Source of the DNA: Cyanophora paradoxa CCMP329
Taxonomy: Eukaryota > Plantae > Glaucophyta
Reading direction: 5' to 3'
NCBI GenBank assembly: GCA_004431415.1
Contig: QPMI01000100.1
Coordinates: 290,908 to 354,907 of the forward strand
DNA: 64,000 nt
In this document: in pieces, positions 1 through 64,000 of the stretch
Numbering within the stretch: position 1 is the first letter of the stretch
Layout of the letters: each line of letters begins with the position of its first letter
Notes under the pieces: generated by a model
What the model was told of the DNA's origin: nothing
What the model saw: only the letters and a program-made list of their open reading frames with translations
The model's database searches: none
Position numbers and translations under genes: made by a program

Positions 1-12
1 TAGTAGCTATAG

Positions 13-1010
13 CTATGGGGCTTCCGCGGATAGTGATGGAAGGTACTCGCCATGCATATGGGAGGACTCGGCGGAGGCGGAGGAGGACGAGGGGGCAGGA
101 GCGGGGCCGGCGGGCCCGGGTACGGGAGCGGAGGCGGGCCCGGGTACGGGAGCCGGGGCGGGGAAGAAGGCGCCTATCTCGCGCTGCCTCACGTCCACCT
201 CCTCGAAGCCCACGCACTGCCGCCCGTACCCTCAGAGAGGGAAGGGAAGGAGCTGGGGAGGGGTACGGGATCGGACCTGGATGGAGAGGAGCGTGACGGG
301 GTACCGGGCGGTGCGGCGCCAGAGGATCAGAGCCGCCTTCACAATCGCGTCGCAGTCGTGCTGCACGTCCGCCTTGTGCTGCAGAAGGGCTGTACCCCCC
401 GCCTCCTCGCCCCCCGGGGCCTCCACCTCGCCGTCCGCCTCGGCGTCGTGCTCTGGGGCGGGCCGGGCGGGCGCGGGGCCTCCTAGGAGCTCGCGGGCGT
501 GACAGCTGAGGCCCGATGGTACGAGGCCGGCGAGGGACTCGGTACGCAGGCCCCTCATACCCCGCCAGATCAAATTCAGCGTCCGGGGCCGCCGCCGCCA
601 CGTCACGAAGTCTGCCGCCCATCGTGAGGCGCGCCACGCATCTTATAGCTGCGCGCACCGCACCGTGCCGCATCCGCTGTACGAGCTCTCGCGCTGTGGA
701 GCGTCAGCGAGATGGGCGGGGCGTGCGGATTCGCGGGGCGGCGGGGCGGACCGAGGATGTGGAGCCACTTGGTCACTCCCGCGAGGGAGTACTCCTGCGG
801 GGAATGTTGTCAGGCCTCAGGTCCCGCCAGCCCGGTCTCGCGGGCGGGCCACGGGGTACTACCTCGTTGAAGCTCTTCGCGGCCAGCATCGACTGCGGCG
901 AGCGGAGCTCTCAGCGGAAGAACGAAAGGGCCAGGGGGGCGCAGGCGCGCCTTGGGGCGGGTACGGGGGATGACGTCGGAATCCTCTACCCCCCGGACGA
1001 TGCGGTAGAG
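13..1010 (-). pseudogene. Partial duplicate of the DNA polymerase eta 3' half (little-finger region); lacks catalytic core and UBZ
   Basis: Near-identical to ~10630-11575 including introns (LYRIVRGVEDSDVIPRTRPK, SMLAAKSFNE, TWRRRPRTLNLIWRG, GFEEVDVRQREIGAFF), then ends early (...LSAEAP*). Confidence 0.75.
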
Positions 1011-1366
1011 CCCGCACAGCGGCGCACTCGCGCGCGTCCCCGGCGCGGGCCGCGGCGGCGCGGAGCCAGCCCGGGGCGGGCCCCTCTTCCCCGTCGGGCC
1101 GGTGCGCGACGGCGAGCACCGACCAGGCGTCGGGCCAGCGGGCGAGCTGGGCGGCGACGCCCCAGCCAGGGCCCGCACGCGGGCCTCGCGGTCCGAAAGG
1201 AACGCCAGCGCGGCGCCCAGGGCCGCCCCGCCGCACTCCGCGACGAGCGCGCCGGGGCTCCGGGAGGCCGCGTCCCCGTGGGCCGGCGCGTCCCGCGCCA
1301 GCAGCGTCAGCGCCCCGCGTAGCACCGCCGGCGCCGCCGTCCACCACCGGTCGGCGCGCCAGGTCC

Positions 1367-1656
1367 CCCGCCGACAGAGCCGCCAGCAGCTCGGCCGCGC
1401 GCACGCGCGCCGCGGCGGCGGTCAGGGAGGCGGCGGCAGGGGAGGACGGCGGCGGCGGCGGGGCCGCAGACAGAGCCGCCAGCAGCTCGGCCGCGCGCAC
1501 GCGCGCCGCGGCGGCGGTCAGGGAGGCGGCGGCAGGGGAGGACGGCGGCGGCGGCGGGGCCGCCGACAGAGCCGCCAGCAGCTCGGCCGCGCGCACGCGC
1601 GCCGCGGCGGCGGTCAGGGAGGCGGCGGCAGGGGAGGACGGCGGCGGCGGCGGGGC
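1367..1656 (-). repeat. Three tandem 96-bp units encoding a 32-aa repeat (APPPPPSSPAAASLTAAAARVRAAELLAALSA)
   Basis: Units start at ~1371, 1467 and 1563; visible in ORF 859..1800. Confidence 0.9.
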
Positions 1657-1694
1657 CAGGAAGCCGTCCGCGGGCGCGGCGGCGGCGAGGGGCG

Positions 1695-2455
1695 AGCCGG
1701 CTCCGCGAGCCGCAGCGCTTCCTCCCGCCGGGGCCTGCCACAAGGAATGGGTACGCAAGGAAAGGAAAGAAGACAGGGGCGGGCGGGGCGCGCGCACCAC
1801 TCGGCGCCGGAGAAGAGCGCGCGGGTGAGATGGCGAAGCCGATCCGGGGCGGAGAGGCGCTGCTCCAGGGCGCGCCCGAGGCGCCCGAACGGTCCCGGTC
1901 CCGGCAGCGCTGCGCGGTTCTCGAAACCGTCGTCCTCCGCGACCTCGCCCGCGGCACGGGCCAGCATCCAGGCGTCCAGCGGGCCCAGCGCCGCGGCCAG
2001 GCGGCCCGCCCCGTCCAGCCGCTCGGCGGCCGCGAGGACGAGTGCGGAGGCTGCGGAGGCGGCGGCCGGCTCCAGATCGTCAAAGGCCGCGGGAGAGGAG
2101 GTGGAAGAGCAGATCGCCCCCCTGGGCCACCCCCAAGGAACCGGCCGTCGTAGCGCAATAGGAACCGGCGTAGCGCAATAGGAACCGGCGGGCGACGGGC
2201 GATGGCAGTGGGCGGATGATGCGATATCGATCGTAGGAGGGTTCGGATCCCCGCCCGCGCTCGACGGGGCGACAACGATCAAAGCTGAAGCGCCGTCGGC
2301 CGGGGCGGCCTGCAGCTGCTCAGACGCCATCGCCGGCGCCGCCGCAGACCTGCAGAAGCGCCGGCGTAGGTACGCGGGCGTGGGCTCGACAAGCCACATT
2401 AAAGGAGCCGTTTCGTTTGCAGCTTCAGTTGCGGTATACCCCTCGTGCAGAGGCG
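1695..2455 (-). repeat. Segmental duplicate of the rotatin-like 5' region (~6690-7370, plus 2402-2455 matching ~7660-7715)
   Basis: Long near-identical stretches (LDAWMLARAAGEVAEDDG, LSAPDRLRHLTRALFSGAEW) with a shared intron. Confidence 0.85.
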
Positions 2456-3349
2456 TTTAAGGTGCACTTTCGGGTGTTTAAGCTAAGCTTGTCAAGGTGG
2501 CAAGGTGCTCAAGGCAAGGCGCAAGCTGCTGCCACACAAAATTTGTATGGAGCGGCATGGCCATGGTAGCCCCCCCAACAAGCAAGACGGGTACAGTACA
2601 CAGTTGCTTTTGCCGGGTAGGCAGTTACACCGGCCAAAGACTGTCCGGTCCGTGCGACCAGCTTAAAAGCACAGTATGCAGGCACCTGTCCTGCACCGAA
2701 GCGGAACCAGCACAACCAGCATCGAAGCAAGCGTGCACAAGCTGCCGTCGAAGCATAGCCTCTCCCAGGTCAACCAAAACGCGAAATCCCGTCCCTTCTG
2801 CGGTCTTACGACACAGAGTTGCAGATAAGAAACCGTTCGCAGCGGAGCAGCCGCTCGTTCACTTCCCGCAACCCAGCCGCGAGCAACCCGCGCGCTTCCA
2901 CCTCTTACAGTCCCCTCGTGCACGTGGTCACTCCCGCGGTGCGTGGCCATAGCTCCCGCGGATTCCGCGGCCGTCGAGTCGGCGCGGATCGATTTCTGCA
3001 GCTGGGCTGACATCGAATTCGCATGGAAGAGCAACGGCGACAGCGCAGAGCCTTGGGCTGCTGATCCTCGAGGCGTCGGCCACCGCGGCATGTCGAAGTT
3101 GGCGAAATCAGGCAAAGAACTTGCCGGGGCTGTGCGTCACGCGGGCAACCGTATCGGCGACGGGCTCAACCGTATCGGCGACGGAGTCGGCGGTGGACTC
3201 GTGGCCATTGCTCTGGCCATCTTTTACCGGCCCCCCTAGTAAGCGCCCCGATCCGCGCCTTCTCTGGCCTGGCCGTCGCCGAATACTGTTTAGATAGCTT
3301 CCTTGCTTGTCTGCCTTCTTTGAACCGCACCGAATTCACGAGACTTTGT

Positions 3350-6300
3350 GTTAAGGCGGTGCTTTCAAGCTACCGCAGGGCGGACCGAGCACGAGCACTT
3401 TAATTTGAGGAGGGAATTAAAGGGGTGTGGATCGGACAGACGGGCAGGGGTTGTGCCCGACCGTGGAGGGGATCGAGGGGCCCAGACGGGCGAGGAGGGG
3501 AGGGGAGAAGCATCCTGCATGGTGCCCCGCCGCGATATCCCCGCCTCCTCCTCCTCCGCCCCCGCACCGCCCCCGCGCCGCCGCCTGCGGGCCTCCCGCA
3601 GCAGCGCCCGGCCCGCCCCGCCCGCCCCCTCCGCGCCCTCCTCCTCCTCGCGCAGGGCGGCGGAGGCCGGCCGCTGCGACAGCTCCGCCTTGCGGGCGAG
3701 CAGGGCCCCCCCCCCCCGCGCCGGCCCCCTTCAGCGCCACCTTCACCTGGGCGGACGAGACGGGTAAGGCGCCGCTCGGGGACTCAGATCTGAGGCGGGG
3801 CGGGGGCGTGGGGCCGGGGAGGGCCTTCTGGTTGTTGTAGACGAGGGCCCAGAGGGCGCCCGCCGCGAGGGGCGCAGAGGCGCGCGCTGCCGCCCCGCAC
3901 CATCGCCAGCAGCTGCCGCAGCGCCATCTCTGAGGGGGGAACAAGAAGAAGTCAGAAGCGTTGGTGCGGGGGGAGAAAAGAGGGCGGGGTACTGGCCGGG
4001 GGCGAGGATGTGGGGCTTGGCCTCCTGCAGGAAGGCAAGGTTGCGCAGCAGCAGGGCGGCCCCGGCCCGCAGCGCGAGCCGCAGCGCCGCCGGCGCCCCG
4101 CGCCGCTCCTCCAGCAGCTCCACCGCGTGCGCCACCAGCCCTGGGGGGTACGCCTTCAGCGAGGCGCGCGGTGCGAACGAAGCGGGGCGGGGGCGGGGGC
4201 GGGGGCGGGGTACCCGGGGTGCGGACGATGGCAAGCTGGCCCTCATTTGTGAGAAGGCGAGGTTGCCGAGGAAGTGGAGGACGGCCGCCTGCCGCGCGGC
4301 GGCCGCCGGCACGCCCTCCCCGCCCCCCGCCGCCACCGACGAGGCCAGGAGCTCCTCCAAAGGGGCCCCGGGGCCGGCGGCGGCGGCGACGCGGGGGGCG
4401 CGCTCTCGGGCGACGCGGTCGAGGGCGGCGGCGCAGTCGGCGAGGAAGGCGGTGCGGGCGAGGGCGGCGCGGAACTCGGGGACGAGGGCCATCGAGGCCA
4501 GCGCGGCAAAGGCCGCCCCGTGCGCCGCCACGCCGAGCCGCGCCCGCCCCGCGAGCTGCAGCAGCAGCGCCGAGACCGAGGGCGCCCCCGAGGTTCGCCA
4601 CCAGGCCCAGCAGCTCCACCTGAGGGGGCAGGAGTCAGATCAGATCGGATCAAATCAGATCAGATCTGAGCCGACGAGAGGGGCCGACCTGGAGGGCCTC
4701 GCCCTCGCGGGCGGCGAGGGGCCAGAGCCGCTCGAGCAGCGCCGCGACGCGGAGGGCGAGGAGGGCGGCCTTGGCCTCGCCCGAGCCGGCCGCGAGGTTC
4801 TTGAGCAGGGCGAGCGAGAGCACGAGCTCCGCGCGCCGCCCCCGCCGGGGCCCAGCGACGAGGCCACTACGTGCGCCTCCTCGGCCGCCGCGATGAGCGC
4901 GGCCGGCAGGCCCGACTCGAGCGCCGCCCGCGTGCCCGTGCGCGAGGCCGCGAGCACGTTCACCAGCGCCCCGGCGATGGCGGCGCGGGAGCGGAGCTGC
5001 CGGCGATCCGGAGCCGCCCTCTCCAGCGCGCCCCGCGACGCCCCGTAGAGCCGCACGAGCCGCCCGAGAGCCGCGCGCCCAGCTCCCCGCCCCGCCGCCG
5101 CCGCCACCGCCGCCAGCCGCGTTCTCGGACGACGGCGGAGGCCGGGGCTGAGGCTCCGCCTCCCCCGCCTCCCTTCCGTCGAGGACGCGGCGCATGGCGG
5201 CGTCGGCCTCAGCGGTGAGCGTCGCGACGAGCTGGCAGGCCGCCAGCTGCGCCCGCCGGTCGCGCCCCTCGAGCGCCGCGCAGGCCCCGCGGAGCAGCGC
5301 GGGGGCCGCCGCCGGGCCGGCCTCGCCGAGCGCGGCGCGGGCCTCCGGGCAGCTGTGGAGCAGGTTCCCGACGGGCCGGTCAGCGGCTGAGGGGCGGGGC
5401 GCATGGCAGAACAGGCGCACCGGCGGAATGCGTCGGGCCACGTCGCGGCGGCGAAGGCGCGGGCGGCGGCGGGGTCGGCCTCGCAGAGGGCCCCGAGGCG
5501 TCCCAGCGCCGCCGCGCAGTCGGCGTGCGCCGCGGCGCCGGCGACCGCGTCCAGCGCCGCGCAGACGGCCGAGGACGGGTGCAGGCGCGCCATGGCCAGG
5601 GTCCCGTCCCGCTCCTCGGGCGTCAGGGCTCCCACGACGGCCTCGCCGGCCGCCGCCGCCGCCGATCTGAGGGCGCCGGAAAGGCCCCCGACCCGCTCCA
5701 GATGCCATGCCGCCGCGAGGGCGCGCGCGAGGCGCGGGCTCGCGGGGGGTACAGCGCCCTCCGCGGGGCCCTGCAGCGCGCAGGGCCGCACGGCGAACGC
5801 GAATCGGAAGGCCGCCGCGAGGGGCGCCGGGAGCGGCAGGCCGGCCCAGGGCCCCGGGGCGTCGGACCCCTCCAGGACCTCCCGGGCGAAGAGGGCGGGC
5901 GTACGGCATCCGCGGGCCTGCGCCTCCTCGTTGTCCGAGAAGAGGGCCCAGGCCAGGGCGGCCGAGGCCTCGCGAACGCGTCTGCGGAACAAAGCCGGTC
6001 ACACAAGGCGGGGGGTCTGGGAAGGGTGGGGGTACGGGGGTGGAACGCACAGGGTACGAGGGCGCGGAGCGACTCGGGCTCGTCTCTGAGGGTTCGGCGT
6101 ACCCCCGGAAGGAGCCGGCAAAGCGAGGAAAGGACGAAGGCTGCGGGGCCCTCGGCGCCGGCTCGATCGCCGCCCCGAGCGGCCGCGACCGCCTCGCGCT
6201 GCAGCCAGAGTATAAGCAGGGGTAGGGGGAAACAGGGAGGGGGCACGGGCGTACGAGGTTAGCGAGGGCCGAGCGGAAGAGAGACTAGCCCGCAAACGCG

Positions 6301-7324
6301 GCGCTGAAGCGCGGGTCTGCGGGCGGAGGGCGTGAGCGAGCGAGGGGGGTACATAGACGCCGGCGGGGCGCACCGCGGAGGGCGAGGGCGAGCTGCTCGG
6401 CGGCCGCGCGGCGCAGCTCGGGATCGAGGGCCGCCCCCTGGTAGATCCGCTGGAGCTTGGCCAACTCGGAAGCCTGGAATGAGCCCGCCGGCCCGCGCGC
6501 CGCCGGTCCCTCGTCGAAATCATCGCCAGGGGCGTCCGCGTCGAGAAGAGAGCCGAAGGGGTCCCTCAGGCGCCGCCCCAGCCGCACGCGGTCCTGCAGT
6601 GGGTATGGGGTCGGCACAGCGAGGCGGAAGGGGGGCACAGGAACACACGTGGCCGTCCAGAGCGTCGAGGAAGTCAGGGGCCGCCGGCTCGGCGAGCCGC
6701 AGCGCTTCGGCCGCCTCCCGCCGGGCCCTGCCCCAAGGAATGGGTACGCGGCACAGGAAAGGAAAGAAGACAGCGGCGGGCAAAGCGTGCGCACCACTCG
6801 GCGCCGGAGAAGAGCGCGCGGGTGAGATGGCGAAGCCGATCCGGGGCGGAGAGGCGCTGCTCCAGGGCGCGCCCGAGGCGCCCGAACGGTCCCGGTCCCG
6901 GCAGCGCTGCGCGGTTCTCGGAACCGTCGTCCTCCGCGACCTCGCCCGCGGCACGGGCCAGGACCCAGGCGTCCAGCGGGCCCAGCGCCACGGCCAGGCG
7001 GCCCGCCCGGTCCAGCCGCTCGGCGGCCGCGAGGACGAGTGCGGAGGCGGCGGAGGCGGCGGCCGGCTCCAGATCGTCCAGGCCGCGGGAGAGGAGGTGG
7101 AAGAGCAGATCGCCCCCCTGGGCCACCTCCAAGAGGCGGCACCGCTGCGGCCGTCGTAGCGCAATAGGAACCGGCGGGCGACGGGCGATGGCAGTGGGCG
7201 GATGATGCGATATCGATCGTAGGAGGGTTCGGATCCCCGCCCGCGCTCGACGGGGCGACAACGATCAACGCCGAACTTCGGAAGCGCCGCCGGCCGGGGC
7301 GGCCTGCAGCTGCTCAGACGCCAT
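3350..7324 (-). pseudogene. RTTN: Rotatin-like ARM-repeat gene, C-terminal part only; probable pseudogene
   Basis: Spliced peptides LDPELRRAAAEQLALALRD, LLKNLAAGSGEAKAALL, LLRNLAFLQEAKPHILA and GALWALVYNNQK|VKVALK resemble the rotatin C-terminus. In-frame TAG at 6285-6287; no rotatin N-terminal domain seen. Both ends approximate. Confidence 0.6.
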
Positions 7325-7869
7325 CGCCGGCGCCGCCGCAGACCTGCAGAGGCGCCGGCGTAGGTACGCGGGGGCCCGGGGCTGTACGCTTGGGGGCGTT
7401 GAACTCTACGGCTACAGGAAGTAGCGCACTCACCGTGCTAGCGTCCTCGAGTCGTGTCGCCGCGCGCGTGCTCGCTGACCTGCAATCAACGGACGCTTAG
7501 CGGCTGTCTCCGATTAGGCGGGCTTGTGGCTAGATGCCTCCGCAATAGCGATGCAATTTCATGCAAACACATCGGCGGGAACCATACTCCGTCGCCTTGT
7601 TCGCCTTGTTCGCAGCTCAGTTCGTGCCTCTGATGGCTCAGCAAGCCAAAGGACTCTTGAAAGGAGCCGCTTCGTTCGCAGCTTCAGTTGCGGTATTATA
7701 CCCCTCGTTCAGAGGCTCTGAGGCTCACGCTCCGGTCACGGCGATTCGAATCCGCCGGCATCAGCGCGGCGATTCGATTTCGCGGCGCGGCGAAGCTTGA
7801 GCTGGGGCGCGGCTAGACGATGCGAGCCCTTTAGCGACCGCAACGTGCATCTAGATCTTCAAGGTGGGC

Positions 7870-8608
7870 ATGTCCGAACAGGTGCGATGGGGCGCCCCTG
7901 CAGTGTGCTGTCCCCACGTTAATTTAACACGGATCATGGATCGTTGACTCCCCGAGGCATAGGCGCAGGCTGAGAATCCGGAGGTAATGGCGCAGTTGAA
8001 GGTGCGCGGCTGCACGATCGATCTTGGCTACTCATCGATGAATGTAACCTAATGCCGGCAGAGCCTTCTCGCCGCGGCGGAGAAGCGGGCGGATGAGGCG
8101 GAGAAGCGGGCGCATGAGGCGGAGAAGCGGGCGGATGAGGCGAAGAAGGGGGCGGATGAGGCGAAGCAGTTGTCACAACAAGCGTTGGACGAGAAAGAGC
8201 GGGCTCAGGTGCGCACCAGCGCTTGCGTGCATATGCTGACCGGAACCGCTCACTAAAACTCCGCAGGCGAGTGTTTTGTACAAGATTGCATTGTGGTTTG
8301 CTCGCTCTAAGTTCCCGTTTTGAATGTAGGAATGGAAAGGGTCCCTATTGGCTGGTGCAGCGGGCTGCAGTGTCGCTTTAGTCAGCTGTGTTGCACTGGG
8401 TTTCCGCTCCGCTGTAGAGGTGACCTCGTTTGGGCTGGTGTCGAGCGCTCTGCAGTGCTTTGGGTACTTCTTGCAGGCGATCTTCGCTCTTTTGACGACG
8501 AAGGTAGTCATGCGGCATCTAGATCTGAAGCGCGGGACCCTTATGCAGCTGCAGCCGGCTATAGCTGGCGCTGCTATCGGGCAGCCGGAGTCGACTATCA
8601 TTGTTTAG
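7870..8608 (+). CDS. Small multi-exon coiled-coil protein with heptad repeats (3' structure uncertain)
   Basis: MSEQ|AENPEVMAQLK|SLLAAAEKRADEAEKRAHEAEKRADEAKKGADEAKQLSQQALDEKERAQ joined by GT-AG introns. Confidence 0.4.
8077..8166 (+). repeat. 21-bp tandem repeat (GCGGAGAAGCGGGCGGATGAG) x ~4
   Basis: Direct inspection; encodes AEKRADE heptads. Confidence 0.85.
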
Positions 8609-9965
8609 CTAGCTATAAAGGGCCACTGACTTGCCGCGCGCGTCGACGTCAGTTGGGTCCGGGGAAGGGCATGTATACGTAACCGCGGCGTATCCGAAGA
8701 TCTAGATGCAGAGAGCAGGGACTTAAGCTTAAGCTTAAGAAGGCGCGCGGTGCACGTGGGCGGGCGAGCCGCCGTGCCGGCTCAGCGGCTCCGAGGCTGG
8801 CCATGCCAGGCGAGCTGTCCTCGCGATCGAGGCGAGCTGTCCTCTAGAGGTAGGTAGGCCTCGGGGCCTAGCTATATCGCGGGCCCCGGGGGCGGGGGAT
8901 GGCTCGAAATTGAACCTTGTGTACATGTGGACGTGCTCGAGCTCCTGCGCATGCGCATTCCCCGCGCGCGTGAGGCGTGGCGGGTGCACGAGTGCGCATG
9001 TGCTGCGGGTGCGTCACAGCATGCGCATGGCGCGAAGGCGCGCGGCGCCTAGGCCTAGGCCTAGGGGCTAGCGCTGGCCTAGGCCTCCGCGCGCGCGATC
9101 TGGGCGCGGGCGCGGGGACGCTGCTCAAGCTCACGCTCCGCTCAGAAAGCGGCCGGAGGGTCCGTAAGGGCGCTTGCGCAGCGGGCCAGCTCATGATCAG
9201 CGGCTGCAGCAAGCATGCGCATCGATATATATCGATATCGCGCGCGCGGGGGCTCTGCGTCGCGCGACGCGCGCGCCGCGCGGGCGTCGGCTTGTTGCAA
9301 GTGGCATAGCCGGCCAAGTGCGGCCGGCTTGCGGCCGGCTTGTGCAATTGCGCCGGGGCGTGCGCGGTTGGCGCGGGTGAAGCGTGCGCGGCTGGCGCGG
9401 CTAGCCGCTGAGCCACAGCAAGCTGCCGCGCGAGCGAGAGGCGTAACCATTGTTGAGCCGAGCCGAGCTGCGGCGCCGGCGCCGGGGGAGAAAGCGGCTG
9501 GGGGGGGGCCGTAAAAAGACTTTTGCAGGGTAACTTCGCACTCTCCAATGTGATTGGCTAGCGCGCGCGGCGTCCTCCCACGCGACCGCGCTCGTGCCCG
9601 GCCTCGTTTCTGCAGAACGGAATGTCAAGCATGATGCAAGCATTGACCTCGAACTGGTCGGGCCCGTATATCTGCTCCCTGTGCATCGCTAGACCCATTT
9701 TTGTCCCGGGTGTTGGTGCCTGTTCCTGGATCACCCTTTGGTCGGACGGGACCGGAAGACACGGTTTCGGGGTCCCCTGGGGATGGGCTTTCAGGGTGTA
9801 CCGCGCGGCCCGGGTTTTGAGGAGGTCGGGGAAACGCGATTTGGGGTAGGGTTGGACCCAAAGGAGAGGGACAGGGGAAGTGTTTAACCCTTCCCCAATT
9901 ATAGCTATAGTCTTATTACAGCTATAGCTATTATAGAGAGAAAAGAAGGGTACAAGAATGGTATG

Positions 9966-12957
9966 TCACTTGCGGGAAAAGAAGGTGGCGATGCCGGCCG
10001 GGGCCTCCGCTCGCTTCGCCCGCTTCGGGGCCGGCGCAGGGAGCGCGGCCGCCGCCGCCTGCTGCTCGGCCCGCGCCAGCCGCTCCGCCAGGTGGAAGTC
10101 CTGTGGGGTACAGGGTACAGGATTAAGAACGAGGGGGGAGCGGAAGAGGAGGGGGTACGCGAACCGCGTGCTCCTGGAGGGCCCGCGGGTCCGGGGGCAG
10201 GCGGGCGCCGCACTGGGGGCAGGGCGCCGGCGGCGCTGCGGTCCTCTCCTCCTCCTGAGACGAGTCGACCTCGATGACGCAATCCTCGGCCCGCGAGGCG
10301 GGGGGAGGTGAGCTCGAGGCGGCCGGGGCCGGGCGGAAGTAGTTCTGGAGAGCCCCGGGAGGCGGGGGTGGGGGCGCAGCTGCAGGGGCGGGAGGAGGGG
10401 CGGGGGCGGGGGAGGCTGGGCGGTGGGGTCGGACGGGGGTGCGGGTCGGAAGAATTTGTGGAGGCCGGAGGGTGCAGGGGGCGCGGGGGGCGGGGCCGGC
10501 GCGGGGGGCGGCTGCGCGGCGGCAGCGGAGGGCCCCAGGTCGGACGGGGGTGGGATGGGGGAGGGGGAGGTGGAGGGGCGGAAGAACTGGGCGATGCCGG
10601 CGGGGGCGGGGCGGAGGGGCAGGGCGGGGGTAGTAGGAGCGGCGGAGGACGACGAGAGGGCGGGGGCGGGGGCGGCGGGCCCGGGTACGGGAGCGGACGA
10701 AGGGGCGGGGGCGGGGAAGAAAGCGCCTATCTCGCGCTGCCTCACATCGACCTCCTCAAAGCCCACGCACTGCGACCCGTACCCTCAGGAGGTGGGGGGG
10801 AAGGAGTCGGGCAGGGGTACGGGATCGGACCTGGATGGAGAGGAGGGTGACGGGGTACCGGGCGGCGCGGCGCCAGAGGATCAGAGCCGCCTTCACGATC
10901 GCGTCGCAGTCGTGCCGAACGTCCGCCTCGTGCTGCAGAAGGGCTGTACCCCCCGCCTCCTCGCCCCCCGGGGCCTCCGCCTCGCCCTCCGCCTCGGCGT
11001 CGTGCTCCGGGGCGGGCCGGGCGGGCGCGGGGCCTCCTAGGAGCTCGCGGGCGTGACAGCGGAGGCCCGATGGTACGAGGCCGGCGAGGGACTCGGTACG
11101 CAGGCCCCTCATACCCCGCCAGATCAAATTCAGCGTCCGCGGCCGCCGCCGCCACGTCACGAAGTCTGCCGCCATCGTGAGTGAGGCGCGCCGAAAGCAT
11201 TCCAAAGATCCGCGCGCCGCACCAAGCCGCATCCGCTGCACGAGCTCTCGCGCTGCGGAGCGTCAGCGGGACGGGCGGGGCGCCCGGAAACGCGTGGCGG
11301 ACCGAGGATGTGGAGCCACTTGGTGACTCCCGCGAGGGAGTACTCCTGCGGGGGATGTTGTTAGGCCTCTAGTCCCGCCCGGCCGGTCCCGAGGGCGGGC
11401 CGCGGGGTACCTCGTTAAAGCTCTTCGCGGCAAGCATAGACTGCGGCGAGCGGAGCTCTCAGAAGGGTGCCAAACGCTGGGCACAGCAAAAAGCCGAAGG
11501 AAGAGAGGGCGCGCCTTGGGGCGGGTGCGGGGTATGACGTCGGAATCGTCTACCCCCCTGACGATCCGGTAGAGCCAGGCCGCCTGCTTCTCCCCCACCG
11601 CCGCCGCCAGCTCATCCTCCCCCACAGCCACGAGGTCCCCCGCCATCTCAACCTGCGTACCCCTCAGGGGCCGGGGGGGGGGAGTTGGGGGTACGAAGGG
11701 CGCGCGCGCCTGCGGGAACCGCTCCTTGACGAGCTGGCCGAGCTTGCCCCCGAGGAACCTGTACCCCCGGTCATCGGCGAGGGCGGGCGGGTGGGGTAAA
11801 GGGAGCCGGAGAGGGGGTACCGGATCTTGGTGAGGGGCGTGCGGCCCATGAGCTCGGGGACGGCCGGGGCGGGTACGACGGTCTGCTTGTTGGGCTTGTT
11901 CATGCCGGAGCCGAGCTTGGCGATCGCCTTGCCGTGGGCGACGCCGGCGGAACACGTGAATCGCGTAGCCGCGAAGACGGCCCGCCGCAGCCGCAGCGCG
12001 ATCGCCGCGCCGACGAGCAGCCGCCGGCCCCCGTTGTCCTCCTGATCCAGCACCCCCGCCGCCCCGTACACGACGACGTTCGCCCCGGCCCACGCGCCGT
12101 CGGCGCCGGCGGGCGGTCCCGCGGCGGCGGCGGCGCCGTGCGGGGCGGGGAGCAGGGCCTCGATCTCCTCAGGGGTACGGTGCGCCCAGCCGTGCGCCCC
12201 GAGGTTCAGGAGCGCCTCGTCGACCTCGGCGCTCACGTCCATGTACGCTGCGAAGGGTTCAGGGGGCGTGCGGGGGAGGGGGTACGCGAAAACAGCGTTG
12301 GGGGTAGGGTACCCTCGTCGATGCTGGCCTTCTCGATGGGCGTGTGGGAGGAGAGGTTGCGCGCGAAGACGTCGAAGATCTCCTGCGGGCGGGATGGGCG
12401 GGTCAGCGCGGCCGCCTCGGCTCGGCTCTGCATCCCGGCCGACCTGCGAGGCCCGCCGATAGCGCTCCAGGCAGGCCTTCTGGCTGAGGCGAGAGGTCTC
12501 GCCGCCCTCGCCGCCGCCCGGGTTGTTCCCGATCGTCTCCACGTGGACGAGCACGATGTCGGGGCACAGCTCCTTCGCCTGCTCTATGCTGCAGAAGCGC
12601 GCCACGCCCTTCGCCCGCGCCGCGTAGTTCACGGCGATGAGCCCGTCCCATTGCCTGGCGTGCGAGAGAGGGAGCTCATTGGCGTGGAGCTTGACACGGC
12701 GGCACACGGAGCGCGCACCGAACTGCGAGAGGGATAGAGGGGTCCAAATTCAATCGCTTTGCCTCCACCTGCGCATAGACTGCGGCAGGGCACGCGTCAG
12801 CGGTAGGCGAACGCGTGCGGGTTCAAATTCTGGGCAGCCGCTCACTGCCGCGCGGGCTCGGTTAGCGTCTGCAATCAGCCACGTCGTGCATACAGAGCGC
12901 GCACCATGCGTCCAGATCCACATGGATCACAACGCGTCGGGTGTTGATGGAAACCAT
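9966..12957 (-). CDS. POLH: DNA polymerase eta (Y-family translesion polymerase), multi-exon
   Basis: Spliced: MVSINTRRVVIHVDLDAFYAQVE...PLAVRQWDGLIAVNYAARAKGV...LERYRRAS...IEKASIDEAYMDV...FTCSAGVAHGKAIAKLGSGMNKPNKQT...FLGGKLG. UBZ CPQCG...QEHA|DFHLA; C-terminal NLS/PIP-like PKRAKR...IATFFSRK*. One apparent frameshift or unresolved intron in the Pro-rich tail. Confidence 0.93.
12780..12905 (-). other. Candidate [D1,2] stwintron (internal intron 12904-12845 nested in the donor of an external intron)
   Basis: G|GTGCGC..GCTAAC..GGCAG|TGAGC..GCTGAC..CCGCAG; two-step removal gives GAC GCA T|TC TAT = DAFY. Confidence 0.7.
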
Positions 12958-13223
12958 GCAACGGCGCTCGCGCTGCCCTCAGATACCTCCAGAATCCATG
13001 CAGAGCCTAGCTACAACACTGCACGCTCGCGTATCGGCCCGCAGGTGCGTCTGACTCTCGCTAGGGTGCGTGTTCTGCGTCGGTTCGGGTGAAACTGCCT
13101 CTGCTGAAACTACGGCGCTCGCAAAGCACAAGCAGGCCGCTAAGCAGCCGGTGAGCGGCCAAAAAGGCGCGACGGTTTCTGGGTACCGCTGCATTCGGAG
13201 CGCTGCAAGCCGCGTCCGCTGCG

Positions 13224-14730
13224 ATGCCAAGCGGGAACGCATCGAAGCTCCCGTGGCGTGCGCCGCGCCGCGTGCTGCTGACGGTGTGGGCGCTTCTGGC
13301 GCTCGTCCTGGTATCCTCGGCGTACCTTGCGGGGCTCTTGAGCGCGAAGCGCGCGGTGCCGCAGCACGCCGCCGCGCTGCGATCTGCAGTGGTGCTCATG
13401 GCTCTTCCTCGAGGCCCGGCGCATGCGGGAGCAAGCGCTTCCAAAGTGCGTTTAGCCAGCCGGCTGCATGCGGATTCGCCAGCTGCTGAGCGCTTCGCAG
13501 GCGAACAGGCTGTTCCCAGCATCCGTAATGAATAAGGCGAAGTGCGCGTGTGACGCCCGCCCGCCCGCCTGATCGTAATCCGCATCGTATTGAACTTTCG
13601 CCCGGCCAGCTACGCTCGAAGTCATGGATACAGCTTCCGTACGTTTTTTTGCACCCTCGCGTTCGCGCGCGAGAGTTCTCTTCGACGGCGCCCAGGCGTG
13701 GACATGGAGGACGTTCCGAACGGCTGGACGAACCACGTGCGTTTTGCATGCATTCTCGCCTGCCAGGCTGCACTTCCCTGACTAGCCGCTCCCAGTGGTC
13801 GAAGGTGGGCGTTTGATGCACTTCGTGCTTTTTTAAACGCTCACATTCTCCACCACGGCACAGCTCTACGCCTTGCGTAGAGCGGCGAAAGAATTCCAGT
13901 GATGCCCATGCAGAAGCTAGATCAGCTGTGTCTCTGCTCAGCCTTAGCGCAGATGGACTCTCTGGAAGGATGTGGACGTGTTTATAACCAATCAGACGAC
14001 AACTATCGACGAGATGCTGCAGATACCCAGATCAAAGGGCCTCGATCCTGACAGTGTGCTTCTGGTTGCTCCCTGCCTCTTTCCCGACTCCCGACCCAGT
14101 GATCACGGGCATTGCAGTGCTGGTTTGCTGCTGCGATAATGTGGAAGGCTCGGGCCAACTCAAGTTCTTCGTGAGTGGAGGTGAGAGGGCGTTGTAAGGA
14201 GAAACACAACAGATGCCAATTTTGATGCCGATTGTGATCAGAGCCTAACCAGCATGTGAACACTGGCAGCTTGCTTTTGCGCTCATCGCCTTGGTAAACA
14301 GATCTCTATCTGTACTATACATTATGCACGTGGATAACATTGCCTCCTCCTCATCTCAGGACGTCCGCCTTTCTGAATGAGGTCCTGGCCGTCGGCCCTA
14401 TTCCTGGGCATGTATGGAATGACCAGGTGGGCATCAACATACCAGCATCCGCACTCAATTACAATTGAATGCGCATTAGCTGAATTCATCTTGATACAGA
14501 TCAGCATCATCCATGTGCTCGACCGCATGCAGCGGGAGCAGCATAACGTCACAGCACATGTCTTCTGTGGCAAGGAGCTTGCACAGCTCTGGCGATACGC
14601 GGACGGCAGCAGCCCTCCGGGAACATTCAGCGAGCACTATGCAGGCAACTTCTGCAAGGACTTGGCGTGCATCGATCAGCTCCTACAAAGAGCAGTAGAG
14701 GGCCTGAACACCTCCAGATCAGCCCAGTGA
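13224..14730 (+). CDS. Type II membrane glycosyltransferase, GT34 (GMA12/MNN10-like)
   Basis: N-terminal TM (VLLTVWALLALVLV); spliced motifs MNKANYARSHGYSF, WSK, WTLWKDVDVFITN (DxD), VNTGSLLLRSSPWTSAFLNEVL, WNDQ, FSEHYAG. Confidence 0.8.
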
Positions 14731-14976
14731 GCTTCGTATGCACAGTCAGCCTTCGCATTGCAGCAAACTCATCTGCATTTTTAAAACATGATGGAAACTA
14801 CTGCATGCTCGATGTTCGGGGGCTCAAAAGTGTGGAAGATCCTGAAGACTCTGAATCCTTGGCCTAATCGTGAAGTTAGAACTTTGCACAAGAATGAAAC
14901 GCATCAGCCTTCAGACCTGTGTCGATTAAGAAACGAAATTGTGTACATGTCTCCACAGAGCTGTCATGCGAGCGTG

Positions 14977-15894
14977 CTACTGCAGGGAAGCCACAATGGA
15001 TTGCACAGCCATGTAGGTCCTGGGGCAAAGCTGCGGGCCGGAGTCGGGATCCAGTCTGTCGGCCAGGGCAAGGAGATCGTTTTTATCTGTAGTGGCTTCA
15101 GAGAGCATGCAAAAATGAGAACATTGAAGGGTGTGCATCACCATCCACGTCCTCATACGTGGCCCGAGCAAGGCTGCAGGGCACGCCAGCTCGCTGCAAG
15201 GCTTCGATCTGCTTTTGCCCGGTCTGTTCGCAACTCCACGGGATGTCGCGGAAGACTTCCGATGAACGGGGCTTATCGCTGCAGGCCGGGGAAAGCGAGA
15301 GAAGAACGTAGCTGCAAGGAATCACTGCATCAGCTGCAGAAACACGACAGATTTGTAGAGAGCGGACACGAACCCGCCATCACACGCTTTTGCGAGGAAA
15401 GCTTTGGGCTCTGCGGTCTGAACCACCTCATCAGCTTCCTCAAGCAGGGACCTGGGAATGTCTGGCAGGTCCTGCGAAGAGGATGGCCAGTCATGCGCCT
15501 CGACGCGTACGTAAGAAAGCGAGAGATAACGCACGCTTCCAATGAAGATCGAAGCCCGTCGGGAGGCTACAGGGTGCTCCAGCGCGGCCTGCAGACGGTC
15601 GCCGAGAGATCCGCCCGCTAACTGAGGAACCAGATCCCAGCGCGTAGACAGCTCCGGGCGCAACTCGAGCAGAAGTTCCCGCATCCTCGACTCGTCGCCG
15701 GAGTAGTAGAGGTACAACGCAATCCGCTCGCTGAGCGTCGCCGCCAGGCGCTCAAGGAGGTCAAGCAGCGCGGCCCGAGCGAAAGTCGCTGCGTGCTCCG
15801 GTCCAATCCCGCTGGCCAGGCGAGTTTTGCATGCTCCAGGAAGCGGGTACTTCGCGACAAGGAACAGCGCGGTCCGCGCGGCCGGCCCGGGCAT
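14977..15894 (-). CDS. DUF2064 / TIGR04282-like (CofC-like, GT-A fold) transferase, 4 exons
   Basis: LFLVAKYPLPGACKTRLA, PQLAGGSLGDRLQAA, IFIGS|DLPDI, ACDGG|YVLLSL, FRDIPWS, YEDVD|DKNDLLAL; canonical GT-AG introns. Confidence 0.85.
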
Positions 15895-16269
15895 GCGACT
15901 GCTGGCGCTGCAGGCCCGCACGCACGTCAGCGGCGCTTTGGCCAAAGGCGCATACGAGAGCATGTACTTATACGCACGTGTAGAAGCAGCGCAGGGCTCC
16001 TCACTGAGAGCTGCGTCAGTCTGACCGCCGTACTCTGGCTGCTTGTCGCGCACCGCACGGCGTCGGGTCAGGCTGCGATGCGGCACTGCAGCTGGCTCGT
16101 TCGGCCTCTCCCCTACTTACACCCCCTCGGGCCTGGTCCTTTGTACCCCTGGTCCTGGTCCTTGTACCCCGGCCCTTGTTTCCTATTGTACCCCCTTTAC
16201 CCCTCTCTTTGCCGCTCCCTGCGATGCAGCAGCTCCGTAGGCGTTGAAGGTGTGGTGCAGATTCTGTAC

Positions 16270-19200
16270 TCAAAAAGCGTCCTGCTTGCTAGAGCGAGCG
16301 AATCTAGGGGGAAGAGGGGGCGCCGCTGCGGGGCCCCGTATGTACACTGGAGAGTCCCGCCGGGTCGCGGCCGGGGGCGCCGATGCGCCTACTTGGCGGC
16401 GCGGGCCTTGGCCTCCTCGTGGGCCTTCTCCGCCGCGGCCTTGGCCTCCGCGGCCGCCGCGCGCATCGCCTGCGCCGCGTCGCGCGTCTTCTCCGCCGCC
16501 GCCTTCGCCTCGGCGGCCACGCCCTTGCGCTTCTCGGCCTCGGCCTTGGCGGCCTCGGCGGCCTCCTTGTCGGAGCCCGGCTTGGCGAGCTCCAGCGTCG
16601 CCTTCTTGACCTCCATCTCCGCCTTGGCCTGCTCCATGGCCGCCTTCTTGGCCGCCGTCTCCGCCGAGGCCGCCTCTAGCTCGGCCTTCTTCAGGTCCTG
16701 CTCGGCCCGCGCCAGCGCGATGGCCGCCTGCTCGACCTCTGCGCCGGACTTGGCCTTGTCGAGCTCGGCCCGCTGCATGGAGGCCTCCCGCTTGAGCTTG
16801 GCCATGTCCTCGGCAGCGGGGACCTTGCCAGCGTCGAAGCTCTTCATCGCCTGCACCTCGTCCATCATCGTCTTGCGCGCCGCGTCCGCCATCTCCTTCT
16901 CCTTCTTCAGCACGTCCATCTGCTTCCTGTAGAAGTCCTCCATCTGCTCCTTCTCCTTCTTCACCGAGTCGACCTCCGAGCGGGGCGCGCGCGGGGCCCC
17001 CAGCTTGGCGCCCGGGCCGCCCATCGGGGTCGGCTCCACCTCGTCGCCGTGCCCGTACACCTGCGCCTCTTATATTAGCCGGCGCCGGCCCCCGGCCCCC
17101 GGCCCCCGCCCCCCGCTCGCCTGGAGGGTGATGTGGTCGTTCTTGAGGTAGTTGATGAAGTCGGGCGTGACGGTCGGGATCGCGAAGGTCTTGGAGTAGT
17201 GGAAGTCGAGCTGCTGGCCCGTCGACTTGCCGGGGATCGCCTTGGTCCGGAACGCCTCGCGCTCGAGGTAGAACCGGAACTCGACGAAGGGGTCGTTGAT
17301 GCCCACGAACTCCTTGGCCGACTCGATGTTGACCATGAGGTGCATGCTCTTCCCGATGAGCTGGATCGGGTCGTCGATCTCGGCCGCGTCCTCCTGCTCG
17401 GCGAGCTTGCGGCCCTCGGCGTCCACGACGAAGAGCTGGACCTTGAGCATGCCCTTCTTGGCGCCGCTGTAGTCCACGACGTGGTACCAGTCGTCCACGT
17501 CGAGGATGTAGGCGAGGGGCTGGAGGAAGACCTGGCAGCGCCCGATGACGGTGTCCTCGGGGGGGTCCCAGAACGGGTCCTCGGCCTTGGGGAGGAGCAC
17601 GGGCCCCTGCTCCAGGAAGTTCTGGTAGACGTCGCGGATAAGGTGGATGCGGTTCTCGAACTTCTCGATGTCCCAGAGCCAGACGGTCTTCGTGGCGACC
17701 TGCTCGACGCGCACGCGCATCTCCATCTTCGTCGACGAGATGCTCGAGATGCCGACGCTGGCCTCGCCGATCGTGTCCACCAGCTTGACCTCGAAGGTGA
17801 CGCCCTTCTTCAGCTCCTGGGCGATCATGTTGCACTCGTTCACCTGCGCGGAGCGGAGCGGAGTTAGATTGGATGGATCGGATGGGATAGATTGGAAGGC
17901 TGGCTCGCCTCTGGGATGATTCGGTTGAGGGAGTCCTCCATGAGGGCCATGTCGCGCTTGCGCTTGCCGGCCTGCTCCTCGATCATCTGGAGCGCCTTGG
18001 CCTTCTCCTCCAGCTCCTTCTCCTTCGCCTCGAGGAGCTTCTTGAGGTCGTCGTGGCCCGAGACGCCCAGCGACTCGAGCTCCTTCTTGCGCTTGGCGGC
18101 CTCCTCCTCCAGCTGCCGCATCTTCTCCTCGAACTCCTTCCGCCGCTGCGCCTCCTCCTCGTCCATCTTGCCCGACGCTGCCCCCAGGCTCATCCTGCGA
18201 GGCAGGCGGGGCGCTCAGCGGCGAGGAAAGGCAGAGCTGAGCGGAGCGGAGCCGGGCGCGCGGGCGCACCCGAGGCCCTGGGCCTCGACGAACTCCTTCT
18301 GGGCGAACTCCCACGTGAAGTCGAACGAGGGGTCGCCCGTCGGCATCTGGAAGCGGTAGAAGTGGTTCATCCCGAAGATGATGCGGTCGTTGTGGCTCAG
18401 CTGCGTCGGCGAGGTCGCCTGCTTGCCGTTCACGAAGGTCTTGGCGCCCGCCTTGGGGACCAGCGTCACGACGCCGTCGGCGTTGGTGAACTCGCAGTGC
18501 TCGGCCTGGATGTTGAGGCCGGCGAGGCCGATCTGTGGCGGCGGGCTCGTGTTCTTCTTGCCGGCGCGCGTCGTCTCGCCGGGCTTGATCAGGTAGACGA
18601 TCTTCTCGGAGAGGAGCAGGTCCTCGTTCAGGTTCGTCAGGAGCGGCGTGACCTTCTTGTCGTCCTCCGAGATGCCGGCCTGGGCCGTGACGAAGGCCGC
18701 CGCCTCCGACATGCGCTGCTCCCAGGACTTCTGCTTCTCGGCGAGGAGCGCCTCGTTCTGGCGCATCTGGTCCTCGAACTCCTTCTTGAGGCGCTCGACC
18801 TCGGCCGGGTCCGCGCCGCCGCCCGCCCCGATGGCGATCCCGCCCGTCTCCAGTGCCTTCTTCAGGCGGTCGTTCTCCTCCTTCAGCTCGCGGATGAGCT
18901 GCGCGCAGCTCAGAGCGCGCCCCGGGTCGGGTCGAGCGAGCGCGGCCGGCGCGGCGCGCCTTCTCGGTCGGGTTCTCGTTCTTGATGGCGGCGTTCTTGA
19001 TCTTCTTGGCGCGGTCGGCGTACCGGAGCGTCGAGAGGGTCTCCTCGTAGTTGATGTCGGCGGGCGACAGGGCGCAAATCATGCTGCGGGAGCGCACGCA
19101 CGTTAGAAGCGGGCGGGCGTCAGGGCGGGCAGGCGGAGCAGAGCGGGGCGCACATGGTCTTGGAGTTGCCACCCAGGGCGTCTTGCAGGAGACGCGTGAG

Positions 19201-21242
19201 CACCGAGTTACGGTACGGGACGAAGACGCCCTTCTTGCCGGTCGACTGCGCCGCCCCGCGTCACTCGGGGCCGGCTCGGCGGAGAGGCGGCTGGGCGGGC
19301 GGCTGGCGCCGGGGGGGGGGGGGGGGGGGGGGGGGGGCGCACCGCGTCGGCGAGGGCCGAAATCACGTTACCCAGGGCGGAGAGCGACTGGTTGATGGCG
19401 CACCCCTCCTGCTCGCCGGCGGCGCGGTCAGAAGCGTCCGAGCGGGCGGGCGGGCGGGCCGGCGGGGCTCGCCTTGAGGCGGTCGCCCGTGGCGCCGGTG
19501 GACTCGGCACGCTCCGAGCCAGCCAGATCGATCTGTCCGTCCGTCAGGCGCGGCTCGGCTTCCGGGGAAGGGCGGCAGGCTCCAACGGACCAGGTTGATC
19601 TTGGACGATGTCTCGGACTTCCCGAGCGGAGTGTTCTGCGCCGCGCACCCTCAGGAACCGAAGCCGATCGAGGGAGGGGCGGGGGAGAGAAAGGGGGGAC
19701 GCACGGTGACGATGGTGAAAGTGATGGTGAACACAGTGTGCGCGCGCGAGCTCGTAGCATTCACTGGCGAGGCGGGGGGGGGGGGATCAGCGGGGGTACA
19801 GGCGGCGGGACGGGGCGGGGGCCTCGGGCGGACTCTGCGTGGAGCCAATGGTACGGTTGGTCGTGCCTTCGTCCATCTGGCGCTCGACCTCCTTGTAGCT
19901 CGTGCAGGGGATGCTGCGCGGCGGAGTGAGGCCCGGGCGAGCGGACGGGCGGGCGGCGGCGCCGGTGCCCCGCGTCTGAGGGAGCAAGCGCACGCGGCGA
20001 GGTCCTCGACGTAGACACCGCGCTTGTCTTGCTTGACCTTCAGGCCGCCCGGCGGGTTGTTCTTCGGGTTGAGGAGGTCGCGGACCTCTGCTCGGGCCCC
20101 GCGTCAGCGGGGGCGCGTCCGCGGGGCGCGTCCGCTGCGGCCGAGAAGCGGGGCGCGGGACCGGCGCGCGCACTCTCGTTGTAGATCTCAAGCATACTGA
20201 CAGTCATCTGGAAGGACTTGGCCGGGTCCGGGTTCGCCGTGATTCGCTCGAACATGGTTTCGCAGCTGCCGGGGGCGCGTCAGGAAGCGAAGGGACACGG
20301 AGCAGCGGGGAGCGGAAGGATTATGACACGGAATCGGGCAACGAAGAGGGAAGGAGGGAGGGCGCAGCGCTTCGCGGAGCGCGTGTGCGGCGGGGGGCGC
20401 GAGCTCACGTAATGGGAATGATACCCTTGTTGGTACCGTAGCCGACCATAGAGTACGACTTGCCGGCACCGGTCTGTCACATGCAATTAGCGCGCGCGAG
20501 AGCGATGCCGGGAACGCAGGTGGGGCGCGCTGACTTGGCCGTACGCGAACAGACTGACGGGGGAGCGCAAGTCAGGCGGACGCCGAGCGGCGCGCGAAGA
20601 TGCTGCGCGCACCTGCAGTTGTATCCGTTCCACGCATTGTCGAGCACGGAGGTACCCAGGTCGTCGAACACCTTCCGCTGAGACGCGTACTTGGGCGATA
20701 CTGAAGGGATAGGTCAGCGCGGACCGACCGACGCGTCACGAAGGCCAAAGCACCTGCGACGGAGTAGCCCGTCTCATCGTTGACGAAGCCGTCTGCAAGG
20801 CGGTATCAGGACGCCGTCAAGCGGATTCCTCGCAAGCTTGCGCAAGAGCGCTAGCGGACCGTGCGACCAGTACGAGAAATCGAAAGCGAAGTGCTTCGGC
20901 TCGTCTGTGTTAAAAGCCTCACGTCAGCTCGCGGGCGCTGGGTCGAAAACGAAGCGATGCGGACTCGTTTCGGGATTGACGATGGAAGTCTGCGTACGGG
21001 CGAGCGGTCAGCGACAGACGCCAGGAACTATGAAAGTTAATGCAATAGCGCACCTGGACCCCCTCCATCTCGATAATCTGCAGTGCAAAGTACAAATAGA
21101 TCAGGGTTGCTTGCCAGGTCAACGCGCGCTCGCCGGGGAAGCTGGGGCGAGTCTGGTGTGCACATACCACTTTGGAGTTGCGGTCCTTCTCACGCTGGTT
21201 GAAGGGCCGCACACGCACGGCGACGCGAACTGCTTCGCTCAT
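16270..21242 (-). CDS. Kinesin-3, KIF28/KLP-6-like (motor, FHA, C2-like domain, Ala/Lys/Glu coiled tail), ~21 introns
   Basis: [87 protein letters not shown]...[14 protein letters not shown]. Stop at 16389, or 16270 if a last intron is used. Confidence 0.93.
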
Positions 21243-21430
21243 CTTCTAGAGCTGGGTGCGTCTGGAGCGCTTCCAATACAAAGTACAGTTGAGGCGAACG
21301 CCGGACGCTTCAAAGACGGGTTAAAAGACGGGCCCAGCTGAGCAACTTCTTGGACCTTCCAGGGACGACACTTGTACCCCCAGCAGCCGCTGCAAAGCGG
21401 CTGCTTCGCGTTCCTGGCGGCGAGCGTGCG
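21243..21430. promoter_or_regulatory. Putative bidirectional promoter between divergent kinesin and MFS genes
   Basis: Only 188 bp between the opposed ATGs; lower GC. Confidence 0.4.
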
Positions 21431-23524
21431 ATGCTGCGGGCCAAGGCGCTCTTCTTCGCAGCATATACCTCAATCTGCGGCGGCCCGTCGTTCCTCGCTG
21501 TGTTCCTGCGGGGCGCCGGCGTGTCGCCTGCGCAGATCGGCTTGCTGCTCGGCGTGGGCCCCTTCATTTCCGCGGGCGCCTCCGCGGCGCTCACGCTTGA
21601 GGCTGACAAGAGACGGGCCCGCAAGCGCTTCCTGATCCTGTGCGCCGACGCGCTAGCGCTGGCCATCGCTCACTGCGCGCAGCGGCGTGCTGGGTTCTGC
21701 CGTCGCTTTTCAGGTGCTTTGGATATCCGTTTTAGCTCGCAAACGCGCGACTCGCCGCAGGCGTTGGGGGCGTTCTCCACACTCCACGGGCATTTCGCGC
21801 TCGTTCTCGCGGCGTCGCTCGCGCAGTGCGTCCGCGCCCACATCTACCCCTCGATGCTCAACTTCTGGTGATCCCGCCCGCCCACGCAGGAGCATCTTCG
21901 GGAGCGTCGTGGGCCCGCTCATGGACAGCTCGGCCATCGCCATGCTGACGGCCGAGGCGAAGCTCAGGTCGCCGCTCCCCGCGCCGGGCGGCGAGCCGGC
22001 GCCCGACGAGGTCGCGGCGCGCAAGTACTCGCGCCAGCGCCTCTTTGGGACTCTCTCTTGTTGCCTCGCGACGTCCTTCGTCGGCGCCGTCTGCCACGCG
22101 CGCGGCTCCCTGCTCCCCGTATTCCCGCTCGCCGCCCTCTTCTCCGTCGTCTGCGCCCTCGTCGTCTTCCTCGTCGTACCCGGGGACGCGGACCCGCGGG
22201 CCGCGGCCGCCGCGCAGGCGGACCGCCTGATCGCCGAGCGCGCCGCCGCAGAGGCCGCGAAGGGCGGTACCCCTCCGGAGGGGGCGGACGCCGGCACCGC
22301 CCCCTCCCCCGCTCCAGTTTCAAAGGAGGAAGAGGCCTCGAAGCTGCCGTCCCCCCGCTCGCCAAGGCCGGCGGCCGTCAACGTTCCCGGTGCGACCCCC
22401 GTCCCGTCCTCAGCCACGCTTCGGCTGAAGGGCTCCGGACCCGGCGGCAGAGGGGAAGGGCGAGAAGGCGGCGGCGCCGGGCGCTAGCCCCCTCTGGAGC
22501 CTGGCCCTCAACCCCGTTCGTCCCATCTGGTGCGGGTACAGCCGAGGCTGACGGGCGCCGGCCGGCCGGCAGGCCTTCCTCACGTTCCTCGTCTTCGGGT
22601 TCCTGAACGGCGCCGGCCGCTCGGTGTCCGGTGACCCCTTCTCTCAGCTCAGACCAGCCCGCGCCGGGTGCTGAGGAGGGGTACAGGCCAGTACCTCTTC
22701 CTGTACCTCACGGAGCGGCAGAAGGCCTCCTCGCTGCTCCTGGGGCTGACCGCCCCCTTCAGCGTCGCGCTCGAGGCTGGCCGGCCGCCCGCCCGCCCGC
22801 CCCCCCGCGGCCCATCATCTTCCCACCAGGTCGCCTGCTTTGCGGCGGGCCCGATGCTGCTGGAGTGGCTCGGGCCCCCGCCCCTCCTCCTCCTCTCCCA
22901 GGCGCCCGCCCCGCCCCTCTGAGCCCGAACCCTCCTGGGATCACGCGCCCCTCCCTCAGTTCGCGCTGGCGCTGCGCTGCACGGTGTACGCCGTGCTCCC
23001 GGGGGCCCCCGACACAGCCGCCGCAGCGGCCGAGGCCTGGCCCTGGGAGCACACCGTCGTGCTCCTCGCCGAGCTCCTTCAGGTACTCTTAACTTCTACA
23101 TGGCGAGAGCCGTCTACACTGCCTTCCTTCCCCACAGGGCCTCTCGTTCGCGCTCTTCTGGATCGCGGGGGTACACATGGCCGCGAGCGTCGCGCCGGCC
23201 GGACTGGAGGCCGCCTCGCAGGGCGTCTTCCAGGCCTCCAGCGGCGCCCTCGCCAGCGGCGTCGCCGGATTCCTCGGCGGCGCCCTCTACCGTGCGAGCG
23301 AGCCCGTACCCCATCCCATCCCTTCGTTCTGAGCCCTTCCAGAGCGCTCCGGCCCGCTCGCGGTCTACCGCTGGGCCGCCGTCTCTTCCTGTGCACCCAC
23401 CCGCCCGCCCCCCTTCGAATTCTTCCTGACACGGGGGCATGCAGTCGCCGTGCTGGGGGCGCTGGCGGTGCAGCAGGCGGCGCTGCGCGTCGCCGTCGGG
23501 GGCCTCGTCAAGCGCCAGAAGTAG
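21431..23524 (+). CDS. MFS transporter (MFS_1-like / MFSD6-like)
   Basis: FLAVFLRGAGVSPAQIGLL, GPLMDSSAI, YSRQRLFGTL, YLFLYLTE, LLAELLQ|GLSFALFW, APAGLEAASQGVF, GFLGGALY; many TM segments; one apparent frameshift in the central loop. Confidence 0.85.
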
Positions 23525-23704
23525 TAGTAGTCCTGGCCAGAGCTACAGCTAGAGATGCCCTTCGACCCGCTGTAGATTCGAAGCGGCCCTCGCCGCCGCG
23601 CGGCAGCACAGAGCCCGAGAGACAATCTTCCCCGCGTGTGCGTGTTGCGCTACACTCGGGCACAGGGGAGGGAGGGAGCCAGGGGGCCCAGGCTTCGAAG
23701 CCCC

Positions 23705-25430
23705 TCACAGGTTGTCGAACTCGAACTGCGCCTCGCCGTCCCCCTCCGGCTCCTCCTCGGGGGCGGGCCCGGCGGCGCCGGCGCCGGCGCCCGGCTGCGC
23801 CTCGGGCTCCAGGCCGCCGCTGAAGTCCATCCCGGGCTCCGTGATGAAGTCCGCCTCCTCGTCCTCGTCCTCGTCGTCCTCGTCGTCGTCCTTCTTGCCG
23901 CCCTTGGCGGCGAACGAGCGCGAATCGATCACGACGTAGCGCCCGTCGTCCTCCTCCTCCTCGCCCTCGCCCTCCTCGCCCTCGATCTCCTCGACGGGTA
24001 CGTCCCGCGGGCCGTTGTCCTGCCCCATACCCGACCACGTCGTCGCCCGCGTCATCTTGAACCTGCGAATTCCGTACCCCCCGCATCAGAAACACGGTAC
24101 CCCCCTCCCTCTTCCCCCCCTCCCCCTCATGACGCACCACTCGGACTTGTCGACGTGGTTATCGGTGTCCTCGTCGAACTTGGCCATCGCCTGCCGGAGA
24201 TCATTCGGGTCCACCATATCCGAGAAGCGCGCCTGCACAAAAAAGCTGTAGTTAGACGCGAGGCCCGAAACGTGTACCCCCCCCCTCCCCGCAAGGAGGG
24301 CCGGGCGCGCCGCGACGAGGTCGAAGGGTACGTCCTGGCTGAGGAACACGATCTCGAGCTCGGCGAGGGAGAGCGTCCCGTCCGCATGCACCTCGCCCTT
24401 CTCGAGCGCCGGCGCGGGGCCCTCCTCCCACTCCCGCATCGCCTCCTCGTGCGCGGCGCGCGCCTCCGCCTTGGCGGACTCCGTCAGGTCGCCGAACTTG
24501 TTGCGCTGCGCCTCGAGGGGCTCCGGGGGCGGGCCCTTCTTCCCGTCGATCCCGTCGTCCGACATGGCGAGAAACTCTGCGGAGGGGCCGCTCGAGGACC
24601 CGGGGGCAAGAACGAGAGATTCGCGAGCGCACCGCCCTTGTTGACGAACTTGTCCTTGTTCACGTCCATGCTGCGCGCCGGCTCACGAGGTCACGCGCGG
24701 CGCCGGCGGCGGGCCGGTCGGATATCGATGGGGCGGGGCCCGGCCGGCTGCTCGCACCGGCGCATGTTGTTGGTGATCCAGGCCTCGTCGGCGCCCATCT
24801 CGCGCAGGAAGCTGCGCGCGGCCCGGCCGCCGCGCTCAGAGGCGGCGGCGGGGCCTCGAAAGACCGCCCGCCACGCGCACCTTCGCGCATCGTCGAGGGG
24901 GATCTGCGGCAAGGGGCGGGTCAGCGAGGAGCTAAGCGCGGCAAACGATCCGAGCGGACCTTTCCTGAGAAGTAGTCCTTCAGCAGGGCCGCCTGCGCGC
25001 CCAGTGTCAGCAACTGCCGCAGCAACGGCGCCGCCGTTGCTGCCGCCGGGAAACCAGCGGCGGGGGCGTGGGCCCGGGCAGCCGCGAGAGGCGCATCGGC
25101 ATTGGAAACCTAGCTCCGGCGGCACCACTCGCGCCGCCCGCCCGGCGCGCCGGCCGCCCGCCTAAGCCCCCTTCACCCCAGCCCAGCGTTCCCGGCGTCG
25201 CGGCGCACATCAAGCTGGAACTCCTGCGCCTGAGGCTTCGCGAAGCAGCTCCCGCCGCGACACATGAGCTCGCCGTGCTGCTGGGCGGTTAGTCCGCGCT
25301 GACGTCGTGTTCGTGGTGTGCGGGCTGAGACCTCTTCGGGGTCGTATTCGATGATCGGCACGTTGCTGCAGGTCCCGTCCGGGCAGGAGGCGTCGCCGTC
25401 GTCGGGGTTGAGAAGCGGCCGCATCACTGT
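23705..25430 (-). CDS. EF-hand calcium-binding protein with acidic C-terminal tail (5' end uncertain)
   Basis: MDVNKDKFVNKG|EFL, FDEDTDNHVDKSEW, HADGTLSLAELE; Asp/Glu-rich tail ending FEFDNL*. Confidence 0.65.
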
Positions 25431-25765
25431 ACCCGGGCGTTGGCGCGAATTTCGATGCCGCCGGCGCTTCGGGACAGCCGCGAGGGCGGTCTGCAGGATG
25501 CGCGAGCCTCAGCCTCAACGGCCGCGCCCGTGATTCGGGCCGGCCCGGGGGTCAAGGTGCGGTGGACACGGGCGTCGCGCTGCTCGCCTGACGCGCTTGC
25601 GCCCCCCGCAGCTCTCCGAGGCCATCGCGGAGGCACTCTTGGTCGGGAGGTGCGCAAATCTGAGCACGCCGGCTCCCTGCCGCCTTAGCTAGCTTCAAAA
25701 GCGGGGACGCCTTTCAAGCTCCGCTCGCCCCCGCCGCCTCCGTCCACACACGCCACGCGTCTCAG

Positions 25766-28700
25766 GCCCGAGAAGATCTCGCTCGCCTTCCGTCAGATCG
25801 AGGAGATCGACGAGGTCAGCCGGCTTTTGAAGCAGGGGAGCTGCGCGCCCTTTTCGACGAGAGCCGCGCCGCCGCAGGTCGACGTGCGGTTCCGATACGC
25901 GACGTCGCTGCTGCTCAGCCAGAACCGCATCGCCTCCGTGAGCGGCCTGCTCCAATTCTCGCAGCTAAAGGTCCGCCGGGGTGGGGCGCGGCCGGCAGGG
26001 CGCTCGAGCCTGACCCGCGCCGCCCGCCCGCCAGTCCCTGAGCCTCAGCTACAATCGGATCGCGGAGCTGAGCGAGATCGACTGCCTCGCGAACCTGCAG
26101 GGCCTGGAGCGGATCTCCCTGGAGGGAAACCCCGTCCGCGCGGCCCCGGGCTGCCGCACGCGCCTCGTCGCCGGCCTCCCGCGCCTCCGCTACATCGACG
26201 GGGAGCTGGTCACGCAGGAGGAGCGCGCGGACGCAGGCGCCGCGGTCGCGCTCACGGAGGAGGCCGTACCCTTCCTCCTCATCGTCGGCCGCCACGCCGA
26301 GGAGCTGCGCCGCTCCGTCCTACGCCGCCGCCTCAAGCTCGAGCTCTTCTCCCGCGCGTGCGCCTTTCTAACTCTGCGCCCGACGCGCCCGCCCGCCAGG
26401 CCGTACGCCGACCGGCCGCCCGCCGGCAGGTACGGGACGCACGCGGTCTTCTGGCCGGCGCACGCCGTGACGGACGGGCCGGAGCTGGGGCCCACGACCC
26501 CTCCGCCCTCCGTCCTGCGCGGTCCGCCGGCCGCGCCTCGCTCGCGCCCCGCCCCGCCGCTCAGGCTCGGGCGAGCAGAGGCGGAGGCGCCTGACACGGA
26601 CCCCCACAAGCGCGTCTCGCCGCGGCGGGTCCTCGAGTTCGTCCGCAGGAGCACGGCGCTCTTCGGCGAGGCGGCCGAGAGGCCGCCGGCGCCGGCGCTG
26701 GCGGGGGAGGAGGTGGAGGCGGCGGGGCGGGACCTGCAGAAGCGGATCGTGTACGGGAACCCCCGCCTCCTGGACTGGCTCGCCTCCACGTCCAAGTTCG
26801 GGCGGCCGCCCGCCGACCCGCCGTTCTACGTGTGAGTGCGGGCGGCGGGCGACGGGCGCCCTGCGGCTGAAATGAACGGCCCCGCAGCCTGCACGACGAC
26901 TCGGACTACCTGAGGGCCCTCTGGCGGGCCCTGTGGGAGCCCCGCGCCCGCCTCCGTGCGCCCTACGCTCAGTTCAGTTCAGTTCAGCTCACCTGAGCTC
27001 ATCTGAGCCTGCCTCCTCAGAGCGGCTGGAGGCGGAGGCGCGGCAGCTGGCGGGGCTGAACCCGCTCGCGCTGACGGCGGGCGGCGTGCCGGGCCGCTCG
27101 CGCGGGGATCGGGAGGGGCGGCCGCACCCCGCGCGGGCCTGGGAAGCCGTGCGGGAGCGGGGGGTGCCCCAGGAATCTGAAGCTTCCGCGCGCTTCGAGG
27201 TGCGCTTTCCTCCTTGAACCCTCCGCGCCGCGGCCGCTTACTTTCGGGGGCCGCAGCTTCTGGAGCAGCGGGAGCGGGGGTACAGGGCGGCGCTCTACCG
27301 AGCGCAGGCGCGGGCGCACCGGGACCGGCCCTCTCGGGACTTCCAGGCGCAAGCCCAGGCCCCCGTCGAGATCCCTCCGAGCCCGGAGGGGGGCCTGGGC
27401 CTCGCGCCCGAGGCGCGGGGCCGCTTCGAGGGCCTGCGGGACGCGGCGCGGATCCTCTCGGCGGACCTGGAGGCGACGCGGGAGGCCCTGGAGGAGGCGA
27501 GGCGCCGCCTGGAGGCCGCCAAGGGCGTCACGGGCGCGCAGTCGATCCTCATCGGCCAGCTCAAGGCCGAGGCGCGCCTTTCTCCTTCCTTTTCGCTTAA
27601 GCGTTCTTAGCTAAGCTTAAGCTAAAGCGTTCTTAGCTAAGCTGAAGCTAAAGCGTTCTGAGCTAAGCTTAAGCTAAAGCGTTTTAAGCTAAGCTTAAGC
27701 GTAAGCATTTCAAGCTCCGGCGGTCCTCTGAGTCCCGAGGCAGGTGGAGGAGCTGAGGAGGGCGGACGAGGCGCGGCGGGACCGGCGGGAGCGGCGGGTG
27801 CGGCCCTGCCCTTGCCCCCGTCCTCATTTTAGGCTTAAGCTCACACACGCGCTTCCTGCAGGACGTTCTGGAGGGCGTGGTGGAGGAGGTGCGGAGGGCC
27901 CGCGAGGCGCGCCTGCTCTCCGAGGCCTTCTCCGCGTGGCGCATGGCCTGCCGCGGCCCGCCCGCCGACCAGCGCGTGCGTACCCCGGGCCCCCCTTCAT
28001 CCTCCGCACCACGTCCTTCTTATCTAATCTAATCTAATCTATCTACCACCGCCCGCCGGCCAGCGCGTGCGCACCACTCTAATCTTCCTTACGCACCACG
28101 TCCTCCTAATCTAATCTAGTCCAATCTAATTTTCATCTTCCCTCCTTTCCTTTCTCGATCGCCCTCCGAAGGCGCGGACGCACTACGAGCGGCGGGCGAA
28201 GCGGGCGTGCTTCGTGGCGCTGCGGCGGGTGGCCCGCGACGAGCGCGGCGAGCGGCGCCGCGTCCTCAAGCGCGTCATGCAGGCCCTCTACACGAACGTT
28301 CGCCTCCGGTGCGCCCCCCCCCTCCCCCCGGCCCTTCTTCTCCTCCGTACCCCTCTTCTTCTTCTTCCTTCCTGACTTGGGTCCGGCAGGCGCCTAAAGC
28401 GGGCGCTGCTCGCGAGGGTCGAGAACCACTACAAGCACAAGACCTGGCGGAACGTCCTCCTCACCTGGGGTACATGGTCTCTCTGATCTGATCTGATCTG
28501 ATCTGATCTGATCCGATCCGATCCGATCTGAACTGACCTGAACTCTCGCGCGCAGCGGCGGCCGCGAGGCTGCACAACGACGCGCTGGACGGGTTCGCCG
28601 TCGCGCGGTTCGCGCGGAGCACAAAGCGGCAGGCGCTGCGGGCCTGGCGGGACTGGGCGGGGCGGCGGAGGCGCAAGCTATTCGCCATCGTGCACGCGAT

Positions 28701-28917
28701 CCGCCGAACGAAGCGGCGCGCCTTCGAGGCGTGGCGCCGCGCCGCGGGTCTGCGCCGGGGCGCCCTCCGAAAGTCTCAGGTCCTGCGGGGCATCCACGCC
28801 GCCCGGTGCGCCCCTTTGGCTGGATTTCCACGCTAGTCCTGTCTTTACGCGCGCGGCGCCAGGCTCCTTCGGCAGACATGGCAGGCGTGGCGCTTGGCTC
28901 TGATAGCGGCAGGGTGA
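25766..28917 (+). CDS. SDS22-like LRR + LRRcap protein with coiled coil and C-terminal Sfi1-like W/R repeats (ends approximate)
   Basis: SLLLSQNRI, SLSLSYNRI, RISLEGNPV, LPRLRYIDGELVTQEER; C-terminal ALRAWRDW, AFEAWRR, QTWQAWR. Confidence 0.6.
27595..27710. repeat. Intronic ~25-bp tandem repeat (AAGCGTTCTTAGCTAAGCTTAAGCT) x ~4.5
   Basis: Direct inspection; lies in a GC-AG intron (~27572-27743). Confidence 0.85.
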
Positions 28918-29379
28918 GCTCACTCTACCCCTCCGGCCCTCAGACGAGCGCTCCTCACGGGCGGGGTAGGACCGGTCCGCGGAGGAGGCGCCTGGCCGCG
29001 GCGGCGGCGGAGGTTAGGGCCGGCAGGCCGGGAACCGCCCGGGGGGTACCGGCGCGGGGCGGCCGCCCCGGGTCCGCGCCCCCGGCGCGCCCCGCCGCGA
29101 GGCCGGGGTCCGCCCCGCCCGCGAACCCCCGGCTGCGGTCCCAGATCGGACGGATCGCCGTGGCGCCGGCCATCCGATCCGCGGCGCCCAACGGGGACAT
29201 CTCGCGCGCCGTCGCCCGGGCTGTCAACCTGCTTGCCCGCACCGCCTCCATTGCGCCGGCGCCGGCGCCGGCGCCTCTAGCCCCGCCCCGCGGTACGCCC
29301 CGCGGCCGGCAGCAGGGCATTCCGGTAGCGTGTAGCGTTGTAAATGTATAGCCTTTCGCCACAAGCACGGGGACTCGGG

Positions 29380-29930
29380 CGGCGAGGCGGGGCGCGCCGC
29401 GGCGGGGCGGGGCGGGCAGGGGCCGGCGCGGGGCCCGGCGCGATTCGGCCTGTGCGCGGGCGTCAGCGCAGCTCGCGGCGGGCGGGAAGGCGGCGAGGGC
29501 GGCGCGAACCTGGCCTTAGGCCCGTCGGCGAGGCGGGGCGCGCCGCGGCAGGGCGGGGCCGCCGGGCGGGCGGGGCATGATGTGCCTAGCCTAGTAGATA
29601 GCGCGCTATACAGCTGTACTACGGTAGGCCATCGGCTCCGGATCCAGTGAGCAACTACCGCGGGCTGAGGCCAGGTCCGCGCCGCCCCCGCCGCCTCCCC
29701 GCCCGCCGCGAGCCGCGCTGATGCCCGCGCGCAGGCCGGATCGCGCCCTGCGCCGGCCCCTGCCCGCCCCGCCCGCCGCGGCGCGCCCCGCCTCGCCGAC
29801 GGGGCTGAGGCCAGGTCCGCGCCACCCCCGCCGCCTCCCCGCCCGCCGCGTTCCGCGCTGACGCCCGCGCACAGGCCGGATCGCGCCCCGCGCCGGCCCC
29901 TGTCCGCCCCGCCCCGCCGCTGCGCATCCC
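29380..29930. repeat. Foldback structure: ~140-bp GC-rich unit, ~1.3 copies facing two inverted copies across a ~90-bp loop
   Basis: Reverse complement of 29440-29520 matches ~29663-29745 and ~29803-29885. Confidence 0.8.
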
Positions 29931-30104
29931 GCCTTGCATCCCTGTCCTTCTTGAAAACCACACTCGAGCACATACACTACAGAAATACGTATACAGAAAA
30001 TACAGAAGAGCGAGACCGAAAAATCGCGACGAGCGAGGCCGGCGATAAAATTTTGGGAGAGAATTCGAACTCGGGGCCGGGCCCAATTTTTGCAAGCGTT
30101 TGCC

Positions 30105-30500
30105 GATTTTGACATTTCCCCCCGAACTTCGGAATTCGCGCACAATCTCGAGAATCACGGATATTCCGGCGAAATTCTGGTGAGATTCTGGCGAGAATTC
30201 GGGCCACGACGGTTTCCGGTTTCGACATTTCCCCCGAATTCGCGCACAATCTCGAGAATCACAGATATTCCGGCGAATTTCTGGTGAGATTCTGGCGAGA
30301 ATTCGGGCCACGCCGGTTTCCGGTTTTGACATTTAATTCCCCCTAAAATCGCGCACAATCTCGAGAATCACGAAGATTCTGGCGAAATTCTGGTGAGATG
30401 AGCCGGGGCCCCGGTTTTGACATCATACCCATTATCTTCTCGAATCTCGACACTGACGTTACCCATGGAATATACGCACAATCTCAAGACAATGTCCAGA
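30105..30500. repeat. Tandem array of ~105-bp units (...GCGCACAATCTCGAGAATCAC..TTCTGGTGAGATTCTGGCGAGAATTCGGGCCAC...)
   Basis: Three full units and one degenerate unit. Confidence 0.85.
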
Positions 30501-30679
30501 ATTCACTATAGTTGTCAAGACAATGTCAAGACTTGTAGGAACGAGATTTCGGAAATAAGTGAGGCGAAGTGCCGCCCAGTGCCGCAGTGCCCCACCAAGG
30601 CCGAAAGCTAGTCAAATCACACCGAAGTCTCTGTACACATTGACTGTTGTACACATCCTCCCCACCAAGCTGCAGAGGG

Positions 30680-31370
30680 TCGCGCCGTCGCCCACCGAAA
30701 GCCGCGCCGCCACCACCTACGCCTCCTGCCCGCCCAGAGGGCCGCGCCGTCGCCCGCCGCGAGCCGCGCCGCCACGCTGCCGCCCGCCGCGCCTTCGCCC
30801 CGCCCGGCGAGCCGCGCAGCCGCCCACTGCGCCTCCGCCCGGTGCTGCGAGCCGGCGCCGCGGCTCCGCCACCGCGCCTCCGCCCCGGGTCGTGCCGCGC
30901 CGCCGCCTGCTGAGGCAGCCCCTCACCGCGCCTCCGGCCCGCCCGGCGAGCTGCGCGGCCGCCTGGCGAGCTGCGCCGCCCTCGCCGCGCCTCCGGCCAG
31001 CCCGGCGAGCCGCGCGGCCGCCCGCCGCGCCTCCGCGCTGTGCGGCAAGCCGTGCCGCCGCCCGCGCTGCCTCCGCCCCGCCCAGCGAGCCGCGGCGCGC
31101 GCCGCGCCTCCTGCCCGCCCAGAGGGCCACGCCGTCGCCCGCCGCGAGCCGCGCCGCCGCGCTCTCGCCCGCAGCGCCTCCGCAACGCCCAGCGAGCCGC
31201 GGCGCCGCCCCCCGCGCCTCCGCCCCGTGCTGCGAGCCGGCGCCGACGCCCGCCGCGCCTCCGCCCCGCGGCCCCCGCCGGGTCGAGCCCCGCCGCCGCA
31301 TGCTGCGCCTCCGTCCCGCCCGGCGAGCCGCGCGGCCGCCTGCCGAAGGCGCCGCGGCGCCTCCACGACT
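30680..31370. repeat. Degenerate GC-rich minisatellite (CCCGGCGAGCCGCGC / CCGCGCCTCCGCC motifs)
   Basis: Motifs recur many times. Confidence 0.65.
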
Positions 31371-32607
31371 GAGGCAACTGCAGATCTAGACGCGTGTAGC
31401 AATCAATGCGTTGCACGGCCCCACGAATTGTCTATGAGGGAACGACTCTTTGCTGCGTAAACCGTTCGCACCGCTTGCTGTTAGGCCGGGCCTTGCATGG
31501 AAATGTTGTGGCGCGTCGACGTCAACGTTACGTCTGCGTAGCGCGCATCATCGGCCGGGGGGTGGGGTTGCTCAGGCTATCATCAGTAACGACAAGAAGC
31601 GATCCAGCGCGGCCGGGAACTGGCCAAGAGAGCAGCCGCTGCGTATTGCCGGCTGCTCTCTTCCCGGCCGCGCTTCGCTCACTGGTTCTCTCGCCCATTC
31701 GGTTGTGCTGCGTGGCTGCGCCTGCGGGTGCCGCGGTCTCTGTAGCAGGCTTGTCTGACACACTAGACTGCCAGTCTCGCAGGGGTAGCAGGCTTGAAGC
31801 AAGGGTACACATCCCACAACCTTCGGCAACGGCCTCAGCTTCCAAAAGCTGCATCAGCTAACCCTCGCACGAGCAGCAGCGTTCAGCTGCGGCCCCTAGC
31901 GCGTGTTTGCGTTCTTTACGCGCGCAGGTCCTGTCTTGTTCACGCACAGGTCGGACCAACGGACGTCGACCGCAGTCGGTCTGCGGCCGTCCGGTTGTCC
32001 CAGCGTGTGCCACACTGGCTGACTATCTCTTCAGGACGGACAAGCGACCCGAAGATGCATTCTCCGAAGTCTTTGTCAGGTCCGACCAGCCGGGGCCGCC
32101 GAGCCGTGACTAACGTGTGCCACGGTGCCCCACAAGGCTTCATGACCGTCGGAAATGCTCAGCTATCTGATCGCTCCGCGCAGGCATCTCCGCATCTGGT
32201 GCGTGTCACTTTGCGATTGCGCTTGCTCGCGTTATAGGAGAGCACATCCCTCGTAGACCTAGTCTATATGAGTCTTCTAGTGCGTAGCTACGCCCTTTAG
32301 CGTGTCCGTTGCACGACGTTCACATGGCTTGCAGGTCAGCGAGATGGCGGCGGCGGCGGCGGCCTTCCTGGGCGGCAACACGGCCATTTCTTAGCGGGCG
32401 ACTCAATGGCGCTGGCAAGGCGCGGCGAAGGCGGCAACTTAGCGTTTTCCAGTCTAGCTAGCTTAGCGTAGTGCAGGTTGTGCAGCCTAGCTAGCTTAGC
32501 GTAGCATAGCATAGCGCTAGCTAGCCAAGTGTGTCAGTGTGAATGAAGGCTGTTGTAATCACCGTGCTGCTGCTGGCGGTAGGGTGGGAATGATAGGTGG
32601 GAAGGCG

Positions 32608-32763
32608 TCTAGATGACGTCTAGATGACTACCAGCTAGATAACGTCTACATAACTACTAGATGACGTCTAGATGACCACTAGATAACAACTAGATAACTA
32701 TCTAGGTTTTGCAAATCTCGTGAGATAGTCAACTAGTTGTCAACTAGCTGTCAACTAGCTAGT
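32608..32763. repeat. ~11-bp CTAG-core tandem repeats (TCTAGATGACG / ACTAGATAAC; GTCAACTAG x3)
   Basis: Direct inspection. Confidence 0.75.
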
Positions 32764-34579
32764 CGTCCCTGTGCGAGGTCGCCGCTGCTCACGTCCGTTC
32801 CCGCGGGGGCCAGGGCCCTGCAGCTGTCGACGTCGCCCACGGGGTCGCGCGAGCGAAACAGCCGGAAGGCTGCCTCATGCAGGTCGCGCCGTCGAAAGGC
32901 CATGAAAACTCGGAGAGGGCCCTGTTCCAGATCGACCTCCGCCGGTCGCCGGGGCCAGCACTGCGGGGCTGGCATGGGGCCCGGCCCCCGCCGTGGGGCG
33001 TCCCCGACCGCCCACCGTGGCACAGGTACTGCGCCCTTCCGCGGGGCCGAGAGGCACCGGGGGAGAAACGGCTGAGCGGAAGAGCTCAGGGGGTGGGCCG
33101 TCGGGAGGGGAGCGTTGGGGAACCGTATGCAGGGTAAGAGGGATCAATTGGAAGGGGCGGGGGTCGCACGCGCTAGAACTAGACGTGGGGTGCACGCGGT
33201 GGGGTACACGGGGTGAGGACGTGGCCATGGGGGGGGGGGACTTCGCGGGGTACGCGGTGGGCACTGGGCGGCCAGGGGGTCTTGGGGCTGGGCCAGCGAT
33301 AGCGGGGGGGAACCTGGGGCGGAGCCGACGGGGCCGGGCAGGCGACTTGCTGGGGGGGGCAGCGGCGGCCGGGGAGGCCGCTTCATCTTCTTGGGAGGCG
33401 TTGGCGGGGGACGGGAGAGCCAGGGGCCTCGGGCGGGCGGAACCCCTCAGGCTCGGACCCCGCGGGGGAGGTCGCCATCGGCTCCTGCAGCCCTAGTGGC
33501 CCGGGCCGTGGGACGGGACAGCCATGGCGGGCCCTATCGGTCGCGGCGGAGGACGGGGACTCGGCGTCGAGGGCGGGCGGAGGCCAGTGCGTCGGACTGT
33601 CGCTGGACACGCGTGCTCTGTGCCGAGGGCGCGCCGCTGCGCATGCGGAAACGGGTCAGGCCTGGCTTGCCTAGTGCGGGAGCAAGAGCGAGTGCGCGGT
33701 GGTGGTACGCTGCGTGTAAGGTGCGTCTCTCTCCGGGCTCGGGTGCCGGGCGTACGCGTAAGCTCTGCGGCCAGCGGGATGAGTCGCTGTGGTATGTGCG
33801 GGCGCGACGCGCGCGCGAGGGCTGCAGTCCGGGGATGTTGAGCAGGGCGCGGGCGAGTCCCGCCACGTTCGAAGCGGTGGCGGGAGACCATCGGCCGGCA
33901 ACGGCCGGTCTGGGAGCGTGAAGGAGGGCGCCGAAGGTGAGTCCGGAGAGAGAGGAGGACAGTGCGGCTGGACGCTGCGGTCGGGCCAGAACCGCGCAGC
34001 GCAACGCTCCTTCAACGCGTGGTTTCGCGCTTCGATGAGGAAGTAATTATTAATCTGCTAATAACTGATTATTAACTAGTAATAATATTTTTTCAATGAT
34101 TCTTATAAAGTCATCACTGATGGCCGGGCATGGCCCGCTCTAGGAATCAGTCTATGCCAGGATCGATAGCGCCCCCCAATGGCCCCAATTTCGATAGCCC
34201 CCGAATTCAATCGCCCCCGATGCATATTAATGCGCGATTGGGGCCCATCTTGAGGGATCCAAACCGTGCACGCACTACCCCTGTAAACACTACCCCCCTG
34301 TAGGCAGCCACGCGTACGGGTGCACGTGCATGCACGCCCATACACAGATCTACGGCCTATCCGACGGCGATCGCGATTTCGATCGCTTTAGCTTCGCGAA
34401 GTTGCAATTACGCGAGCTTGGGGAGCCTGGAGCTGGTCGATCGATACTTATTACGTATACGGACAGCTAGCGCTTACAGCGAAGGTGGCGAACGGGGCGA
34501 GCCGCAAGGGCGGCTGAAGTTGAGCGCCTCGCGCAGCTTCGAACGCCTGCGCATTTCCACAAGAAAACGTCGTGATACG

Positions 34580-37500
34580 ATGGATTCCTTCCCAGGTCTG
34601 TCCTGTGTCTCCTTGTTTCAGTGCGCTCTGCGTGACTCTCGTTAACGTTGCCGCAGGCTACGTAACCACGGAGGCGAGCCCTCTGCAGGCTTCGCATCCC
34701 CGCGCGCGAGCCTCCTGACGCTTGCGCGTTTCCAGGTGCTCTGCGAGCGCCGCAACAGAATGCTGATCCGGGCCGTTCGCGCGTCGGATGGTTCGCACCC
34801 GCCATACCGCCGCGGAATTGGCTGACAACGCTGCCCAGGCATGGCCGTAGTCCTCAAAAAGCTCAATGAAGAATTCTAGTGCGTGGTCCCGTGTCAAATC
34901 CTCGCTTTCTGCCCCTGAAGTCTTCCGCAGCGATTACCCGAACCTCCAGGCGCCCGCCGCCGCCGCCAGCCGCAACCCCGCGTTTCTAACAGTCGCGTCC
35001 GTCGCAGAAACTCAAGCGCGAGTTCAGCATCATGGTTCGCCCCAGTGGAGGCGCCGCCACGCGGGGCTCACGGGGGCGGCGCCTTCGCAGACTGTCGTGG
35101 CGGGGCCGTACGTCATGAAGGCCTACGAGCTGGCTGTATCCTCGAGGACGGCCGCGATTGTCATGGAGGCTCGCGCCCCGACCCCCCGCCGGCCTGCGCG
35201 CGTTGCGCGCGGGGGTCGAGCGGGCCGGGGGCGCAGGACATCGGGGGCCGCTCGCTGGACAAGATCGTGAACGGGAAGCCGATGCCGCTGGGGATTTTCC
35301 TGCCCCTCGCCATACAGCTCACGACCGCGCTCGGCGTCGTCCACGGCGCTAACGTCGTCCACAGGGACGGTCCGAACCCGCCCGCCTCCGATCGCGAGAC
35401 TCCGCCCCCGCCGCCCCCGCCCCGCGCCGGCTGAGCGCGCACGGGCCGGGGGGAGCAGTGAAAGCGGGGAACGTGATTGTGAACCTGGAGAACGCGGAGG
35501 AGAGGCGCCTGCAGCTTGCCGACTTTGGCCTCGCCGGCTACATCCAGGACTCGTACACGCAGAGCGACATGGAGGGCAGGCGCGCCCCCCCCCGCCCCGC
35601 CCCGACCAGTCCCGCCCGGCGCCCCCGCCGACGCCCTCCCCAGCCTGGCGTACATGGCGCCCGAGCAGACGAAGCGAATCCACTGCGTCGCGAACCAGCG
35701 CTCCGACCTCTACAGCCTGGGCGGTGCTTCCGGGACTGCGTGCAGATCGCGGTGCAGCCTGCACGCGCGCCCCTCACGCCCCCCTCTCTCCCCGCAGTCA
35801 CCTTCTACCAGTGCCTGGTGGGGCACCTCCCGTTCACGTGCGCCCCCCGCCACCCCCCTTCCCCCACCCCAACCCTCTACCCACCCCTCCCACACCTTTC
35901 CACTTCTGTTCACGTGCGCCGCCCGCGCCAACGGGTTGCGCCGGCAGCGGAGACTCCCTGTCGATCATACACGGGCACCTGGCCCGCAAGGCGACCCCCG
36001 TCTGCGTGATCCGGTGCGCGGGCCGGGACGGCGCGGCCAGGCCGGGGCCACCCTGGGCCGACGCGACCGCGCGCAGGCCCGAGATCCCCGAAGTCATCAG
36101 CGCCATCGTGGAGAAGGCGAGTGTAGTAGAGAAAAGCAAGGGGGAGGCTGCGCTGGGCTGACGTCGACGGGCGCGCAGCTGATGGAGAAGTCTCCGGAGG
36201 ACCGCTACCAGTCGGCGTACGGCGTCCGGAAGGACCTCTCGAACTGCTACGCGCAGCTCCGCTCGGGGCCCGGCATCATCAGCACCTTCAAGGCACGCCC
36301 TCTCGTCCCGCGATCGCGACGGGATGCTCGCGCTCGCTCACTCTCGGGGCAGCTGGCGTCGCGGGACTTTCCCTGCACGCTGCAGCTCTCGACGCGGCTG
36401 TACGGGCGCGAGCGCCTCGTCGACCAGCTCGCCGCCGCCTTCGTCGCCGTCTTCGGGTCCCTCGACGAGATCAACCGCAAGATCGAGCGGCGCAGCGCCC
36501 CGGGCCACAACCCGGGCCACCGCCAAAACGGCCCCTCGAGCTCGCCGGACGCCTCGCAGGACTCCTCCTCGGCGGGGCCCTCGCGGTCGAGCTCGGTGCT
36601 CCGCGGCGCCGGTGCGCTGGAGCCCTCGCAGCCGGCGCGGCGCGGCGTGCTCGTCATCCGCGGCGTCTCCGGCATCGGCAAGACCGGCCTCGTTCTCCGT
36701 TTCGTCCAGGTGGGCGGGGAGGGCCGGGACGCCGACGACGGGAGGGGCGGGCGCCGAGCGGGGCGCGCGCGCGCGCGCAGGACGTCGCGACGGAGCTGCC
36801 GGTTGTCTTCCTGCGGGGCAAGTACGACCACAACACGTGCGCGTCGCGCCCCTACAGCGCCATCATCGCCGCCATCATCGGCCTCGTCCAGCAGGTCCTA
36901 CCCGCTCTTCCCTCGCCCCCTTCCCCTCTTCCCCCTCTCACACCCGCGCAGCTGCTCGCGGATAACGAGCGGCTGCTCGCCGTGCAGCCGCGCATCGTCG
37001 CGGCGCTCGGCGAGAACGCCTCGGTCCTCGTCGACCTCGTCCCGGAGGCCAGGCACCTGCTGGGCACGGCGGCCGCGGGCGTCGAGCTCGCGCCCGTCCC
37101 GCCGCTCCCGCCGGCCGAGACCGCACTCCGCCTCACCACCACCGTCTGCCAGCTCCTCGAGTCCCTGTACCCCCTCGTCGTCTTCCTCGAGTGCGCCCCA
37201 TTCCACCCTTAAGCTTCTCGCCCTCGACGTCTCTTGAGGGATCCGGACCCCCCGCAGCGACATGCAGTGGGCCGACACCGCATCCCTTAAGCTCGTGCGC
37301 TGCCTTCGCAGCCCTTTCCTCCCGCCCCCGCCCCCGCCCGAGCCGCGCCGAGCCGCGCCGCGCGCCGCCCAGATCCGCCGCCTCGCCACCTGGCCCTCCA
37401 TGGAATGCCTCCTCATCTGCGCCTGGTGCGCCCGTCCCTGCCTAGCAGCGCCCGTTGCCGCGGGCCTTGTCGAACCGGCGGGAGCGGGCAGCCGGAGCAA

Positions 37501-40500
37501 CGAGGTGCGGCCGTCGCACCCGATGGCCCTTGCCATCGACGAGATCCACTCCAGCGGCGTCCCCATCTACGTGCGCCCTTCTTTTCCTCCGCTCGCCCTC
37601 CCCGAGATTGGCGCAAGGCTTGCACGGCTCCACGATTCGGAGATCTAGAGCTGAACGGGCCCCTGTTCGGTCTAGGCCTCCGAATCTCGCACGTCTCGTT
37701 GGATTCCCGGCGCTGACGGGGCTCTGCTGCGGGGCGGGGGCGGGGGCAGGACATTGACGTGGGCCCGCTGAGCGTGGAGGACGTGAACGGCTTCCTGGCG
37801 GCGACGCTGCGCTGCGAGGCCGCCGCCTCGGACGAGCTCGCCCGCCTCATCCACTCCAAGACCGACGGCAACCCCTGTGCGCCACCACGGCCCCCCGCCC
37901 ACCCCCACGCCGCCCTCCTCTGCCCTCTCCGCATACATCTCACCCTGCCCCGCGCAGTCTTTATCCGCAGCTTCCTGGACACGCTCTATAGCCAAGAGAA
38001 GATCAAGATCGACCACCAGACGGGGGCTTGGCACTGGAACGTCTCCGACATCGAGCAAATGAAGTGAGCCGAGGCGCCCCCTGCGGGCCGTTCCTTTCTT
38101 TCCTGTATCCCGGCCCGGAGGACCGACCGGCTGACGCGCTCCGGCACGGGGCTCGGGGCGCAGCTACACGGACAACGTGGTGGACATGCTCGTCTCGTAC
38201 ATCTCGCAGCTCTCTCCGGGGGCGCAGGAGACACTCAAGCTCGCCTCGATGTTCGGCAACGCCTTCAAAGTCCCCCTGCTCGCCGTCACCGCCGCCCGGC
38301 CCCAGGAGGCCATCATGGTGCGCCCCTCAGGATAGATGGGTTTCCGAATTTCCGCCGTTTTCCCGTGTTATTCCACTTCTTCCCTCTCCGCCTCTACTTC
38401 GCCCCTCACCCGCGGGCCTGGGCGGCGCAGTCGGCGGTCTCGGAGGCGATCCGCAAGCGGCTGATCGTCTCCGTGGGCGCGGAGACGTACCGCTTCGTGC
38501 ACGACCGCGTGCAGCAGGCCGCCGCCCGTGCGCCTTCACAAGACCCGCTTGTTTCCTGTCCTTTCTTTTCCCTAACAGAACCTGCTTCTCCTGCTCCCCC
38601 TCCTCCTAATTCCAGTTCTGGTGGCGCCCGTGGATCTGCCGGCGCTGCACCTCCGCATCGGACGGCGGCTCCTGGCGGCGCGCTCTCTCGTCGTAGAGGC
38701 CCCTTCCAAAATGCGGGAAGCCCGCGGAGACGAGGAAGAGGACAACATTTTCGAGGCGCGCGCGCGCGCGCGCGTGCCGCGCCGGCGCCGCTGAGGCGCG
38801 CCGGCGCCCGCCCACCGTGCCCCCACCAGGTGGTGGCGCACTACAACCGGGGCGCTGCGCTCATCGACGATTCCGAGGAGCGCTGCCGCCTGGCGGAGCT
38901 CAACCTGCAGGCCGGCGCAAAGGCCTTCACCTCCACTGCCCACGAGGCCGCCCGCTCCTACTTCGAGGTACACGTACCCGCCCCCTCTTCCCCTCGGGCC
39001 CCGCGCGCCCCGCCCCCTCCTCACCGCGCCGCCCCCGCACCAGGCCGGCGTCCGGGCGCTCTACGGCCTCCCCGGGGGCCCTCCTCCCGCGGACCGGGAG
39101 CCGCAGGAGGGGGCACCCGCGCCCCCCGAGCAGCGCCCGATTCGGCACGCCGAGCTGCGCGAGCGGCAGGGGGACCTGGACCTCGTAGATGCGTCGCGGG
39201 GCCTGGGCACGCGGCTCCTGCTGCGCCTCGCGGAGTCGGAGTACCTGTGCCAGAACTTTAGGGCGGCAGACGAGCACCTGAGCTACATCGAGGGGCGCGC
39301 GGCGTCGCTGCGGGAGAAGCTGGACGTGTTCCGGCTGCGCGTCAACATGCTCTCCACCGCCAACCGCTTCGCGGAGGTCGTAAAGCGTGCAGAGGCGGTC
39401 GTGCGCGAGTTCGGGATCGAGATCGAGCGGGGCGAGGACGGGACCGTGCCCCAGGCCCGCATCGACGAGGCGTACGGGGCCATGTGGCGCGCCTGGGAGG
39501 CGCGGGGAGTGGATGCCAACCTCGACGAATTCGTCGCCGGCCACCCCGTGCGCCCATGCCAGCCCCGCCCCGCCCCGCCCCGCGACTGTCGCCCGCCGCG
39601 CCCCTTCCCCTGCGCCCCTCATCTTCCCCCAGGACCAGGACGACGAGTTCACGTTGCTCCTCTTCGCCCTGGTCGAGGTCATGGGTGCGATTCCCGCCCT
39701 CTCCAGTGGATCCGCGTTGCGCTGAGCCTGGCTTGACGTCCCCCCGCCGTCGCCGCAGCGGTTATGTACCTTTCGAGTGCGCGGCCCGCCCGCTCCGCCC
39801 CGCCCCGTCGCTGACGCCCCGTGCAGCGATGTTCGGGCCGTACCAGGTGCTGGCGGCGAGCCTCGTGCGGCTCTGCATAGAGCGCGGGGGCAACGCGGCG
39901 GCCGTCTCCTGGTACGCCTACATGGTCTTCATCCTCGCCGGCATCCGCAAGGACTACGAGGGGGCCGTCCGCATGCGCCGCCTCTGCCTCGCCGTCATCG
40001 ACCGCGAGGGCGCGTGCACCTCCGACTTCCTCCGGTAACCCCCCCCCCCCCCCCCCCCCCAACCCCCCCATCCCTATCCCCATCCTCGCGGGGCGCAGGG
40101 GCCGCGTGCTCGTGTGCGCGCTCTGCTCCTTCCCAGTGGGCTCGAACTGGCTGGCGGGCATCGCGCCCATGGCGGAGGCTGCGCGGCTCTCGCAGCGGGC
40201 GGGGGACCTCAACAACGCCCTCTACGCCATCAACCAGCAGCTCTGGATCTCCTTCTTCGCCGGCGTGCCCCTCGGCGACATGCACGAGACCAGTGCGCCG
40301 CCCCCGGCCCCGCGCCCCCGGCCCGCTGGCTCCCTAGGCCTCCCCCTGTTGGCTCCGCCCCCCTCACGCCGCGCCCCGCGCGCGCAGTGGTCGAGTTGAA
40401 GCCCTTTGTCAGCAAGTGCGTGAACCTGGAGCTTGAGGTCTCCTTCGACGCCGCCGCGGCGCACGTCCGCCTCCTCGAGGCGAGCCGCCCCGCCGCCTCC

Positions 40501-43500
40501 GCACCGCCGCCGGTGCTGGCTTAGGTGGGCGGGCGGGGGCCCCCTGGCGGCGCAGAGCGGGCAGAGCGACGCGGACGCGATGGTCGCGGGGGCGGACATG
40601 GGGCCGGAGATGGCGGCGCGGGGCCCCTACTGCCGCTCGGCGTACCTCTCCTTCCGCTTCGTGGCCCTTGTTGTGCTGGACCGCCTGCGGGAGGCGGCGG
40701 CGCTGCTGCCGAGCTTCCGGGCCGCGGTCGGCGACACCCCCGGCGTCATCTTCAGCTTCGAGGAGCCTTTCCTCCAGGGTCCGCGCGCACGCCCCGCCTA
40801 GGCCTCCGCCCCCCTGGCGACGCGCACGCGCGCAGGCCTCGCGGAGACGACGTGCCGGCTGGGCGTGTGGCCGGGCCCCGAGGCGCCGGCGCCGCTGGGG
40901 AGGGCGAGCGGGCGGAGGCGGCGGCGCGCGCGGCGGCGCTCGTCGCGCGGCTCGAGGAGTACGCGGATCACTGCGCCGACTTCCGCTGCCGCGCCCTCTT
41001 CCTCGACGCAGAGCGCGAGCGGGCGCTGGCGGGCCCGACGCCCCCCGCGCCGCCCTCGGGCCGCTGCTCGGGCGCTACGAGGCGGCGGCGCGGGCGGCGC
41101 GCGACTCGCAGGCGCTGCAGGTCTCGGCCCTGGCGCACGAGCTCGCCGCCTCCCTCTGCCTGGCGGCCGGCGTTCGGGGCGCCGGGCTGCACTACCTGAA
41201 GGAGGCGGTGAAGGACTACAGCGCGTGGGGCGCGCGCACCAAGGTCGCGCTGCTGCTGAGCCAGCACGCGGAGCTCCGGGACGCCCTCGTGTACTCCAAG
41301 GCCCCCAGGAACGCTTCCACGGGCTCCGGCTCCCGCTCCAGGGGGGGGGCAAGTCCTCCGACTCGTCCGAGCGCCCGGCCGCGGCGCGCTCTCCGGCCGC
41401 CGCCGCGGCGACGGGCGGCGCTTGCTCGGGCTCGGGCACGAAGACGGGGTCGGGCTCGGGGGCGCCGGCGAGCGCGCCGCGGGCGACGGCGTCGACGGTG
41501 GACATCCTCACCGTCGTCCGCTCGGCGCTCGCGCTCGCAACGGAGTCGGACCTTGACGCCCTTCTCTCCAAGCTCATGGTCCGGCCCCGCCCGCCCGCCC
41601 GCCCCGCCCGCCCGCCTCCTCCTCAGCGCCGCCGCCGCCCCCAGCTCATCGTCATGGAGAACGCCGGCGCGGTGCGCGTGCGGCGCGGCGCGGCGCGGCG
41701 CGCGCGCACACACACACACACGCTCGCGAAGCTGAGGCGGGGCGGGGGCGCAGACGGTGGCGCGGCTGGTGCTGGCGCGCAGCAAGCACTGCCGGCACGA
41801 GCAGGCCCCGGCGTCCGCGGGCCTCTCCTCCCTCTTCTGCGTCCGCGTCGAGGGCGAGGTCGGCCCCCCCCTCCCCCCCCCCTCCCCCCCCCCCCCCCCG
41901 CCCTCGTCTCCTCCCCGGCCGGGGCGCGCTGAGACCGCACGCCCCCCCGCGTGCTCGCTCTCGCAGGTTGATATGATGCACCTGCACTCCGAGGGCGGGC
42001 GGGAGGCGGAGGGCGGGGAGGGCGGGCGGCGGGCGGCGGTGGACATCCGCTGCGTGGACAAGCCGCTTGCGCAGTACCGCAACGTCTCCCACGCCATCGT
42101 GCAGGTCCGCGCCTGCGCCCGCGCCCGCCCCCGGCCCCGCCCGGCCCGCCGCCCGGCCGGCCGCCCCGCGGCCTCTCCTCCTCCGATCCAATCCGATCCG
42201 ATCCGATCCGATCCGAGTCGGGGCCCGCCCCCTCCCGCAGTACGTGATCCGGACCGAGGAATACGTACTCCTCGACAACGCCTGCGCCGAGGTGCGCACC
42301 CGTACCCGCCCGCCCGGGGCACCGCCCCGCCCCGCCCCGGCCAGCCGTGGCGCCTCTCGCGAGGCCCCCCCCTCCAACGCCGCGCAGGGCAACTTCGTGT
42401 CGTGCGGGCACGTGCAGCGCAACGCCCTCCGCTCCGTCCTCTGCGTACCCGTCGTGCGCCCCGCCGCCCCGCCCCGCCCCGCCCCCGCGCCCGCGCCCCG
42501 CCCGCTCTCCGGTGAGCTCCAGCGCAGATGCACCAGCAGAAGGTCATGGGGGCGCTGTACCTGGAGAACCGCTTCATGGCGGGCGCCTTCAGCCTCGAGC
42601 GCGTCGAGCTCCTCCAGCTCCTCGCCGCCCAGGTGGGCCTCGCCCTGTCTCTGCGGCCCCGGGGGCCTGATCATGTGGCGGGGCGCAGCTGGCGGTCTCG
42701 ATGCTGAACGCGACGCTGCACGAGGACCTGCGCCTCTACAACCGCGAGCTCGAGGTCAAGAACCGCTCCCTCGCCATGCTCGGTCCGCCCCGCGCGCCCC
42801 CGCCGCCCCCCTCCCTCCCCGCCGGGCGGCCGCGGGCCCTATCGTGACGGCGGCGGGGCGGCACGGCAGACCGCGCCAAGGACACGCTGCTAGCGAACAC
42901 GAGCCACGAGCTGCGCACACCCTGCGGCAACATAATCGGCCTCTCGGAGCTGCTGCTCGACTCGGGCCCGCTCACGGAGCAGCAGGCGCAGACGGCGCGG
43001 ATCATCCACCAGTCCGCTGAGCACCTGCTGCGCATCATCAACAACATCCTGGACCTCTCGGGCCTCGAGTCCGGGGCGGTCAAGCTGGAGCGCGTCGAGT
43101 TCGACGTCGCCGGCGTCGTCAACGACTGCGTGGCCGCCTCCTCCGTCTCCGCGTACAAGAACGGCCTCGAGATCGGCTCCCACATCGACCCCCGCTGCCC
43201 GCTCCGCGCCATGGGCGACCCCGTGCGCTCTCGCTCGCCCCCTCCACCCCCCCTGCCCCGTCCGACCGGCCCCGCCCCCGCCCGCTCGGCCAGACGAGGC
43301 TCAAGCAAGTCATCATGAACGTGCGCCCGCCCGCCTCGCCGCGGGCCCCCGCCTGGCCTCGCCAGACCCGACGCCGGCCGCGCAGCTGGTGTCCAACGCG
43401 ATCAAGTTCAGCTCGCATGCCCGCCCCGACGGGCACGTCCTCATCTCCGTCGAGCTCGTCGCCGACGTCCGGTGCCGCCCCGCCCCGGCCCCCGGCCCCC

Positions 43501-45549
43501 GAGCCGCGCCCCTCCCGGAGCTCCGTCCGAATGGGCGGGCGGGCGGGCCGCGGGGCGGCAGGACGGAGTTCGTGCTGCGGTTCCAGGTGGAGGACACCGG
43601 GGTAGGGATCAAGCAGGAGGACCTCCCCAAGCTCTTCCAGCGCTTCTCGCAGGCCCGCCCGCCCCCGCCGGCCCCCGCGCAGGCGCCTCCGGAGCGTCGC
43701 CCTCTGACGTCAGAGGCCGGCGGGGCGGGGTACCGGCGCGCAGGTGGACAGCTCCTTCTCGCGGCGCTGGGAGGGCTCCGGCCTCGGCCTCGCCATCTCG
43801 AAGACGATCGTCTCGCACTGCGCCGGCCAGGAGCCCGAGAGCGCCGCCGCGCACGGCGCAGGCACCATCTCTGTCCAATCCGACTTCGGCAAGGGGTCCG
43901 CTCCCCCCTCCCCCTCCCCCTCCCCCCTCACCTCCGACTCCCCGGCCTCGCGTGACGCGGCGCCAGGTCCACGTTCTACTTCACCGTCGCGATGGCCTAC
44001 GCGCCGGACTCGCGGCCGCGCGCCCCGCCGGCCCTCCCCGACTCCGGGGGCCCCGGCGGGCGCCCCGTCGCCGCCGTGCTCGCCCGGCCCTTCGTCGCCG
44101 GCCTGCTGGGCCGCTACCTCGCCGAGGCCGGCGTGGAGGCGGCCCCCTGCGGGCGCCCCGAGGAGCTCGCCCCGCTGCTGCGCCGCATCGCCGCCGAGGG
44201 CGCCCCCGTCTCCTTCGCCGTCGTCGACGGGAGCGTCGACGGGGCGCTCGCGCTGCTCGAGGCGGGCCCACTGGCGGGGCCCGGCGCCCCGCCGGCCCTG
44301 GCGGAGCTCCCCGCGCTCGCCGTCCTCCGCACCGAGTCCAAGTTCGACAAGGACCGCTGCCCGAGCCGCGTGGCCTGCCTCTACAAGCCCGTGCCCCAGG
44401 AGCGCTTCGCCCGCGCGGTCGCCCGCGAGCTCGCCCGCCGCGCCGCGCCCCAGCACGAGCGGCCGGCCGACGAGGGCGCTGGGGCGGGGGCCGGGGTCGG
44501 GGCCGGGGCGGAGACGCGAGGCTCGCGGAAGTGCAAGTGGCCAGCGGGGAGCTCGTCCTCGTCGGAAGACGGGCTCCCCGCGGAGGGTTCCAAGGCGCGC
44601 GGCGGGCTCGGGCTCGGGTCCGGGCGGCCCCTCTCGAGCGGGCGGGCCCCGGCGGCGGGGGCGGCCCCGCCGAGAAGCGCCGGCGCACCACAGACATCCT
44701 CGTGGTGCGCGGGGGCGCCGGCGCGCCCCGCCGCCGCCGCCGCCGCGCGCCCTGACGCCCCGGGGCGGCGCAGGTGGAGGACAACCCGGTCAACCAGATG
44801 GTCGGTGCGCATGCACGCTCGCCCGGCCGGACCTGGGCCTAGGCCCAGGCGTAGGCCTCTGCCCGCGCCCGCGCCCGCGCCGCTCGCGGGCGTCGGCGAC
44901 GCGGGGCGGGGCGCAGTGCGAAAGCTGCTGGAGCGGGCGGGCCACCGGGTGGAGGTCGCCGAGGACGGCTTCGCCGCCCTCGAGCACGTCCGCCGCCGCG
45001 CCTTCGGCCTCGTCTTCATGGGTCCGCCCCGCCCCGTCCCGGCCCCTCCCGCCCTCCTCTGCTGCTCCCGCCTCGCTTCGCGCGGCGCTCACACGCGCGC
45101 GCGCGCGCGCCGGCAGACTGCAGCATGCCGCGGTGCGACGGGTACGAGGCGACGCGCCTCATCCGGGCCCTGGACGCGGAGCAGGGCACGCGCACCGTCA
45201 TCGTCGGCCTCACCGCCCACGGTGCCCGCGCCCGCCCGGCGCCGCCGCCCCGCCCCGGCCCGGCCCGGCCCCTGACGGGCCTGACCGGCGGCGCTCAGCG
45301 ATGGCCGGCGAGCGGGAGAAGTGCCTGAGAGCCGGTATGGGTGCGCGCTTGCGCGTGCCGCGCCGCCTCGCCCCGCCCCGCCTCGCGGGGCCAGCCGGCT
45401 GACCCTGCGGGGCAGACGAGTACCTGAGCAAGCCGGTGAAGAAGGAGGACCTGCTGAGGATGGTGGAGCGCCGCGCCGCGCAGCTTGACGAGCCCGGCGC
45501 AGGCCCCGCGGGGGCCCGGCCCGCCGCCGCGCCCGCCGAACCGGAATGA
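34580..45549 (+). CDS. Hybrid multi-kinase, copy 1: Ser/Thr kinase - AAA ATPase - helical repeats - GAF - HisKA - HATPase - REC-like - REC; ~45 introns
   Basis: VVLKK, VHRDVKAGN, LADFGLA, GSLAYMAPEQ, SDLYSLGVTFY, LMEKSPEDRYQSAYG, LYGRE, P-loop GVSGIGKT, FLDDMQWAD, KTDGNPFF, FVHDRVQQAA, GALYLEN, H-box NTSHELRTP, NLVSNAIKF, EDTGVGI, GSGLGLAI, VEDNPVNQ, FMDCSMPRCDG, GLTAHA, YLSKP. Confidence 0.92.
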
Positions 45550-45949
45550 CGCCCCCTAGGCCTCGCCCCGCTTCTTCCTCGATGTCGAGGGAGAGTGCAG
45601 TGGCGGGTCCAATTTTCCACTTTTTTCTACAAACTACTCTATGAATACATGCTCTTCTACAAAATACGTATATATACACGATGAATATACGTATATACAT
45701 GCAGGAATGACGCCCCCACGCGTATATACGTACGCCCCGCCTCTTCCGAATTCGAACTTGGAAGTTCTTCGAATTCGATGTCAATTTTGCAAGCCTGGAG
45801 GGCCGGCCGCGGCCGCGGGGGACTCATATAGATGAAGACCCTGCAGCTGTTTTTGATCATGACCCTGGGGATCCTGACGGCGACGGACTGGCCCGAAATC
45901 CCATGAGACAAGCAGGGGGGCTCCGCCCCCCCGCACCCCCCCAGTGTTA

Positions 45950-47700
45950 TTTAGGAATCTTTGATTTCTTGTTGTCTATTCTTCTTCGTCTATGTACTAC
46001 GGTACTACTACTTCTACTTATTAATTGAACAAAGAATGAGAATGAAGTACTAAAGTTGTGAAGACAGAACAGAAGAAGCTGAAGCACTGAACATAAAGAA
46101 CAGAACAGATCTGAGTGCATGAAAGATGTAGAAATTAAACACTGATCATGTAATCTAGAAACAATGCACGAGATGCAATGTAGTCCAAAGCTAGGCTTCA
46201 TCATTTATGGTTTGTCATGAAACATAATGCTTTGCAATTGGTGTTTAATTCTTGGCTGGCAAAGAAATTAAAGGGCGATTTGATATTCTTAGCTATAGCT
46301 TTGGCCAGGAAGATGAAAAGAAGAGCTAAAGCACTGAACAATTGCAAGAAGTTTGAAATTGCACACATGAATCTCTTGTGGTTCAATCGTATTACAAAGA
46401 ACGAAAATGAAGCTGAAGCACTGAAGAAGAGAGCATTTCAGAACAGATCCAGAAACAATGAAGTGATCACAAAAACAATACAAAAGAAGCACATGCAATG
46501 TCTTTCAGGTTTGATCATTTATGTTCTAGATCTGTCATCAAACATCGAGTTTTGGTGTTAAATACTGGCCATGGCTGGCAAAGCAAGGGCAATTCTTAGC
46601 AGGAAAGTGGGCAATAAGCTTGAACGTTAACATTTATTGCAGCAGTGATATACTGTCCAAGTCCCTGTAGCTTTGTACCCCTGTACCTCAGTCTGCCTGT
46701 ACCCCCAATACACCACCTTGCCAGCTATATATATAGCTATCTAGCCTGGCAATACATTGCAGCACTGATCATGAACAATTGCAAGAAGCTTAAGAATTGA
46801 ACACTTCAATTGACAATTTGGCAAAAACAACCTGGCAAGGTTGTAGAAGAATTGATCATGAACAAGTCAATCATTGATCATTTCATTTCATGCATGTAAC
46901 ACGCAACAATATTTTATGCATGCAATGATGCCATGATGAATAATGCATGCATCATGATCAATATAAAGATCTAGATGCCACTGCAGCTGGGCCATCTAGA
47001 AGAGAATGTTGTTTGTTTTGTTAAACAAAAAATGCAAGTACAATCTCTTCAATTTCAATTTGGCAAGTTTCTGTTTTGTTTGTTGTGAATGTGTGAACGT
47101 TGTGCTAGTGTTGTGTTTTTATTTTTTTGTCTTGTGTTGTTGTTTGTACATTGTCAAAGTTGTGGAACATATGCATTTCTTTTTGTTGTACCGTAGTACA
47201 TGCCAAGATGTTTAATGTATTATTTATTGTTTGCCAAGAATCAAACCGGTTCTGAATCGGCACTGAGCAGTCAAGTGCACCACAGCACTTCAGGAAGAAA
47301 AAAGGAAAAAAGGGACTTTCCATTGACAGAACTGCCGGATACCCAATTTCAGCCACAAAACTCCACTCTGTGGCAGATCTTCCCACTTCATACTTCCAAG
47401 CTCACTGGCATAAGCAGCGGCTGCCGCTACTTTTTTTAAGAAGTCACAGAGTCATACATCACTCAGTGACTTTTGCTTCTCATGTGGAGCCTGTCTCAGT
47501 GACCACAGTGAGTCAAGGCAGCACTGGCAGCCTTCAAGTGCATATCAAATTGAGTATACCAATGAGAGCGACAACTCAACCACTGGCCTGCGATTCACAA
47601 GTTCCCCACTTACCAAACATGCTGGCACGACTGTTGGTAGCCCAGGCTGGACCAACCATGGAGTGCACTCCACTCAGTGAGTTTGACTGTTCGCACAGTA
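45950..47700. other. AT-rich, CpG-poor island; possible decayed repeat or transposon
   Basis: Abrupt composition shift, many TG/CA, internal repeat TGAACAATTGCAAGAAG (~46335 and ~46772), no convincing ORF. Confidence 0.45.
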
Positions 47701-50700
47701 GACAATGCTCAGCGGCTGGCAGTTTGAGTCTGCCGTAGTACTAAACGGAATTTTCTTCCAAGGGGAACATGGGTTAATCTACTATGTAGCAAGCCGGGGC
47801 GCCGCGGCGGGCCGCCTCACTGAGTCATGCACGTACGCCCCCCGCCGGCGCCGCGCGCTAGCGCTGCCGCAGTGCCAGGCTGCGCTTCGGCTGTTTCTTG
47901 AACTTCGGAAGGCTTGATGCCATGATCATGATGCCATGATTTCTAGCTATCTACTTAAGCTTCAAAGGCTTGGGCTTGGTACTCAAGCTCGAGATCAAAT
48001 TCTCTCGAATTCCAAGGCTTCAAGGCTTAATCGCATTCAATGATTTGATCAACTCTTCGCGTTTCACAAGCACGCACTGGGGCCTAGGCCTGCGCTGGAC
48101 ATCGCGTCAAGGCGTTGTGCCTCGAGCTCCGCCCCCGCCGCACGCAGCTGACTCAGTGATCTGCGGGCCGAGGCACTGTCAGCCGCGAGTCGATATGGTT
48201 ACCCCGTGCAGCTCAGTGACTGCATACTCCACTATTTTATTCTGAAATTGGAAAGCGAGCCTCGGAGGTGAGCTTGCGCCCTCCGCCCGCCCTGCGCGTC
48301 CGCCGCCCTGTTAACGTGGCCCTCGCGATCGTCGACGTCGCCAGGAACGACGTTTGGCGCCGGAGAACGGCGGAAGCGAAGTCCCAGCGGAACTTCGGAA
48401 GCCTCGAAGCTGAAGTTCGGAATTTCATTCTTTATACGCATCTTTTCGTGTCGGTTCGAATTAATTCCCTGCGTTGTGAACTCGTACAAGACTTGCAGCT
48501 GGCGTTGATGCCGCTCGTACAAGACCCCTCCGCAGCCGCGTCATGCCGCCGCGGCTCGGCCGCGCGGGAGACCGCCCAAGCCCCGCGGACCGTGACGGCA
48601 TCGCACGGGGCTCGCCCCGACGGTTCGAACGAGGTCCCTCACGCCGTAGAGGGCGAGGGGGTTACCCCCATCTTAGACCCCCGGTCCCCGGCATGATGCA
48701 CCTCGTTGAAACGGGCGCGGCGAGACGAGTACGATGGTGATGTCCGCGGAGGCCCGCGCCCCCGCCCTGCCGTGGTACGCATGAGAAACGGCGGTGGGAC
48801 CCCTCGGAGCGCGCGAACGAGGCGAAACAGGAAGAAAGCGAACCGTGGATGCGGCAGAGGCGCGCCAAAGACCACCGGGAACGATTCCATGGAGTCCGGG
48901 GCCCCGCCGAAGCCGACGCCGCCGACGGACCGGCGCCGGCCGCGGGCTGGCCTGGCCCGACCCGTCCCGCGCATCCTGCCGCCGCAGGCGCTGCCTCCGA
49001 AGCGAATCAAACGCGCTCCCGAGCCCGCCCGCCCGCCGACGCCTCCGCCGTGGGCGCTGCGGCGGGCCGAAGTTGCGCCTGGGCGCCGGTGAGCGGTTCG
49101 AGCGCGGCGGGCGCGTTATGGTCCGTAGCTCAAAGTCGCATGCCTGGGTCCTAGCCTTTTTAACGTCTGAATTCGCACACACCGAGACAAATGGCTAAGG
49201 ATAAAACTGATGTGTCCATCTGTGTCAAGTCGAGAGATGAGCCTACGGGACTAAGCCTTTCGGACATCGGACCGGGTGGAGCTATTATACTGGAGAAAGA
49301 GCCTATACCTGCCTAGAAACGCTGCCTACACCTGCCTAGAGAGCCGAAGCAGAGCTGAGCTACTATAACCCCCCTCAGGACAAGGGCGCCTACAGAGAGG
49401 ACCGATGTATAAGCGAGGATGAGGTCGAAGCGGCTGAGCCTGAACTATAGCCCTCAGTTTGGTAGGGAGGAAACGTACTAAGAAAGCAAGGAGATCTAAC
49501 CCCAGGGAGGCCGGAAACCGGAGCCCGTGAGAGCCCGGGTGAAAACCGGCGGGCGCACAGCATCGCCAGCCGCAGCCAGCGACCCGTGCTCCTTGGCCGA
49601 GAGATACCGCCTCCAGCTGGCGCACACGCGCGCGCGCGGGGAGTCCGCTGCGGCGGGGTTGGGAGGCCCCGGCCGCCCGAGTGCTCAGAAGCACGTCGCC
49701 TCGCCAGGAATCCAAGTATCTGTGCGGCCGCGACGCCCACGGCCGCGACGCGGGCGCGCAATCACACGACCGACGATCATCTGCGCGGGCGCAGCACAGG
49801 TCGCCGGCCCCATAGCCGCGGCGGCCGATCGTTGCCGCAGAGAAGTGCTTGGGCTGAACGAGAGAGCAGCTGCTGAAGCCGCCGCTGGTGTCCGCTGGAG
49901 TGGCTCGCCGAACCGACCCACGGAGCGGATTCCTAACGGACGCGCGGCTAACCGGCTAGAGGAGGGGTGGAGGCACCGCCAAGGTGATTCGCGGCAGCCG
50001 GAGAGGCGCCCAGCGGGCAGGAGCCCGCTACCTACTTTCTCTCCAGGTCGGGGTACGCGAATCATGCCTGGGTCCTAGCCATGATCTTGTGGAGGCGCGT
50101 GGTCGTGGCGGAGGTCTCCGCGGCCGGAAAGCGGCGCAAGCTAACTGCCGAGCGGGGTACATGTTTCGCGACCAGCGCCCTCGACCAACGCACCCTGCAG
50201 CGGGCTCGTCGTCGGCAAGTTGTCGGGGGCGACGACCGGGAGCCGCCACGAGGAGGTAGAGCACAGAGTAGACGCGAGGAGGTAGAGCACAGAGTAGACT
50301 CTCGCGGCGCCCGCACACGGGGCGCGCTCTGTAAGTCCGATCCGGCGGTCCGTCCCGCCGCCCTCCTCCGCGCCGGTGCCGACTCTTACGGGCTAGGCGT
50401 CGAGTCTCCGGGGGGACGAGGGACGGGGCGGCGGCGGGCGAGACAAAGAACGAGCGCGCCCCGTGCGCGGGGACGCGTACGGTTCGTGCCGCCCGCCCTC
50501 CCGGGGGCCCGCTCCCTTCCCTCGCGCCGACCCTTATATTACGGGGTAGGCGTCGAGTCTCCGGGGGGTCCGCGCGACGGTGTACCCCTCTCTGGAGGAG
50601 GTCTGGCCCGCGCGCGGGCGTCGTCTCCGGGGGGAAGACGGGCGGGACGGCGGAGAGCGAGACGAGCGACGCGAGTACCCCGTAAGCCGGCTCCGGCTGA

Positions 50701-52361
50701 TGGGGTACGCCTTCGTCTTCGGTCGCCCGAGGCCTAGGTGCGGCGAACCCCCGGAAACTCTACCGCGCCTCCCTTAGGCCCGCCCGCCCCGCAGGGCCGG
50801 GATGGAAGACTTGAACCGCCGAACCCCTCTTTCATCGCTTCGGCGGGGGTACAGACGTATGTCGAACCCCCGGAAACTCTACGGCCCCTCCCTAAGGCTC
50901 GCCCGCCCCGCAGGTCTGACCGGCGCGGGCTGGGATGGAGGGGGAAGCGGAGAAAACACTGGCATTTTCAAGTCGAATTAGTACGGGGAAAACGCGGGCA
51001 CCTGGCAACACTAATTTGACTCGAAACCGGGCACCGGGCGGCCATTGGTCGAGAGCTCTCCCGAGTTGAGTCAATCAACTTGACTCGGAAAAAGGTTTGT
51101 ATGGCGGAAATCGCGCCATAGAGCCATAACTCGTAGCGTGAGTTGTCTTCGAAATTTTACTTGATTGATCATCATGACATGTCCTGCCTGATTCCCCGGC
51201 TGGCCTGATAGGGAGCAGGTCAGTACGGGAAGGTCAGGTTTGTTTCCTGTATGAGATCCTACGTCTCAAACTTGCATTCTTTGATCCTCTGTCTCGGGTC
51301 ACCGGGTAGGGTCTCCATACGGGTTGTTATTTGCTTTTTTTGAGAGCAATCATTGAATATGTTTATCACCACCCAGACTCGGTTTCGAGTCCTGGGAGTG
51401 TCTTTTACTTGCTCTCTCTCTCTCTGAATTATGCTCGATTGTGGGTTGTAGGCCGGGCGCCGTTTACATGCTTCCACGCTGTAGACGTCCAGGTTTTCTA
51501 TAATTACCTCGGTGGTCTCTAAACCTTTCTTGGTGTACAGTGGTGGTGTACCCTTGAATTGGAGTTACCCCCCCTCCCCCCTCGAATTCATGCTCGATCA
51601 GCTCGCGAGCCCGCCGTCAGGAGCGGCGCGGGGCCCGCCGGCGCTCACAGCCGCTGAGCGCGTGGAACATCGCAGTTGCAAGCCCGATGACGTCGACCCC
51701 TCAGCCATGGCCAGGTTCCTCGCACCCGGTGACCGTCGGACCATGGCCAAGCCCGGGCGGCCCTGCAGCTAGCGCTGCCGGCGCCGGCTGCGTCCTCTGC
51801 TCAACCCTTGTCAGGCCCCGGGCCCGGCCGGCGGAACGCGGTGGCGCACAGGGTCGCTACGACGTCGCCGAGACTCGTCGTCTGAGCAAGTGCGGCACAC
51901 GCGCCTGCGCCGCCCGGCGGAACAATACATGGTCTGATGTGAGCCGCTGAGCGTCGGTACCGCCTCGCAGATATCGAATTGCAAGCTGACCTAAGGGCCT
52001 TCCTTCCGAAGTTCCCCCAAGGCCGATCAATTTCGAGCGATCATGCCCTACCTTGTCCGTACACGCCCCTTGGCCCACAGTGCCGGAGTAGATTGTCCGG
52101 TAATTCACAATTAAGGTCGCCCCCCCGGCCCGCCCGCCACGCCACCCCACCCGCCTGCCTCGCCACCTGCACCCCGCCCGCCTCGCCACCCCGCAAGCCT
52201 CGCCCCCCGGGCCCGCCACCCGTCTCGCCTCCCTGCCCATTCATATTCATAGTGTACTTATTCATAGTGTAGTTTCTAGAAAAAGTTTATTCGGAGCCGC
52301 CACCGCAATCCCCCTTGACATCGAGGCCCTGAGGAAGAAGCGGGGCGCGGGGGCGTCATGA

Positions 52362-53064
52362 TCAATCCGGGTCGGAGGGCACGGCGGCGGCCCCCGCGGG
52401 GCCTGCGCCGGGCTCGTGGAACAGCGTTGCGCGGCGCTCGACCATCCTCAGCAGGTCCTCCTTCTTCACCGGCTTGCTCAGGTACTCGTCTGCCCCGCAG
52501 GGTACCCCAGTCAGCCGGCTCGGCGGGGCGGGGCGGGGCGGGGCGGCGCGGCACGCGCAAGCGCGCACCCATACCGGCTCTCAGGCACTTCTCCCGCTCG
52601 CCGGCCAGCGCTGAGCGCCGCCGGTCAGGCCCGTCAGGGGGCCGGGCCGGGCCGTGGCGGCGGCGCCGGGCGCGGCACCGTGGGCGGTGAGGCCGACGAT
52701 GACGGTGCGCGTGCCCTGCTCCGCGTCCAGGGCCCGGATGAGGCGCGTCGCCTCGTACCCGTCGCACCGCGGCATGCTGCAGTCTGCCGGCGCGCGCGCG
52801 CGCGTGTGTGAGCGCCGCGCGAAGCGAGGCGGGAGCAGCAGAGGAGGCGGGAGGGGCCGGGACGGGGCGGGGCGGACCCATGAAGACGAGGCCGAAGGCG
52901 CGGCGGCGGACGTGCTCGAGGGCGGCGAAGCCGTCCTCGGCGACCTCCACCCGGTGGCCCGCCCGCTCCAGCAGCTTCCGCACTGCGCACCGCGCGCCCC
53001 GCCGCGTTGGGGACGCCCCGAGCGGCGGGCGCGGGGCGGGGGCCTGGGTCCTATAGCTAGAAGC

Positions 53065-53097
<33 letters not shown>

Positions 53098-56000
53098 CCG
53101 GGCGCGGGCCCGGGCCTAGGTCCGGCCCCGAGCGGCGCGGGCGCGGGCAGAGGCCTAGGCCAAGGCCTAGGTCTAGGCCTGGGCCTGGGGCTAGGTCCGG
53201 CCGGGCGAGCGCGCATGCGCACCGACCATCTGGTTGACCGGGTTGTCCTCCACCTGCGCCGCCCCGCCCGAGGCGTGAGGGCGCGCGGCGGCGGCGGCGG
53301 CGGCGGCGGGGCGCGCCGGCGCCCCGCGCACCACGAGGATGTCTGTGGTGCGCCGGCGCTTCTCGGCGGGGCCGCCCCCGCCGCCGGGGCCCGCCCCGCT
53401 CGAGAGGGCCGCCCGGCCCGAGCCCGCCGCGCGTCTTGGAACCCTCCGCGGGGAGCCTGTCGTCGGACGAGGGCGCCTCTCCGCCGTCCACTTCCGCGAG
53501 CCTCGCGTCTCCGCCCCGGCCCCGACCCGGCCCCGCCCCGCCGCCCTCGTCGGGCGGGTGCGGCTCGCGGTGGGGCGCGCCGCGGCGAACGAGCTCGAGA
53601 GCGACTGCGCGGGCGAAGCGCTCCTGGGGCACGGGCTTGTAGAGGCAGGCCACGCGGCTCGGGCAGCGGTCCTTGTCGAACTTGGACTCGGTGCGGAGGA
53701 CGGCGAGCGCGGGAGCTCCGCCAGGGCCGGCGGGGCGCCGGGCCCGCCAGTGGGCCCGCCTCGAGCAGCGCGAGCGCCCCGTCGACGCTCCCGTCGACGA
53801 CGGCGAAGGAGACGGGGGCGCCCTCGGCGGCGATGCGGCGCAGCAGCGGGGCGAGCTCCTCGGGGCGCCCGCAGGGGCCGCCTCCACGCCGGCCTCGGCG
53901 AGGTAGCGGCCCAGCAGGCCGGCGACGAAGGGCCGGGCGAGCACGGCGGCGACGGGGCGCCCGCCGGGGCCCCGGAGTCGGGAGGGCCGGCGGGGCGCGC
54001 GGCCGCGAGTCCGGCGCGTAGGCCATCGCGACGGTGAAGTAGAACGTGGACCTGGCGCCGCGTCACGCGAGGCCGGGGAGTCGGAGGTGAGGGGGAGGGG
54101 AGGGGAGGGGGAGCGGACCCCTTGCCGAAGTCGGATTGGACAGAGATGGTGCCTGCGCCGTGCGCGGCGGCGCTCTCGGGCTCCTGGCCGGCGCAGTGCG
54201 AGACGATCGTCTTCGAGATGGCGAGGCCGAGGCCGGAGCCCTCCCAGCGCCGCGAGAAGGAGCTGTCCACCTGCGCGCCGGTACCCCGCCCCGCCGGCCT
54301 CTGACGTCAGAGGGCGACGCTCCGGAGGCGCCTGCGCGGGGCCGGCGGGGCGGGCGGCCTGCGAGAAGCGCTGGAAGAGCTTGGGGAGGTCCTCCTGCTT
54401 GATCCCTACCCGGTGTCCTCCACCTGGAACCGCAGCACGAACTCCGTCCTGCCGCCCCGCGGCCCGCCGCCCGCCCATTCGGACGGAGCTCCGGGAGGGC
54501 GCGGCTCGGGGGCCGGGGGCCGGGGCGGGGCGGCACCGGACGTCGGCGACGAGCTCGACGGAGATGAGGACGTGCCCGTCGGGGCGGGCATGCGAGCTGA
54601 ACTTGATCGCGTTGGACACCAGCTGCGCGGCCGGCGTCGGGTCGGGCGAGGCCAGGCGGGGGCCCGCGGCGAGGCGGGCGGGCGCACGTTCATGATGACT
54701 TGCTTGAGCCTCGTCTGGCCGAGCGGGCGGGGGCGGGGCCGGTCGGTCGGGGCAGGGGGGGTGGAGGGGGCGGGCGGGCGCACGGGGTCGCCCATGGCGC
54801 GGAGCGGGCAGCGGGGGTCGATGTGGGAGCCGATCTCGAGGCCGTTCTTGTACGCGGAGACGGAGGAGGCGGCCACGCAGTCGTTGACGACGCCGGCGAC
54901 GTCGAACTCGACGCGCTCGAGCTTGACGGCCCCGGACTCGAGGCCCGAGAGGTCCAGGAAGTTGTTGATGATGCGCAGCAGGTGCTCGGCCGACTGGTGG
55001 ATGGTGCGCGCCGTCTGCGCCTGCTGCTCCGTGAGCGGGCCCGAGTCGAGCAGCAGCTCCGAGAGGCCGATGATGGCCCCGCAGGGCGTCCGCAGCTCGT
55101 GGCTCGTGTTCGCCAGCAGCGTGTCCTTGGCACGGTCTGCCGTGCAGCTCAGCGGCGCAGCTCAGCGGGGCGCAGCTCAGCTCAGCGGACCGAGGACGGC
55201 GAGGGAGCGGTTCTTCTCCTCGAGCTCGCGGTTGTAGAGGCGCAGGTCCTCGTGCAGCGTCGCGTTCAGCATCGAGACCGCCAGCTGCGCCCCGCCTCAT
55301 GATCAGGCCCCCGAGGTCCGCAGAGACAGGGCGGGGCCCACCTGGGCGGCGAGGAGCTGGAGGAGCTCGACGCGCTCGAGGCTGAAGGCGCCCGCCATGA
55401 AGCGGTTCTCCAGGTACAGCGCCCCCATGACCTTCTGCTGGTGCATCTGCGCCACCCAGCTCACGGGAGAGCGGGCGGGGCGCGGGCGCGGGGGCGGGGC
55501 GGGGCGGCGCGGCGGGGCGCACGACGGGTACGCAGAGGACGGAGCGGAGGGCGTTGCGCTGCACGTGCCCGCACGACACGAAGTTGCCCTGCGCCGCGTT
55601 GGAGGGGGGGCCTCGGGGGTGGCGCCGCCGCGGCGGGCCGCGGCGGGGCGGGGCGGTGCCCCGGCGGGCGGGTACGGGCGCGCACCTGGGCGCAGGCGTT
55701 GTCGAGGAGTACGTATTCCTCGGTCCGGATCACGTACTGCGGGAGGGGGCGCGCGGGACCCGGATCGGATCGGATCGGATCGGATTGGATCGGAGGAGGA
55801 GAGGCCGCGGGGCGGCCGGCCGGGCGGCGGGCCGGGCCGGGCCGGGGCGGGCGCGGGCGCAGGCGCGGACCTGCACGATGGCGTGGGAGACGTTGCGGTA
55901 CTGCGCAAGCGGCTTGTCCACGCAGCGGATGTCCACCGCCGCCCGCCGCCCGCCCTCCCCGCCCTCCGCCTCCCGCCCGCCCTCGGAGTGCAGGTGCATC

Positions 56001-59000
56001 ATATCAACCTGCGAGAGCGAGCACGCGGGGGGGCGTGCCGTCTCAGCGCGCGCGCGCAGTGCGCCGGCCTCAGCGCATCAGAGGGAGGCAAGGGGGAGGG
56101 GGGTACCTCGCCCTCGACGCGGACGCAGAAGAGGGAGGCGAGGCCCGCGGACGCCGGGGCCTGCTCGTGCCGGCAGTGCTTGCTGCGCGCCAGCACCAGC
56201 CGCGCCACCGTCTGCGCCCCGCCCCGCCTCAGCTTCGCGAGCGTGTGTGTGTGTGTGCGCGCGCGCCGCGCCGCGCCGCGCCGCACGCGCACCGCGCCGG
56301 CGTTCTCCATGACGATGAGCTGGGGCGGCGGCGGCGCTGAGGAGGAGGCGGGCGGGCGGGCGGGGCGGCGGCGGGCGGGCGGGGGCGGACCATGAGCTTG
56401 GAGAGGAGGGCGTCGAGGTCCGACTCCGTTGCGAGCGCGAGCGCCGAGCGCACAACGGTGAGGATGTCCACCGTCGACGCCGTCGCCCGCGGCGCGCTCG
56501 CCGGCGCCCCCGAGCCGGAGCCGAAGCCCGAGCCGGAGCCGGAGCCTGAGCCCGAGCCGCCCGTCGCCGCGGCGGCGGCGGCCGGGGAGTGCGCCGGGCG
56601 CTCGGACGAGTCGGAGGAGGACTTGTCGCCCCCCCTGGAGCGGGAGCGGGAGGCGGAGCCCGTGGAGGCGTTCCTGGGGGCCTTGGCGTACACGAGGGCG
56701 TCCCGGAGCTCCGCGTGCTGGCTCAGCAGCAGCGTGACCTTGGTGCGCGCGCCCCACGCGCTGTAGTCCTTCACCGCCTCCTTCAGGTAGTGCAGCCCGG
56801 CGCCCCGAACGCCGGCCGCCAGGCAGAGGGAGGCGGCGAGCTCGTGCGCCAGGGCCGAGACCTGCAGCGCCTGCGAGTCGCGCGCCGCCCGCGCCGCCGC
56901 CTCGTAGCGCCCGAGCAGCGGCCCGAGGGCGGCGCGGGGGCGTCGGGCCCGCCAGCGCCCGCTCGCGCTCTGCGTCGAGGAAGAGGGCGCGGCAGCGGAA
57001 GTCGGCGCAGTGATCCGCGTACTCCTCGAGCCGCGCGACGAGCGCCGCCGCGCGCGCCGCCGCCTCCGCCCGCTCGCCCTCCCCCAGCGGCGCCGGCGCC
57101 TCGGGGCCCGGCCACACGCCCAGCCGGCACGTCGTCTCCGCGAGGCCTGCGCGCGTGCGCGTCGCCAGGGGGGCGGAGGCCTAGGCGGGGCGTGCGCGCG
57201 GACCCTGGAGGAAAGGCTCCTCGAAGCTGAAGATGACGCCGGGGGTGTCGCCGACCGCGGCCCGGAAGCTCGGCAGCAGCGCCGCCGCCTCCCGCAGGCG
57301 GCCCAGCACAACAAGGGCCACGAAGCGGAAGGAGAGGTACGCCGAGCGGCAGTAGGGCCCCGCGCCGCCATCTCCGGCCCCATGTCCGCCCCCGCGACCA
57401 TCGCGTCCACGTCGCTCTGCCCGCTCTGCGCCGCCAGGGGCCCCCGCCCGCCCGCCTGAGCCAGCGCCGGCGGCGGGGCGGAGGCGGCGGGGCGGCTCGC
57501 CTCGAGGAGGCGGACGTGCGCCGCGGCGGCGTCGAAGGAGACCTCAAGCTCCAGGTTCACGCACTTGCGAACGAAGGGCTTCAACTCGACCACTGCGCGC
57601 GCGGGGTGCGGCGTGAGGGGGGTGGAGCCAACAGGGGGAGGCCTAGGGAGCCAGCGGGCCGGGGGCGCGGGGCCGGGGGCGGCGCACTGGTCTCGTGCAT
57701 GTCGCCGAGGGGCACGCCGGCGAAGAAGGACATCCAGAGCTGCTGGTTGATGGAGTAGAGGGCGTTGTTGAGGTCCCCCGCCCGCTGCGAGAGCCGCGCA
57801 GCCTCCGCCATGGGCTGAATGCCCGCCAGCCAGTTCGACCCGACCGGGAAGGAGCAGAGGACGCACATGAGCACGCGGCCCCTGCGCCCCGCGGGGGTGT
57901 GAGAAGGGAAGGGAGGGGGGGGAGAAGGAGAGGGGTGGGTGCACCGGAGGAAGTCGGAGGTGCACGCGCCCTCGCGGTCGATGACGGCGAGGCAGAGGCG
58001 GCGCATGCAGACAGCCCCCTCGTAGTCCTTGCGGATGCCGGCGAGGATGAAGACCATGTAGGCGTACCAGGAGACGGCCGCCGCGTTGCCCCCGCGCTCG
58101 ATGCAGAGCCGCACGAGGCTCGCCGCCAGCACCTGGTACGGCCCGATCGCCGCTGCACGGGGCGTCAGCGACGGGGCGGGGCGGAGCGGGCGGGCCGCGC
58201 ACTCGAAAGGTACATAACCGCTGCGGCGACGGCGGGGGGACGTCAAGCCAGGCTCAGCGCAATGGAGGGGGCGGGTACAGCACACACACATGACCTCGAG
58301 CAAGGCGAACAGGAGCAACGTGAACTCGTCGTCCTGGCTCTGGGTGAAGATGATAAGGGGCGCAGGGCGCGGGGCGGGGGGGGGGGGGGGCGGGGGAGTG
58401 AGGGGGGAGGGGGGGGGGGGGGCGGGGCGGGACGGCGGCGCACGGGGTGGCCGGCGACGAACGCGTCTAGGTCGGCATCGACGCCGCGCGCCTCCCAGGC
58501 GCGCCACATGGCCCCGTACGCCTCGTCGATGCGGGCCTGGGGCACGGTCCCGTCCTCCCCCCGCCCGATCTCGATGCCGAACTCGCGCACGACGGCCTGC
58601 GCTCGCTCCACGACCTCCGCGAAGCGGTTGGCGGTGGAGAGCACGTTGACGCGCAGGCGGAAGGCGTCCAGCTTCTCCCGCAGCGAGGCCGCCCGCCCCT
58701 CGATGTAGCTCAGGTGCTCGTCCGCCGCCCCGATGTTCTGGCACAGGTACTCCGACTCGGCGAGGCGCAGCAGGAGCCGCGTGCTCAGGCCCCGCGACGC
58801 ATCTGCGAGGTCCAGGTCCCCCTGCCGCTCCCGCAGATCGGCGTGCCGGATCGGGCGCTGCTCGGGGGGCGCGGGTGCCCCCTCCTGCGGCTCCCGGTCC
58901 GCGGGAGGAGGGCCCCCCGGGAGGCCGTAGAGCGCCCGGACGCCGGCCTGTTGCGGGGGCGGCGCGGTGAGAAGGGGGTGGGGCGGGCCGGGGAGGGAGG

Positions 59001-62000
59001 GGCGGGAGGAAAGGGGTAGGGGGTACGTGTACCTCGAAGTAGGAGCGGGCGGCCTCGTGGGCAGTGGAGGTGAAGGCCTTTGCGCCGGCCTGCAGGTTGA
59101 GCTCCGCGAGGCAGCATCGCTCCTCGGAATCGTCGATGAGCGCAGCGCCCCGGTTGTAGTGCGCCACCACCTGGCGGGCACGGTACAGTGGGTGGGCGGG
59201 CGCGCCTCAGCGGCGCCGGCGCGGCACGCGCGCGCGCGCGCGCCTCGAAGATGTTGTCCTCTTCGTTGTCTCCGCGGGCTTCCCGCATTTTGGAGGGGGC
59301 CTCTTCGACGAGCGAGCGCGCCGCCAGGAGCCGCCGCCCGATGCGGAGGTGCAGAGCCGGCAGCTCCTCTGGCGCCACCAGAACTGGAAGGACGAAGCAG
59401 GTTCCATTCGGGAAAAGAAAGGAGAGGAAACTTCTTATCAGGGCGCACGGGCGGCGGCCTGCTGCACGCGGTCGTGCACGAAGCGGTACGTCTCCGCGCC
59501 CACGGAGACGATCAGGCGCTTGTGGATCGCCTCCGAGACCGCCGACTGCGCCGCCCCGGCCCGCGGGTGAGGGGCTAAGTAGAGGCGGAGAGGGAAGAAG
59601 AAGAGGAAGAAACACGGGAAACCGGCGAAAATTCGAAAACCGATTTTAAAAAAAATCATCCGGCGAAAGCCATAGCCGCCGATAGCAAGAGAATTCTTCT
59701 TTCGCGTTATCTATGTCTCCTTTGATTCCCATGGCTTATCTAGATCTTAAAAAGCGTCCTTCTCTCCATGCAGCTCGTGTTTCTTTGGGCCGCGCCCCTT
59801 CTCGCTGTCCCCGACCGCACCATGATGGCCTCTTGGGGCCGGGCGGCCGTGACGGCGAGCAGGGGGACCTCGAAGGCGTTGCCGAACATCGAGGCGAGCT
59901 TGAGTATCTCCTGCGCCGCCGGCGAGAGCTGCGAGATGTACGAGACGAGCATGTCCACGACGTTGTCCGTGTAGCTGCGCCCCGCGCCCAGCGCCGGAGC
60001 GCGTCAGTACAGGAAAGAAAGGAACGGCCCGCCGGGGGCGCCTCGGCTCACTTCATTTGCTCGATGTCGGAGACGTTCCAGTGCCAAGCCCCGGTCTGGT
60101 AGTCGATCTTGATCTTCTCTTGGCTGTAGAGCGTGTCCAGGAAGCTGCGGATAAAGACTGGGCAGGGCAGTGTGCGCGTGAGATGGATGCGACGGCGTGG
60201 GGGTGGGCGGGGGCCGGGGCGGCGCACAGGGGTTGCCGTCGGTCTTGGAGTGGATGAGGCGGGCGAGCTGGTCCGAGGCGGCGGCCTCGCAGCGCAGCGT
60301 CGCCGCCAGGAAGCCGTTCACGTCCTCCACGCTCAGTGGGCCCACGTCGATGTCCTGCCCCCGCCCCGCCCAGTCAGCGCTGGAAATCCCACGAGACGTG
60401 CGAGCGAGATTCGGAGGTCTAGGCCGAACAGGCCAGGGGCCCGTTCAGCTCTAGATCTCCGATCTCCGATCCATTCTCCCATCTCGCGGAGCGGAGGCGG
60501 AGGAGAAGACAGGGCGCACGTAGATGGGTACGCCGCTGGAGCGGATCTCGTCGATGGCGAGGGCCATCGGGTGCGACGGCCGCACCTCGTTGCTCCGGCT
60601 GCATGACCAGGCTAGGCCCACGGCAGCGGGCGCCGCTAGACAAGGACGGGCGCACCAGGCGCAGATGAGGAGACATTCCATGGAGGGCCAGGTGGCGAGG
60701 CGGCGGATCTGGGCGCCGCGCGGCTCGGCGCGGCGCGGCGCGGCTCGGGCGGGGGCGGGGCGGGGCGGGAGGGAGGAAAGGGCGGCGGAGGCGGCGCACG
60801 AGCTTGAGGGAGGCGGTATCGGCCCACTGCATGTCGCTGCGGGTGGTCCGGATCCCTCAAGAGACGTCGAGGGCGAGAAGCTTAAGGGTGGAATGGGGCG
60901 CACTCGAGGAAGACGACGAGGGGGTACAGGGACTCGAGGAGCTGGCAGACGGTGGTGGTGAGGCGCAAGGCGGTCTCGGCCGGCGGGAGCGGCGGGACGG
61001 GCGCGAGCTCGACGCCCGCGGCCGCCGTGCCCAGCAGGTGCCTGGCCTCCGGGACGAGGTCGACGAGGACCGAGGCGTTCTCGCCGAGCGCCGTGACGAT
61101 GCGCGGCTGGACGGCGAGCAGCCGCTCGTTGTCCGCGAGCAGCTGCTCGGGGGGTGAGAGGGGTGGGGGGGGAAGGGAGGGGGGGTAGGACCTGCTGGAC
61201 GAGGCCGACGATGGCGGCGATGATGGCGCTGTAGGGGCGCGACGCGCACGTGTTGTGGTCATACTTGCCCCGCAGGAAGACCACAGGCAGCTCCGTCGCA
61301 ACGTCCTGCGCGCGAGCGCGGCCCCCGCTTGGCGCCCGCCCCTCCCGTCGTCGGCGTCCCGGCCCTCCCCGCCCACCTGGACGAAACGGAGAACGAGGCC
61401 GGTCTTGCCGATGCCGGAGACGCCGCGGATGACGAGCACGCCGCGGCGCGCCGGCTGCGATGTCGCCAGCGCGCCGGCGCGGCGGAGGAGCACCGAGGTC
61501 TCCCGCGCCGGGCTCCCCTCCTGCGAGGCGGCCGACGACGCCGAGTCCTGCGCCCCTTCCGGCGAGGGGCCGCTGTGGCGGCGGCCCGCGGCCGAGTGGC
61601 GGCGGGAGGAGCCGCCGATCGCCGGGGCGCTGCAGCTGCGCCGCTCGATCTTGCGGTTGATCTCGTCGAGGGACCCGAAGACGGCGACCAAGGCGGCGGC
61701 GAGCTGGCCGACGAGGCGCTCGCGCCCGTACAGCCGCGTCGAGAGCTGCAGCGTGCAGGGAAAGTCCCGCGACGCCAGCTGCCCCGAGAGTGAGCGAGCG
61801 CGAGCATCCCGTCGCGATCGCGGGACGAGAGGGCGTGCCTTGAAGGTGCTGATGATGCCGGGCCCCGAGCGGAGCTGCGCGTAGCAGTTCGAGAGGTCCT
61901 CTCGGACGCCGTACGCCGACTGGTATCGGTCGTCCGGCGACTTCTCCATCAGCTGCGCGCCCGTCGACGTCAGCCCCGCGCAGCGCTCCCCCTTGCCTTT

Positions 62001-63616
62001 CTCAACTACGCTCGCCTTCTCCACGATGGCGCTGATGACTTCCGGGATCTCGGGCCTGCGCGGGGTCGCGTCGGCCCAGGGCGGCCCCGGCCCGGCCCGG
62101 CCGCGACGCCCCGGCCTGCGCACCGGATCACGCAGACGGGGGTCGCCTTGCGGGCCAGGTGCCCGTGTATGATCGACAGGGAGTCTCCGCTGCCGGCACG
62201 TCCCGTTGGCGCGGGCGGCGCACATGAACAGAAGGGGAAAGGCGTAGGAGGGGTTGGGGGTGGGGGGTGAGGGGGGGGGGGGTGGATAAAAAAAGGAGGG
62301 GGAGGGGGGGGGGGCGTGGTGCACGTGAATGGGAGGTGCCCCACCATGCACTGGTAGAAAGTGACTGCGGGGAGGGAGGGGGCATGAGGGGCGCGCGCGC
62401 AGGCTGCGCTGCGATCTGCAGGGGGCCGGGAGCACCGCCCAGGCTGTAGAGGTCGGAGCGCTGGTTCACGATGCCGTGGATGCGCTTCGTCTGCTCGGGC
62501 GCCATGTACGCCAGGCTGGGGAGGGCGTCGGCGTCGGCGGAGGCGCCGGGCGGGGCGGAGCGGGGCGGGGCGGGGCGGTAGGGACGGTAGGGGCCGGGGG
62601 ACGCGCCTTCCCTCCATGTCGCTCTGGATGTACGAGTCCTGGATGTAGCCGGCAAGGCCGAAGTCGGCCAGCCGCACGCGGCTCTCCTCCGGGCCGTCCA
62701 GGTTCACGATCACGTTCCCCGCCTTCACTGCGCAGCGCGCCCCGTGCGTGCGCGCTCAGCTGGCGCGGGGCAGGGCGGCGGAGGCGGAGCCTCGGGGGCG
62801 GGCGGGCCCGGACCGTCCCTGTGAATGACGTTGGCGCCGTGGACGACGCCGAGCGCCGTCGTAAGCTGTATGGCGATGGGCAGGAAAACACCCAGCGACA
62901 TCGGCTTCCCGTTCACGAGCCCGTCCAGCGAGCGGCCCCCGATGTCCTGCTCCCCCGCCGCCCCCGGCCCGCTCGGCCCCCGCGCAACGCGCGCAGGCGG
63001 GCGGGGGGTCGGGGCGCGAGCCTCCATGACAATCGCTGCGGTGCTGGAGGATACCGCCAGCTCATAGGCCTTCATGACGTACGGCCCCGCCACGACAGTC
63101 TGCGCAGGCGCCGCCCCCGTGAGCCGCGCATGGCGGCGCCTCCCCTCGAGCGAACCATAATGCTGAACTCGCGCTTGAGTTTCTGCGACGGGCTTGACAG
63201 TCAGAAACGCGGGGCTAGAGCTGGCGGCGGCGGCGGGCGCCTGTAGGTTCGGGTAATCGCTGCGGAAGACGTCAGGGGCAGAAAGCGAGGATTTGACACG
63301 GAATCACGCACTAGAAATCTTCATTGAGCTTTTTGAGGACAACAGCCATGCCTGTGCCGCGGTGTCGGCCAACGCCGCGGCGGTTGCGTCGCGGACGAAC
63401 CATCCGACGCGCGAACGGCCCGGATCAGCATTCTGTTGCGGCGCTCGCAGACCACCTGGAAACGCGCAAGCGTCAGGAGGCTCGCGCGCGGGGTTGCGAA
63501 GCCTGCAGAGGGCTCGCCTCCGTCGTTACGTAGCCTGCGCATGCGGCAACGAGCGTCACGCACGGGAAGGCGCACTGAAACAAGGAGACACATGATGGAC
63601 CTGGGAAGGAATCCAT
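52362..63616 (-). CDS. Hybrid multi-kinase, copy 2 (inverted paralog of 34580-45549)
   Basis: Same domains and intron positions (IHRDVKAGN, GVSGIGKT, NTSHELRTP, VEDNPVNQ, YLSKPVKKEDLL); several single-base indels in G/C runs. Confidence 0.9.
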
Positions 63617-64000
63617 TATCACGACGTTTTCTTGTGGAAATGCGCAGGCGTTCGAAGCTGCGCGAGGCGCTCAAGTTCAGCCGCCCTCGCGGCTCGCCTC
63701 GTTCGCCACCTTCGCTGTAAGCTGTCCGTTCGCCACCTTCGCTGTAAGTCGACGTCGGTGGGACGGCAGCGATCAAGTTAGGCAGCTGCAGGCTGCGAGC
63801 CCCTAGGCGGCTGGGCCTGGATATGCATGGAACGACATTCGGCCTTTCAAGCTGATTTTGACCAATCCGCGAGCTTTTGACTTGGGGGGTGACTTAAGCT
63901 TAGGGTAGAACGCAAATTCTGACTCTTTGTGGGTACGGCGAGCCTGAACGAAGCGCACCGTACCCGAGGCGCCGGCGCCGCGACGTTCGGATCCGAGCCA

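Follow-up and report, generated by a model that had tools for sequence, protein, structure and literature searches.

The closest described counterparts of the intervening sequence analysed here are the [D1,2] stwintrons, which the primary studies report from ascomycetes (PMC12403724, PMC9024468, PMC5639578, PMC5587772, PMC7138796), the group in which they are also placed by a review (PMC7385547). In the cases from Aspergillus (lipS and dhaoS), Helminthosporium and Hypoxylaceae/Xylariaceae, an internal U2 intron separates G1 from T2 in the external donor (PMC5639578, PMC5587772, PMC9024468 and PMC12403724), and the same arrangement was found in the sequence described below. Alternative splicing between the [D1,2] and [A2,3] modes requires a 3′ exon that opens with a G (PMC5587772). 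The literature searched, which was short of most subscription journals, yielded no non-fungal case of a donor-split spliceosomal intron, and stwintrons are unmentioned in the intron passages of the Cyanophora paradoxa genome paper (PMC6704402).

The intervening sequence was found in a minus-strand DNA polymerase eta (Pol eta) gene of the glaucophyte alga Cyanophora paradoxa, within a stretch of 64,000 nucleotides that was analysed as a whole and is called the window. The Pfam IMS domain was detected on the gene and the UBZ and POLH HhH domains on protein P0001, the best PDB matches of the gene product were Pol eta, and the named homologues agreed; together with the IMS_C domain and the DxDxF motif, these place the product in Y-family Pol eta. 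Database searches used single exons or retrieved protein identifiers as queries, and joined translations served for frame checks. An earlier note, made from the letters of this DNA, had assigned the gene to Pol eta and supposed a non-fungal host, and both proposals were borne out, the latter by the 100% match of exon 3 to the EukProt protein tig00000402_g246.t1 of Cyanophora paradoxa. The coding part of exon 1 (12906–12957, minus strand) consists of MVSINTRRVVIHVDLDA followed by the first base of the Phe codon, and the leader upstream of it is transcribed to at least 13175, with RNA contigs covering 12906–13175. This leader contains an upstream ORF of six codons (MDSGGI then stop) at 12999–12979 on the minus strand, which is in frame and ends 21 nt before the start codon. 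Exon 2 (12719–12779, minus strand) reads TC TAT GCG CAG GTG GAG from its first base and encodes YAQVEAKR, and it is supported by an RNA contig piece and by an orthologue match. The remaining part of the gene (9966–12718, minus strand) has ten ordinary introns and was checked with RNA down to 10700. In the same RNA contigs these ten introns measured 50–74 nt, eight being GT-AG and two GC-AG.

Several other features of the window were recorded. A partial copy of Pol eta positions 10641–11576 lies at 76–1012 with 86% identity, and it carries introns and small indels and is without the twin intron. This copy accounts for all 11 variant letters in the contigs mapped on the Pol eta region, and as the RNA contigs carry its letters it seems to be transcribed. 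The segment 1688–2378 adjoins the partial copy and copies 6676–7372 at 92%. Long intron-rich paralogues at 34472–45647 (plus strand) and 52259–63722 (minus strand) form an inverted pair with 89–95% identity; they have a HisKA domain and a weak AAA_16 match and are probably hybrid histidine kinases. A Kinesin-3-like gene with FHA, Kinesin_assoc and KIF1B domains and GC-AG introns runs on the minus strand from 16389 to beyond 19500, and a DUF2064-like gene (E 1e-6), whose family is described as bacterially conserved, occupies 15322–16086 on the same strand. The region 46001–48000 is a low-GC island (42% vs about 70%), and the ORF at 46217–46531 within it gave no Pfam match.

Read on the minus strand, the last bases of exon 1 are GCA T, the T being 12906, and exon 2 begins TC TAT at 12779; the 126 nt between them (12780–12905) form a complex intervening sequence with apparent GG..AG ends, placed in phase 1 within the Phe codon of DLDAF. 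The single base at 12905 was assigned as G1 of a split outer donor; it is present in a gapless DNA contig and gone from mature RNA. The inner intron of 60 nt (12845–12904, GTGCGC..GCTAAC..GGCAG) has the donor GTGCGC at 12904–12899, the branch motif CGCTAAC at 12867–12861 with its A at 12862, and the acceptor CAG at 12847–12845. The remainder of the outer intron (12780–12844, TGAGC..GCTGAC..CCGCAG) is 65 nt long, or 66 nt with G1, and contains the TGAGC that completes the donor GTGAGC, the branch motif CGCTGAC at 12802–12796 with its A at 12797, and the acceptor CAG at 12782–12780. Each of the two branch motifs is 17 nt away from the end of its intron, against a median of 19. The full 126 nt is thus the sum of 60 and 66 nt, each within the range of the gene's ten other introns. 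The coordinates and the 1 + 60 + 65 nt parse given in the earlier note all hold in the sequence, and the two lengths that it had called typical of this genome, 60 and 66 nt, agree with the measured range. All the sequence-level features of a [D1,2] stwintron were observed, namely a start with G plus a canonical donor, an AG end, a normal inner intron, and a rebuilt external donor followed by its own branch and acceptor. Furthermore, as its 3′ exon opens with a base other than G, the unit belongs to the strict [D1,2] type; an [A2,3] alternative route was rejected as impossible since the first base of exon 2 is T.

The splicing of this region was monitored by mapping contigs on 10700–13400. They came from one DNA run (X1) and three RNA-like runs, of which X16 and X17 share a sample and X18 belongs to a different sample and study. 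A joint between 12779 and 12906, which skips 126 nt and reads CT..CC on the plus strand and GG..AG on the minus strand, was present in X16, X17 and X18, as the earlier note had predicted for the final junction. The joint had zero shift ambiguity, with no letter fitting both sides. Ten further introns were seen in the contigs of these runs, and therefore the runs are RNA. The DNA run did not have the joint, and one of its contigs covered 11797–13400 with no differences or gaps; because this contig spans the region in that way, the GG is not an assembly error. The two Gs that it carries at 12904–12905 exclude the plain GT-AG intron that the earlier note had named as the outcome fatal to its parse. 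The fully spliced form was the sole form in the contigs of all three RNA runs, which are assembled contigs of depth 11–16 and drop rare forms. Depth was 0 over 12793–12883, a value that cannot show absence in contigs so shallow, and neither a 12905–12844 joint nor a lariat was found among them. We infer the order of splicing, since the intermediate in which 12905 is joined to 12844 was unseen at this depth. In addition, at positions 11265 and 12085 each of the three RNA runs has single contigs whose long ends are loose, and these are probably GC-rich look-alikes from other genes.

The joining of 12906 to 12779 restores the catalytic motif DLDAFYAQVE. When all one- and two-intron GT/GC-AG routes were enumerated, none yielded DLDA-F-YAQVE; the in-frame routes insert or delete residues or replace the Phe by W, C or some other residue. 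In-frame GT/GC donors or a micro-exon were therefore rejected, as none yields the conserved motif and the RNA has a different join. The spacing D-x-D-x-x-[YF], with exactly two residues from the second Asp to Y/F, was kept in every fetched homologue with a parsable motif (180/180), the second of these residues being F in 166/180. As this spacing is kept in all 180, purifying selection needs exactly the 12906–12779 join. Splicing from 12904 to 12780, which is the 125-nt missplice, was found to shift the frame as the earlier note had stated, with a stop at codon 158, and the unspliced and half-spliced RNAs stop at codon 32 and codon 25, respectively. Because every incomplete or wrong product stops early, all six signals are kept in place by selection on Pol eta. 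The protein of the published model, tig00000402_g246.t1, begins MWIWTHV-YAQVE and is without DLDAF and the catalytic aspartates. The start ATG of this model at 12923 (minus strand) does not lie in the reading frame of the RNA-supported mRNA, and the model fits a 125-nt GT-AG splice translated from that other ATG. A simple ab initio gene finder made the same 125-nt GT-AG error, and other genes with such units may be misannotated as truncated.

The strength of the signals was scored with matrices derived from 157 introns that were predicted ab initio in the window, excluding the twin unit, of which those within Pol eta are RNA-verified. Against these 157 introns the inner intron ranked at the 94th percentile for its donor, the 83rd for its branch and the 38th for its acceptor, and the outer intron at the 48th for the rebuilt donor CAT|GTGAGC, the 94th for its branch and the 64th for its acceptor. 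The donor needed for one-step removal, CAT|GGTGCG, scored −12 bits, which is under all 157 training donors. The internal cassette, comprising the branch, the AG and the rebuilt TGAGC donor, scored 19.7 bits, a value that was reached by 22/20000 dinucleotide shuffles (p about 0.001) and by 0/20000 chimeras of real intron interiors, the pool for the latter being only 5.2 kb; the 33 other predicted introns of 100–160 nt scored at most 13.7. When both strands of the window were scanned for nested parses, with donor types [D0] to [D5,6], this site ranked at the top with 45.5 bits vs 38.6 for the next, and no convincing second stwintron was found within the window. Among 180 predicted introns in the window, 54 (about 30%) start with GC, GTGCGC is the commonest donor, and the branch consensus is CGCTGAC. 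No association was observed between a non-G at −1 and strong intronic U1 pairing that would compensate for it (p 0.78).

The GG..AG junction in RNA, the GG in DNA and the normal signals of both constituent introns together uphold the stwintron parse of the earlier note, and the unit is very probably a [D1,2] stwintron spliced inner-first. The major spliceosome would handle such a twin intron under intron definition. At the first step, the donor at 12904 would be paired with the branch at 12862 and the AG at 12845, the nearest strong pair, and the 60-nt inner intron would leave, by which G12905 would be fused to T12844 and the new donor CAT|GTGAGC created. At the second step this donor would be used with the branch at 12797 and the AG at 12780, and the 66-nt intron would leave. 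The net product, which is the 12906–12779 join seen in RNA, has the metal-binding motif DLDAF of Pol eta restored. The removal of the 3′ unit at the outset would take the G of the inner AG and lead to a dead end; because G12845 belongs to both units and the first base of exon 2 is T, the inner-first order would be forced.

Removal of the 126 nt in one step as a non-canonical GG-AG intron, with the internal signals being a coincidence or a relic, was considered unlikely. It agrees with the end product alone being seen, with the relaxed donors of this genome (about 30% GC among predicted introns) and with the rare GG-AG sites reported in human (PMC4176328); however, the GG donor fits 1/6 of the intronic U1-pairing positions, with a near-perfect 94th-percentile GT donor 1 nt away, and it scores under all the training donors. 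One-step splicing explains neither the double length nor the internal cassette (p about 0.001), nor why a strong GT donor goes unused; GG is used by 0/10 of the other RNA-checked introns of the gene, and no GG-AG intron was reported among about 60,000 fly introns (PMC4528330). Cyanophora paradoxa has minor introns (PMC10639083), and a U12-type intron was rejected because the RTATCCTT donor and the TCCTTRAC branch are both absent. The least probable of the explanations weighed, and a very remote one, is an artefact or a non-spliceosomal event, such as a surplus G in the assembly, a wrongly placed joint, template switching or the deletion of a G from a GT-AG product. With one G fewer the sequence would indeed be an ordinary 125-nt GT-AG intron whose signals are excellent, but the gapless DNA contig carries the GG and the joint is identical in two studies. 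Since zero letters fit both sides of the joint, there is no repeat for template switching, and the fold of the whole unit is unremarkable (z −0.07 to −0.58).

A further alternative is that both routes work or that the unit is a regulated bottleneck, in which frequent 125-nt missplicing, or a second step slowed by a hairpin around the outer branch, would send part of the RNA to decay and so tune Pol eta, for example after UV. The early stop in every incomplete or wrong product is compatible with such control, and fungal stwintrons are documented to undergo missplicing in which one G is retained (PMC12403724). The outer branch A is, in addition, predicted to be paired within a hairpin at 12790–12818 on the minus strand (pair probability of the branch A about 1.0), in an outer intron that folds better than its shuffles (z about −2.6), a lead by which the use of the outer 3′ site might conceivably be delayed and missplicing suppressed. 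Against this, the hairpin came to light post hoc and is a weak lead, similar pairing of the branch A being present in 3/31 comparable introns, the contigs of the three RNA runs included no missplice or retention form, and seven distant orthologues do not share the intron position. The earlier note's suggestion of a control point for translesion polymerase expression thus gained no support, the fully spliced form alone being present in these contigs. We therefore regard the regulated bottleneck as improbable, if a little less so than one-step removal, and the twin intron is most likely a locked-in evolutionary accident rather than a regulatory device.

The intron position was absent in the orthologues of Coccomyxa, Vitrella, Spizellomyces, Cryptococcus, Galdieria, Marchantia and Ectocarpus, and an ancient position was rejected on this ground; a search for orthologue DNA from other glaucophytes returned none. 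An origin by tandem duplication was also rejected, since the likeness of the inner and outer introns does not exceed that of 28% of random intron pairs, with p 0.025 for the likeness of the last 24 nt and p 0.15 for the last 30 nt. A propagating sister family was rejected as well, since within the window no copy was found, the symmetry of the unit gave p 0.70, and no inverted repeat of 6 nt or more occurred near its ends. Because the position is absent in the seven orthologues, the two units are not notably alike, and sister copies and symmetry are lacking in the window, we infer that, within the glaucophyte lineage, an intron was gained inside the donor of another one and split its G1 from its T2. 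The twin intron most likely arose independently of fungi.

An RNA-supported stwintron in a glaucophyte implies that such introns originated independently in a distant supergroup, and it lends support to strict intron definition in Cyanophora paradoxa, for which the genome paper gives about 25,800 genes with 9.2 short introns each (PMC6704402). We suggest tentatively, and on balance with some doubt, that stwintrons evolved independently in Archaeplastida and that Cyanophora paradoxa holds a hidden, possibly large class of them misannotated by gene finders. If so, donor-splitting nested splicing would be a general result of strict intron definition and intron gain in small-intron eukaryotes and not a fungal speciality. 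The locus also suggests that some catalogued non-canonical GG-AG introns may be two canonical ones, and algal and protist RNA-seq offers a cheap test of how far nested splicing has spread, through GG..AG junctions that are about twice as long as the modal intron.

Recursive splicing at AG|GT ratchet points proceeds through zero-length exons, the first splice regenerating the donor of the second, and the Cyanophora unit shares this regeneration of a donor by the first splice. It differs from recursive splicing in that its internal site is AG|T, with G1 coming from upstream of the inner donor, and in its size of 126 nt vs many kilobases; because of this internal site and the upstream position of G1, stepwise removal would be obligatory in the proposed scheme. 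The intron-within-intron arrangement and obligatory order are also known from the group II/III twintrons of the Euglena plastid, which are organellar and of the self-splicing type, and the same nesting from U2/U12 twintrons such as that of Drosophila prospero, in which two spliceosomes are used alternatively (both treated in PMC5587772); in contrast to these, the Cyanophora unit is nuclear and made of two U2-type units. The human CPSF3 GG-AG intron (PMC4176328) presents the same apparent GG..AG ends in RNA alignments, but the CPSF3 site is tissue-specific, whereas the Cyanophora junction is the sole form seen and would hide two canonical introns. Unlike a case with a demonstrated splinter, the Cyanophora unit is known from its final join and its signals, with the intermediate deduced from them. 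It lacks the internal symmetry and near-terminal inverted repeats of the Xylariales sister stwintrons and has no sister copies in the window. With the ascomycete [D1,2] stwintrons it has in common the one-G overlap, the short introns, the clear branch motifs and the net GG..AG ends, and in both a one-step missplice would keep a G and shift the frame. It differs from them in its glaucophyte (Archaeplastida) host and in following that host's own donor code, in which GTGCGC is the commonest donor and many introns start with GC.
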